NCBI GenBank assembly: GCA_001600695.1
Contig: BCKQ01000003.1
Location: forward strand, 1,365,142-1,429,141
DNA: 64,000 bases
Origin: Ascoidea asiatica JCM 7603
Lineage: Eukaryota > Fungi > Ascomycota
Reading direction: 5' to 3'
The notes beneath the pieces were generated by a model. That model saw nothing but the letters and a program-made list of their open reading frames with translations. It did not search any database and had not been told where the DNA came from. The translations under genes and the position numbers were made by a program. Shown one piece after another: positions 1-64,000 of the stretch (position 1 is the stretch's first letter; each line of letters opens with the position of its first letter).

Positions 1-1
1 T

Positions 2-517
2 ATTGAAAATTGGAATTATATTAATACTTATTTACAATTACAAGAATTACCAAAATCTGGTAAAGTTAAATCAATTGGTGTTTCAAATTATTCAATTTTA
101 AAATTAAAAAATTTATTAAATAATTCAAATTTAAAAATTAAACCATGTATTAATCAAGTTGAAATTCATCCATATTTACCACAATCTGATTTAATTAAAT
201 TTTGTTCAAAAAATAATATTTTATTAGAAGCTTATAGTCCATTAGGTTCAACTGAATCTCCATTATTTAAACATAAAACAATAATTGAAATTGCAAAAAA
301 AAATAATGTTACAACTGCTCAAGTTTTAATTTCTTGGGGTATTTCTAGAGGTTATGCTGTTTTACCAAAATCTATAACACCTTCAAGAATTGAATCAAAT
401 TTAAAATATTTTAAAATTTCAAAATCTGATGTTGAATTAATTAATCAAATTTCTAAAATTGAAGGAACTAAAAGATTTTGTAATCCTGATTTTGGTACTA
501 ATATCTTTGATGAATAA
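2..517 (+). CDS. Aldo-keto reductase (Gcy1/Ypr1-like), 3' part; 5' end lies outside the window
   Basis: Frame 2 read by hand: GKVKSIGVSNY, KPCINQVEIHPYLPQ, LEAYSPLG, AQVLISWGISRGYAVLPKSITPSRIESN; TAA at 515-517. Missed by the ORF track because it has no start. Confidence 0.93.
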   Translation: MENWNYINTYLQLQELPKSGKVKSIGVSNYSILKLKNLLNNSNLKIKPCINQVEIHPYLPQSDLIKFCSKNNILLEAYSPLGSTESPLFKHKTIIEIAKKNNVTTAQVLISWGISRGYAVLPKSITPSRIESNLKYFKISKSDVELINQISKIEGTKRFCNPDFGTNIFDE

Positions 518-730
518 TTATTTTAAATTTTCTATTTAACACTATTTCAATGCAAATATACATAAGTTTTTTATATAAACAATAGTCAATGAATAATCAC
601 TCAATAAACACTTAAACACTCAACAGTTGATGTTTGCTTAAACGCTGAGGAAACAGAAAAATAAACAGTAGAACAGATCCGTAGACATCCACGTACCGGA
701 TTTAGTACCCATCCGCTTATTATATTAACA

Positions 731-790
731 GTTTATTTACTTATTTACTTATTTACTTATTTACTTATTTACTTATTTATTTACTTATTT
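731..790. repeat. (TTTACTTA)n 8-bp tandem repeat
   Basis: About 7 near-perfect units, directly visible. Confidence 0.85.
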
Positions 791-1036
791 ATTGATTGTT
801 ATTGAATATACGTTTATTTATTTATCTATTGAGTAATTGATGAATACATTATCAATGAATATATTCATAATTGAATTGAATGAAGAACATCATTGATCAA
901 ATATATTATTAGTGGAATGCAAAAGATAACATAAAAATAATTAATCAATAATATTTAAAACGCTTTTTCAAATTTATCTTTTAATTCAAATTTTAATAAT
1001 TATCATCAATTAAAATAAAATGACTATTTATAAATA

Positions 1037-4000
1037 ATGAATAATATTAAACAAAATGATTTCACCATTAATAATTTCAAAAACAGTTTTATAAACTATG
1101 ATGATGACAATAATAATGATAATAATGATAATAATGATAATAATGATAATGATGAACTTTTTAATAACAATTTATATAATTATAATATTAAATCATTTTC
1201 AGATTCTAAAATTACTGAATTAATTAAAAAAGATCAATTTCTTTATTATGATAATACAAATAATAATGATAATCAAAAAATTAAAAATTTAGATTCAGAT
1301 TCTATTTTATCAAATAATATTAATAATAATATAAGTAATTCAAAAACGCTGAAACTTAAACAAAATGATGTTACTGATTTTAAACTTAATGAATTTCAAA
1401 AAAATATTATAGATTCAAGTTTTCAAAAAATTTTAAAATTACAACAATCAAATTCAACTCAATCTTCAATTAATAATTCAATTAATAATAATCAAAATGA
1501 AAAACTTGGAAAAAATGAAAAAATTAATAAAAATTCATATAATTCACTTGATTCAATAAATAATAATATTAATAATAATATTAATAATAATATTAATAAT
1601 AGTAATAATAATAATAATAATCGATTCAATTCAAATATTGATGATAATTTCTTTTTATCAACAAAAGGTAAAAAATATTTAGATTCAAGATCAAAACAAT
1701 TAGTATTTAAAAAACCTTTATTACCATTTTTAATTAAACATTTTAATTGTAAAATTACAAATATTTATTCAATTAATCAATTTCAATCAATTTCAAAATT
1801 TAATATAAATTCAAATGTAAATTTAATATTTATACCAAATTCAAAAGATTTCTCATTTTATAGAGAATTTTGTGATATTTTTTATTTTTTTATTCAATTT
1901 GATTTAGATTTTAATTCAATTTTAAATTTTCCAGAAATTTTATTTTTTTATATTAAAATTTTAATGAATTCTTCAATTGATCCAATTCAAGATCAATTAA
2001 TTTCTTATTTAATTGATTTTCTTAAAACTTTTAAAGATAATAAATTTAAAAATAATAAAAATAAACTTAAATTTAATCATTGGCCTGCTTTTTTACAATA
2101 TATTTCAAGAATTTTTAATTTAAAATTATTACCTTCAATTTATAATTTTGATTCAATTATAACTTCCAACAATAATCAATCAAATATATCAAATATTTCA
2201 GTAACTGACTTCAATAATAGTGAAAAAAGTAAAATTTCAATTTCTTTTTATACTGGAAATTCAATCTCTGATAGTATTCAAACTATAAATATAGAATATT
2301 TATCAAATCCAATAAAATTATCAATATTTCTATATAATCAAAGACTTAAAATAATTTCTCCTTTTTTTAAAAAATGGTTCAAATTTTATAAATTATCAAT
2401 TTCTCTTTCAAATTTACTAAAAACTAAAAATAAAATTATTCAAAATAATTTTTTTTATAAATTTTTTTTATTAAAATTTAGTAAATTTAAAAAATTATCA
2501 AATATTGCAATTAAATTTAAAAATTTATCAAATTTAAGAAAAATATTTTCAATTTGGTTTAAGAAATTAATTTTTATTAAAAAATTATTAATTAAATCTT
2601 CAAATTATTATGAAATTAAATTAAAATTTAAAATTTTTAGAACTGTTTGGCTTAATTCTTTAAATTGTTTTAAAGATCTTGAAAATATTTCTCAAAATAG
2701 AAGACTTTTAATAATTCAAAAAAAATATTATGATAAAATTTGGTTTACTTTCAAGACTAAAAAAAATATAGAATATATTAAAAAACTTAGATTACATAAC
2801 TATTATAAAAAAAATTTTAATGTTTGGTTCAAGAAATTTAAAATAGTCAAACAAATGAATGATGATTGTAGATTAATTGAATTAGCAATGGTTGGAGGTT
2901 CTTATTTCATTCAATGGAAATTTAAAAGTAAAAAATTGAAATTAAAAAGACTTGAAATATCTTCAATTTTAGATAATAATTTAAAGAAAAAAGTATTTGA
3001 AAAATTAAAATTTTCTCATAAACTTCAAAAATTAAAATTAGAAGTTATTGAGAAAAATAATTTCAACTTAAAAAAATTCATATTCCAAGAATTTTTAATT
3101 AAAAGATTTCTAGAATCACAAATACTTAATAATTATTATATTGGAAAACCAAATATTCAAATTAAAGAAAAATACTTTAATCAATGGCTTAATAATTTAA
3201 AATTATCTCAGAAGGTAAAAGAATTCAATAATAAAATTTTAAAAGCTAAATATCTTAAAAAATGGTGTTTAAATTCACAAGAATTAAAATTATCAAAATA
3301 TAATAATTTTAATTTACTTAAATTATATTTCAAAAAATGGAGATTAGCTAAAAACTATCAAAGTATTATAAATAAAGATCAGAATTTAACAAGTAAATAT
3401 TATAAAATTTGGTTTAATAAATATTTAATAATAATTAATTTCAATATTCAAGCACTACAAATTTCAAATTATTTAACAGCGTCAAATTATTTTGCAAATA
3501 TTTGGTATAAAAAATATATTAATTGGCAATATAATAATGAATATTGTAAAAAAATTTATTTAAAAAATTTTTTAAAAAATAAATTACTTAAAAATTATTA
3601 TCTTAAACATGATGGATTAAAAATTAATCAATTGATAATTGAATCTAAAGTTTTATTTAATTTAAAACGAATATATTTTCAAAAAATGATAATAAAATTT
3701 AAAATAAATCAAATGAATAAGTTAGTACTTAGGAAAAATTTTAAGATATGGAAAGATAAAATAAATATGATAAATATAATAAAAAAAGAAGCAGATAAGT
3801 ATTATTTTAAAAATTTAAGTAAATCAGTAATTAATGTTTGGATTTCTAAAAACGAAAGGTATAAATCATTTGAAATTACAGCATTAAATTATTATTCCGA
3901 AAGTTTGATTGAAAATATATTTAGAAATAATTTTTTAAAAATAATTTTAAAATCTCAAAATCTTGAATATAATTATAAAGAATTTACATATAGATTATTA

Positions 4001-4990
4001 GAGAATAAATTTCAAAAATGGAGTATGGAATATCTAAGATTTAGAAGAAATAATGATAATGCAGAATCATTTTTAAAAAGATGGAATAAAAATAAATTAA
4101 AGAGAATATTTATTCTTTGGGTTAGAAAATCAGAAGAATTTAAAATTGATTTATTAGATCATCAGAATATTGATAAACAAATTGAAGGAGAAAATGAATT
4201 TGATGTTGATTATAATGAAGAAGATGATGATGAAGAAGATGAAGATACATCACCATCTAAAGAAAGAAGAGATAGAATATTCAAACAAAGACTGAGTAGT
4301 TCAATTAATTCGTCAAATTTAAATTCAAATAGATCAAGATCATCAAATTCTATCAATCAAAGTAGAAGAAATATATCATCAAATTCTATTAATCGAAGTA
4401 GAAGAAATATATCAGGAAATATATCAGGAAATATATCAGGAAATACATCAAGAAATTCAATAGGAAACATAACAGGAGATAGATCAAGAAATACATCAGG
4501 AAATATTTTAAGAGATGATTCCAAAATTCAAAGTGGAAACATAACTGGAAATATATCAGATTGGAGATTGAAACCTTTGAGATCATCATTAAAAAGTAGA
4601 GATGATATTAATATTAGTAATATGAATATGAATATGAACAATAATAATAATAATAACAATACGAATAACAATATGAATACAAATGATTTTACAAAAACAC
4701 CAAATACAGTTAGATTTAAAGATATTTCTACATTATTATTAACTCCAAGATCAGAAATGATTAGAAATAAAAAAATTGAAGAATTAAAAAAATATTATAG
4801 TCGAAAAAATAATTCAAATGAAATTGATAATAGTATTTTACCAAATTTTAATTCCCCATCAATTATAAATAGTAGTAATATTAATGATTTAAATACATCT
4901 ATAAGAATACGAAATAATAATGAAACTCCATTTCTTTCAAGATCAAAACTAAATGATAATGATAGGTTTTTATCATCAAATAAAAAGTAA
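1037..4990 (+). CDS. SFI1: Sfi1-like spindle pole body half-bridge (centrin-binding) protein
   Basis: Many Trp-anchored repeats (FFKKWFK, IFSIWFKK, YFNQWL, YFKKWR, NFKIWK, FLKRWNKNKLKRIFILW) spaced ~23-35 aa apart; basic, Ser/Thr-Pro-containing low-complexity C-terminal tail. Confidence 0.8.
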   Translation: MNNIKQNDFTINNFKNSFINYDDDNNNDNNDNNDNNDNDELFNNNLYNYNIKSFSDSKITELIKKDQFLYYDNTNNNDNQKIKNLDSDSILSNNINNNISNSKTLKLKQNDVTDFKLNEFQKNIIDSSFQKILKLQQSNSTQSSINNSINNNQNEKLGKNEKINKNSYNSLDSINNNINNNINNNINNSNNNNNNRFNSNIDDNFFLSTKGKKYLDSRSKQLVFKKPLLPFLIKHFNCKITNIYSINQFQSISKFNINSNVNLIFIPNSKDFSFYREFCDIFYFFIQFDLDFNSILNFPEILFFYIKILMNSSIDPIQDQLISYLIDFLKTFKDNKFKNNKNKLKFNHWPAFLQYISRIFNLKLLPSIYNFDSIITSNNNQSNISNISVTDFNNSEKSKISISFYTGNSISDSIQTINIEYLSNPIKLSIFLYNQRLKIISPFFKKWFKFYKLSISLSNLLKTKNKIIQNNFFYKFFLLKFSKFKKLSNIAIKFKNLSNLRKIFSIWFKKLIFIKKLLIKSSNYYEIKLKFKIFRTVWLNSLNCFKDLENISQNRRLLIIQKKYYDKIWFTFKTKKNIEYIKKLRLHNYYKKNFNVWFKKFKIVKQMNDDCRLIELAMVGGSYFIQWKFKSKKLKLKRLEISSILDNNLKKKVFEKLKFSHKLQKLKLEVIEKNNFNLKKFIFQEFLIKRFLESQILNNYYIGKPNIQIKEKYFNQWLNNLKLSQKVKEFNNKILKAKYLKKWCLNSQELKLSKYNNFNLLKLYFKKWRLAKNYQSIINKDQNLTSKYYKIWFNKYLIIINFNIQALQISNYLTASNYFANIWYKKYINWQYNNEYCKKIYLKNFLKNKLLKNYYLKHDGLKINQLIIESKVLFNLKRIYFQKMIIKFKINQMNKLVLRKNFKIWKDKINMINIIKKEADKYYFKNLSKSVINVWISKNERYKSFEITALNYYSESLIENIFRNNFLKIILKSQNLEYNYKEFTYRLLENKFQKWSMEYLRFRRNNDNAESFLKRWNKNKLKRIFILWVRKSEEFKIDLLDHQNIDKQIEGENEFDVDYNEEDDDEEDEDTSPSKERRDRIFKQRLSSSINSSNLNSNRSRSSNSINQSRRNISSNSINRSRRNISGNISGNISGNTSRNSIGNITGDRSRNTSGNILRDDSKIQSGNITGNISDWRLKPLRSSLKSRDDINISNMNMNMNNNNNNNNTNNNMNTNDFTKTPNTVRFKDISTLLLTPRSEMIRNKKIEELKKYYSRKNNSNEIDNSILPNFNSPSIINSSNINDLNTSIRIRNNNETPFLSRSKLNDNDRFLSSNKK

Positions 4991-5343
4991 GAAAGAAAAG
5001 TAAAAATAATTTATGATATTTTCGAGATAAAGAATATAGTTTAAAGATATAATTGCTAATTTATTACGCGGTGAGTTGATTTTAGAAACAAAGGTATTAA
5101 ATTCGCTTGAAGGTAGTTTTTAGTAGTTATATTATAATTATAAATGTTATATATATATCATATATATATATATCATATACAGTATATGCATAATATATGT
5201 ATATAATAAGAGTATAATATATACTAAATGTAAATTATATATTATAGATTGTATATTATATATATATATATATAAGGGATTTATAGGATTAATAAAGTGT
5301 AAGTCGTAAGATAAAAAGATGAGTAATAATATTAGAATTAGAT

Positions 5344-5658
5344 TCAAATAAGATTACCACCAATTTGTTCACGATGGGCTTCAATAACATCACCATCTTC
5401 TAAATCTAAACTATCAGGAGTATCATCAGCATTAACTCTTTCACCATCACTTAAAAATCTTAAACTTTCTATAGATTTACCTTGTCTTTTACAAAAAGCC
5501 TCCATTAATCTTTTCATTGGAGTTGATCTTTTAATTTTAAAATATATTTCACTTGAACCATCACTAACTTTTAAATTAATATGAGTTTCTGATTTAACAT
5601 CAGGTTTTTGATCATCAGTTGGAGGAGGTACAGTTGCATCAGTTGGACCTTCAGACAT
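5344..5658 (-). CDS. SMT3: SUMO (small ubiquitin-like modifier)
   Basis: [38 protein letters not shown]...[10 protein letters not shown] plus a 3-aa propeptide NLI. Confidence 0.98.
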
Positions 5659-6563
5659 TATTAAAAGTATTTAAAGAGTTGTTGATATAATTAATTTTAT
5701 TTAATTTACTTTACTTGATAAAAATTAATACAATTTTCACGAATTTTCACAAAAATATCCAATCAGAAAATAAAAGACAAAGAATAAAGCGCTGACTGAG
5801 TGTTTTATATGATTATAATATTGAATAGATACAGTAAAGTAAATGTAATTGCTTGTTGGTTATAATATCTCTAGGATCTAGAAGAAGCAGTTTTAAAGTA
5901 AACCAAGAAGTTTTGCAGATGGAGCAGAAGAATCAAAGCCAGTTGAAATACACTGCCAAGGGGAGCTCTGTCTGGGGCCAGATCCGCACCGTGGGTTTCC
6001 GTTTATTTCCGGGGCTATTTCAAGGTTTTTCCGTGGGTTTTCCACTGCTTTGCAATGTTTTTCCGCGGTTGCGCATCTCGAAAACAGAAACAGAAACAAA
6101 AACAGAAATAAGAAGAAAAAATAAAAACAATCGAAAAAATGTTGAAATTTTTAAAAAACAACGCGACAGTCAGGTGACTAAACATTTTACTGGCGGGTAA
6201 TCTAAAAAAAGAAATATTTTTTAAAAAAAAACAAAACACGTGTTGATTTACTTTAGACCACTTTGTCCTCGGTTTATGTTTCAAAAGTATTACTACTTTG
6301 GGAATTAGAGACCTATTTTTGTGATTGGAGAGAAGTTTATTAACACAATTGAAGAAGTAAATAGTTTAATAAAATATTTTGAAAAATTAAATTTCGTTTA
6401 TTGATATCATACAAAATAGAAGCTAAATCAAGAATCAAAAGCTATAAAGTATAAAAAAAAATAGAGCAGAAAAAAATCAAGTAGGAGAAATTAAGGAAAA
6501 TGTATAAAAAGTAAAAATTAAAAATTTAGGATTATATTATAAGAAAAAAAATTATTTTTAAAT

Positions 6564-8261
6564 TTAAGCTGAAGTCATTCCAACTTTTTCAAGTTCTTTC
6601 TTTTCTTCACCTTCTTCTGATGAACCTTCACCAAATTCATTAACTGTTTTTCTTGGTCCATAATAAAATTTATAAGCATATGAATAGTAATATATCATTG
6701 ATAATATTGCAATACCAAATGTCATAACAACTGTATAATTCATAGAATCTTTTTCAACTGTTTTTGCACTTGGGAATAATGATATTATAATAATGAACAA
6801 AAGCCATGCAATTGCTATCCAATTAATAATTGGTGATAAAACTTTTCCCATATAAAATGGTCCTGGTTTAAAAATTTCTTTACCATAAACCATTCTTAAA
6901 AAAATTGGCATACCCCAAGCAATATAATTACCTGAAATTGCTAATGTAAATAATGCATTAGCTGCTGTTGTACCAATTAAACATAATAATCCAAATATTA
7001 ATGACATTATACCACTAAACCAAACTGCTCTTAATGGAACTGATAATTTTTTATTAACAACTTTAATAAATCCAGAAAATGGTAATCCATTATCTCTTGA
7101 AAATGCCCAGACTTGTCTTGAAATTGCTGTTAAAATACTTGCTCCCATTAAATATTGACAAAATGCAATTAAACTCATAAATGCAATTGCCCAATTTTTT
7201 CCTAATGAATCATAAATAATTTGTGCTAATGGTTGTCCATATTTTGTACCTAAAATTGATTCAATATCTTCTGTAATACATGCACAAATAACTATACAAA
7301 TTACCCATCCTAAAATTGCACAAATTGAAATTGATGATACAATTCCTAATGGTACAGCTCTTGCAGCATTAGTTGCTTCTTCTGATTGATGAACACATGA
7401 ATCAAATGCACCAATAACCCATGGAGCTGCCATCCAACTTAAAACAAATTGAAATCCAGTACTCCAAGTTGAATAATTTTTAATTTCTCCAAAAATAAAT
7501 TTACCATCTTTAAAACCATCAGTATTAACTTTTGTACCAATTGGTAATGCAATAATAAATAAAACAATTAAACCAACATTACAAACAATAGAAACAGTTT
7601 GTAATTTTGCAATTGCATTTGAAGCAAGTGAAGTTGCAAAAATATGTGAAACAACACAAGCTGCAAATACACCATATTGTTTACCAGAAGTAATATCAAA
7701 GTTTCCATCTTTTTGTATGACAACAGCTGCAAGAATTTCATTAGCTAAACCATAATCAATAGAACATAAACCACCAATTAAAGCTAAAGAATTTATATTA
7801 CCAATTAAAAAACTTAATGGAATTTTTAAATTTTGAGGAGCATAATGATAAGTCCAATAATATAAACCACCACTTGTTGGAATTGAACTACCTAATTCAG
7901 CCATACTTATACCAATTGCAAGAATAAAAAATGAAGCAATAAACCAACCCCAAACTAAACCAACTGGACCACCTGTTAAACCAACAGCTAATACAGAAGC
8001 AATTGAAGGTAATAAACCCATAATTGAAAATGCAATACCAAAAACTTGTAAAGTTGAAAATTGTCTTTTTAATTCAGGTTTATAACCAATTTCTTCTAAT
8101 AAATCATTATCTTCTATATGTAATTTTGAATCAATAATTTCTTGTTGTAAAGGAGATCTAATTGGAGATAATTTTGTTGTTAAATTATTACCAGTTGAAA
8201 TTGAAGCAATATTTTCAAGATCTTTTGGAATCTTTGCTTCAGAAGCTTTAGATTCAGACAT
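6564..8261 (-). CDS. UGA4: GABA/polyamine permease (APC superfamily, Uga4-like)
   Basis: LEEIGYKPELKRQFSTLQVFGIAFSIMGLLPSIAS, AELGSSIPTSGGLYYW, GAFDSCVHQSEEATNA; ~12 hydrophobic segments. Confidence 0.9.
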   Translation of the reverse strand: MSESKASEAKIPKDLENIASISTGNNLTTKLSPIRSPLQQEIIDSKLHIEDNDLLEEIGYKPELKRQFSTLQVFGIAFSIMGLLPSIASVLAVGLTGGPVGLVWGWFIASFFILAIGISMAELGSSIPTSGGLYYWTYHYAPQNLKIPLSFLIGNINSLALIGGLCSIDYGLANEILAAVVIQKDGNFDITSGKQYGVFAACVVSHIFATSLASNAIAKLQTVSIVCNVGLIVLFIIALPIGTKVNTDGFKDGKFIFGEIKNYSTWSTGFQFVLSWMAAPWVIGAFDSCVHQSEEATNAARAVPLGIVSSISICAILGWVICIVICACITEDIESILGTKYGQPLAQIIYDSLGKNWAIAFMSLIAFCQYLMGASILTAISRQVWAFSRDNGLPFSGFIKVVNKKLSVPLRAVWFSGIMSLIFGLLCLIGTTAANALFTLAISGNYIAWGMPIFLRMVYGKEIFKPGPFYMGKVLSPIINWIAIAWLLFIIIISLFPSAKTVEKDSMNYTVVMTFGIAILSMIYYYSYAYKFYYGPRKTVNEFGEGSSEEGEEKKELEKVGMTSA

Positions 8262-8893
8262 TTTTTTTAGTTAGTTAAAATGATTAATTAAAGGATATAT
8301 TAATTTTGATAATAAATAAATAAAAAAATTATAGTCAGAAATTAAAAAAATCGAAATTAAGAGGAATTTTTAATCTTTATATACAAAGTATAATAACTAA
8401 TCGCATTCAAAAAAAATTGAATATTCATTTCCTTATTTAATAAATTTGTATGCATTTGATTAAAAGAAAATAAGAAGTTGATAATAAAATTAGTTTTTTA
8501 AAACCCGTATAATACCAAAAGAAATAACTCAAAATATAAAATAACCTGCATGATATCAAAGTTTGAAAAGCTTAAATGACTTGAAACTAAGAAAAAGAAA
8601 AGCAAAAAAGCTTAAGATTATCAAAAAAATTTGTAATTAAGCTTTTGAATCAAGCTTTTGACTGATAACGTATACAGTACCGGTATGCTATTAAATAATT
8701 GATAATTTAATTTCCATTTCTTATCTGATGAATAATCAGTAATACTACTAGTATTAGAAATAGTAATAAAAATAGTAGTTTTGCTTAGAAAAACAATACT
8801 AGCTAAATATTTGAGTAGACATTAAAGAAAGATCTTTTTTGGAATCATTTATGAAAAGTTCTTAGAATTTATTTACAGTTTAAAAACTAAAAT

Positions 8894-8937
8894 CTTTTAG
8901 ATTTCTTTTAGATTTCTTTTAGATTTCTTTTAGATTT
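8894..8937. repeat. (CTTTTAGATT)x~4 10-bp tandem repeat
   Basis: Directly visible upstream of UGA4. Confidence 0.8.
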
Positions 8938-10763
8938 TTAATATTTGAATTTTCAGTATGGATTTGAACTTGAGGGAATCCAAAATGTCTTTGGAAGCCA
9001 AATTCAAAATTTAAAATGAAAAAGTAATAGATATAGAAGTAGAAAAGGATATAGAAATAGAAATCTAATTCAATATAATTTAAATTATATTAATCATATT
9101 TTAATCAATTAAACCAGCTAACCAAATAGATTATAAAATTGACGCTGGCGCTAAGAAGAAATAAATATTAACGATTCTAGCTCCAGACTTCCTAGTGATA
9201 TTTGATGTAGGATTAGTAGTATTAAATTGCTTTAAATAATTAAAGTAAAGTTTGATTAAATAAAAGCTTTTTTAAGAAAAGCCCTTGGCAGAATAGCCTA
9301 AATTGCATTATTTTGCTTAATTTCATTTTTTTGAATAATAGTAAATTGAATATATTAAATATCCTAATATTCCTATCATTCCAATATTCCAGCTCTAATA
9401 AAGATGTAAAGGTATAAACATAAAAATAATGAACAGTTCCACAACCACCAATAAACACAGCGCCACCAGCAAAAGGACTTTCAGCAGAGGCATTCGCTGC
9501 ACTCCTCGCGATTTGCTGTTTGCTATCGTATTCACTTACTGAAGCACACCGGCGGGAGTTCCCAATCTGGTAATTGAGAGCCACTGCTCGCTCTAAAATA
9601 TTCATTTAAATTCAATACTCAAAATTGTAGTATTTTAGAAATATTCTGAGCTATTCACATTAATATTACTCATAATAATAATAACAATCACAAATAAGTT
9701 ATAATCATTCGATAAATATTTTAGATCAAAAAAAATAATACAATTGTGAAAGAATCATCTAATCAATTTAATTATTTTGCAAAATATAGTTTTATGGATT
9801 GAATAAGTTTTATATTTTCCTTCTCGAAAAAAAGTATTTGAACTTCTATGACCCTAACAATTTAAAAAATGTTTCTTTATTTTCTCTAAGATTTCTTTAA
9901 AAATAATTCCTATTTTGATTGAATTAAACTAGCTAAATAATGGATTTTATAAAATGTTCTTCATAAAGTAAGTTATTGATTCATGAAATTTTATAAGAAT
10001 ATAATAAAAATTACTTTCTAGAGGTTACATCTAATTTAAACCTTTATTTCGATATTACACTACATTATTATTCAAGAAATATTATAAAAAATAATTGAAT
10101 AATATCATAAACCTTTCCTTTCATTGAGTTAACTACTAATAAGTATCGGTATTATTGTAAGTTAATAAATCATGTCTTACATTTATTTCAATTTTCTGTC
10201 AATTTTCTGTCAAACTTATGTCTATCAATAACATTTATTACTATCAGTTAAAGGGTCTTCATGTATTTATATTTTCAAAACATAAATTTCAGATCTAAGA
10301 TTGACTAGATGATAATGATTTTATGTAAGAATCTATTACTTAATCTGATCAAATTATACTATTCATTGTATTTTATTTATTTATTGACTCAAAATAAAAT
10401 AACAATCTTAATAAATAAAAAATAGCTCATATGTTAAATTGTTTTCAATATATTAATTGAAGGGCGCATTTTAGGTAAATCTAGTGTTAAATTAAATATC
10501 AATCATGTATTTTACAGTAATGAATCAACTCCACCAGGCACTTTTTCTTAAGCATTTTTAGTGCCCTTTCAAAAATTATCATTGCCAGAGAAGGAGACCC
10601 CAGAATTGCGGATCTTCTATTACTGGCGGCTATTTTGAATTAGGAAATTTAAATATTTTAATAAATATATGGAAATTAACTAAATCGAACTGATTTAATT
10701 TGAATAATATAAAAATATAGTTGAGAAAAAGAAGAAAAATGATAAATATAACTCATAATCAAT

Positions 10764-12146
10764 TTAGCCAAAGATTTCTGATTCAATCTCAAAACAAACT
10801 TTTGTAAAAATTTCAACAATTTTTTCAATTTCTTCTTTACTTACAACATATGCTGGTGAAAACATTATATGATCACCTTTATCACCTAATGTACAGTCCA
10901 TACCTAAAAGTTGAAGACCTTTTTTGAAACATCTTTCACTTACTTTATGTGCCAAATCAATTTTTTTATCAAATGGTTCTTTTGTTTTTTTATCTTTTAA
11001 AAATTCAACACTTCTAAATGTTCCAATACCTCTAACTTCTCCAAAAATTTTGCTATCTTTTAAATTTTCATTTAATAAATCATTCAAATAATCTCCCATA
11101 ATTTTGCAATTTTCAATATAATTTTTTTCAAAAATTTTTTTTTGAATTGCTAAAGAAACTCGACAATTAAATGAATGCGATTGATATGTATGACCTCCAG
11201 TAATTTTACCAGAACCTTTAATGAATACTTCTCTAACTTGTGGTGAAATTAAAACTCCTGCAATTGTTACATATCCACTACCTAATGTTTTACCAATAGT
11301 TTGTATATCTGGTCCTTTATTTAATGGTAAATAATTTTCCCATGCATGATATTTTCCACTTCTACCCATTCCACACATAACTTCATCTAAGATAAATAAT
11401 GATCCATATTTATGACAAATATCTCTAATTCCTTCTAAATATCCTGGAACTGGTTCAACACATCCTAAACTAGATCCACTTATTGTTTCACAAACAAATC
11501 CAGCAATATTCTCAGGTCCTGCTTCAATAAATTTATCATCAATTTCTTTAAGAAGTCTATTTTTATATTCTTCTAAATTTTCATTTGATTTTTTATCATG
11601 AAATGGAAAACATGGACTCACTTTTAAAAATTGTTCTTGAGATAAATTAACTGGTCTAAATTCTTCATATCTTGGTGTATCTCCAATTGATAAAGATCCT
11701 AATGTAAAACCATGATAACTTTGCTTTCTTGAAATAAATTTTGTTCTTTGACGTTCTCCTTTTTCAATAAAATACTGATATGCAACTCTAAGCATATTTT
11801 CATTTGCTTCTGATCCAGATCCAACAAAAAATCCAGAAGAAAATGAACCTTTGGGAGAATGATCACAAATAAATTCAACTAATTTTTCTGCATTATAATT
11901 TCCTGTATATAATGTAAATGAATAAGCACATTCCTCTGAAGCTTTTTTCATTTCTTCAATGATATCTGGATCGCCATGTCCTAAACTACCAACCGAAGCT
12001 GATGTATTACCATCAATAATTTTTCGTTGGGTATGAGTGACCGGATCTTCAACTGTTAAATAAACTCCTTTACCTCCAATTATCATTGGTTGTTTTTCAT
12101 CAATTATTGATTGAAAAAGGAATGATCCTGTATTCTTGCTTGACAT
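10764..12146 (-). CDS. PLP-dependent class III aminotransferase (fungal omega-amino acid / BioA-like family; substrate unknown)
   Basis: GSGSEANE, SYHGFTLG, FILDEVMCGMGRSG, PDIQTIGKTLGSGY (PLP lysine), GHTY. Confidence 0.92.
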   Translation of the reverse strand: MSSKNTGSFLFQSIIDEKQPMIIGGKGVYLTVEDPVTHTQRKIIDGNTSASVGSLGHGDPDIIEEMKKASEECAYSFTLYTGNYNAEKLVEFICDHSPKGSFSSGFFVGSGSEANENMLRVAYQYFIEKGERQRTKFISRKQSYHGFTLGSLSIGDTPRYEEFRPVNLSQEQFLKVSPCFPFHDKKSNENLEEYKNRLLKEIDDKFIEAGPENIAGFVCETISGSSLGCVEPVPGYLEGIRDICHKYGSLFILDEVMCGMGRSGKYHAWENYLPLNKGPDIQTIGKTLGSGYVTIAGVLISPQVREVFIKGSGKITGGHTYQSHSFNCRVSLAIQKKIFEKNYIENCKIMGDYLNDLLNENLKDSKIFGEVRGIGTFRSVEFLKDKKTKEPFDKKIDLAHKVSERCFKKGLQLLGMDCTLGDKGDHIMFSPAYVVSKEEIEKIVEIFTKVCFEIESEIFG

Positions 12147-13009
12147 TTTTAGTTTTCTAAATTTTGTTTTTTGTTAATTTTTTTAATTGGTTGAATTGTA
12201 TGATTCATAAATTAATTTATTTTAGTCCAAACTAAAAAAGTATGATTCCGATAAATGATAGTTTGATATTTGTATTTTTTAAAATCAAAAAAGCCAAAAA
12301 AAAAGCTAATTTTCCTATCAAAACCATTCCTATTTATATTTCTTAATTTTTTCAATGAATTTTGATAAAAATCTTTGATAAATATTCCACAAATCGTTGA
12401 TAAGTTTTTATTCAACCTTCCATGTTTGTCTAATTCAGCAAATTCAACTAATTCGACAAATTCGACAAATCTGGAAATTTAGAATGCTCTCGCATCCTTC
12501 ATAAATATTGAAGAAATAATATCCATTTTCCCTTAATTTTTACATTTGAGCATATATATCTTCAATAGATTAGAATGCTTTAAGAGAATAATAAAACTCC
12601 ATAAGCGAATACCTCTCTCTTTTATCACCTATTGATATGCTTATAACTTAAACATTTGTATAAAGCAATTCATATTTATCTATCTTTATTCAAATACATT
12701 GATATCAAATGTATTAAGTATATTCTCAGCTACAAAGATCACTCTGTTGTTGAATAAGTGGCTACTTCCTATTTCGGATTTCAAGCATTGATTCTGGGAC
12801 CGTTCAAAAATTCTGTCCCAAATCGGGCAGCTCCAAATCGGACAACTTAAACCATCAAGAATTGACGAGTTCAAAATCCCCTTTAAAGAAAGAATACAAG
12901 AATCAAAGATTCAATTAATTCCAGTTTAAATTGATGTTATTGATTATATCTTTTATTCGCTAATTAATCCAAACTTTTTATAAATCGATCCCAGAAAATA
13001 TTGTTTGAA

Positions 13010-14257
13010 ATGGAGGGGTATATCTGCTCGCTTCTTTTTTTTATTTTTGTTTTGATTGTCAAATATTATCTTTTAGCAATAGATCAAAAAAAGGAAATTC
13101 AATTCAAGAAAATTAATTCAAAAGAAAATTTACTTTTGGGTTATTATTCAAAACTTTTATCAAATAATAAAGAATTAGAAAATATTATTGTTTCAAAGGA
13201 TTATGAAGTTGAAAATCTTGGAAAGCAATTGTCAGAAATCACTTCATCTCTTAATTCAACAAAAGTTAAATATAAAAATATTAATGATGATTATTTAAGT
13301 CTGCAAAAAATTTTAAATGAAGATTATATTAATAATAAAAATTCTCAAAATACATTTAATGATAAATTAGTTTCAAAAAAGCCCTTGGAAAATAAAATTG
13401 ATAATTTAAAATATGAGATATCTGAATTTAATTATGAAATTGAAAATTTGAATAATTTAATTCAATTTTATTTATATAATTTTAAGAAATCATATTTATT
13501 AAATGATGAAAATTCAAATTTGAATTCACTAGTAAATTATGTTGATTCAAAAGTCATTTCAATTCAAAATTTAAATAATAATGAAATAATAATTAATTAT
13601 GAATCTATTTTTAATTCAATTTTATCATTGAAAAAAATTTATGTTGATTCATTCAAAATTTATTATGATTTTAATAATTATCATATAAGTTATAAAGCAT
13701 CCATCAATTCTTCAATTTATTCCTCACTACTTTCTTTGATTCATAATTTCACTAGAAAAAAATATAAATCACAACAAAATCTTATAACTTTACTTATTTT
13801 AATTAAAAAAAGTGAAGATTTTAGATATGAAAACTTTAAAAATATTGTAATTCAGCAAAAACAACAGGAATTATATTCATTAATCAATGATTTTCAATTA
13901 ATGAAAATTGATCAAGAAAATCAAATCAAAAATCTTGAGAATAATTTAAAAAGACGAGAAAAAATCAAAAATATAAAAAAATCTTCAATGAAAAAAATCT
14001 CAGCATTGGACACTAATAACAATGTTAATAATATTAATGTTAATGCTAATAATGAAATTGAGAAAAGTTTAAGCTTAAAAGTTAAAAAAGTTCGAATTTC
14101 CGAAGATGCTAATGAGATAAAAGAGATAGCAAATAATCTGGATTCTACAAAATTGCCATTACCGGGAAAAAAGTTTAAAGCTGCTGGAGGGTTTTTGGAA
14201 TTTAATTATCCTCAAAACCCAAAAACTGTTGAACTTCTTAATAGATTGGCATCCTAA
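13010..14257 (+). CDS. Hypothetical protein with N-terminal TM/signal anchor and coiled coils
   Basis: 415-codon ORF from the ATG at 13010 (track start TTG at 13001); hydrophobic YICSLLFFIFVLIVKYYLLAI followed by heptad-like segments. Confidence 0.7.
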   Translation: MEGYICSLLFFIFVLIVKYYLLAIDQKKEIQFKKINSKENLLLGYYSKLLSNNKELENIIVSKDYEVENLGKQLSEITSSLNSTKVKYKNINDDYLSLQKILNEDYINNKNSQNTFNDKLVSKKPLENKIDNLKYEISEFNYEIENLNNLIQFYLYNFKKSYLLNDENSNLNSLVNYVDSKVISIQNLNNNEIIINYESIFNSILSLKKIYVDSFKIYYDFNNYHISYKASINSSIYSSLLSLIHNFTRKKYKSQQNLITLLILIKKSEDFRYENFKNIVIQQKQQELYSLINDFQLMKIDQENQIKNLENNLKRREKIKNIKKSSMKKISALDTNNNVNNINVNANNEIEKSLSLKVKKVRISEDANEIKEIANNLDSTKLPLPGKKFKAAGGFLEFNYPQNPKTVELLNRLAS

Positions 14258-14468
14258 TCTCATATTAGAAGTTTCAGTTTTTTGGTCCTATAGTTATTTT
14301 TTTATACTTTTTTTTTTTCAAACTCGTAATTATATACATTTATATTTGGGAAATGATTTTTGGGACTATGAACATATAATATAGAAATGAATATTAATTT
14401 TTTTAATTCTTTTTTTTTCTTGTTTATGAACAAACAAAAACAAAAAAAGTTACCAAAGTTAACTAAGA

Positions 14469-15614
14469 TTATGATAAAATATCTTTGAAATTTACAGTTG
14501 GAGAACCCCTTTGTGGAGATTTTAGCAAATTAGCTTCATCTTTCCAACCTATCCAATGAATAACTCTGAAAGTTGCTGGAAGGCAAACCTCATTTTCAGA
14601 AGAAGGATCCATTTCATTAGGAACACCGTAAAATTTTTTATAAATTTGATCAGCTGCTATTAAAACATCTTTGGAAATATAATTTTCTTTACTAAATAAA
14701 CAATTATTTTCGCCCATAATTTGTAAATCATTCAATAAATCAAATAAAGTAGGATAATTAATAACAATTTCATCTATATCAATTGTTAGCATTTTAAAAC
14801 CAGCCTTATTTAACAAATTTCCTAAATCTTGAACAGTTACAAATGGTGATATATGTGGAGATAAACCATTCTTTCTTTCTAATTCAGCTAATTGAAGTGA
14901 AGATCTTAATTCTAATAAAGTATCAGTTCCAAACATTGATCCTATAAAAAGGGACTCTTTTGAAGAAAGTAAAGAATAAATCCTTCGTAAATGGTTTGGT
15001 AAATCGTTGATCCAATGCATTGATAAATTTGATAAAGCAAGATTGTAATGATTTTGTTTCAAATCATCAGAATTCAATGATTCTTCGTCACAAATCACTT
15101 TTTGAATTGACACATATTTAAAATTATTCATTATGTTATAATGATCTTTTTCATTTCGTGATAATAATTCTCCACAAGAATCAATCATTGTTAAATTATT
15201 TATTTTTTCTCGAACGATTTTTTTTTCTTTATAATATTCCTTTTCCATATCTGTGATAATTTCGGATTCTTTATCTAGAATTGATGTACTACTGTTATCA
15301 TTTTTTATATCCTCGAATAAACTAGATACAAAATTTCCAGATCCAGACCCAATTTCAACAGCATTTTCAAAATTTCTATTAATGAAAGATAATCTTGATA
15401 TTATTTTTCGAGCACATTCATTTTTAAGATATTGAACTGAATTAAAATCTTGTTGTTTTGCAGATCTGAACTTTTGTTTTAGTTTTAGTTCTCTGTTGAA
15501 AACCCTAAAGGTTGGGTTAGAAGAAACTGAGGAGTATTTGAATTTAGCAATTTCATAACCTGAATTTAAGGACTTAAATATGGCCTTTTTAGTAAAACCA
15601 ATATTTGGAAACAT
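14469..15614 (-). CDS. NDUFAF5: Complex I assembly factor NDUFAF5 (SAM-dependent methyltransferase fold, arginine hydroxylase)
   Basis: VFNRELKLKQK, EIGSGSG, SNLSMHWINDLP, DTLLELRSSLQLAELERKNGLSPHISPF, DLQIMGENN, LPATFRVIHWIGWK; mitochondrial presequence-like N-terminus. Confidence 0.93.
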   Translation of the reverse strand: MFPNIGFTKKAIFKSLNSGYEIAKFKYSSVSSNPTFRVFNRELKLKQKFRSAKQQDFNSVQYLKNECARKIISRLSFINRNFENAVEIGSGSGNFVSSLFEDIKNDNSSTSILDKESEIITDMEKEYYKEKKIVREKINNLTMIDSCGELLSRNEKDHYNIMNNFKYVSIQKVICDEESLNSDDLKQNHYNLALSNLSMHWINDLPNHLRRIYSLLSSKESLFIGSMFGTDTLLELRSSLQLAELERKNGLSPHISPFVTVQDLGNLLNKAGFKMLTIDIDEIVINYPTLFDLLNDLQIMGENNCLFSKENYISKDVLIAADQIYKKFYGVPNEMDPSSENEVCLPATFRVIHWIGWKDEANLLKSPQRGSPTVNFKDILS

Positions 15615-18600
15615 GATCTATCTTCTAACCCTTTATAAAATTGTAGTCAAGTAATATTCTTTATTCAAATCCAAGATGTTATAATTGAAGCAGTTTTTTT
15701 TTTATTTTACTTATTTTTCACAATGAATGAATTTCAGTAAATAAGTTACCGACAACCAGAACTCTGGATCTATATGCACGTGCTTCTCTATATCACTAGA
15801 AAATCTTTTAACTAGAGCCCTGACACGGTCTAGGCTTTGAGTTTTGTCCAAGTGGATTTATTTAAAATTCTGTCGAAATATGGTTTTCCAGGTACAACTA
15901 GCTAAGCGCGCGTTCAACGGTTTTCTTCAGGCACAAAAACGGTTATGCTATTCTATGTAATTTTTGTAGGCCAAGGATTGCATAACTTCCAAACATTCAA
16001 AGTTAAACTGCCTATGATGTAAGTTTATAAAATATAGTGTAATTCAAAGCAAATAAGTGTAAATACCTGTACATCCGCGTCTTAATATTAAAACTTTATT
16101 TGCTTACAACTTGATTAAGCCTTTCTGTTCAACGGTTTTGGTAAAGTATTGGAGTGTCCTATTTTGAGCAAAAGCCTCAAGCTTAATAGTTCGGCCAATA
16201 TGGAACAGCAATATGCTCTAAAAATACTAGTAATTAACCTTACTACAAAATACAATATTTCATCAATATTTTTCAATTTTCACATATTCTTTAGACGTTC
16301 TTTTTATACAGTTATTGCTTCTCATTTCTTTCTTTCTGGAACACCGCCATTCATACATAATAAATTTATCAAAACGTTGTAGAAAAGAGTAAACTTGTAA
16401 AATGGTCTCAGTCAAATTGATTATGTACTATTAACCACATTCTTTTATAATGAGATTTATTTATCGCATATAGTTTCCTAATTAGTGTCTTTAATTGGTG
16501 ATTATAAACCTTTCTATAAACATCAAAAAATTCAGCACAGAATACGTGTTAATTGCACATTCTCTTCAATTGCATTAAACTTTCTCAATCCTTGGGAATG
16601 TACATTAGGCTTCTAACATAATAATTTTAAAGGTCAAAGATCATCGTCAGCTTTTAGATAAGATAATCATAATAAGAAACAGTAGTTGAAGTTTAACGGT
16701 GCATGACTTTCATTAACAGAAAAAAAATATTACTACAAATAGTGCTATTGTAGTTATCGAAAAGGATAAAGAAAAATTTTTACCTAAATTAGAATGCAAA
16801 TCTTTCCTCTAATACAAAATTTAACTATATTTGAAAAATTCTCGACAATTTAATGGATTTTGACTTTTTAATATAGGCCTAATAATTATTTTTTAAAATT
16901 CCGGACAAATTTTTAACCATATTTATTCCGAATCATATTCACAGTTTTGGCTAAATTTAATTCTCATGTTTATTTTTAACATTCGTTTTTAAGCTTATTT
17001 TCTAAAATGTCAATTAATAACTAAAAGATTGTCTCCTTTAAAATTTTACTACTACTATTATTAATATTGGCCAACAAGAATTACCTGTAGTACCTTATAC
17101 ACAACTGCACTTTCAAAAAAGTTCCGAAGGAAAAAGCATAAACTTTCAGCTAATTACTTGCCAGTTTTTAACTAGATCGAGAATTAATAAAATAAATAAA
17201 CTGTCCTTCTTTATCGAGTCACCTCAATTGAAACAAAATTTTGAGATTATTATATCTTCTGAACTAATCATAACTTCATATTTTGAAAAAGTTTTTCAAT
17301 AAACAATTTTATGTTTTTAACTTGGACTAACTAGTAGTAAAGATCAGCAATTTCTAAAAGAATATTTAAAAAGAAAAAAATTGATTTATTTCTGTTAAAA
17401 TTCAAATGTTTAATTTTAGCACTCGTCGGTTCGTTTTCAAAAATCCTTTTTATAATTCTAAATATAATTATTTTGTAGCATTTAAACCACTTTCATGTTT
17501 ATTTATAAGAAGTTATTTTCTTCATAAAAAATACTTCGAACCCAATATACTATAAAAGATTGATTTAAAATTGAAATAACACACATTCCTTCCATTTTCA
17601 TTATAGTACTCTAATAAATCATTGAGCCTTTTCCTTATGTCAATGGAATACATTATTCAACTCTAAACTAAGATTGAACTACTTTGATGCTATTGAAATG
17701 AGTTCTATATAATTATCAAAAATTTAAACAAATATTTTTCAACCGATGATTAGAGAAATTGAGACTTTTTTGAAGACTCTAGAAGCAGGAACTAGAGTAT
17801 TTTTGTACCAAAACGGCACTTGAATATTTTTTTTTTATACCTCGATAATACTTGTCAGGAAATTTTAAGAGTACACAATTTATTTAATTATTCAGTCAAT
17901 GTAAATGGAAAATAAAAATCTGAAATTTTTTTGTATGACTATTTTCAAATTTAAAATATATTTTGAATTAATCGACTTTCTATATGAGAATTTTTACAAA
18001 ATGTAGACTGAATTTCAAGCCATAAACAACTTACTTTATCAAAACTAATAAATGAAAGCAAGTTAACCTACAAATTATTGTAATTTGAGATTTACTCCAT
18101 GGAGCATCTGCCTTTAACCTATCGTACCGTACAACTCATTTATATTTCTAGTATTCTTTATATTTATGATATCTAATTAATCTGGATAACTAATTATTTT
18201 TTGGATTATTCTTAGATTGCAATATTCAATTCATTCCTGCTCTCCAAATATCATTATAGCGTTATTCCTTTAGACACCTTCAAAATAGCAATATTTTACT
18301 GTGAATTCTAAATATGTGCATTTCTGCACGACCAGTAAAGTAGTTCTGGAGGATGTTGTTCTGTGCAGGTGCTTCTAAAAATACTTCTAAAAATATCTGG
18401 CTCTAGCTTTTGCAAATTTAATCGACAGACTTTCTATAACTTTATTGATCTCAATATTGGGCATACTCTGATCTGATTTCCTTATATAAGGTGAGAGATA
18501 TTTCGCTTCTTTTTTTGACTTGATTGCAGTTGAATTTTATTTCTTAAACAAAAATCTTTTACTTACAATATCTGGAAAACTTTATAAATATTTTAAATTG

Positions 18601-18839
18601 GCTACACCAAAACATTGTTAAATTTTAAATACTTCTAATCCATTTCAATATTCTTTCCTTAAATTTTCATTTTATGCTACTTTTTTGATTATTTTTATTA
18701 AAAATACTCTATTCTTTCCTTTATTTATCTTCGACTAATACTCTCAAACAATTCTCTCCTTTCTCAAAGCTTTTTATAATTAACAATTATTCCTTTCACT
18801 ATATCATTATTACTTTAAAAGGTGCTATATATTTGCAAA

Positions 18840-20288
18840 ATGTCTGTCAAGCCAAAGTTTTCCTATGAACTAAGTCTAAATCAACCAGAAATTGGTGCCA
18901 AATCCTATAAAGAAAAAGGAAAGGTTTCAAAAAGAAAATTTCATCCAATTGTCAAGTTAAAAGCATATAATCATTTAAATGAAAATATAACTGATAGTTT
19001 GAATCATAGATATATAGTTCTTGCCAAGCTTAAAAATGCTGCGAATCCTACTTCATCTGCTTATATTTATTCTGAAGAAGATCTAGAAACTTTTTTAAAA
19101 GGTAATAAAAGTTGCACAGGTTCATATGATGAGTTTGAAAATGAAATTGTTTTTGCTTTTCCAGATTTACATATAATAACAGTCGGTTTATTTGATGTTA
19201 ATTATCAGCTATACAAAATGTCAGAAAATGAATCTTCTGTATCAACTATTGAATATATTGATAATATATCAAAAACAATTAAATTCGTTACAACCAGAGA
19301 GTTATATGCAACTGATGCTAATAATTCTATAAAAACAACAAATAATACAATCAAAAAAAGGAAAAGAACTTCTGCTTCTAATACCCAGATATTTCCTAAG
19401 AATAGTTCTCCAAAAAATCAAAAACTTCCTCAGGTTACGCTTCAAAACACTTCAAATTTCCCTTCAAAAAGTACATCCCAAACTCTTAATAATCCTCCAA
19501 ATTTCTATAACTCAAGTTTAAAGCCAAACAGTTCACCAGGACATGCAAATGATTCAAGCAATAATGAAATGGTGAGTTATAATTCTAATATATTATACCA
19601 GCCTCCTTTCCAAAATGCATTTATGACTAACGATCCAACCTATTTAAATCAAAATCAATCATTGAATTATCCTTCTTCCTTATCAAGATGGAATAGCCTA
19701 AGCAGTGCAAATAGCATTGGACCTACAGTAATGGATTTTCAACAAAACAATATAAACATTAGTGCAAATACTACTCCTTCTGCCATAAATCAAATTTATT
19801 TTCAATCTATGACTCCTAAGCCACAAGCCTATTCTCCAACTGCCAATGAATTTGAACTAGCTCAATTAAGCAATATAAATAATATCAATGCTATAAATAA
19901 CATCAACAATTTGAATACCATCAGCAATCTCAACACAATAAATAATCTAAATAACGTCAATAGCATTACTAATATTACCAATATGAATAATATAAATAAT
20001 ATAAACAGTATGAGCAATATGAGTAATATGAATAATATAAGCAATTTCAATAATATGAACACTAATGCAACAAATATCGCATCATTCAATGCACAAAATA
20101 TGAGGGCAAATTACTTAGATTCTAACTCTACACATGATTCAATAAGTTATGGACAACCAACAGCATCTTCATCATCACGACAATACAGCTTCAGTGATTC
20201 CTTAACAAGCAGTATAAAATCTGAATCAGTTACAACCATGCGAAGTCAAGAAAGTTTGAAAGATCAATTCAATTTTGTTCCAAAATAA
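18840..20288 (+). CDS. Divergent Velvet-domain-like transcription factor, copy 1
   Basis: ATG at 18840. YELSLNQP..A / RKFHPIVKL / YIVLAKL / LKGN / FAFPDLHIITVGLFDVNYQLYKM is collinear with the Velvet consensus; KKRKR NLS; N/S/Q-rich tail. Confidence 0.72.
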   Translation: MSVKPKFSYELSLNQPEIGAKSYKEKGKVSKRKFHPIVKLKAYNHLNENITDSLNHRYIVLAKLKNAANPTSSAYIYSEEDLETFLKGNKSCTGSYDEFENEIVFAFPDLHIITVGLFDVNYQLYKMSENESSVSTIEYIDNISKTIKFVTTRELYATDANNSIKTTNNTIKKRKRTSASNTQIFPKNSSPKNQKLPQVTLQNTSNFPSKSTSQTLNNPPNFYNSSLKPNSSPGHANDSSNNEMVSYNSNILYQPPFQNAFMTNDPTYLNQNQSLNYPSSLSRWNSLSSANSIGPTVMDFQQNNINISANTTPSAINQIYFQSMTPKPQAYSPTANEFELAQLSNINNINAINNINNLNTISNLNTINNLNNVNSITNITNMNNINNINSMSNMSNMNNISNFNNMNTNATNIASFNAQNMRANYLDSNSTHDSISYGQPTASSSSRQYSFSDSLTSSIKSESVTTMRSQESLKDQFNFVPK

Positions 20289-23200
20289 GCTACAAATTAT
20301 AATTTAAAAGATTTCTCAGTTTCAATAACAACATCAATATTATCTTGTCCTACATTTTTATTATTTTGCTTTTTATTTTCTTCCATAATTTTTTTTACAT
20401 ATTTTCTCTTCAATTTGTTTCGGTTGTTTAAGTTGATTGGGATAGTTTACATTTTCTGTTTCATTTTTTGATAGACGGTTATTCTTATACTAAAAGAAAT
20501 GCTCATAAATTTGATTTCTGCATTATTTAATCCTAAGTTTTTTAACTGTTATCTTTTTTTTTTTCTGTTGTATTATGATTTATCATTCAATCTATTCTCT
20601 TTTTAAAGTTTCTTTCAATTAAATGTTTCATCTCCACTTTTTTAATTATTTTTATCTTGTTTTCTTTGCTGTGCTTTTTCTTTCTTTCTATCTTTATTTT
20701 TATTTTTAAGATCCATGAAATATGACTTACAAATTTTTGATAATATTACTCTATAAATAGAACATCTAATCTTTCTAAAAAATTTGTCTTGACTACCAAA
20801 AGTAGCTTTTTGTTGAAACTAAAATAATTTGGGAATATTTTAAAACTTTCTTTTGGTTTCATCAGCAGTAAAAGAGAATTGAAATTGCTTTTATTTCAGA
20901 AGATTTCGAGCTATGTTTAATAATTGATAACTGAAACCCAACATTTCCCGGTTGCTCACAGATTTTTTTGAAATCTAGATCCAGCTTCCAGGTTTAACCG
21001 GGTCACATGATCCAGTACACGAAAAACATGATAACGCAAAACATGGCTGCGCAAAAAAGGCCCCTGTAAAAAGTCTCCTTCAAAACGGAACGCACAAAAC
21101 ATGAGGCGGACAATTGAGACAATAAGATGCAGCACAACGTACCATAAAAACCGTTTTTCCAGCATAGGCACTAAAATTCTAGTTGGCGCACAAAGATGTC
21201 TGTACAAAAAAGGCAATCTCTTTTCTGAATCCATCAAGAAAAGCAAATCCACAATTTTTTGAGTTACGTTGTTCAATGGAGTTGGAATCCCCCTTTTAAA
21301 AATTGTAGATTCTTTTATTTCTTTTCATTGGGGTTTCAATATTTCAAGATATCGCAAACCTCTTTGAACATTCAAGTAATTACAATAATCCTGCCTTTTC
21401 TTTAATAAATTCATTTTGAAGCAAACTCAATTGTCTTTTCTTCTTCTTATTATAATGAAGTTTCTACTTAGATTCGAAAGTTTTGAATTCTTATAATAAC
21501 CTGTTATTAATTATCAAAATGAAAACCTTTTGGTAGTGGCCGATGCATAGTCTTTATTATCATTCATTTTTCTTTTTTTTTGGTAATTAAAAATTAGATT
21601 CAGATTTCAAAATTTTAAATGAGTTATTTCTTATATAGATTTAATATAATTTGTTAGGTTTGTACTTATTGGTAATACTTTTGACGTTTTTTATAATTTT
21701 ATCAACTCCTCTTAAAGATTTATTAGATCAAAGCTTTCAAATTTTCTTTTCATTTTCAAAATAAAATACTATAAATACGATCTTGGTATATTCAAAGCAT
21801 TATATTATTTGTTTCACTCAAAGAGTGTAAAGTTATTCATTTCTATGGCAGGCAAAGATTTAAGTAAAGATATCAGTCCGTAGAATTTCCGCCAATACAT
21901 GACATTAAAAAGAATTCACGGATTTAATCAAATTTGGATGCCGTGGGGTCTGTCCTTTACTTTACTCAATTATATTATATGAAACAATTCATCAATTTTA
22001 TATCAAACTTGACAGCAAAATTATTTGCTAAACTAGATACACAATTCATAAAATTAATTCAAGAGGTGCGATTTTCATAACTTCTAGTAGTAAAATAAAT
22101 AAAGATCATAAAGCTCATGGAGCGTCAGACATTAAAGAATAAATTTCTAACATCATTAGGTGGAAAAAAAATTATATTTAGTTTCATTTTAAATTTCAAA
22201 AAGAGATCTGAATTTCAAGAGTCTCAATGAGCATGTTTTGAATTTGAGAAATTTATTTTTAAATCAAAATATATCAAATGCTTTTAATTTTTTTATAGAT
22301 GTAAAACAAAAAAATAAAAAAAACCTAGCTTTTCTAAATTTTGAATCAAATTTTTTTGTTTCCCCAATGTTTATTGTGAAGACAGTTGAACACTTTTATT
22401 AGAAAATCTCCGAGAATAGAATTATAGCCCATTTTTATTTTTAGTGACTACAATAGCGTTAAGGAGAGTTATCCTAAATATATAATAGTTGAAGCATATT
22501 ATACTGAATACAGTTCGAGTACTTATTATGTAAATTATGCTATAAACAATAAACAAAATGGTTAATCAGTTAAATTAATCAACTTATTTTTATCTTTCAA
22601 TTTAACGTTCTTATATACTGAACACAAATTTCTCCCTTTTTTTTCAAGGGCCTAATATATATTTTATATTTTAAAATTTAGACTTTTCCTATACAAATAT
22701 ATATATATATATATATTGAACGGACGCCTCCATCACAGATGCATTTTTTGATTTTCTGACAAATAAACGCCGGAAAAACAAATAATCCGTTAATAGAGTT
22801 AAAATAATATTATATAACTGATGACTTTATTTTGTTTATTTCTAGAAGGATTAAAAATAAGTTAATAGAATTAGTGAATCCATTGGTTGATAGCTTTTGA
22901 AAAATTTTGAGGACTTTAATCTGTTGTTACAATACATACCATAAAAAAACTTTTAAATTTAGCCAACTAGTACTCCTTTAAAAGAAAGGCCCTAGAGACT
23001 CGGCTCACTTTAGTCTATTCTGGCTGTAAAACTATCTGATCATCTCTGAAACTAAAATAGTATAATATAAAACTAAAAAGAATATACATATAAGTTTTTT
23101 CTTCACTAGAAAACATTAAAAACAAAGGAAATAGATTTTCTTTCAAGGTACTTTCATAATTGTCTATGTAAATTTTAAAACGCAATTGAAATTAGTGATA

Positions 23201-24186
23201 TAGTATAGATGAAGATATAAATTATTGAACTACATTATCTTGGAGACTAGTAATTATTTTTGAATATATTCTTATAAAATTGTAATAACTAATTCTATTT
23301 CAGGAATCTTCAATACTTTGATGGCTAGCATTGTGAATTAAATCATTCTGGAAGACATTCTTCTATTTAAAAATCTCAAACACACTTCTTGAGTCAGAGT
23401 ATCCATATTCAATGAGTATCCAATATCAATTTGGCAATAAAAATTTGCGGCGGACCAAAAGATTTTTGGCTAACAAGGTTAAACTTGCAACGTCCGTGCA
23501 TATACTCAAAGAAAGAAGCAGCACCCCAAGTTTACATACCGCTTTCGATAATATGGCCGTTTAAAAACCTTCTAGAAGCAAATCACTTTTTTGAAAATTT
23601 GGAATCTGTTGATTTTCCTTATTCCGATATTGTAGAAAAAAAAGAAAAGAATAACGCACTATCCTTGCAAGAAGCATTAATTGGCTTCCAAAACGGTTAT
23701 TTTGGTACTAACGTTCTTGAAAGATTTTCAACTTCATTAAATATTTTAACTATTAGTCTCTATTTAACCCGTACTATGCAATGAACTTATTCCGATATTT
23801 AAAGTACTTCCACAAATTGGTATATTTTAGATATGAAAATTTAGAAGCTTTTTGTAAATCTGCATTAATTTATCCAAAAAATATTAGATTAGTTTTATTT
23901 TAACTACAATTGATGAAAATTTTTTCAATGGCTATGTTCTTTACATATGTTCAACTAAATTCCTAGGAATAGTATAAAGCTAACCTTTTCTCTTTTCTTT
24001 TTTGTTTATTTCTGAAATATTTATTATACATCAACCTAAATTTTAAATAACTGTCATTATTTTTTATAAATTTTGTATATTGATTTATAATCATCATTCC
24101 TTTTGTCATTCATTAACATATTTCTCTCTATTAAAAAAGTGTTTTCCTTAAAAACCACATTTTAAAAATTCTATCCTCTTTTTTCA

Positions 24187-25620
24187 ATGAATCAAATTCA
24201 GTATAAATTTTCAATTAATCAGCCAAATGTTGGAGCAAAATCCTATAAACAAAGAGGAAAAATTTCAATAAGAAAGTTTCATCCATATGCATCATTAAAT
24301 ATATTCAATTTTAACAATGAAAATATAACTTCTCAAATCAATGATAATTTCATCTCAATTGCTCAATTAATTGAAAATTCAAATTCTTTCGAAGTTTCTA
24401 GAAATTTTAGAGATTGTGATTTAAAAGGAAATAAATCAAGTACTGGAAGATACGATGAATCAAAAGGTACCATTGTTTTTGAATTCCCTGATTTACATTT
24501 TACTAAGATTGGTATCTATAAAATTGAATATCAATTATATAAAATTACTCCATTAAATGATGAAAATCAAACTATGAATTGGCAATTTATTTCAAAAGTA
24601 TCTAAACGAATTGAAGTTGTTACAACAAGAACATTATACGGAGTTGGTGTAAAAGGTTCAATTGAAATTTCAGAAAAAAATACCAATAATTTAAATTCAT
24701 CTACTAAAAATATAAACAATATTGAAGATACTAATAATAAAAAAAATAACTCTAGCATTAGTAACAATACTAATCAGAAAGATTCAAATATAACTTCAAG
24801 TAATCAAATAAAGTTGGAAGAAAGTAGTACCTCGAATTCCTGTTCAAGTTCAAGCACAAATTTCAATGAAAATATCTTTTCAAGTACTCTAACCCAAAAT
24901 GGTTTCATTAATCCAATAATAAATAATATGAATAGTAATATGAATAGCAATATGAATAGTAATATGAATAATATGAATAATAATAATAATAATAATAAAA
25001 ATAATGATAATTTAAATCTTAATTTCAATGTTAACTCAAATCTTAATTCAAATCTCAATTTAAACTCATTTAATCAAAATTTTCAAAATAATATAAGCTT
25101 TGTAAATAATACAGAAAATCATCTAACAAATAAGTTCACTGTAAATAATTCAAGAAGCAATTCATATGGCAATATTGTTAGTTCAAATTTAAATAATTTT
25201 TCAAATATTTATAATAATTTAGCAAATTATTCTATGAATGGAACTAATGCAATTCCAATTGTATCAGATTTATCTTCAAATTCTACACCTGTTTCTATTG
25301 AAAATGATTCAGTATATGTGAGTGAATATAATATACCAATTCCCATTTTCGATCAATCTATTTCTTCAGTATCACCATCAGATTCTTCTTTCTCAATTTA
25401 TCAGATATCAAATTTTAATAATGCTTCTCAATTAATGAATTTTAATGAAAATAATTCAATAAATAACATTAGACTTACCACCAATAATAATAATCATAAT
25501 AATAATAGCAGTAGTACTAGTAATTCTATCAGTAACTCAAGAAACCCTAGCTTTAATCAATTCAATAATGAATATACTGGAGAAATATTTCCATTCTTTG
25601 GTAATATAAACAATCTTTGA
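24187..25620 (+). CDS. Divergent Velvet-domain-like transcription factor, copy 2 (paralogue of 18840)
   Basis: YKFSINQPNVGAKSYKQRGKISIRKFHP, LKGNKSSTGRYDE, IVFEFPDLHFTKIGIYKIEYQLYKI, VTTRTLY; Asn-rich tail. Confidence 0.72.
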   Translation: MNQIQYKFSINQPNVGAKSYKQRGKISIRKFHPYASLNIFNFNNENITSQINDNFISIAQLIENSNSFEVSRNFRDCDLKGNKSSTGRYDESKGTIVFEFPDLHFTKIGIYKIEYQLYKITPLNDENQTMNWQFISKVSKRIEVVTTRTLYGVGVKGSIEISEKNTNNLNSSTKNINNIEDTNNKKNNSSISNNTNQKDSNITSSNQIKLEESSTSNSCSSSSTNFNENIFSSTLTQNGFINPIINNMNSNMNSNMNSNMNNMNNNNNNNKNNDNLNLNFNVNSNLNSNLNLNSFNQNFQNNISFVNNTENHLTNKFTVNNSRSNSYGNIVSSNLNNFSNIYNNLANYSMNGTNAIPIVSDLSSNSTPVSIENDSVYVSEYNIPIPIFDQSISSVSPSDSSFSIYQISNFNNASQLMNFNENNSINNIRLTTNNNNHNNNSSSTSNSISNSRNPSFNQFNNEYTGEIFPFFGNINNL

Positions 25621-26407
25621 GCTAAAATTAGTTTCTTCTGTATAGTAGACACTTACTCTTTTTACATTTTTTTTTATAAATCGATGTTGCTTTTTCTTTT
25701 TCATATATTTTCAGGTTTTACTTTATTTTTTTGCTTTAAACATAAGCTTTTCTTTTTGTATTATGCATTTTTTTTTTTATTATAAGCCAAACCCATACAT
25801 ATTAATACAACTTAATTTAAATTAAAAAGCGAGAAGAATTGTAATTTGGATTCAAAACATATCTTGAAAGAAAACCTTCAACTAAAAGACAAATATCAAA
25901 ATTCAAATAATGTAAAAAGGAAATCAAAATCTATAAAAATAAATTATAATGAATGTATGTTCTACCAGCCATATAAATCTCCAACACCATCCAACTGCAA
26001 GATTGAAGGCGACTCTGAGGGTTATTAGGCACTAAGATGAACAGTTAATCTCTCCAAAGGCTCGACACCTATCATCTCAATTGAGAATGAAAGACAAGTA
26101 ACACAGGAAGAAGCTTTGGTTGTCCGCACACTTTTTGTGGTGTATGAGGAAAAAAAAGAAAAAAGAAAATTAATAAAAAAAAAGCAGAAATTTCATTTCT
26201 TTTAAATGAAAACTGAATGGTTACCCGTCTTTATATAATAAAGACCCATCAGAGTTTGAAACCAGGGCTTTTCTTAGGGCACGAAAATGAACGAAATGAA
26301 AGAAATAATTAGCGCTGATAGAAATAGCAAAAGAAGCAGAATGAAAATAAAGAAGAAGTATTGAAAGAAGCTGATAAAAAAGAGTGATAGAAAGATTAAT
26401 CAGTAAT

Positions 26408-27427
26408 ATGACAAAGAAGAATAGTTTACTCCCTTTTTCATCGCAGGACTTGTCCAAGGTAGATTTAAACGCTGGTTCTTCTCCTTCAGACAGCAACTAC
26501 AACAAAAATGTTAGGTTTGAAATACATATCCGATTCTCCAATGGTCAGATATCTGATTTAATAATTCCAATAGATACTTATGATGATTTGTCTATGATTG
26601 ACAACAGATATTTGAGGATCAAGGTCAGACAGTACAGTAAGAAGGAAGCTTATGACAAAAGATTAAGATTCATATACAATGGTAAAATAGTGAATGATAA
26701 ACTTAATTTACAACAAGAATTAATGAAGTTTGATTCTTATATGCATGATAATGATAGCAATAAAGATGGATCTAACAAGGAGAATAGTAATAATAGTACT
26801 AATGAAACTATTGATAAAAAGGGTAAGGCCAAAGATGACTCTGAGACTAATATTCATAAATTTTATATACATTGTTTAATAGGTTCAACTTTAAGTGCTG
26901 AAGAATTAAGAAAAGAAGATTTAATGGATGCTAAAATACCAGAAAAATCAACAACACCTGCTCCTCTGGGATTTGATAGATTAAGATCTCAAGGTTTTAG
27001 TGAACAAGAAGTAAATGATTTAAGGTTACAATTTCGTAGAATTTATGGATTACCTGCTAATTATAATTCAAATAATAATGAATCTGGTATAGGTGCTGAT
27101 GATGAAATTGATTTAGATAATTCAAATAATGCCAATGGTTCTAATGGGTCTAATGGAAGAATTAATGATATTCGTCAATTGGAAGATAGATGGATGGATA
27201 ATGGTGCTAATGAACCAGATGATGAATTTAATATGATGAACATGGGAAATAATGTTATGGGAACAAATCAAGATTTATTAATTGGTATGCTAATGGGAAC
27301 TTTACTTGGAGTGTTGAGTTTATTTTTCCTTAGAAATGAATTTATGATAAGTAAAAGACAAAGAATGGCAATAGTGGCTGGTATTATTACAAATTTCTCC
27401 TTTTCCTTAGTCAGAAGCTGGACTTAA
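26408..27427 (+). CDS. DSC3: Dsc E3 ligase complex subunit Dsc3 (ubiquitin-like + UBA-like + C-terminal TM)
   Basis: ATG at 26408; IRFS..DL, LRFIYNGK, YIHCLIG, PAPLGFDRLRSQGFSEQEVNDLRLQF, RQLEDRWMD, DLLIGMLMG..SKRQRMAIVAG. Confidence 0.88.
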   Translation: MTKKNSLLPFSSQDLSKVDLNAGSSPSDSNYNKNVRFEIHIRFSNGQISDLIIPIDTYDDLSMIDNRYLRIKVRQYSKKEAYDKRLRFIYNGKIVNDKLNLQQELMKFDSYMHDNDSNKDGSNKENSNNSTNETIDKKGKAKDDSETNIHKFYIHCLIGSTLSAEELRKEDLMDAKIPEKSTTPAPLGFDRLRSQGFSEQEVNDLRLQFRRIYGLPANYNSNNNESGIGADDEIDLDNSNNANGSNGSNGRINDIRQLEDRWMDNGANEPDDEFNMMNMGNNVMGTNQDLLIGMLMGTLLGVLSLFFLRNEFMISKRQRMAIVAGIITNFSFSLVRSWT

Positions 27428-28029
27428 TGATGATTGAAATAAACTCTCAGCCGAATGTACTTATACTTTTTTTTGCACAATAACTGACATTTTGATTTAC
27501 TCCAGAGGTAGTCGAACCCTCTATATAAAACTATATACATATAATGTTTGAAGCTTTAATACTTATGATTTATGACAGACTATGCTCATTTAACTATTTA
27601 TCGATGGAATCCATACAGCTTATAGCGTTAAGTAAAATCAGTAAAACCAGTAACAACGGCAACGCCAGTCGACACAGAGGAAACTGCTGAATTTTATAGG
27701 AAGACCCTACCGCTGACAATTTTGTCACCTGCCGAGTTTCGTTAATAACACAGAATCCTTTGCTGCTTTTTCTTCCAGCTTAAAACCAGATCACAAAACC
27801 TCCATTCAGAACTTTAGTAAAGTTCTCTCTTGAAGGAGAAATTACCTTCTTTTAGACTGTTAGCAGGGCGAAAGTATTCTATTATGCTATTAAAAGTTAT
27901 GAAGAGTTGAGCAAGAAAAAGAAAATTACAAATTTAATCAACAAATTCAAAAGAATTTTAAAAGGCATTAGTGGTTTTAATTGATTGAATTTAATCATTT
28001 GTTTCTTTGGTATCTAAAACAGAAAGAAA

Positions 28030-30236
28030 ATGTACCAATCACCTTCAAGGTCCTTAGAATCTATTTCTTCTAAGATATATATTTATTATCAAAAAGGTAT
28101 TCATCACTTTTCTTAATCAATAAATTCTTAAAATATATTAAGTATTAAAAAATATTAACAATATATTAAAAAATAAAATTTAATCAATTATATCAAATTT
28201 CAAAAATTTAAGGTGATTATTTTCGAATACTTGATTTAATATTATCAGATACTGATATTTTATACTCAGAATCTTTAAGTCCTTCAACTAGATTAATTAT
28301 ATCTCTAACTTTACTTACAAAATTGAATAATAATTATAAACTGGAAGGTTTTCAACAATTTTTAATATTATTAGATTTTTTCAGTTCAAATTTTGTTCAA
28401 AAAGCAAAATATTTGAATATTTTAAATAGAATTTTTAAAATTGATCCTTTTTGGGAAAAAGAAAAAAATTTGGTCGCAAATGAATATAATTATTATAATG
28501 ATTTATTCACAATAGAAAAAACTGGTCAAGATTCTTTCAGTAATAAAATTGATAGTTATATTAATAATGGTAATGATAATGTTAATTTGAATATTAGTGC
28601 TCTAAATATTAAATTTTCTGAAAATTCAATAAGTAATTCTAAAATATCTTTAATTCAACAAGCACGCAATTACATTGATTTTCTTCAGTTAACTGAAAAT
28701 GAAATACAACATAAATATATTCAATCATTCAATGTTTCTTTTAATGAAATTTTATCAATTAAAAATAAATTATCAAAATTATCTACTGCAATGAAAGATA
28801 ATTTCATTCCAAATTTTAAGAAAAATGAACCTAATAATCCAACAACAAATTTCGCTTCATTGCTTTTAAATAATAATACCTTTACATTCATAGTTTCAAA
28901 TTTGTTTAATGAAATAATAGATTCAGATTTTTTAGTCAATTTACGAAAGTTAGTCGATTTAGAAATTTCAATATATTCGGATATTAATATTCTTGATTAT
29001 TCTGTTCTGTTACAACCTAAAATTTTAATTAAAAAAATCGAAAAATGTTCAAGACCATCTAAAACTTATGCACTTAAGTTTGTTAACGCTATTATAAAAC
29101 TCAATATCATTAATAGTTTTTTAAAAATAATAGAAGGCAGTGATTATTATCTTGCTTATGAGATCCTAAGGGGTTTAATTAGGTTCATAAATTCCATCGA
29201 AACAAAATCAATAAAAAGAAAAATGACTTCTAAAGAATTGAACGAAAATTTCTTTCTTTCTAAATCAACAAAAGATTCAATAATAATAACATGCTGTAAG
29301 CTTTCAATGTTCTTATCTCTCAAAGAAAAGGAAGTTTCATCAAATGATTTGGAAAATTTATTTTCTCAAATTCAATTTATTGAAGACTTGAATATAAATA
29401 AAACTAATATTCGAAATTCATTAATATCAAGCAATTCGGATTTAATCTTAGAATCTGCTTCTATTGTTGAAGATATTGATAATGATTTTTCTAGTGGAAA
29501 ATTAGGGGAATTTTTTTTTGCTGCTGGTTTAATTAAAGAAAAATCTGCTTATGATAAAAAAAAACTTGTTTCTTTAGAAAATAATGAAACAATTACAACA
29601 GGTGTTCGATTATCTAAATCCTGTATAGATGAAATGATAAGGTATTATATTATAGCAACAGTAACCAAATTAGAAGATGATCCTACTTTACTTTATATAT
29701 TCGATAGAATTTTATGGGGATTGCTTATGTATGGAGGAGTTCATATTAAAACTTTATGGTTTTTTAAAATGCTTCGAGATTATTATAACACTAAATTCAA
29801 ATATTATCCAGTTTACATGAAAGATGAAGTTTTCAAAATTTGTCCTGAATGGTTTAATGGATATTCGTTTATCAGGCAAATATATGGGTTAAAAGATTCA
29901 ATTAAGGCACGATCTATTGATATGTGGGATGAAAAACAAGGAAGTAGTTTTTTAATTCCTCAAGCTTTATTGACAAAAAATGATGAGATAATATTACTAG
30001 ACGAATTTTTTGATGAAAATAACCCTTATGGAAATAATAAAAGATTTGTTTTAGAAACTGCAGAAAGAGCTACTAGGATGCTGAGAAGTCATATTAAGTT
30101 GCATCACAAAATTGTTCAACATCAAATAGATAAAAGTCGTGGTTGGATAAACTTATGGGTTGAAAGTTATTCAGACCATAGATCCAAAGAACTTCCAATA
30201 GCAATACAAGATATTTTAGAATTTTGTTCAGAGTGA
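28030..30236 (+). CDS. Spliced hypothetical protein (~696 aa), exons 28030-28096 and 28213-30236
   Basis: ATG at 28030 (MYQSPSRSLESISSKIYIYYQK); donor GTATTC at 28097; branch-like TATTAAC at 28153-28159; first downstream AG at 28211-28212. A phase-1 join (G|GT = Gly) restores the frame of the 28323 ORF, which is open back to 28212. Confidence 0.72.
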
Positions 30237-30376
30237 TCTAGTTTCATAAAATTCTCATTGATAAGGGAAAAAGTTTATATTTTTGAATTATATATGAATT
30301 TTAATAAAAAAATACATTTTGACTAAAAAAAATCTATGATCAAAGTTTTGTACAATATCCTAGTGAAGTCCAAATT

Positions 30377-31735
30377 TCAACTTAAAGCAGCTGCAATTGA
30401 GTTTTTTAAAATTGTGAGGCCGTCAATTATTACATTATCTTCAATGGTTAAGGCTGGTACAAATCTGATTACATTACCAGAAGCAGAAATTATCAATAAA
30501 CCTCTTTTTCTAGCTTCGTCGATTACTTTGTTTACTAAATCACCATCCTTAAATTCCATACCCAATAGAAGACCTTTACCCCTAACCTCTAAAATATCAT
30601 TTGGATATTGTTTCTTCAAATCATTTAAAAACTCAACAAAAATGGAAGACTTTTTATTGACTTGATTTAAAAATTCAGGTTTTGAAAGCTGGTCTATAAC
30701 ATATAAGCCTATTCTGGATCCTAATGGATTACCCCCATATGTAGTACCATGATCTCCAACATGTAAAACACTTTCAATTTTTTCATTCACAACAGTTGCA
30801 GCAATTGGAAACCCGTTTCCTAAGGCTTTTGCCATTGTAAATATATCAGGATGAGCATCTTTTGGTAAATATGAATGAGCCCATAATTTTCCTGTTCTTG
30901 CCAAACCACATTGAATTTCATCATATATTAAAATTACGTCATTCTTCTTACATAATGCTTTCAACTCTATCAAAAAGGATGTATCAATTGGATGAACTCC
31001 ACCTTCCCCTTGAACAGGCTCTATTATTACACCACATGTATTTTCACTGATCAAGGCTTTAACTGATTCAATATCATTTGGAGTAGCTACTTTAACACCA
31101 GGAACTAGTGGACTATATGGTTTTTGATATTTTGGATTTGGTGTTACAGACAAAGCTCCCATTGATCTTCCATGAAAACTTGATTTAAAGGTAATGAATT
31201 CGTATTTATCTTTATTCTTCAATGTTCCATATTTTCTAGCAAATTTCAAGGCAGCTTCATTTGCTTCTGTTCCTGAATTGCATAAAAATACTCTTGAGGA
31301 ATTATACATTCCTTCATTTGCATGAGTTTTTTCAATGATTTCCTTTGATAACTTTGTTGTGTATAAATTATGATATAAATTTGAAGAATGAACTAAAGTG
31401 TTTGCTTGATCAAACATGATTTCTGCAATTTTTGGATTAGAATGACCTAACCCGGTTACAGCTATACCTGCAGTAAAATCAATATATTTTCTATCTTCTA
31501 AATCCCATAAATAAGCATTTGAACCTTTTGTAAAAACTAAATTAGGTCTTGAGTATGTGGTCACAGCAAATGGAGCATTTTCCTTCAAGAATGAAAGTGT
31601 CTTTGATTCAAAATCTACTGGATCGGGATGAGTAACTGGAGAAACAGCAAAATATTTTGACGATTTTGAAAAGCTTCTTCCAAAAGCCAAAGAACCAGAT
31701 ATCTTGGAAAAACCTCTTAATGAACTTTTAAACAT
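30377..31735 (-). CDS. ARG8: Acetylornithine aminotransferase, mitochondrial
   Basis: YIDFTAGIAVTGLGH, CNSGTEANEAALKFA, FHGRSMGALS, IIEPVQGEGG, DEIQCGLARTG, AKALGNGFPI, HGTTYGGNPL. Confidence 0.97.
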   Translation of the reverse strand: MFKSSLRGFSKISGSLAFGRSFSKSSKYFAVSPVTHPDPVDFESKTLSFLKENAPFAVTTYSRPNLVFTKGSNAYLWDLEDRKYIDFTAGIAVTGLGHSNPKIAEIMFDQANTLVHSSNLYHNLYTTKLSKEIIEKTHANEGMYNSSRVFLCNSGTEANEAALKFARKYGTLKNKDKYEFITFKSSFHGRSMGALSVTPNPKYQKPYSPLVPGVKVATPNDIESVKALISENTCGVIIEPVQGEGGVHPIDTSFLIELKALCKKNDVILIYDEIQCGLARTGKLWAHSYLPKDAHPDIFTMAKALGNGFPIAATVVNEKIESVLHVGDHGTTYGGNPLGSRIGLYVIDQLSKPEFLNQVNKKSSIFVEFLNDLKKQYPNDILEVRGKGLLLGMEFKDGDLVNKVIDEARKRGLLIISASGNVIRFVPALTIEDNVIIDGLTILKNSIAAALS

Positions 31736-31858
31736 TATATTTCTGTTTCCAAATAAAAAATGACTTCAAGTCTATTGATTTTACTTCCTTTATAAACATA
31801 AAACTAAGGATATTTATATTCTATTTATATTTTCCAATTTGAAAATTCGAAATTTCAG

Positions 31859-31865
31859 TGAGTCA
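31859..31865. promoter_or_regulatory. Gcn4 site (TGACTCA) in the ARG8 promoter
   Basis: TGAGTCA 124 bp upstream of the ARG8 ATG; ARG genes are canonical Gcn4 targets. Confidence 0.75.
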
Positions 31866-32519
31866 CCTCGACAAATGAAAAGAAAGGAAATAAAGCCCTC
31901 AATATAGGGCTAAATCTAAAGTAGATGACGTGAAATTTAGAGTTATCATACCTAAATAATGCCGGTAATAATAGCCATAATTAAATAATACTGTGTATTA
32001 AACAAAACTTTTAAAAAAATAAAGATATCAAGAAATGAAATTAAATTCTTATAAAAAAGACTCAGAAAAGAGTATAGTATGATTGATCCAAAAGGCATAC
32101 AAACACGTATTATGAGAGCATGAAAAACCGTAAATCATAAATATTGGATTTTGAGGAAGAAATTAGGAAAATAATCAGTATTAATAAAAACAAAAAAAAT
32201 ATTATCTGGGGGTAAATGAGTAAAACAAAAAAGCTTAATCTATGATATAAAATGAATTTTGAAAGATATGATTAAAAATAATACATTGATAAACGTTTAG
32301 GAGGTAACAATCACGAACAATCAGGCAATGATTGATTTGAACAGAGAACAAGAACAATTTAAAAGAATAAAGTCAAAATTATGGGAATAAGTAAAACAAA
32401 ATGAAGAAGAAAACATGTCTCAAGACTGAAAATAAATAAAAAAAAAGAAAAATTAAGGAAATAACAAAAAAGAAAGACCTGATAAACAAATAATATCAAA
32501 AGTTAAAAATTGAATCAAA

Positions 32520-35500
32520 TCAATCCACATCTTCTCCTGCTTCTTCTATTATTATGTCAATCATAGGGTCTTGCTGAACGTCATTAACTAAAAAGTAATT
32601 CATTCCATAGATATCGTTTTCCTCTTCATTAGGACTATTTTCTCCTGTTCCTGTTTTTGTGTCTGAAAAATCTGTTATTGTACGCCCTCTTAAAAGCTGT
32701 CTTTCCCTATCAATTCTCATTTTCACTGCAATTCTACAGTCCTCGAGAATGGAAATCTTTTGTTCAAATGGAACATCATATTCCGGTTCACTAAACCAAG
32801 TTGGAGAAAATTTTGATTGCTTTCTTGAACTATTTCCATATGAATAAAATCCCCTTCCAAGTAAACTGCCCGGGCTAGAAGAATTATTCAACTTTTTTGG
32901 AATTAAAATATTAGTTAAATTTTTAGTTTCAGTACTATATCTACTCAAATCCTCTGTTGAAGCTGAATGGATAGAAGAAGCACCATCAGATGAGTAACCA
33001 TCATTTCTATTGCCAATCATCTTGGTCGAATCATAATAAGAATCTAATGTAAGTATAGTCATGGATTGCCTTTTCCTAAGTGTTGGGTTTGAATTAATGA
33101 AACTTTTGTGCTTATTGGATGTAGTTGAAGTTTGAGGGAAGCTTGATAAAATTGATGAACGGTTAGAAGAATTCAAGTCTGAAAGTAAAACATTGTTGGA
33201 CTGGATTACCCCACCAATTGGTGATTTATAATCAGTAGATAAATTACCTCTATTCAAGATCGCATTGTTTTTGGAAACCATATTTGGACTTCGGCTTCTA
33301 CTTGATAATCGTGATTCAGAGTTTAGCAGTATTTTGGATTCAATTGATATATCTTTATAATGTTTTTTAGAATAAGCATTTTTGGTAATTGACAAAGAAG
33401 TTGTAGGTCTGTTAATTTTTAGCTCGTTATTTTCCAAGTCTGAATGCATTATTGTCTTATTAAATTCTTCAGCTAAAGAATACTCCGATTTTATATTGGA
33501 AATTGATTTTGCTTTAGATAGCGTTCTTATTGCAGTATTTGAATTGAAAGTATTGATATTCAGAGGTTTTAAGGTTCTTCTTGAATTGGACTCTAATGTT
33601 GACTTTGATCTTTTACGATTCAAAAGCTCATTAGAATAGTTTTTATGATCATTTCTGCCTGATAAATAATCTGGAACTGTTAATGAGAGAATTTTATTAT
33701 GTTTTTTCAGAACTTGGTGATTTCCTCTCGAATCTTGGCCTAATTGCAGATGTTCATTCATTTCATGATTTTCATTAGAATCAGTATTAAAGGATATAGC
33801 TGAAGTTGAACTTATTGAAGAAGTTGCACTACTATTATTAGAATTTGGATTAGAATTTTCTTCTATAGCTGAATCTAAACTTGATATCGACAAGTTTTTC
33901 AATTTTTTTTCCATTGCATAATGAAGATCCGAAGTTGGTGAGTTTGTTACTAAATTTGGATCTGATAATACTAATATTCTTCCATTGGTTTTGGAGTTTC
34001 TTCTACTGGAATTAGGAGACGAATTTCTAGTTGTAGTTAATAAAGAATAAGTATTAGAATCTTTCTGACTAATGCTTGATCGTTTCAGTACCTGAATTTG
34101 ATTTTCAATTAATGATAAACGTTTAGGACTTGGTGTGTGTGATAATAAATTTTCAATTGGAGAGATAATTGGACTTTTTGGAGATCTCAATTTTAATTTC
34201 GATTTATTGAAAGAATGATGAGAATTAGAATAAGATGAACCCAGTGTGGAAGTAGAAAATCTTTTGTAGTTTGAGTGAGAGAAGGTCGTTGTAGTTGAGG
34301 TTGTCGTAGTAGTTGTTGATGATATAGAATCAGAATTTAAATGAATTTTATTGGTATTATCATTACTTATGAATGAAGTCGGTAATGATTTACCTGTATC
34401 TGGTGTTAGTGGAGATAATATATCTTTTTTAATTAAAGGAGATTTTGCAATTGGAGATAATGAAGATAGAAAAGTCTTTGAATCAATATTATCAATATCT
34501 TTTGAAGACGATTCTTTCAAAGTATGATGAAATTGACGTAATTGAGCTCTTGACCTTGGTCTTTTTGGTAATAAATTATTATTGTTTTTATTATTTTTAA
34601 AATTATTATTTGAAAATGAAGTTGTTAAAGAACTTTTTCTTGATCTTGATGATGAAGAAGAAGTAGGACGGGCATAATGAGGTACATTTGAGTAGTCATC
34701 ATTTGAATCATGAGAAGATATATAAGATTGATAATCTTGATCAATTGGAGTTGGATTTAATAAATTATTGAAAGAAAGTGGGGTATAATTATAAGAATTA
34801 TTATCATCATTATTATTTTTAACATTGTTATCATTGCTATCATTATTATATTTATTAATATTAGTATTTATATTATTATCAATATAATTATCACTATTGT
34901 TATCAAAAATTTGATTATTTATATAATTAATATTTTGATTTTGGATATTAATTTGAATTTTTTCTTCAAAGTTACTATTATTATCATTTTCTATATCTGA
35001 ATATATTTCATTATCATTGTCATGATTATTATCTGTAAGGGTATTGGAGAAATTATCTGAAAAGTTTATTTCATTTGAATCAGTTGGTTCTAAAGTTGAA
35101 TTTGAATTTATTGAAGAATTAGAGATATTTGAAGAGTTATTTAAATGAGTAGCATTAAATAAATAAACATTAAAAATTCTTTTAACTTGAACATGAAATG
35201 ATAATCTTTGTAAATAACCTTGAATAATATTATTTCTATCATCTTTATTTAAAAAATTTCTATTTTGAGATAGAATTAAATTCCATTGAAAATTATAAGA
35301 GTCTTTAACAAAAAATTTTTTAAAATTTTTATCAATATTATGTTCAATATAAAAATTTGATTGATTAACAAGAATATGAATATAATTTGATAAATTTGAA
35401 GAAGAATTTAAAATAGAAAATTTAAAAAATTTATTAATTGGATTTAAATTTGGTAAATTTTTTAGAAATTTTGGTGGTTCAGATAATATTAATAAAGATC

Positions 35501-36080
35501 TGAATTTATTTTTTGACCAATCTATTAAGATTCTATGTTTATTATTGATTAAAATTCTTTCAAATTCAGTTCTATTATATAATATATCTAATTTTAGTTC
35601 ATCATCAGTTGATAAATTTGTATTATTTAAAAAGATATTTGAAACAGTTCTTGAATTTCTTTCTTTAAGATTGTTATTGTTATCTTTTGAACTATTATTG
35701 TTGTTTTCATTACTATCATTGATTGGAATTGAATATAAACCATTTTTATCAAAAATGAAATTTGGTAGATTATAAATTTTTAATCTTTTATACATATAAG
35801 ACAAAGCTTTGATTTGTAAATCTATATCATCTTCATTTTGACCTTGAATGTAAGAAGGAATTTTTTGATAAGAAGAGAATTTATTATAAATTGCATCAGA
35901 ATCAGATTCTATAGAATCTATTGAATCTGTGGATTCAGTCTGATCAGTTATAGATTTTAACGAATTATTCTCATTTTCATTTTGAAATTCATTATCATTT
36001 TCATTGTCACTATTAGAATCAATTTCCAAATCACTGTTATTTGTGTTATTTGACCAAATAGCACTCAAAAGACGATTCAT
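32520..36080 (-). CDS. Hypothetical 1186-aa Ser/Asn-rich protein with a globular N-terminal domain
   Basis: Long ATG-initiated ORF; ordered segments at about aa 85-310 (YMYKRLKIYNLPNF...LQRLSFHVQVKRIF) and a short C-terminal helix; family not recognised. Confidence 0.8.
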   Translation of the reverse strand: MNRLLSAIWSNNTNNSDLEIDSNSDNENDNEFQNENENNSLKSITDQTESTDSIDSIESDSDAIYNKFSSYQKIPSYIQGQNEDDIDLQIKALSYMYKRLKIYNLPNFIFDKNGLYSIPINDSNENNNNSSKDNNNNLKERNSRTVSNIFLNNTNLSTDDELKLDILYNRTEFERILINNKHRILIDWSKNKFRSLLILSEPPKFLKNLPNLNPINKFFKFSILNSSSNLSNYIHILVNQSNFYIEHNIDKNFKKFFVKDSYNFQWNLILSQNRNFLNKDDRNNIIQGYLQRLSFHVQVKRIFNVYLFNATHLNNSSNISNSSINSNSTLEPTDSNEINFSDNFSNTLTDNNHDNDNEIYSDIENDNNSNFEEKIQINIQNQNINYINNQIFDNNSDNYIDNNINTNINKYNNDSNDNNVKNNNDDNNSYNYTPLSFNNLLNPTPIDQDYQSYISSHDSNDDYSNVPHYARPTSSSSSRSRKSSLTTSFSNNNFKNNKNNNNLLPKRPRSRAQLRQFHHTLKESSSKDIDNIDSKTFLSSLSPIAKSPLIKKDILSPLTPDTGKSLPTSFISNDNTNKIHLNSDSISSTTTTTTSTTTTFSHSNYKRFSTSTLGSSYSNSHHSFNKSKLKLRSPKSPIISPIENLLSHTPSPKRLSLIENQIQVLKRSSISQKDSNTYSLLTTTRNSSPNSSRRNSKTNGRILVLSDPNLVTNSPTSDLHYAMEKKLKNLSISSLDSAIEENSNPNSNNSSATSSISSTSAISFNTDSNENHEMNEHLQLGQDSRGNHQVLKKHNKILSLTVPDYLSGRNDHKNYSNELLNRKRSKSTLESNSRRTLKPLNINTFNSNTAIRTLSKAKSISNIKSEYSLAEEFNKTIMHSDLENNELKINRPTTSLSITKNAYSKKHYKDISIESKILLNSESRLSSRSRSPNMVSKNNAILNRGNLSTDYKSPIGGVIQSNNVLLSDLNSSNRSSILSSFPQTSTTSNKHKSFINSNPTLRKRQSMTILTLDSYYDSTKMIGNRNDGYSSDGASSIHSASTEDLSRYSTETKNLTNILIPKKLNNSSSPGSLLGRGFYSYGNSSRKQSKFSPTWFSEPEYDVPFEQKISILEDCRIAVKMRIDRERQLLRGRTITDFSDTKTGTGENSPNEEENDIYGMNYFLVNDVQQDPMIDIIIEEAGEDVD

Positions 36081-37572
36081 TAATTATAAAATTATTATAT
36101 TAATATTATTAAATTCAATGACATTTAAATGTTAATTTTGATTAATGAGTAGTTATATACTATGTTATAATAAATGAGAAGAAATAAGAAACTGAAATAA
36201 CTTTTATTAAATTAAGAAAAATGGGTAAATAGGAATCAAAAGAATTTATTGAAAATTTTAGTTGGATAAAATAATGAATGAAATTATTTTCAATAATTCA
36301 CAGTTAATTAGTACTTTGACAAATGTTTTAAGATATAAAGATAATTGATTAGATATTATAGTTATGATTATTTAATGGATTCAATAATTGAATAAATCAG
36401 AATGAAGTGTAGTGATATTTTGATTTATTTATTTATTAATTGATTGATTGATTGATTGATTGATTTGGTGTTTGAGTAATTTAATTATTAAGTGATGGTC
36501 TATTGAATATACCAATAGAGTAGTTATAAATTAATATCGTTCTTTAATTCATTAATTTATTAATTCTGGAATTGTTTTACTCTTTAATTATTTGATTGTT
36601 TTATTCCTTAATTGCTTAAAGTCTTAATAGTTTCCTTGTTTAATCCTTTGATACTGTAACGTTAATTTATTCTTTCTGTATTTAATTGTTGTTAAGTTAC
36701 GGTGGTTTGAAAGTGCACCGGCAAAGAGATTTAGCTTAGCTTAACTTAGCTTAATGTTAATATGTTAACAGTATTACCTGAAATTTGAAAAGGTTAATTC
36801 AGAACCTTTAAAGAGTAAAATTATATTACAAACTAAAAAATATTAATAACAATACTAGAAAATCAATAAACAATACTGTAATCAATAATCAAATCAATAA
36901 TAATGGAGAAATATGTAGATATGGATTCAATTTGAAAAAACAAATATTACTACTACAGTTCGCTCTGCTAGAATAGATTTTTAAACAATTCAAGAGAATG
37001 GAAAAAACAGGATACGAATAAAACAATAATAATAGACATTTAATGACTATTGAACATTTGATTTGATCAATAAAATGAATATTTTAAATATTTGAACAAA
37101 TAAGAGCTAATAATTAAGTAAAATTTTAGGTAAATAAATAATTAAATAGTAAAATAAATATTAAAATAAAAAAATTCTGATAATTATTATTTTTCATATC
37201 ATCATTCTACATTTCGAATCATCAATTTAATCATCATTTCATTCATTAGATAATTTCAATTATTCAACAGATGAGCTCTTAAAAGCTTTTTTGAGATTGA
37301 ATGAGCTTGAAATAACTTGACTTGACTTTTTCTTTAGAGCTATTTCGGTTTATTTTGAGGAAATAATCACCATTTTCTTTGTGTAATTTTAATTTCAGGT
37401 CTTTTCGCTGGATCTGGCCACTCACAAGCTGAGCTGAGCTTATGCTCTTAGAAGGCTTCCATCCCTGCGATCCGTGTCTGTGGTCTCAGAGTTTGCAATT
37501 GTCGGTCAAAGTGGAAGTGCCACGTACAGCACCAGCATATTTCAAGAAATATGTGGCGCATTAAAAGATTGC

Positions 37573-37880
37573 TGAGTCATCAATTGGCACATGTTTTAAT
37601 TGAGACCATAAATGTGGGCTTTGATCGTTTGTAAATGCATAAATATACTTACTAATACACTTATACACGTCCTTTAGCGGACAATTTAATCCAGCCAATC
37701 AGAAGCGACTAGCCAGTCAGGCTGCTTCGGATGCTCGAGAAAAGTCGAAATTGCTTGGAAAATTGCTGTTTTCGGTCACAAATTGCCGCGAGTTTTGTGC
37801 TTCCAACAGGAAAGAACAAAAGAGAAAAATTTTGAAAGGCTGTAATAAGCACGTGAGCGAGATAAGCACTGGATTAGTAA
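37573..37880 (+). promoter_or_regulatory. DRE2 promoter: Yap (TTACTAA/TTAGTAA), CCAAT, AP-1/Gcn4 and CACGTG motifs
   Basis: TGAGTCA ~37573, TTACTAA 37649-37655, CCAAT 37695-37699, CACGTG 37850-37855, TTAGTAA 37874-37880. Confidence 0.5.
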
Positions 37881-38095
37881 TTAAAATCATTATTAGATGG
37901 AATTTTTACTCAACGGTAAAAATCCATCAAAATTTCATTTTTGATTTGAAAATAATTTTATTCTCAAGTCTATTTCTTATCATTATCATTATCATTTATA
38001 AAACTATTATTATTATTATATATTTCACTTAATTTTCCTTTTAAAAATATTACTTTATTCAATAAAATAGATATTTCAAAATACAGTATATCAAA

Positions 38096-38597
38096 ATGTC
38101 AGATCATTTATTATTAATATTGGATTCATCAATAATTTCAAGTCCTGATAAAGTTGAAATTTTTAAAAATTTATTAACAAAAAAATACTCAAATTCCATA
38201 ATATCACAATATTTTATTGAAATTTTAATCAATAATGAGAAAAAGATAGTTTCAAATAATTTAAATAAATTTAATTATATATATTACTTAACTATTTCAA
38301 ATTATGACTATTTTATAAAAAATCTATCAATAGATCAAAAAAATCAGGATAGTAACCTATTAGAAGAATCAAATAACATTAATAATAGTAATAGTAATCA
38401 ATATAACATTGATGATAAATTTTTATCAATAATTTTCAAACTATTAAATTCTGATGGAAAATTTTATTATTTAAAAACTTTAAATGAAAAAAATGATTTA
38501 AGTTTTTTATCGATCTCAAATGGATTGATAATTATAAATAATTATTTATTCAAACCAGATTTATCAAATAACCAAGTTACTCTTAACCTTAATAGTA

Positions 38598-38633
<36 letters not shown>

Positions 38634-39304
38634 TTAGTAATAAGAGTGTTAAAAGAAAACTACCAACATTCAAAAGAAAAATTATCAAAGAAGAAATACC
38701 TAAAAGAGATAATATAGGTGATAAACTAAAATTTTTCAATAATTTCTCAGATAGTGATAATGAAAATGATGATGATAATGATATTGTTATGGATATTGAT
38801 TTCACCGATGATTTTAACTTAAATCCAAATAATAATAACTCATCTTCCTCATCTGTATTAGATAATATAAATACTACTAATAATATAAGTAACATTGATG
38901 ACGATGAATATTTATTAAAAAATTCTAAGTTACTAAATAACAAAATTGAATTAAATAATTTAAATTTTGATTCAACTTGTAATTTAGATCAAAAGAAGAG
39001 AAAAAAAGCTTGTAAAGATTGTACATGTGGTTTAAAAGAAATTGAAGAAATGGAAATATCTAAACATTTATTGAATCAGAGTAAAATTATAAATGAAGAA
39101 AATGAAATCAAAGATGTAAATAAAGTTCTAATAGATAATGAAGATTTAGCAGAGATTGATTTTACTATTCAAGGTAAAACTGGTGGTTGTGGTTCATGTT
39201 CTTTAGGTGATGCTTTCAGATGTGATGGCTGTCCATATCTTGGTTTACCTCCTTTCAAACCTGGTGAAATTGTTTCAATTGATGGTTTTGGTGAAGATCT
39301 TTAG
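38096..39304 (+). CDS. DRE2: Fe-S cluster assembly protein Dre2/anamorsin
   Basis: [16 protein letters not shown] and [29 protein letters not shown]. Confidence 0.96.
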
Positions 39305-40971
39305 ATTCAAATATATAATAAAGTAAGAATATGAATATTTTTTTATGTTTCGTATTCAGTAGTGTAAAAATAATATATTGATTTCATAACTAAAGTTATC
39401 AATAATTTTAATAAAAGTTTATTTCAAGAACCTTAGTGACAAATCTGTTTGTTATAATCCAGTTGCATTTGTCAAACAAATAATAAAATCATATTTCCTA
39501 AATCCGCTTAGTCAGCACTTAATCTGGCCCTTTGCAGAGCTTCAGGCAGTCGTCGTAATTGTTTCGAGTAAGAGCATCCGCAGAGGAAAGCAGGGACTCG
39601 TGGTGACCTACAGCACCGCCACCGGTTTTGCAGCGCGCAAAACTACCCAGAGCAAAACAACAACAGAACAAATGTGTTAGAACAAAGCGCAAAAGATTCG
39701 ATTTTGTGGCGGTGTTGGTCAATGTCCTTTCACCCATGTCCCTGGTTCTGGGTTTAAGCTTAAATTGTCATGAAAAGTTTAAATTTCTGCATTGCAAGTC
39801 TTTGATGTTTATTTTCTTCTACCCAGTTTCGTAGTAAATTTATGCTGCTTTTTATTGGCGCTTTTGTGTTTTATTGGCTTTTGTTTTTTTTTCTTCTACG
39901 ATTTTACTTTGAAATTCATCTCTGTTTTTTTTTCTCCTTTTTGAAATTTTGATGTGATCATGTTTTATTTGTAACAAGTTTGTTGCTTCTCTGATGGTAC
40001 TCGAAGCATATTCGAGAGATATTCAAGAGATATTTAGGGAACATGGAGCAGATACTACTAGTACAAATTCATACTTTCAAGTATTTATTCCCAGGCTTGT
40101 AATATGTAGGTTAAGTTAAGTTATTTAGTAGAGCAACCCTTTTCTATTCTGCTAACCATCTCCGATCTCCAACTGAAATGCCAGCTACATATTCTGTATG
40201 TTGAAAGATAAAGCAAATCAGTTTTTTTTTTTTTTTTTGCTAGTCTTATTAATATTTATCGTAATTAGTATCGTACTGTGTTACAATATTGTAATATTTA
40301 TTCTATTGAAATTGTAAATAAGTATATAATTTTGTTCTCTTTTTTTCTCTCAAAATCAAGCTTTCTTTTTCATTTCGCATTTGAAAGTCATTTTATTTTT
40401 CTAGAAATTTGAGATGAAATTGGTTTGAAATTGTAATATTTTACTCTATTTCCCTTTTAAACTTTCCATATCTTTATTTTTAAACTTTTTCTTTGTTTTT
40501 TTTTCTCATCCATTACGTTTAAAATTATTGTACAAATAATTTTATTTAACTATTTTTTAAATACTATTTGTTTATTATTTATCTGCCATATTTAAATTTT
40601 CATATATAAAACATATTCCCCCTTTTTTCCTTATATTTCTTTTAAGTTACAAATAAATTCAAATAATTTGTTTATTTAAAATTAAAAAAACCCTTAATAG
40701 ATTACTGTATTATATTTACGAGTGTTGTAGTAGATGTTAAGTTTTATAATAACCTTACATTTATTATAAAAACATATTAATTTATATAACTATATTTATA
40801 TTCATATTCATATTTATAGTCATATTCATTTACATTCCAAAATCCATAATCCATATTTTATAATCAGTATTTCATAATCTATATTTTATAATATATTTTA
40901 CATTCGATAATAAATTAATCAACCCATTTTCCATACTCAACACTTCATATTTATTAATTTCTCTTTTGAAA

Positions 40972-42753
40972 ATGGAAACTTATCATGGAATAATCCTAAC
41001 GACTTCAGATGCCATTCTTTTAATGGAAGCTTCAAGATTAGGTATTATACCAAAAGTTACAAAACGTTTAACTGAAAATCAAAGAAGTTTAATAACTTCA
41101 GGTTCAATATTTATTTGGGATGAATCTGAAGCAAAAATGAAAAGATGGACTGATGGTAGATCTTGGTCTGCTTCTAGAGTTTCTGGTTATTTTTTAAATT
41201 ATAAAGAAATGGAATTGAATGATCCTCAAATTCAATCAAATTATAATAATAGTAATTATAATAACAGTCAAAATTCAGATGATAATTCAAATTTAATAAT
41301 AAATGAAAGTTTGAAAAGTTTACCAATGTATACTTATAAACTTAATGGTTTAATTAAACAAAGTTTTTCTTTGAAAACTTTAGATGGTAGAAAATTGCAT
41401 TTAATAGCTTATTTAAAAAATAATATTGATATAAATAATCATAATTTAAAAATTCCTTCTGAAGATACAATTTTAAAATCAATTAAAGTTAAAAAAAATA
41501 TCTATCCAAAAGAATTTAATGATTCAAATGATTTAAATAATATTAATATTATTAATAATATTAATGATGAAATTACTGAATTTAATAAAGTTACTCCAAT
41601 TGCTAAAAGTTTCAATAGTAATGAAAAAACAGATAATACGAGTACTACTAGTAATAATAGTAATCAGAATTCTGATATATCAAAGAATCCATTATATTCA
41701 TTAGCTTCAATTTCTTCAATGATTTTAACCGCCGATAAATCTATAACCAATAATAATATAAACAACAATGGAAATAAAAATAATGATAATTTCAAAAATT
41801 CTAGTGAGAATAAATCAATTTCAAATGATCGACAAATTAAAGATAAAGATAAATCTAAATCAAGAATTTCAAAATCAAAAAAATCAAAATTATTCAATAA
41901 ATTTAACAATAATGAAGAAACTTTATTAAAATTACAGAAATCATCACCGGTTTTATCAATCAAATCTAATTCAAATCTGAAAAATAATTTATTAGATAAT
42001 CCACTACCTCCAATAAATCAAATTAGACAACTACCATTACCAAATTTAAATCATTACCAAGATAATCTACAACCAAGAAGAGATAGTTGTTTACAACCTA
42101 AATTTTCAAATATTATGAATAATGTAAATTATGATCAAAGAATAAAATTACCTAATAATTATCCTCAATCAAATAATTCGTTAGTTACACCATCTAATTC
42201 AACAGTTCAACCTTATTCAAATCAATATTTAGGAAATATGAATATTTTACAAAATCAAATTCCTATACACAATTCCCATAATGTCAATCCTGGCTATGCA
42301 AATAAAACTTATATTCCAAATCCAATGTCTAATTCAATGCCTAATTTAATGCCTAGTTTAATGCCTAATTTAATGCCTAATGCAATGCCAAATCCATCAC
42401 CTAATACAATACCGATTCATGATTATAATACTAGACCTGGAATAATACCACACTATAATAATAACAATAATATTCAATCAGAAAATATTAATAATCTTTA
42501 TATTTCTGAAAGAAATAATTTGCCACCTTTAAGATCTCCTGGCGATAATAGAACTTTTGGTGGAAATTATAATGGTTATAATGGAGTATATACTGAAGGA
42601 TCTGATGTATTGTATAATCCGGTACATGAGGATAGATCCATACCTAATGATAGATGCCAATATCATTCAGGGAAAACTGATCCAATTTCAAAAAGAAATG
42701 AAACTGATAAACAATTATTATATGCTTTAAATAAATCTTCTTTCAGATCATAA
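40972..42753 (+). CDS. PAC2: Gti1/Pac2 (WOPR) family transcription regulator, Pac2/Pth2 type
   Basis: ATG at 40972; METYHG..DAILLMEASRLG, SGSIFIWDESEAKMKRWTDGRSWSASRVSG, YKLNGLIKQSFS..GRKLHLIAY; C-terminal DKQLLYALNKSSF motif. Confidence 0.88.
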   Translation: METYHGIILTTSDAILLMEASRLGIIPKVTKRLTENQRSLITSGSIFIWDESEAKMKRWTDGRSWSASRVSGYFLNYKEMELNDPQIQSNYNNSNYNNSQNSDDNSNLIINESLKSLPMYTYKLNGLIKQSFSLKTLDGRKLHLIAYLKNNIDINNHNLKIPSEDTILKSIKVKKNIYPKEFNDSNDLNNINIINNINDEITEFNKVTPIAKSFNSNEKTDNTSTTSNNSNQNSDISKNPLYSLASISSMILTADKSITNNNINNNGNKNNDNFKNSSENKSISNDRQIKDKDKSKSRISKSKKSKLFNKFNNNEETLLKLQKSSPVLSIKSNSNLKNNLLDNPLPPINQIRQLPLPNLNHYQDNLQPRRDSCLQPKFSNIMNNVNYDQRIKLPNNYPQSNNSLVTPSNSTVQPYSNQYLGNMNILQNQIPIHNSHNVNPGYANKTYIPNPMSNSMPNLMPSLMPNLMPNAMPNPSPNTIPIHDYNTRPGIIPHYNNNNNIQSENINNLYISERNNLPPLRSPGDNRTFGGNYNGYNGVYTEGSDVLYNPVHEDRSIPNDRCQYHSGKTDPISKRNETDKQLLYALNKSSFRS

Positions 42754-44086
42754 AATTTGATCACATAATATATGATATTCAATAGGATGATATGTTTTGC
42801 ATTTGCTTCTCTACTGTGATTTATACAAATTTTATGATTGATTTCCTTCAAATACCCATTCTTTTTTTTTTATTTTTTTCCTCTAGTGTTAAATTGCTTT
42901 CTCGTTTCTTTTGTTTGCTTTCCATAGTTATTTTTGTATAGTATATTCAGAATTCACATCAATTTTTCCATTTATTTTCTTAAAAATTTTGCCACCAAAT
43001 GCAAAGCAAGCACAAAATCAATGCCAGTTAAACGGGTCTTTTCCCGAGGAAACCAGTCAACGTTAGCTGCCTTTTCTTCCCTTAATTTGCTTTAGATTTA
43101 GATTTTAATAAGGTGGCGCCAAGTGGCAGGTGGAATGCAAAATTGGTGGCGTAGCAAACTGTGTATCGGAAATAAAATTGCGTGTCGTGGTAGATTATCT
43201 ATCGAGCATTATCGCCAATTGGCTATCGATTTTCTCTAGGGCTAACCATTAATGCTACTACTACCGTAGTACTATCTACGGTGGTGGGTGGTGGTATAGA
43301 GAAATGTATCCTACGAGTATCAGTAGCTAACTTACAATTTTATTCTCATATTCATTTCTTTTCTTATTTAGAGCAAGGAATATCTTTATTATCTTTTTAT
43401 TTTATCTTTTTTTAATATCAGTTTATAAATTTGTTTACTATTCAATTTCATTTTTGTTTATAAAAAGTATTTAAAACTATTTCATTTCATTTCAATTCCA
43501 ATTACGTATGTATATTCTTTATCTGGTAAAAGTAGATAAATTGATACAAAATTCAATCATTTCATAAATCAAATGATTTCAATTTAAATTATGTTTTTGA
43601 CTCTTCTTAATTTTTAAACTTCAAATCTTTTGTTATCACAGTTACAACTGATAGAAATAACTAAATCCTCTTTGTCTTATCATTATTTTCTCACCATTTG
43701 ATCAATTAAGTTACATTTATATATATTCAAAAATATAAATATTATGAAAATACCCTTTTTTTAAAAGTAGAAATAAAGATATAATTCAGATAAAGAAAAT
43801 TTTTTTTATTCTAAAAACTGTGGAAATTAATGAAACCACACTAGAAAACTTCTAATTTATTATGGCTTTCTAAATTTACCTTTTATTCACAATTTCTTAT
43901 TAATCTCATTTATTATTCTGACCCTTTTAAACTAACTTATTTTTCTAGCTTTTTATCACAGCATTCTATAAACCACCCACAATTCATAGAATATCTAATA
44001 ATTAGTTAATAACTACTTTCAAATATTCTAGCTAATAGGCTATAGCTAATTTTAAATAACAAATAATCAAAGCATCGTAATTTATA

Positions 44087-47000
44087 ATGTCTGTTTCAAG
44101 AGGAAGATCCTCTTCAAACTTAGTTTCAACTAATAATATAAATTCTAATAATAATGCCATCAATAACAACTCTAATAGTGAATCTTTAGTTTTTTCTAAA
44201 AAAAAAGTATCTCATCCAAATAAAAAACCATTACAATTTTCAACTAAACGTTCAAGATCAAAATCAAAACCAAAATTTCCACCTCATTCTCGTTCCGTTT
44301 CTTATGGTAAAAATTTGAATAATATCAATAATAATTTATTATCATTAGCTCCCTTATCAAAAATAAAATCTTATGATCAAACTATTATATCGAATTCGAA
44401 TTCAGATTCAAACTTAAACTCAAATCAAAATATACATAAAATCTCATCAGTAACTGATTGTCTATATAGAACAAGATCAAAGTCAAAGCCAAAAGTTCAA
44501 TTTCCTTATAATTTTACAAATAATCCTGTTAACAATAATTCCACAATTAAATTATTTCCTCAAAAGAAAAAAATATCAAATTCAAATAAAAATATTTATC
44601 ATTTAAGAAATCAACAATTATCTAGAACAATATCCAACTCAAATAATAACTATACCAGTAATAAAGTTATTTATAGCAGTAGCAATAATATTAATAAAAA
44701 TAATAATATTAATTATAATAATAATCCTATTGCAAATAATAATTCAATTAATAGTATTATTAGTAACACTAATGTTAGAAATAAAAATAAAATCAGTACG
44801 AATAAGTCAACCTTTGAAATTGGCTCAGACAACGATTCAGATTCAGATTCTGAAAACAATAATTTCGAAGATTATTCTTCTGAATCAAGTTCAGATTCAA
44901 ACTCAAATTCAAATTCAACTGTAAATTCTGTTATAAAAGAATCAAATCCTTTAAGCTTAACAAAGAATAATAAAACCACTATTCAAAATAACATGAAAGA
45001 TATTCTTAAATCTAATAAAATTATAAATGAAATTAATACTCAAACTAATGATAAAGATAAGGATAAGGTTAAGGATAAGGATAAAGATAGAGATAATGAT
45101 CATGAATTAGAATCATATCAAAGTGTGGATGATTCTTTATTAAGCGCAAAATCAAATTTAAACTCAATTTCTCACCTAAACTCGAATGTTAATATTAAAA
45201 CTAACAATTCAAATGTTATTCCCACAGCTGATATTAAGAAATTAATTACTCAAAATATTCCAAGAAGTATACCAATTAATGACTCGATTAACAATTTAAA
45301 CCAAACATTTCTTTCTGCCAGGGATACTATAATAAGTATTCCAAATTCTTTTTCGACCTTAAATAATAATGATACTAATAAAAAAGATAATAATACTAAT
45401 ATTAATAACAATAATAACAATTATAACAATAATAACCATAATTACCATAATAACAAAAATAACAATAATGATAATGATAACAATAATGATAATAATGATA
45501 AAATCGATAATAATACTAGTAACCATACTACCACTGATAATAGTATTTCTCATAAATGTGATAGAAACTCAAAACTAGAAGTGATAATAAGTAATGACCA
45601 AAATGATAGTATGATTGAGGGACGTGAATCCAGTAAATCAGATGATTCAAACAATTTCAGCAATTCAAATGTTTCAAATGATTCCAACAATTTAAACATA
45701 TCTCCCAAAACTCCCAAAATTTCTCCAAAAAAAGTCTACACTAGTAAAATTCCTAATAAGAATATAGACTTCAAAAGTAATCAAACCAAAGAAATAAGTG
45801 ACAGAATAAATGAAAAAATAAACCAAAGAATTCTAAGTCCAACCTCTCCGACAGTCTCGATAAGTGACAAACCTTCTTTTTCTCCCACATTCAAAGCATC
45901 TCTTTTATTATCTCAGTCAATGGGAATAGAAACAAAAGTTCATTCTCCAACGCTAATTTCGAAATCAAAACTTGACCTAAACTTACACTCAAACAAAGAA
46001 CAAGGCTTTCAAATTCCTATTCCTTTACCTGCTAAAAACTTGACAGATTTATCAAAGGTCAATGTTGAGAAAACTGATCTTAAAAAGTCTCCCAAATCAA
46101 TCCCATCATCAACGTCTTCTTCGGTTAATAAGAAAAGTATAGAATCTAATAATTCTCTCAGTGGAAATAAAACCTTGGCTTCTATGAAGTTCAATAATTT
46201 TTTTAAAGAGTTCTATCAACCAAAATCTAAAATCAAGGCTGCTCCACCTTCCACTATAGTTTTCCCTACAATAAATACGACTACTGTGGGTAGAATATCT
46301 AACCACTCAACGACTATTAGAAAAAGCAAACAGGAATTAAGGACACAAAAGAAGTTAAATTTGATGAGAAAAGCTGCAATTCCTGATAGTCAATCAAGTT
46401 TAGCTTTAAATAACTTTTCTTTAAATTTTCCTATGCATTCTTTAAATGATAATTTAATGAATTCAAGTATTTATGGGTTTTCGGGTAATTCAAAGTCTAA
46501 CTCTCGTTCAAAGCCCAGATTAAATTACTCGATTATCGATTTATCTTTGAACGAAAGGGCCTTTTTAGACTATTCTAAGCTTAGGGCGTTTGAAAATCCA
46601 ATGCTAAATTCCTTAAGATGTCTTGAAATGTTTGAAAAAACACACCAAGATTTTGACTTTTCTGCTGACCTTCATGGCGACGGTGATAAAAGACATAATT
46701 TTGTGAAAAATATCCCAAAGGATGACGAGGCATGTAATAATTCCGTGAATACTTCTGCTGCTAAATCTGAAGAGCCCTCTCCAGTTATGGTAGATGTCCA
46801 TTCCCAGAATACAGTAGAAAAGAAAGATTTTATGCAGGGCTTAATAGATTTAAAAAATACTTATAGAGTAAATCCTCGACATGGGTTTTTCTATGATTCT
46901 TCAAAAGATAGGCCCCATTCTCTTCATAGAACTACTTCACAAATTACATTTTTTGGTACCAAACGTGAAAAGCAGATTCAGGACCCAGATTTAGTTGATG

Positions 47001-47611
47001 AAATTTTAAGAGATGATTTTAATGATTTATTTTCCTTTTATAATGAAGTTAAAGAAACATTACTAAAGGGGGTTTCTGTAAGTATGAAAGAAGAATCATC
47101 AGAAGATCTTCAAAATGCGCAGGCTTCTTTTGGTTTTATGGATCCAAGTAAAACTAATTTCTTATCTCCTCAACAGTTGCAAAAACAAAGAATTTCGCAA
47201 AATAATCAAAAGGACAGGATAAGAAATTCTGTTCATAACAGTATGAGTGCTGGAAGTTTGCGAATGCAAGGTGCTAGAAATAGCCAACCTCCTATGAATA
47301 CGATGAATCCCGCAATGGTTAATAGAATAGTACAAGAACGAATTAATCAAAATTCAAATGGGCCTACTAACGTCGGTAATCATCCTAATATTTCTCGAAA
47401 CAGAGGTATGGGCAATCAAGCAAATCTACAACAGCTAAATCAACAAGCGTACCAGCGAGCTAGAAGACCTGATCAACAACAAAAGATACTTCAGATTTAT
47501 ATGCAACAACAACAGCAACAGCAATATTCTCAAAGGCCTGCAAATCGCCAAAATCAGCCAAATCAGTCAAGTCAAATACCTTATCAAAACCAGATTCAAC
47601 AAACTCAATAG
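44087..47611 (+). CDS. TCO89: TORC1 subunit Tco89-like protein
   Basis: Low-complexity protein with RTQKKLNLMR and LDYSKLRAFENPMLNSL, matching the Tco89 RTQQKLWLQR...EY..RRF.NP...SL blocks; RSxS repeats near the N-terminus. Confidence 0.65.
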   Translation: MSVSRGRSSSNLVSTNNINSNNNAINNNSNSESLVFSKKKVSHPNKKPLQFSTKRSRSKSKPKFPPHSRSVSYGKNLNNINNNLLSLAPLSKIKSYDQTIISNSNSDSNLNSNQNIHKISSVTDCLYRTRSKSKPKVQFPYNFTNNPVNNNSTIKLFPQKKKISNSNKNIYHLRNQQLSRTISNSNNNYTSNKVIYSSSNNINKNNNINYNNNPIANNNSINSIISNTNVRNKNKISTNKSTFEIGSDNDSDSDSENNNFEDYSSESSSDSNSNSNSTVNSVIKESNPLSLTKNNKTTIQNNMKDILKSNKIINEINTQTNDKDKDKVKDKDKDRDNDHELESYQSVDDSLLSAKSNLNSISHLNSNVNIKTNNSNVIPTADIKKLITQNIPRSIPINDSINNLNQTFLSARDTIISIPNSFSTLNNNDTNKKDNNTNINNNNNNYNNNNHNYHNNKNNNNDNDNNNDNNDKIDNNTSNHTTTDNSISHKCDRNSKLEVIISNDQNDSMIEGRESSKSDDSNNFSNSNVSNDSNNLNISPKTPKISPKKVYTSKIPNKNIDFKSNQTKEISDRINEKINQRILSPTSPTVSISDKPSFSPTFKASLLLSQSMGIETKVHSPTLISKSKLDLNLHSNKEQGFQIPIPLPAKNLTDLSKVNVEKTDLKKSPKSIPSSTSSSVNKKSIESNNSLSGNKTLASMKFNNFFKEFYQPKSKIKAAPPSTIVFPTINTTTVGRISNHSTTIRKSKQELRTQKKLNLMRKAAIPDSQSSLALNNFSLNFPMHSLNDNLMNSSIYGFSGNSKSNSRSKPRLNYSIIDLSLNERAFLDYSKLRAFENPMLNSLRCLEMFEKTHQDFDFSADLHGDGDKRHNFVKNIPKDDEACNNSVNTSAAKSEEPSPVMVDVHSQNTVEKKDFMQGLIDLKNTYRVNPRHGFFYDSSKDRPHSLHRTTSQITFFGTKREKQIQDPDLVDEILRDDFNDLFSFYNEVKETLLKGVSVSMKEESSEDLQNAQASFGFMDPSKTNFLSPQQLQKQRISQNNQKDRIRNSVHNSMSAGSLRMQGARNSQPPMNTMNPAMVNRIVQERINQNSNGPTNVGNHPNISRNRGMGNQANLQQLNQQAYQRARRPDQQQKILQIYMQQQQQQQYSQRPANRQNQPNQSSQIPYQNQIQQTQ

Positions 47612-47647
47612 ACTCAATAGACTCAATAGACTCAAAAGACTCAGTAG
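47602..47647 (+). repeat. (ACTCAATAG)x~5 9-bp tandem repeat overlapping the TCO89 stop
   Basis: Directly visible; the first unit supplies the TAG stop. Confidence 0.8.
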
Positions 47648-47863
47648 AATCGAGAATACATAACATTTATATTATATAATTTCATAGATTTAATAAAGTT
47701 ATTTTTAAGGGAAACTGAAACAACACAATATAAGATTAAAATACAAAAGATAAATATATATGTATAGTGTATATATATTATAAGAATATAATATTTTTAA
47801 AAAAAATTCTAGTAGAAAAATAAAGAAATTGAAACAAATTTATAGAAAATAATACTATGAAAC

Positions 47864-50497
47864 CTACCCTGAACACATCTCACAAGCCTCTGGGTTTTCT
47901 ATTGAACAAGCAATAACTTTAGAGTTATATATGTCAATTTCATCTGGAGTCTCTGCTGTTGCAACAGTTTGTTCAGTTATATTACTCATTATATCAGAAG
48001 GTGAAATATCTGTTTCCAATTTTGTTTCTAAAGAATGATTTGATATATCAGACGAATTATCATGTAGTTCTTCAGTTATAGAGTGAGGTTTAACTGTTGA
48101 AGATTCTATCAGTTCTTCTAAAGTTGGAGTTTGGTGATCGCCTTTTGGAACAAATTTTTCAACATATTTTTTCAAATTCAATTTCTCAAGATCACCTGTC
48201 ATCCCCGAAGCTGTAGCAGCTTCCTTCTCATCGATAGTAAACTGAATAGCTGCTGAGGCTGCTTGAGTTCTTAAATAGTACATACCAGTTTTCAAACCTT
48301 TTTTCCAACCATAGAAATGCATACTAGTCAACTTTCCCATTGTTGGAGCTCTTAAATGAATATTTAATGATTGAGATTGATCGATGAAAGCACCCCTATC
48401 GGCTGACATATCAACAATAGTTTTTTGAGAGAGTTCCCAGACTGTCTTGTATAAATCTTTAATTTTCTTTGGAATGTTTGGCAAGTGTTGAATTGAACCG
48501 TTATTTGAAATAATTGACTCCTTCATTGCATTAGACCATAGACCCATTGCCACTAAATCCTTTAACAAATATGGATTAACTATTTGAAACTCACCTGCCA
48601 AAACACGACGCGAATAAATATTAGAGGTATAAGGTTCAAAGCATTCGTTATAACCAAGAATTTGAGAAGTTGAAGCAGTTGGCATAGGAGCGACTAATAA
48701 AGAATTTCTTAAACCATGTTTTCTAACTTTTGCTTTTAATTCTTCGTAGTCCCATAATTGAGAAGGTTTTCTTTCCCAAAGGTCAGGCTGTAAAATACCT
48801 TTAGATGCAGGAGATCCTGAATAGGTTTCATATGTTCCCAATTCAGAAGCAAGTTCAGTAGAAGCTTCAACTGCAGCGTGATAAATTGTTTCGAAAATTT
48901 GAATATTCAAAATTTTAGCTTCTGAAGAATCAAAAGGTAATCTTAACATCATAAATGTATCTGCTAAACCTTGAACACCTAAAGCAATTGGCCTATTTTT
49001 CATATTAGATCTTTTTGCTTCTGGAACTGGATAAAAGTTACGATCAATAACGCGATCAAGATTTCTTGTTAAAACTTTGGCTATTTCATGCAATTTATCA
49101 AAATCATACCAACAACTATGATCATCTTGTTGAACAAATGCTGGAAGGGCAAGAGAAGCTAAATTACAAACAGCAGTTTCTTGGGCATCTGAATACTCAA
49201 CTATTTCACAGCAAAGATTAGAAGATTTGATCACACCAAGATTCTTTTGATTACTTTTTTTATTGCAAGCATCTTTATAAACCATGAAAGGAGTACCGGA
49301 TTCAGTTTGAGCTTCTAAAATTGCAGACCATAACTTTTGAGCTTTAACAACTTTTATAGCTTTCCCATTTTTTTCATAGGATTCAAATAGTTTTTCAAAT
49401 TCATCTCCATAACAATCACTTAAACCAGGAACTTCATTTGGAGAAAATAATGGCCAATCAAGGTTTTTTTCAACTCTTTTCATAAATAAATCCGGGATCC
49501 AAAGAGCAGGAAATAAATCTCTTGCTCTAATCTCTTCTTTACCATGATTTTTTCTAATATCAATAAAATCAAAAATGTCAGCATGCCATGGTTCAAGATA
49601 GATTGCAAAGGCACCAGGACGTTTATTACCACCTTGATCAACATATCTTGCAGTCATATTGAATACTCTTAACATTGGGATAATACCATTGGAAGTACCA
49701 TTAGTACCTGCAATATATGAACCGGTTGCTCTGATATTATGAATATGTAAACCTATACCACCAGCATGTTTTGAAATAACGGCCATTTCAGACAAAGTAT
49801 CGAATATACCATTTATTGAATCATCCTTCATTGCAACAAGAAAACAAGAAGACATTTGCGGCTTTGGAGTTCCAGCATTGAATAATGTTGGAGAAGCATG
49901 AGTGAAATATTTTAGAGACATTAAATTATAAGTTTCAAGAACACGCTCGATATTATCACCATGAATACCAACCGCAACTCTCATAATCAAATGTTGAGGT
50001 CTTTCGGCCACTTTACCATTAATTCTTAATAAATAAGATCTTTCAAGAGTTTTAAAGCCAAAAAAATTATAGTTGAAATCACGATCATAAACGATTGCAG
50101 AGTTAAGCTCTTCAGAATGTTTCATTACACTTTTATAAGTATCATCAGATATCATCGGAGCATGTTGGTCTGTTTTTGGGTTAACATAATTATAAAGATC
50201 TGAAATAACAGCCGAAAATTGTTTCTTTGTTTGCTTATGTAAGTTAGAAATAGCTATTCTGGCAGCCAAAATAGCATAATCAGGATGAACAGTAGTCATA
50301 TAAGCAGCAGTTTCAGCAGCAAGATTATCCAATTCAGCAGTAGTGACACCATGATAAACACCGGATATAACTCTTTGAGTAATTTTAACAGCATCGACAT
50401 GATTCGAATCTAAGCCATAACAAAGTCGTGAAACTCTAGCAGTTATTTTATCGAAACGAACTTGTTCTTTTCGTCCATCTCTTTTATAAACAAACAT
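47864..50497 (-). CDS. RNR1: Ribonucleotide reductase large subunit (class Ia)
   Basis: True start MFVYKRDG (ATG at 50497), ATP cone, [23 protein letters not shown]-terminal CEMCSG. Confidence 0.98.
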
Positions 50498-50750
50498 TTC
50501 AGATATTAATGATAACTTTTTTAGGTAAGGCAAAAAAGAAAAGAAAAGTTTGAAGGAAGTAAAAAGAAAAATTGAAAATAATTAGAACTAATAATATGAT
50601 AATTATATAGTAAATATTTAACAATTAAGTGTATCAATTAAAAGTAATGAATGTCAAAATAAATCGAAAGAGGATGGTATAATCATGAAGGAATATATTC
50701 GGTTGGGAAATATATTCTTTTATATGTATAAATTAGTTGATCAACAACAG

Positions 50751-50938
50751 ACGCGTAAACCAAAACAAATAAATAACAAAAACAGAAATCATTGCAAATC
50801 TGAGATTTTTCAAAAGTTGAAAAAAGAAAATTGCGGTGAAAATAAAATAAATTACTGTCACGTGTAGGAACGAACACCAATTAAAAGAACGCGTAAAAAA
50901 AATGCTATTACCATTATTATTATTTTTTCTTAACGCGT
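50751..50938. promoter_or_regulatory. Three MCB elements (ACGCGT) plus GTCACGTG in the RNR1 promoter
   Basis: ACGCGT at 50751, 50889 and 50933; CACGTG at 50859-50864. MBF control of RNR1 is established in yeasts. Confidence 0.85.
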
Positions 50939-51363
50939 GTCTCAGAATAATGTTTTTCTTTTGGAGTAAAAAAAAATTCTCTGAAGCTATGTTTGGGGTC
51001 TAATAACTTAAGTTATTTACGAAAACGTCATTAGTAAAGCAGAGTTTTATTAAAGGTGTGTCTGATATGACGACAACTAACGATTAATTGGTTTTATTGC
51101 AAAGATACATCTGATTTCTTTTTGGTTAGCTTTGAAACATTTTGAAGCATTTTGAGTGTTGCAAGAATAATTAAACAATTATAAAAATTATGCAAGAGTG
51201 TAATGTTATATTCGTAATTCTCAACTATAATTAACTTAAAATTATCTAAGAAAAAATATTATGCCCAATTTTTCTGCTCGTAACATTCGATATTTTGCTG
51301 CGATTGGTTGAAAGTTTATATGTTTTTTAAGTTAAATTTTTCTTTCTCTTGAATCAAGATTTA

Positions 51364-52096
51364 TTAAGATAAATTATCTGTAATTTTATAACTGACAAGA
51401 GTTTGAACTTTATGATTATTTGTACTGAAACTTCTGAGCTTCACTGTTTCTGCGTTAAGAATATCTTTTGAATCGGAGTCTATCCATTCACTAGGAACAT
51501 TTTGAGTATTGGAATTTGCATAAACGAGAACATTGAATGTATGAGGCCCTTCTAAGACTGGTAAAAATGTGATTGAAGCTGTGATTTGTCTTATTATTGC
51601 TTGAATTTCCTTTTGAATTTGTTCTTTGGATTTTTCCTGGGGAAAAATATCGGGGTTTACCACCTTTTCTTCTTGCTCAGATAACTTATTTTCAAATATT
51701 TCAATATCAAATTCCCATCGTTCCACTATCTCATCATCATCTTTATTTACAATTGCAACCACTAATTTTGTTATCTTTCCCCCGTATATCCATCCTTATT
51801 AGTTCATTCATCCACTGTTAGTATTATTAGAATTATTTTCTTGAAATTTTGATAGTGTTTTTTTACATACTATGTAGTTGATGCATTATTTTTTTAATAT
51901 ATGACTTTACATCTTCGTCAATTGTTACAAGCATATTCAATCCATATTTCTTGATAAGGGTAAAATCTTCTGGTGGGTATAATCCTCTTTGGTATAAAAT
52001 TGAATTGATGCCATACTCAAAAAAATCCGAAACTATCTTCGATGATCCTTTTAAAGCCAATTTTGATCTTGTAGGTGCTGACTTTGTTTGGCTCAT
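51364..52096 (-). CDS. MAD2: Spindle checkpoint HORMA protein Mad2, two exons (52096-51871, 51794-51364), 218 aa
   Basis: [27 protein letters not shown]; donor GTATGT at 51870, TACTAAC at 51823-51817, AAG acceptor at 51795. The join gives [25 protein letters not shown]; [11 protein letters not shown]. Confidence 0.95.
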
Positions 52097-52471
52097 AATG
52101 ATTGTTGAATATTTTAAGTTTCCTTCACGAGTTGAAGAAATTGATATTTGAATTTATAAAAGGCTAAAGATAGTGACCTACTTAAAAATATGACTAGAGC
52201 CTCATATTTTTAAATGTCTTTTTGATTTATTCGCTATTCACCTATTCACCAGTACCGTTTCAAAAGAAAGAAAGTAGAGAATCAAAAGTAAACAAAAAAA
52301 ACATAGATTGTTTAATTCAGCCTTATAAACACGTGATCATAAATATTTTTGTTCAGAAATTTTTTCAATAAAAATAATTTGAGAAGTTTGAACTTAAAAA
52401 AAATAGCTAAGGAAAACAAAAGAAAGCTTTCAGAAGGAAAATGCAAAACCAGAAGGTGATTTGAATTCGCA

Positions 52472-54895
52472 ATGGTGAAAAGCGTAAATTTAAACACCCC
52501 AACAAAAGGAAAGAAAGTGTCTAATAAAGATCCTGAAACCCCTTCTAAAAAATCTATCTCTTCGAAATCAATTAAAGCTCCTAAAAGTTTCATTATCAGA
52601 CCCTTTTTTTCAACAATTCCCAAAAATGCTGTGAAAATACTTTTAAGTCCGGCTTCACTTACAGCTCTAGATTTAATATGTGGTGATTTGGTACATATTT
52701 CTAAAGAAAATGATCAGAATAATGGTTTAATTGCTGAAGCTCAAACAAATACAGATTTATCGGATACTAGAATAGCGAGAGTTTCTAAAACAATTTTGGA
52801 TATTTCCGGTTGGTTGTTGGGTGATCGACTAATTATAGAGAAACTTAATTACCAACCAGATTATGCAGTTTCTATGCTTATTGGTATAAGTGACTTACAA
52901 ATAGATGAAGAAAATATTGAAAATCAACTTCCTCTCAAAAAGTTCAGCAAAATATTTAATGAAATAGGATTAATAATACCAGGAATGAAGGTCTCAATAG
53001 CTGGATTTGAAGTAACTGTTTTTGACTGTATGAGTGAAATAAAAGATGATGACATACTTTTGCCTCAATTGAAAGGCTTATCAATCGATAATCTAGATCC
53101 AACTACAGAAACTTTATCTTCTGACGAAAAAATGCAATGCCTTTTAAATGAAAGAAGATTACTTTCCCCAGCTTTAATATTTTCCAAGAATAATACAAAC
53201 ATTGAATACTCCACAAACACTTTTGCAAAAGACTCATTGATTCCTTTTAGTAAATATAATTTATCAGAAACCGTTTCATATGATTCAATAGGAGGATTAT
53301 CTCATTCAATGAAAAAAATCCAATCAACAATTGAACTACCTTTATTCAAATCTAAAATATTTCAGGAATTCAATATAAAACCCCCTAGAGGAATTTTGTT
53401 ATATGGACCTCCAGGAACTGGGAAAACAATGATTTTGAAGGCCATAGCCAACTCTACTAAAAATACTCATATTTTATCCATCAATGGTCCATCAATAATA
53501 TCAAAATTTTTAGGAGGAACTGAAGAAAAGCTAACTAATATATTCAATGAGGCAAGGGAATTTCAACCTTCACTTATATTTATTGATGAGATTGATTCTT
53601 TGGTTCCATCCAGAGAGTCAGATGAGTCCTCGGAAATTGAAAATAGATTAGTTGCAACACTTTTAACTCTAATGGATGGGCTTGATGCTTCTCAGAATAA
53701 CAAAATAATGGTCATAGCTTCAACAAACAGGCCCAACTCAATAGATAATGCATTGAGAAGGCCAGGAAGATTCGATCAAGAAATTGAAATTGGAATACCT
53801 GATGTAAATTCAAGATTCGATATTTTGAGAAGAAACTTTAGAAAAATGAATCCTGAAAAACATAATATCACAGATGAAGATCTTTTCCAAATCGCTTCTA
53901 AGACTCACGGATATGTCGGTGCTGATCTAGTCGCTCTTGGAAGAGAATCTGTTATGAAAGCTATCGAGAGGATTTTAAAATTAGGCAAAGAAATTGACAA
54001 CTCCAATAATATTAAGGTGGAACTTAAAGATATTGAAAACTCTTTACTTGAAATAAGGCCTTCTGTTATGAGGGAAATATTTTTAGAATTGCCTAAAGTA
54101 TATTGGAAAGATATCGGTGGTCAAGAAGAGTTGAAAAGGAAATTAAAGGAAATGGTAGAATTACCTTTACAAGCCTCCGAAACGTTCAAAAAACTAGGTA
54201 TAAAAGCGCCAAGGGGAATATTGTTATATGGCCCACCAGGTTGTTCAAAAACTTTAACTGCAAAAGCTCTAGCCACGGAATCAGGATTGAATTTCTTTGC
54301 TATAAAAGGACCTGAAATATTCAACAAATATGTAGGGGAATCTGAACGAACAATTAGAGAAATTTTTAGAAAAGCTAGAAGTGCTTCTCCTAGTATCATA
54401 TTTTTTGATGAAATTGATGCTTTATCTCCAGATAGAAATAGTGAAGGATCCTCGACAAGTACTGCAAATCATGTTTTAACTACACTATTGAATGAGATTG
54501 ATGGTGTAGAGCAATTGAATGAAGTTATAATTGTTGCTGCTACTAATAGACCCGACTCAATTGATCCAGCATTGTTGAGACCAGGTAGACTAGATAGACA
54601 TATTTATGTTGGTCCTCCAGACTTTGACGCAAGACTTCAAATTTTAAAAAATGTAACGAAAAAGTTTGATATCAAAAATGAATTTTTAAAATTTTTAGCC
54701 GATAAAACGGAAGGATGCTCTGGAGCCGAAGTGGTATTATTGGGTCAAGAAGCCGGTATTTCAGCTATTATGGAGGATAGAAATTGTGAAAAAGTAGAAG
54801 AAAGACATTTCGAGAAAGCTTTAAAAACCTTACCTCGAGGAATAACAGAGGATTTATTAGAGTATTATAAACAGTTTGAAGTAGATAATAACTAA
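52472..54895 (+). CDS. AFG2: AAA-ATPase Afg2/Drg1 (60S maturation)
   Basis: Two AAA modules: GPPGTGKT and GPPGCSKTLTAKALATESGLNF (Afg2-diagnostic), and RPGRLDRHIYVGPPD. Confidence 0.93.
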   Translation: MVKSVNLNTPTKGKKVSNKDPETPSKKSISSKSIKAPKSFIIRPFFSTIPKNAVKILLSPASLTALDLICGDLVHISKENDQNNGLIAEAQTNTDLSDTRIARVSKTILDISGWLLGDRLIIEKLNYQPDYAVSMLIGISDLQIDEENIENQLPLKKFSKIFNEIGLIIPGMKVSIAGFEVTVFDCMSEIKDDDILLPQLKGLSIDNLDPTTETLSSDEKMQCLLNERRLLSPALIFSKNNTNIEYSTNTFAKDSLIPFSKYNLSETVSYDSIGGLSHSMKKIQSTIELPLFKSKIFQEFNIKPPRGILLYGPPGTGKTMILKAIANSTKNTHILSINGPSIISKFLGGTEEKLTNIFNEAREFQPSLIFIDEIDSLVPSRESDESSEIENRLVATLLTLMDGLDASQNNKIMVIASTNRPNSIDNALRRPGRFDQEIEIGIPDVNSRFDILRRNFRKMNPEKHNITDEDLFQIASKTHGYVGADLVALGRESVMKAIERILKLGKEIDNSNNIKVELKDIENSLLEIRPSVMREIFLELPKVYWKDIGGQEELKRKLKEMVELPLQASETFKKLGIKAPRGILLYGPPGCSKTLTAKALATESGLNFFAIKGPEIFNKYVGESERTIREIFRKARSASPSIIFFDEIDALSPDRNSEGSSTSTANHVLTTLLNEIDGVEQLNEVIIVAATNRPDSIDPALLRPGRLDRHIYVGPPDFDARLQILKNVTKKFDIKNEFLKFLADKTEGCSGAEVVLLGQEAGISAIMEDRNCEKVEERHFEKALKTLPRGITEDLLEYYKQFEVDNN

Positions 54896-54945
54896 TATAT
54901 ACAAATTAATGCAAAATAAATTCATATTTCTTGCAACTGGCATAA

Positions 54946-57795
54946 TTATGCCCTCCAATACTGAGTTAAGCTGTGTAATCTATCAATAACCATAGGTAAG
55001 AATGCATTTACACTATCATTAATCAAATTTTGAAAATGCAAAATCGCTTCTTCATCATTTAATTCAAGACAAAATTTTTCTTTTACTTTTAAAATTGCTC
55101 TAGTTTTATCAACTTTTATATCAGGTATATTTGCTTCGATCATCAATTCTAATAAATTTAAGATTAAATTACTATTTTTTCGCAATATCAAAAAACTAGT
55201 AAAACAACAAGTTTTAAAAATTTGATAATTTTTATGATTTAGCCCTCCCATACCATCGATTAATTGAGGAGGCAATTTCATTAATGGAGGGAATGGCTTT
55301 GGATCTTTTCCTAATATATAGCCAAAATCAGCATGAAAAAAGTGACCATCCGGGCATATTAATAAATTATCCAAATGTCTATCACCGACACCTAAGATAT
55401 AGGTGATTACGCAATAACCAGCACAGCTTTTTATATATGTATCCATTACACCGGCCTTTACTTTCAATTCTTCTCTTTCATGATAATTATGTTGTTGTAA
55501 GAAATTCAAAATGGTTTGATATTTAGTAAGTACAGTATCTAAAGTTAAGTTAGGTACAAATTCTATAAAACCATCATTTGTACTTGTAGATAAAATTTTA
55601 TAAGGCTTTAATTTTAAATCTAGATTTTCATTTTTTAGTAAATTATCCATTAACTTAATAATTTGGATAACCAATTGATCTTGCCTTAAATCATCACCCA
55701 TTTTAAACATCATTGAATAATTTTTTTTTGGTATATTGGTTTCAAAAGTGAGTTTTAAGGGAGATAATGAAGATTTAAAAACCGTTGAATCTTCTGGGAT
55801 TATCTTAACTAAATGAATATCAGGGTCTAAAGGTAAAGAAATATAATTTTCAGGAGTATTTTTTGAATTAAATAAAAAATAGTTTAGATCATTTTTGACT
55901 AGTATTTCTCGTAGGTATTCAACTTTTTTAGGAGTTGAGTCTTTTAGTTTAATCTTTGAATAAATACTTCTAATAATTTGAATAAATTTTTCTTGACTTT
56001 TAATTTCTTTAAAATTTGTTAAAGCTAAATTATTATTTATAACTAAATTTTGTTGCTGCTCTTGTTGGTTAGAAACTTCGAAGTTTTTTAAACGCTTTAA
56101 AAATTCGTTCAAAATATTTTTGTAAATATTTTGAATATTGAAAGCATTTTGATTATCTTCAGTTTCAACTTTAATATACCAATAAAAGAAATTACCTAAT
56201 CTTTTGTTATTAATAGATTTATCAATTAATAGTTCAGCTAAGGGAGATAATATAAATGAATTTATATTATTTAAATTATTGGAGGTATTCGAATTTTTGG
56301 AATTATTCAAATCAATAAGATAAGTTTGATCAATTGTATTGTCATAAGAGCTTGAAGTTGATAAATTTGTATTTCTACTATCAGATAAAGCAATCACTGA
56401 AAACTCACTGCTACTTTGAATTTCCAAATTGTTCATATTATTAGTAGGAGTTGTAGAAATATTATCAAATTTTAAAGCTTGAACAATTTGTAGAAGATAT
56501 AATTCAAGATCAATATCTGAAGCAATTTTTAATCTTTTTACAGCAAAATCTCTGATCAAATTATTTTTGGAATAATAAGGACCCAATAATTCAAGATTAT
56601 CTTCTAGATTAATTTGTACCCATTTATTAATTAATATTAAAACCTGATTTAATTCATTTTTATTTGAAAAGTTTACCGATTTTAAAAATTTATTCAAAGC
56701 AAACTTATTCTTTACTAAATAATATCGAAATTTATAAATTAGATTTTTTTCAACCGAGTTCAAAATTTGCAACGAAGAATAGCTGATAATTTTATTTAAA
56801 TTATCTCTAATTTTTTTTGATGGTTTTAGATCTTTATCAAAAGTATTATTATTATAAGATCTTGATAAGGAATGAAATTTAGATTCAATTAAATTTTTAT
56901 TAAATTGATCAGGATCAAAAATTTTAGAATTTGAAAAATTCAAATTATTATTGAAATTATTTAAATTAATATTTAAGTTAGCATTGTTGCTATTATTAGT
57001 TATATTATCATTAAGTGCAATATTGATATCATTTGATAAAGTGAAATTATAACTTTTATCAAAAGAATAATTAAAAGTAGAATAAATTACAGGATTATCA
57101 AATTTAATTAACTCTAAGGATAAGAAAAATAAATTTTTAAAATTTTGAATCAAATTTTTATTTAAGACCTCAATTTTTTTAAAAGTTAATTTATTTAACC
57201 ATTCAATATTAATTAGCTCATCATTTTCAAAATACTTCAACTTATTTTGTAAATTTATTAGTTCTTTATTCGATTCTTTATCTGGATGAGTAATTAATGG
57301 AGCAATCAATGGGATATCAGACTGATTATTTATTAAGTTAATTTTTAATTTTTGTTTACCAGATTTTAAAGTATTATTATTCGAATTAAAAAGATTTAGG
57401 GTAGCATAAGCAAATAATGATTCTTTATTATTAGAGTATTCGTAGATATTTATAATTAATAAAGTATCTAAAGGTAATTGATTATAATTAATGGGGAAAT
57501 ATAACCATTGATTCCAAACTCTTAAATTTGTATTATTGTTACTTGAATTAGAAGAATTATTAGTATATGAGGTTATGATTGGTATGGAAATGGGATTATT
57601 ATTGCTAAATAATTGAATCTTTATAAATAAATCTGAATTTTCATAAATATTTGACAAAATTTTAAAAGAATTTGGATTCAGCAAACTTTTGGAGAAATTT
57701 AGTAATGATTTTTGACCTTGTAAAGAAATAATCTTAATTCTAAATGGAATTTCTAATTTTTTTGAAACATAAAAATTGGTTGTTAAAGTATCCAT
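54946..57795 (-). CDS. VPS34: Phosphatidylinositol 3-kinase class III
   Basis: C2, helical and kinase domains; FKMGDDLRQDQL, SCAGYCVITYILGVGDRHLDN, HADFGYILGKDPKPFPP, C-terminal QYWRA. Confidence 0.97.
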   Translation of the reverse strand: MDTLTTNFYVSKKLEIPFRIKIISLQGQKSLLNFSKSLLNPNSFKILSNIYENSDLFIKIQLFSNNNPISIPIITSYTNNSSNSSNNNTNLRVWNQWLYFPINYNQLPLDTLLIINIYEYSNNKESLFAYATLNLFNSNNNTLKSGKQKLKINLINNQSDIPLIAPLITHPDKESNKELINLQNKLKYFENDELINIEWLNKLTFKKIEVLNKNLIQNFKNLFFLSLELIKFDNPVIYSTFNYSFDKSYNFTLSNDINIALNDNITNNSNNANLNINLNNFNNNLNFSNSKIFDPDQFNKNLIESKFHSLSRSYNNNTFDKDLKPSKKIRDNLNKIISYSSLQILNSVEKNLIYKFRYYLVKNKFALNKFLKSVNFSNKNELNQVLILINKWVQINLEDNLELLGPYYSKNNLIRDFAVKRLKIASDIDLELYLLQIVQALKFDNISTTPTNNMNNLEIQSSSEFSVIALSDSRNTNLSTSSSYDNTIDQTYLIDLNNSKNSNTSNNLNNINSFILSPLAELLIDKSINNKRLGNFFYWYIKVETEDNQNAFNIQNIYKNILNEFLKRLKNFEVSNQQEQQQNLVINNNLALTNFKEIKSQEKFIQIIRSIYSKIKLKDSTPKKVEYLREILVKNDLNYFLFNSKNTPENYISLPLDPDIHLVKIIPEDSTVFKSSLSPLKLTFETNIPKKNYSMMFKMGDDLRQDQLVIQIIKLMDNLLKNENLDLKLKPYKILSTSTNDGFIEFVPNLTLDTVLTKYQTILNFLQQHNYHEREELKVKAGVMDTYIKSCAGYCVITYILGVGDRHLDNLLICPDGHFFHADFGYILGKDPKPFPPLMKLPPQLIDGMGGLNHKNYQIFKTCCFTSFLILRKNSNLILNLLELMIEANIPDIKVDKTRAILKVKEKFCLELNDEEAILHFQNLINDSVNAFLPMVIDRLHSLTQYWRA

Positions 57796-58202
57796 TGATT
57801 TTTATGCTAATATTTGAAAATATTGAACAATTGATGGTAAAATTATTGCTTTATTTTAAATATAAAACTATTATCAAAATTTATATTTATTTTATTTCAA
57901 TAGTTTCTAAACCAATATAATCTTGGAACATTATCAGCATTTTACTCAGAGTTAGGTCAATTGAACCTACTATCAAATCTTATTATAAAAATCGCATAGC
58001 GTTCCGTGAATTGTCTGGCGTTCAATTCAATTAGCTTAAACAAGCCAATGTGTGGCGAAAGCAATTAAGTATGACATGTAACCTACTAGAGCAATTTTGC
58101 ACAACCTTTTTTTTTGATAAGTGGAGCTATAAGTGAAAGTCACGTGAACTCCAATTATAAGAGGAAGACACTTAGAGCTCCAGTTACGAGATAAGTGGAG
58201 CT

Positions 58203-58469
58203 TGTGGAAACATATGCCTATCTAATACATAGAGTGGTTTGATCCTGATGTATCCTGAATTGCTAGACATGACTCATCCAGTGAATTGTTTTTCTGGTTT
58301 AATACTTAAGGACCACAATTCCCTTTTTGAGTAATCTTTGGAATTTAAATGGCCATCATTCCTACAGACACTTCAGGATCAGTACAGCTCTACTATACAC
58401 CCTCCTGTCTTTGTAGTATTTGTATTAAGTGATCAATTGCAAAATAAAGTTGGCACAACGGTTTTACTA
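58203..58469 (+). repeat. 5' LTR (267 bp)
   Basis: TGTGGAAAC...GGTTTTACTA; about 85% identical to 62459-62727 (hand count ~40 mismatches plus a 2-nt indel); ATGACTCAT at 58269-58277. Confidence 0.88.
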
Positions 58470-58674
58470 AAGTAACAGCTCTAAGCTAAAAATATTTAAA
58501 GATGAAAATGTTTTTGTTTTGAATCTTTGAATGTTAATTATTTAGTTCAATTTTACCGTATAACGTTGATAACTAAAAGCCATCTGTAATATAAAATTCA
58601 GCAAACAACACTGTTGAACTATAAAATATATTTTTTATTTCAAACTGAAAAACCAAAATAATCTATGTTTCAAA

Positions 58675-61494
58675 ATGTAGGATCCTAACGCAAAGGACTA
58701 TGATAAAGAAATTTACCACTCTTGATTCAATCACGCTCCCAGCAATGCTGAGTCAATTCATTAAACTAATGATGCCATATGAGCAAATTTATCAAATTCG
58801 TTTTATTAGATAAATTTTAAAGTATGAAAATGAAAGTTATCTAATAAACAGCATACTACTACAACTCACAATCCTTTAAAAGATCATCAGAAATTTCAAA
58901 ATCATTTTAGATAGTATAAATGTTATGAAAAATTAACCACTTCAATGAGAATGGATTTATGTCTGGCATTATAGACGGTTATAACTGCTCTGAAGTAGAT
59001 GATGAGCCAGCCATTACAAATAAAAGTATTTTCAGTTTATCGAAATTGTGTTTATTATTTAGCTGCGCTTTCAAACTAAACATTTATACTTCACTACCAT
59101 ATCGAGAGCTAAAACGGGAAGCAATTAGAAATTATTGTAACCGTCAATGCAATGGTGAGAATTTAATTTATTTTTATCTTTAAAATAAATTTTCTTAATA
59201 GCAAAATTGTCAAGACTGTTTTGATAATAGTTTGCATACTACTTATTGTTTATATATACTTCATAATCGAGCAGAAAATATCATTGTTAATTTAACCAAA
59301 AAACAAGCAAATCAAATCAATCAATATTTTCAAACAATTTTTATTCTAAAATTTCTTAAAGCTAAATATAGAAAATAGGAAACAACCTATAATAAATTTT
59401 TCGCAATTTTAATAATTAATGAGAAAGACTTATTTGTAAATCTTACCTGAACAATCTTTTATACTTTTAAAACAAAGGGTTGTTGACTATCAACAAAATG
59501 AATATCAATCAAATTTTTTAAGAAGAAAAAATAACAATAACAATAAAAATAAAGATAATTGTAGAGACAATAATAGATTCAATAAAAGTTAAAGGGGAAA
59601 TAGAAAACAAAATCAATATAATGAAAATCGAAAAAGTTCTAATTCAACTTCTATTGATAATTCTGTTCATACTTATAATACAAGAGGTGGTTGTAGAGGA
59701 AGAGGTTTATCTTTAATAAGAACCGGTCGTAGATTCGATAGAGATTTTTAAAACAGATCATCAGCAAGAAATAATTAAAATAATAATAATTCTGAAAATA
59801 CTCGCAATTAACCTTGTTTATCAAATTCTAATGAAGATTCTTCTCAACCTGCAATATATTATGATTCATTCGATCAATATGCTGATCAACAATAATAACC
59901 TCGTTCCACCACCAAGTTAAATTTTATTTCAAATTCTACAAATTCTACAACTCTAAAAAATAACTTAAAAAATAATTCAACTATTACAAATTTTTCTAAT
60001 TTTTCTCAAATCCTTTTATCAAATAATAATTCAAATAATAATAACAATACAATTTCGTTAGATCCTAGTAGGGAATATCATAAAATTAAATTTCTAGTTG
60101 ATTGTAAAGCCTATATAAGTACAATTTGCGGCACTGATTTATTAAAGTCATGTATAATTCATAAAAGTGATACAGATCCATTCAAACTACTTATGGAAAA
60201 TAAAACTACAAGGGAATTTTCAACTTTTTTATCAATCAAATGTTTTTTTCAACGCAACTCCTTTGCAAATTAAATTTATTTATCATCCTTCATTTCAAAA
60301 CTTATTAAGTACCAAATATTTAAATTATGAAAATTTGAATGCTACTTTTATCAAAGATAATCAATTAATCTTAACTCATGAAAATTCTCTATTCAAAATT
60401 GATTCAAATTATTTAACTGTTTTATTACCAAAATCTTTTAAATCTTCTAATTTTTTTTAAAATAATTTATTTATCAATTCTATTAAATCAACTTTCCAAA
60501 TAAATAACTCTAATATTAATAATAATAATCTCTCAACATTTAATTTTCTTAAAAAGAAATCAAAAGATGACATTTCAAAATATTTCACCAATATTTGGGT
60601 CATATTTCAGCTACAAAATTCAAATTTTAAATCTTATAATCAGATTCCTGACCGGATACCCAATATAAATAATAATAATATACATTGTACTACAAGCAAT
60701 ATAGATTCAAGTAATTTACTATTTAAAAAGAATAAAAATCATAGAGATTCAATTAATAATAATATAAGATCCATTGGATTCGATGTACTCGTTTCAACAT
60801 AAATCAGTATCAAATAATAAATATGCACTAATTATTAGTGAATTATCAAGTAAATATATATTGATTTCAATCAGAATAAAAATAAATTTCATCAAACAAT
60901 GTTAATTTTTTAAATCTAATTGATAAAGCTAATCCAAATCAATGACCTATTCAAATTACAAGTGATAGAGCACCAGAAGTTTGTAATAATCAAATGATTT
61001 CAGCTATTCAAGGTGGTGGTAATTTATTGAATATTAGTCCTGGATATGAATTTGGGACAAATGCCGCAATTGAATCAAAAATCAATCAAATTCTTCGTGT
61101 TAGTCGTAAATTCTTAATAGATGCACATTCAGAAGTATTTTGGCATAGTTCAGAAGCAGAGTTACTTGCTTTGTATTGTTCAATTAATTTAACTTTATAT
61201 TATTACAATTTATTCAATGCAATGAAAACTCCAATTAAAAGTATTATAATTTATATTGGTAATCAATCACTTAAAACATTGATTACTAAAGATACAAATA
61301 ACTTAATAAAATTTAATTAATATTCTCTAAATAAAAATATTAAATTACGAAAGGAATTATCAAAACCACATTTTATTATCAAATATGTTCAAAGTGTATC
61401 TAATACAGCAGACATTAATACTAAACCCATAGGTAATCATGATAAATATCCACAGCTTATGTTATCTCCTGTCAATTTACCATTTATACCATGA
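58675..61494 (+). pseudogene. gag-pol remnant with multiple stops and frameshifts
   Basis: ATG-TAG at 58675; RGGCRGRG ~59683; protease-like FLVDCKAYIS at 60091; integrase HQYLGH at 60586, TSDRAPEV at 60958, NAAIESKINQI; RNase H SSEAELLAL at 61147 and KYVQSVSNTADINTKP; TGA at 61492. Confidence 0.82.
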
Positions 61495-61841
61495 AACGAT
61501 CAACCCTATACTAACGTTTATTCGTATTTCAATTTTATTTAATTTTTATTTTATTTCAAATTTTTCAAATTGTTCAGTTTTTTTTTTTTAACTTTTTAAG
61601 CTTATTATTGTTAAGCAAACTATTATTATTACAAATTATACTACTATTATTAAAAATTACTATATTGTTACAGTATAATATTAAAATATACTTATTAATA
61701 AATTACTAATTTAAAGCTTAATGCTGATGATCTGATTCAATTATGCACATGTGAAATATTTAAGGCCTAATGCTAAGTTCCGAATTTAATCTATTTAATA
61801 ATTATCACTAATCATGTTGTTTTCTTATTTAAAATTTAATC

Positions 61842-62030
61842 AAAGCTTCATGCTATTAACAAATTTGAATAATTAAAGCGTATGCTAGTTTAAAATACTA
61901 TTATTAAACGCTATATGCTATATAATTCAAAGCTTTATGCTACATTATTTAAAGCTATAGGCTATATTACTGAAAGCTTTACGCTATTTTATTTAAACCT
62001 TTATGCTAAATTATGAAAAGCTTTATGCTA
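61842..62030 (+). repeat. Array of AAAGCTTTATGCTA-like units, 22-bp period
   Basis: Units at 61842, 61875, 61906, 61929, 61951, 61973, 61995 and 62017; outliers at 61713 and 61762. Confidence 0.85.
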
Positions 62031-62458
62031 AATTATTTTAAAAAAAAAAACAAAAGTTGAGCTTTTTCATGATAATAATTACCAATAAAATAACTTTTAC
62101 TAATATGATAACTATGAGTTTTTCAAGTTATTATCAGCTGTGTGTTCTGCGGACTGATCATTATACTATTAAGTACTTTTCAAGATTCTATTTTCAATAT
62201 TCATCTAAATATTTTTCAAAAAAAAAAAAAATATTTTTCTTTTTTTCTCAATTTTGTTTTTAATTTTTTACTGATTTTCCATTATTTAAAGACTTGAATA
62301 GTTCAATGATGAACTATAGTAAGTATTAGATAGTCTTATTTCAATAGATTAACACATCTAATATTCAAGTTTTTTTATTTAAATTTATTCAATTTTTCAA
62401 ATATTTTGTTTTTTTTCTTCAAATTTGGTTCATATATAGATGTCCAAATCAGGTGGTA

Positions 62459-62727
62459 TGTGGAAACATTGGCCTTTCTAATACATACAGTTGTTTCATC
62501 CTGATGTATCCTGAATTGTTAGACATGACTCATCCAGTGAATTGTTTTCCTGGTTTAATACTTAAGGAGTACAATTCCCTCCTCTTGAGTAATCTCTGGA
62601 GTTTGGATAGCCATCATTCATACAGACCTTTCAGGATCACATTGGTTCCACTTTAAAACCTCTTGTCCTCATAGTCTTTGTATTAAGTAATGAATTACAA
62701 AATAAAGGCAGCACAACGGTTTTACTA
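62459..62727 (+). repeat. 3' LTR (269 bp)
   Basis: Preceded by the PPT AGGTGGTA and followed by the TSD GAGCT; ATGACTCAT at 62525-62533. Confidence 0.88.
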
Positions 62728-63226
62728 GAGCTTATAGCTCCACTTATTTATTAACAGACGTTACTTTCCCACTTAAATTCAGGTATGCACAAAACTAAAA
62801 TTTACTAATTTTTTTCTGTGTCCCAGAGTTAAGTGAAATTTGTCCTGTTATTTTTTTAAAAATTTAGGACGTCATTTAAGCGGAGGCCTAATAGTCAGAC
62901 CCTTAGGATTCCATTTAAAAACAAAATACATGTGCAAAAATGCCTTAGTACTGTGTACTAATAAAGTTACTACAGATATTGACTTTTTTAAAAAAATAAT
63001 ATTTATTAAGAATAAAGAATTGCTGATGATAAAAATCTAAAACTAAAGTTGAAATAAAAAGAAGATATTTGGGGCGTATTTGTATAAAAAATAATGTAGT
63101 ATATAGTAATAAATAGTAATTAATAGTATAAATAATAATAATAGTAATAAATAGTAATAAATAGTAATAAATAGAAATAAATAATAATAAATAAAAAAAT
63201 AAGTAGAACAAATATAGAAAATTAAG

Positions 63227-63890
63227 TTAATTTAGCCTAATAAGATCTTCAGCATCAGATTCCGATGAAACTTCAATTACTAAATGAAATTTAGGAAATA
63301 TCTTTTCAAACATTGCATTCAACACGGAAAATGTGTAAAACATTATCAGGGTAATTTGTTGGATCAATTACAATTTTTCCAATTCAGGATTTGGCTTTCC
63401 TATAGTGAATTTTATTATTTGAATTTTTGAATAATCTAAAGCGGGTTAGACGGTTGAGGGATCTGACTTTTTCCGGAAGCTGATTTTTGACAATATTATA
63501 AATTGATGACGTTATACCTTTTTGAGTAATAATTTCTAGTTTCATTGTTCGGGTTTCAAGATTATTGAGTTTTTGATGATGAGCAATGACAAGCTGAATT
63601 TGAGATTGATTACGTAAGTTATATTTATCTGGTTCTAGGATAACTTGAAAAATAATTATGGAAATTTCTTTTTGAAAATTTAGTTGATATTTATTGATTG
63701 GAAATAAAATTGAATGTATTATAAAAATAAAATTTGTTGATTGAATATGACTATCGAAAGGTAAATTAATAATTGAATCCTAATTGATAGGTTTAAGGGT
63801 CTCAATTTTAGAGGACTGAATTGATTTAATTTTAGTACAGAATTTAAACACTTTAATAAAACCTGATTTTCTCCTATATATGAAAGTGTT
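63227..63890 (-). pseudogene. Possible decayed coding sequence of unknown family
   Basis: Stop-free stretch of ~115 codons (~63780-63437: KEISIIIFQVILEPDKYNLRNQSQIQLVIAHHQKL...) flanked by other protein-like frames (GKIVIDPTNYPDNVLHIFRVEC); no proper start. Confidence 0.3.
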
Positions 63891-64000
63891 CTATATTTAT
63901 ATGAAACTAATAATGCCGCTTTGGAAAAATAAAATGTGATATGGAAGTGATTGGCGCTTGCTTTACCGCAATTAAGAAATATGGCGTTAGTTCAACGAGA

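What the first reader, a model, noticed from the sequence alone, without database searches (positions are those of the whole stretch)
18840..25620. Tandem pair of highly diverged Velvet-domain (NF-kB-like) regulators in a budding yeast
Seen: two co-oriented genes share a ~150-aa N-terminal domain (NQP.xGAKSYK..GK.S.RKFHP; LKGNKS.TG.YDE; IVF.FPDLH...G....YQLYK; VTTR.LY) followed by unrelated N/S/Q-rich tails. Known: the Velvet consensus runs Y.L.V.QQP.RAR..RR..PPPIVQL..F...A.L..L.G...FVFPDLSVR.EG.FRL.F.LF..S..F.V...K.F, and these blocks appear here in the same order and at similar spacing. Velvet proteins (VeA/VelB/VosA, Histoplasma Ryp2/3) control fungal development, act as dimers, and are absent from S. 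cerevisiae and C. albicans. Inference: a cryptic Velvet lineage survived and duplicated in this yeast, possibly forming a homo/heterodimer system controlling hyphal or spore development.
Basis: partly seen in the sequence, partly recalled or inferred. Interest (0 to 1): 0.9.

Follow-up and report, generated by a model that had tools for sequence, protein, structure and literature searches.

The report
Diverged velvet-domain regulator gene pair
Two neighbouring genes in an Ascoidea-like yeast encode very diverged but genuine velvet (NF-kB-like) domain proteins; they belong to a velvet family that is already large in this genome and already reported in some budding yeasts, so this is a sound but fairly ordinary find.

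Summary
Two co-oriented single-exon genes (18840-20288 and 24187-25620) share an N-terminal domain of about 155 aa (43% identity, E 7e-37). Their N/S/Q-rich tails are unrelated.

The domain is a diverged velvet domain:
- Pfam Velvet scores below its cut-off (20.9 and 15.9 bits, cut-off 25).
- An intermediate paralog links the pair to Pfam Velvet.
- hhalign against canonical velvets of the same genome gives E 1.3e-5.
- Two AlphaFold models, one built without any canonical velvet in its alignment, both hit only VeA, VosA and VelB at the top (Foldseek E about 1e-7; VIA Z 14.9, 13.4, 12.7).

The "cryptic surviving lineage" framing is wrong. This genome has at least 10 canonical velvet genes and at least 12 diverged ones, which this scan had already noted on other DNA of the genome. 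Velvet genes in some Saccharomycotina are published. The same syntenic pair exists in Ascoidea rubescens, where UniRef already names both proteins "Velvet domain-containing protein".

The basic DNA-contact loop is conserved and the domain is under purifying selection (dN/dS 0.14-0.19). A heterodimer on what appears to be the canonical velvet dimer face is predicted (ipSAE 0.77, best control 0.00). Most likely this is a lineage-specific pair of dimeric velvet transcription regulators. Its biological role is untested.

The parts
18840..20288 (+). Copy 1 gene, 482 aa, single exon. Ortholog of A. rubescens ODV63272.1 (P0001).
   Evidence: ORF. 65-67% identity to P0001 over the domain. Sister to P0001 in the tree with support 99/100. 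Synteny. No CTG codons.
18840..19310 (+). Copy 1 velvet-like domain, about aa 1-157: seven-strand beta-sandwich plus helices.
   Evidence: PF11754 20.9 bits, E 4e-4. AF2 pLDDT 84.7, pTM 0.76. Foldseek top 7 hits all velvet, E 1.7e-7 to 2.7e-6. VIA Z 14.9 (VeA, rmsd 2.4 A over 136 residues), 13.4 and 12.7 for VosA. ESM Atlas features: 26 of 30 hits are Velvet clusters.
18882..18950 (+). Copy 1 loop A (aa 15-37, QPEIGAKSYKEKGKVSKRKFHPI). It holds 7 Lys/Arg and is the equivalent of the VosA DNA-contact loop (K37, K39, R41, K42).
   Evidence: Alignment A2. 12 of 23 residues are invariant in the four-member clade. VosA mutagenesis in PMC3876986.
19095..19121 (+). Copy 1 clade-specific LKGNKSCTG motif (aa 86-94), at the centre of the predicted dimer interface.
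   Evidence: 9 of 13 residues in aa 86-98 are invariant. Interface residues 88-96 have the lowest predicted error.
19353..19367 (+). KKRKR basic cluster (aa 172-176) just after the domain: a candidate monopartite nuclear localisation signal.
   Evidence: Conserved in P0001 (VKKRKRES) and absent from copy 2 and P0002. The NLS function is inferred from the sequence.
19371..20285 (+). Copy 1 N/S/Q-rich low-complexity tail.
   Evidence: Beyond about aa 220 of copy 1 it does not align with the ortholog's tail.
24187..25620 (+). Copy 2 gene, 477 aa, single exon. Ortholog of A. rubescens ODV63274.1 (P0002).
   Evidence: ORF. 57% identity to P0002 over 155 aa. Same syntenic position.
24187..24642 (+). 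Copy 2 velvet-like domain, about aa 1-152.
   Evidence: PF11754 15.9 bits, E 0.013. AF2 from a clade-only alignment of 4 sequences: pLDDT 71.9, pTM 0.67. Foldseek top 7 hits all velvet, led by VeA at E 8e-8 and 23-25% identity.
24220..24288 (+). Copy 2 loop A (aa 12-34, QPNVGAKSYKQRGKISIRKFHPY), with 6 Lys/Arg.
24421..24447 (+). Copy 2 LKGNKSSTG motif (aa 79-87), in the predicted interface.
15615..18839 (.). 3.2-kb gene-free region upstream of copy 1. It is shared, in divergent orientation, with the NDUFAF5-like methyltransferase gene.
   Evidence: Only one 77-aa TTG-start ORF lies here. No tRNA or Rfam match in the part searched, 15000-27000.
20289..24186 (.). 3.9-kb spacer between the two copies, upstream of copy 2. 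It is the longest gap between ORFs of 200 aa or more in the window.
   Evidence: It contains two unique GC-richer islands. Its DNA is not conserved with A. rubescens.

Best explanation
The two genes are an anciently duplicated, syntenically conserved pair of highly diverged velvet-domain proteins. The duplication predates the split from Ascoidea rubescens, and the subfamily is so far seen only in Ascoidea. It is one branch of a large velvet radiation in this genome: at least 10 canonical and at least 12 diverged loci. Shown: each N-terminal domain of about 155 aa adopts the velvet beta-sandwich fold. Inferred: the domains bind DNA through the Lys/Arg-rich loop A between strands 1 and 2. They dimerise, most plausibly with each other, through what appears to be the same sheet face (strands 3, 4, 6, 7) that VosA-VosA and VosA-VelB use, and the clade-invariant GNKSxTG motif sits in that face. 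The unconserved N/S/Q-rich tails would act as disordered effector or activation regions. Copy 1 carries a conserved KKRKR nuclear-import signal that copy 2 lacks, so copy 2 may enter the nucleus as the partner of copy 1, as VelB does with VeA. The target genes and the biological process are unknown.
For: - Paralogy: 43% identity, E 7e-37.
- Sequence link to velvet: the only Pfam family near significance is PF11754 (20.9 and 15.9 bits here; 24.5 and 22.5 bits for the A. rubescens orthologs). There is also a transitive link: the clade profile hits paralog C20:202k at E 2.6e-5, and that paralog passes the Pfam Velvet cut-off at 36.7 bits. hhalign of the clade against canonical velvets of the genome gives E 1.3e-5, probability 80%.
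- Fold: two AF2 models, one made without any canonical velvet in its alignment, each have VeA, VosA and VelB as their top 7 Foldseek hits. The next hits are about 1000-fold (copy 1 model) and about 20-fold (copy 2 model) weaker. VIA gives Z 14.9, 13.4 and 12.7 against 9.5 for the next chain.
- Protein language-model features: 26 of 30 nearest clusters are Velvet.
- Conservation pattern: across the four clade members, loop A is 52% invariant, the GNKS motif region 69%, and the tails about 0%. dN/dS of the domain between orthologs is 0.14 and 0.19.
- Synteny with A. rubescens. UniRef names both orthologs 'Velvet domain-containing protein'.
- Heterodimer prediction: ipSAE 0.77 in three runs, best of 3 controls 0.00. 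That mark was reached by 51 of 78 solved complexes and 2 of 108 mismatched pairs. Partner pLDDT is at least 79 and the runs agree in at least 89% of contacts. The interface lies on model strands 3, 4, 6 and 7, the strand set PMC3876986 names for the VosA dimer.
- DNA-binding loop and dimer roles of velvet domains: PMC3876986.
Against: - Neither protein reaches Pfam's curated cut-off, and a clade profile finds no PDB chain by sequence.
- The second half of velvet motif 3 (FPG..ST.L...G.kI.IR) is not recognisable.
- The copy 1 AF2 model used an alignment that contained canonical velvets. The clade-only copy 2 model has only moderate confidence: pLDDT 71.9, and loop A is below 50.
- The dimer pass may be the model's memory of the solved VosA-VelB complex. 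It cannot tell heterodimer from homodimer, or from pairing with one of the 20 or more other velvet paralogs (caveats).
- The match of model strands to VosA's published strand numbers was made by counting strands in the model, not by structural superposition.
- No expression data exist.
- DNA binding, nuclear localisation and function are all untested.
Confidence: 0.7

Rival explanations
1. The proteins have the velvet fold but no longer act as DNA-binding factors. They would act as dimerisation partners that modulate or titrate the canonical velvet proteins of the same cell, as dominant-negative or specificity subunits. This is comparable to velvet proteins that act mainly through heteromeric complexes.
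For: The genome holds at least 10 canonical velvets that could be partners. The dimer face is predicted with high confidence and contains the most conserved clade motif. The motif 1 consensus QQP..AR..G..DRRP.DPPP is heavily rewritten to NQP..GAKSYK..GK.S.RKFHP. The structural check found that a pass does not tell which family member binds.
Against: Loop A remains very basic (6-7 Lys/Arg) and is among the most conserved segments of the clade, which is hard to explain without a ligand such as DNA. R32 and P36 align with near-invariant velvet positions. Copy 1 keeps a nuclear-import-type motif.
Confidence: 0.18
2. The domain is a generic immunoglobulin-like or p53-like beta-sandwich that merely resembles velvet by convergence or by bias in the models. 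On this reading the genes are lineage-specific proteins of unrelated function.
For: Sequence scores are below Pfam's cut-off. There is no PDB hit by sequence profile. Many Ig, STAT, p53 and Runt domains appear lower in the structure lists.
Against: Velvet is the only family near significance for all four clade members. An intermediate paralog links the clade to PF11754. hhalign gives E 1.3e-5. Velvet structures lead both Foldseek lists (the next hits about 1000-fold and about 20-fold weaker) and lead the VIA list by more than 3 Z units, including for the model built without canonical velvets. All motif blocks are collinear.
Confidence: 0.04
3. One or both copies are decaying, functionless duplicates of the velvet expansion.
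For: The family does shed members: one array member on contig 20 has 4 in-frame stops. The tails evolve very fast.
Against: Both ORFs are intact in two species at about 70% DNA identity. Domain dN/dS is 0.14-0.19, and conservation is concentrated in functional loops.
Confidence: 0.04

Closest known systems
Velvet family regulators VeA, VelB, VosA and VelC of Aspergillus nidulans (Pfam PF11754; structures 4N6Q, 4N6R, 9I2S)
   Same: Same fold: Z 12.7-14.9 and rmsd 2.4-3.3 A over 136-141 residues. Collinear motif 1 and motif 2. A basic loop A at the position of VosA K37, K39, R41 and K42. A predicted dimer on strands 3, 4, 6 and 7, the strand set reported for the VosA dimer. The domain sits at the N-terminus and is followed by a disordered tail.
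   Different: Only 12-25% identity in the structural alignments, and below Pfam's cut-off. The domain is compact (about 155 aa) with no long insert between motifs 1 and 2. The QQP..AR..DRRP.DPPP signature is rewritten. The FPG..ST.L helix block of motif 3 is not recognisable. A GNKSxTG motif is new to this clade.
A. rubescens ODV63272.1 and ODV63274.1 (UniRef 'Velvet domain-containing protein')
   Same: Direct orthologs: 65% and 57% identity in the domain, the same tandem arrangement, and the same flanking genes (NDUFAF5-like methyltransferase, Dsc3, class-III aminotransferase).
   Different: Tails are unalignable. There is an extra 637-aa ORF downstream in this genome. No functional data exist for either species.
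Expanded velvet family of Saccharomycopsis fibuligera (12 genes; PMC5106798) and the Saccharomycotina velvet clades of Wu et al. 2024 (PMC10845976)
   Same: A budding-yeast lineage (same order or a sister lineage) with an unusually large velvet repertoire.
   Different: Those surveys counted Pfam- or BLASTP-detectable, complete velvet domains. This clade falls below those criteria and was found in only one other species among 1.84 billion representative proteins.
Rel-homology/NF-kB, Runt, STAT, p53 and CP2/Grainyhead DNA-binding beta-sandwiches
   Same: Same broad superfold (Z 7-9.5).
   Different: Clearly weaker matches than velvet, and no sequence signal.

Membership tests
Velvet (PF11754) | Profile match at or above Pfam's curated cut-off (25 bits) | tested here: not met
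   20.9 bits (E 4e-4) and 15.9 bits (E 0.013). The orthologs score 24.5 and 22.5 bits. Velvet is nevertheless the top or only family for each. This is a detection threshold, not a biological feature.
Velvet (PF11754) | Homology shown through intermediates or profile-profile comparison | tested here: met
   The clade profile hits C20:202k at E 2.6e-5, and that paralog scores 36.7 bits on PF11754. hhalign of the clade against canonical velvets gives E 1.3e-5, probability 80%, over 45 columns.
Velvet (PF11754) | Velvet fold: a twisted seven-strand beta-sandwich with helices | tested here: met
   The AF2 models have 7 main strands plus helices. The top Foldseek and VIA hits are VeA, VosA and VelB only.
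Velvet (PF11754) | Motif 1 (N-terminal, with Lys/Arg in the DNA-contact loop A) | tested here: met
   It aligns as Y.L...QP..G/A.K/R....R/K.R/K...P. There are 6-7 basic residues, and R32 and P36 are at least 90% conserved across 19 family members.
Velvet (PF11754) | Motif 2 (F.FpDL....G.f.L.F.L) | tested here: met
   FAFPDLHIITVGLFDVNYQLY and FEFPDLHFTKIGIYKIEYQLY. F107 and G116 are invariant in all 19 sequences.
Velvet (PF11754) | Motif 3 (f.V...K.FPG..ST.L...G.kI.IR) | tested here: inconclusive
   Only the first half aligns (kFVTTReLY). The FPG..ST.L block is absent at the sequence level. The copy 1 model shows a helix at 152-163; the copy 2 model shows only a short low-confidence helix at 147-151.
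Velvet (PF11754) | Dimerisation through the sandwich face | tested here: inconclusive
   Prediction only: ipSAE 0.77 against a best control of 0.00, with the interface on model strands 3, 4, 6 and 7. It may reflect the model's memory of 4N6R.
Velvet (PF11754) | Sequence-specific DNA binding | not testable with these tools
   Needs EMSA, PBM or ChIP.
LaeA-type methyltransferase partner encoded next door (velvet complex) | The neighbouring Methyltransf_23 gene is LaeA-like | tested here: not met
   The neighbour (14472-15614, - strand) is an ortholog of NDUFAF5, the complex I assembly factor. It is conserved across fungi and animals.

The most novel reading that the evidence does not exclude
The pair is an Ascoidea-specific obligate velvet heterodimer with a rewritten DNA-contact loop, and therefore a new DNA specificity. 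The NLS-bearing copy 1 would ferry the NLS-less copy 2 into the nucleus. It would be one module of a velvet radiation of more than 20 genes that took over developmental control (hyphae, asci) in a budding-yeast lineage otherwise thought to lack velvet regulation.
Probability: 0.2. Interest if true: 0.55.

Novelty: new member of a known kind. Interest (0 to 1): 0.3.

Why it matters
The pair shows that Pfam- or BLAST-based velvet surveys undercount the family. In this Ascoidea-like yeast more than half of the velvet-type loci fall near or below the standard thresholds. This pair forms a distinct, conserved, compact subfamily with a rewritten DNA-contact loop.

That is useful for three purposes: annotating Ascoideales genomes, building better velvet profiles, and studying how an NF-kB-like fold diversifies its DNA and partner specificity.

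It does not change the general picture. Velvet genes in part of the Saccharomycotina are published, and the orthologs are already auto-labelled as velvet.

Tried and rejected
1. LaeA idea. The divergently oriented neighbour is a Methyltransf_23 protein, so I asked whether it could be a LaeA-like partner. It is an NDUFAF5 ortholog instead. Rejected.

2. Profile of the clade against PDB sequences: no hit even at E 10. The link to solved structures therefore rests on fold comparison.

3. Exhaustive HMMER search of 1.84 billion representatives: only the two A. rubescens orthologs. The other two hits (P0003, P0004) are leucine-rich-repeat proteins matched in 8-11 short stretches, so they are false positives.

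4. Expression: only DNA runs hold the locus and no RNA run exists. Read laying was therefore not used, and expression is untested.

5. Spacer content: no tRNA or Rfam family in 15000-27000. The GC-richer islands at 21000-21299 and 23400-23699 are single-copy and are not conserved with A. rubescens. They remain unexplained.

6. Placing the clade within VeA, VelB, VosA or VelC: the tree puts it on a long stem (1.76) with weak placement (55/56), next to other long branches. No assignment is made. VeA is merely the best structural match.

7. The lower dS between the two copies in this genome (0.93, against 1.75 in A. rubescens) was considered as a sign of gene conversion. In a genome of about 25% GC it is more simply explained by codon bias, and it was not pursued.

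8. Whether the Wu 2024 survey contains the A. rubescens orthologs: neither the accessions nor 'Ascoidea' appear in its held supplements.
Full report
**Observation.** The window is very AT-rich, about 25% GC. At the stated coordinates there are two co-oriented, uninterrupted ORFs. Copy 1 runs 18840-20288 (482 aa from the first ATG). Copy 2 runs 24187-25620 (477 aa). BLASTP aligns their first 164 residues at 43% identity, E 7e-37. The rest of each protein is N/S/Q-rich low complexity with no significant similarity. Neither gene contains a CTG codon, so the ambiguous CUG decoding known in Ascoidea does not affect the translations.

**Relatives and origin.** A word-indexed search of 5.8 billion proteins found one relative of copy 1. 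An exhaustive HMMER search of 1.84 billion representatives found two real relatives, both from Ascoidea rubescens DSM 1968: ODV63272.1 (P0001) and ODV63274.1 (P0002). The two remaining hits are leucine-rich-repeat false positives.

UniRef already names both A. rubescens proteins "Velvet domain-containing protein", although no Pfam domain is precomputed for them. In A. rubescens the two genes lie in the same order and orientation, between the same neighbours: a Methyltransf_23 gene, then the pair, then Dsc3, then a class-III aminotransferase.

Copy 1 groups with P0001 (support 99/100), and the four proteins form a clade (100/99) on a long stem. So the duplication predates the split of the two species. 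Coding DNA is about 70-75% identical to A. rubescens, which makes this genome an Ascoidea-like species other than strain DSM 1968.

**Is it velvet?** Five lines of evidence agree.
- *Pfam.* PF11754 is the only Pfam family at E below 0.01 for any of the four domains, but always below the 25-bit cut-off: 20.9, 15.9, 24.5 and 22.5 bits.
- *Transitive link.* A profile of the clade finds other diverged paralogs in the same genome. One is C20:202k at E 2.6e-5, and that domain passes PF11754 at 36.7 bits.
- *Profile-profile.* hhalign of the clade against eight canonical velvet domains of this genome gives E 1.3e-5, probability 80%, over motif 2.
- *Fold.*
  - The copy 1 AlphaFold model used a 19-sequence family alignment (pLDDT 84.7). 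Its top seven Foldseek hits are VeA (9I2S), VosA (4N6Q) and VosA-VelB (4N6R), at E 1.7e-7 to 2.7e-6; the next hits are at 5e-4.
  - VIA-align gives Z 14.9 (rmsd 2.4 A over 136 residues), 13.4 and 12.7 for these. The next chain scores 9.5, and Runt, NFAT, STAT and p53 domains score 7-8.6.
  - To remove circularity, copy 2 was folded with only the four clade sequences (pLDDT 71.9). Its top seven hits are again the velvet structures, led by VeA at E 8e-8 and 23-25% identity.
- *Language-model features.* 26 of the 30 nearest ESM Atlas clusters are Velvet.

In a family alignment the velvet blocks are collinear. Motif 1 is Y.L...QP..G/A.K....R.K..P. Motif 2 is F.FPDL....G.f...YQLY. The first half of motif 3 is kFVTTR.LY. 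The second half of motif 3 (FPG..ST.L...G.kI.IR) is not recognisable.

A clade profile finds nothing in PDB by sequence alone.

**Family context.** The genome (20.3 Mb, 71 contigs) is not short of velvet genes.
- PF11754 finds 10 canonical full-length domains, at E 9e-65 to 4.5e-21.
- A family profile finds about 22-24 distinct loci. Among them is an array on contig 20 at 174-211 kb with at least 8 members, one carrying four stop codons.
- Earlier notes of this scan, made on other DNA of the same genome, reported a hidden expansion of about 30 velvet-type genes and a local array of at least 9. My counts agree in kind.
- Published work reports velvet genes in part of the Saccharomycotina (PMC10845976) and a 12-gene family in Saccharomycopsis fibuligera (PMC5106798).
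- The 2024 survey used BLASTP with the VeA domain and discarded incomplete domains. By its criteria this clade would probably have been missed. Neither the ortholog accessions nor 'Ascoidea' appear in its held supplements.

**How it probably works.**
- *DNA contact.* In VosA, loop A between strands 1 and 2 carries K37, K39, R41 and K42, which are needed for DNA binding (PMC3876986). The equivalent loop here holds 6-7 Lys/Arg and is 52% invariant across the four clade members.
- *Conservation.* Invariant residues are concentrated in loop A, the clade-specific GNKSxTG motif region (69%), motif 2 and VTTR.LY. They are absent from the tails.
- *Selection.* dN/dS of the domain between orthologs is 0.14 and 0.19. 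dS is about 1.8 and near saturation, so these values are approximate.
- *Dimer.* Prediction of the two domains together supports binding but does not show it.
  - The score was 0.77 in three runs, against 0.00 for the best of 3 controls.
  - That mark was reached by 51 of 78 solved complexes and 2 of 108 mismatched pairs.
  - Partner pLDDT is at least 79, and the runs agree in at least 89% of contacts.
  - The interface lies on model strands 3, 4, 6 and 7, the strand set reported to be buried in the VosA homodimer and in VosA-VelB. It includes the GNKSxTG motif.
  - I matched the strands by counting them in the model, not by superposition. The pass may be memory of 4N6R, and it cannot separate heterodimer from homodimer or from pairing with other paralogs.
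- *Nuclear import.* Copy 1 and its ortholog keep a KKRKR cluster right after the domain, which copy 2 and its ortholog lack. This suggests, by analogy with VeA and VelB, that copy 2 could be imported as a partner.
- *Regulatory space.* Both genes sit behind the two longest ORF-free stretches of the window, 3.2 and 3.9 kb. This fits heavily regulated genes but proves nothing.
- *Expression.* It could not be examined, because only DNA runs hold the locus.

**Rejected leads.** The neighbouring Methyltransf_23 gene is an NDUFAF5 ortholog, not a LaeA-like velvet partner. The spacer has no tRNA or Rfam match, and its two GC-richer islands are unique and unconserved.

**Verdict.** The claim of novelty was overstated, for three reasons:
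- This is one diverged, Ascoidea-restricted subfamily within a family that is abundant in this genome.
- Velvet genes are already documented in some budding yeasts.
- The sister species' orthologs are already auto-labelled as velvet.

I rate it a new member of a known kind, with modest interest.

Noticed in passing
G000 contig 20, about 174-211 kb (loci L019, L021, L023, L042, L044-L046, L048): An array of at least 8 diverged velvet-type genes. It includes two near-identical copies at about 200 kb and 209 kb (tree branch lengths 0 and 0.05) and one copy with 4 in-frame TAA stops, probably a pseudogene. The family is still duplicating and decaying.
   Followed up: partly
window 21000-21299 and 23400-23699: Two GC-richer islands (40% and 35% GC against about 25% background) lie inside the 3.9-kb spacer between the two genes. 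Both are single-copy in the genome, are not conserved at the DNA level with A. rubescens, and have no Rfam or tRNA match. Their nature is unknown; a regulatory element or an unannotated RNA is possible.
   Followed up: partly
window 28323-30236 (+): A 637-aa ORF with no Pfam match lies between Dsc3 and the aminotransferase gene. It has no counterpart among the genes called in the syntenic A. rubescens locus.
   Followed up: no
window 14469-15614 (-): An NDUFAF5 ortholog (complex I assembly factor), 61% identical to A. rubescens ASCRUDRAFT_40449. Its presence is consistent with this yeast retaining respiratory complex I.
   Followed up: yes
window 10764-12146 (-) and 30377-31735 (-): Two class-III aminotransferase genes lie within 20 kb, on either side of the velvet pair.
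   Followed up: no
window 1037-4990 (+): A 1317-aa ORF lies in a stretch of only 15-17% GC, with a weak match to Sfi1 spindle-body repeats (37 bits).
   Followed up: no
window 32520-36080 (-): A 1186-aa protein carries an STD1/MTH1 glucose-signalling domain. It is far longer than a typical 208-position STD1 module would need.
   Followed up: no
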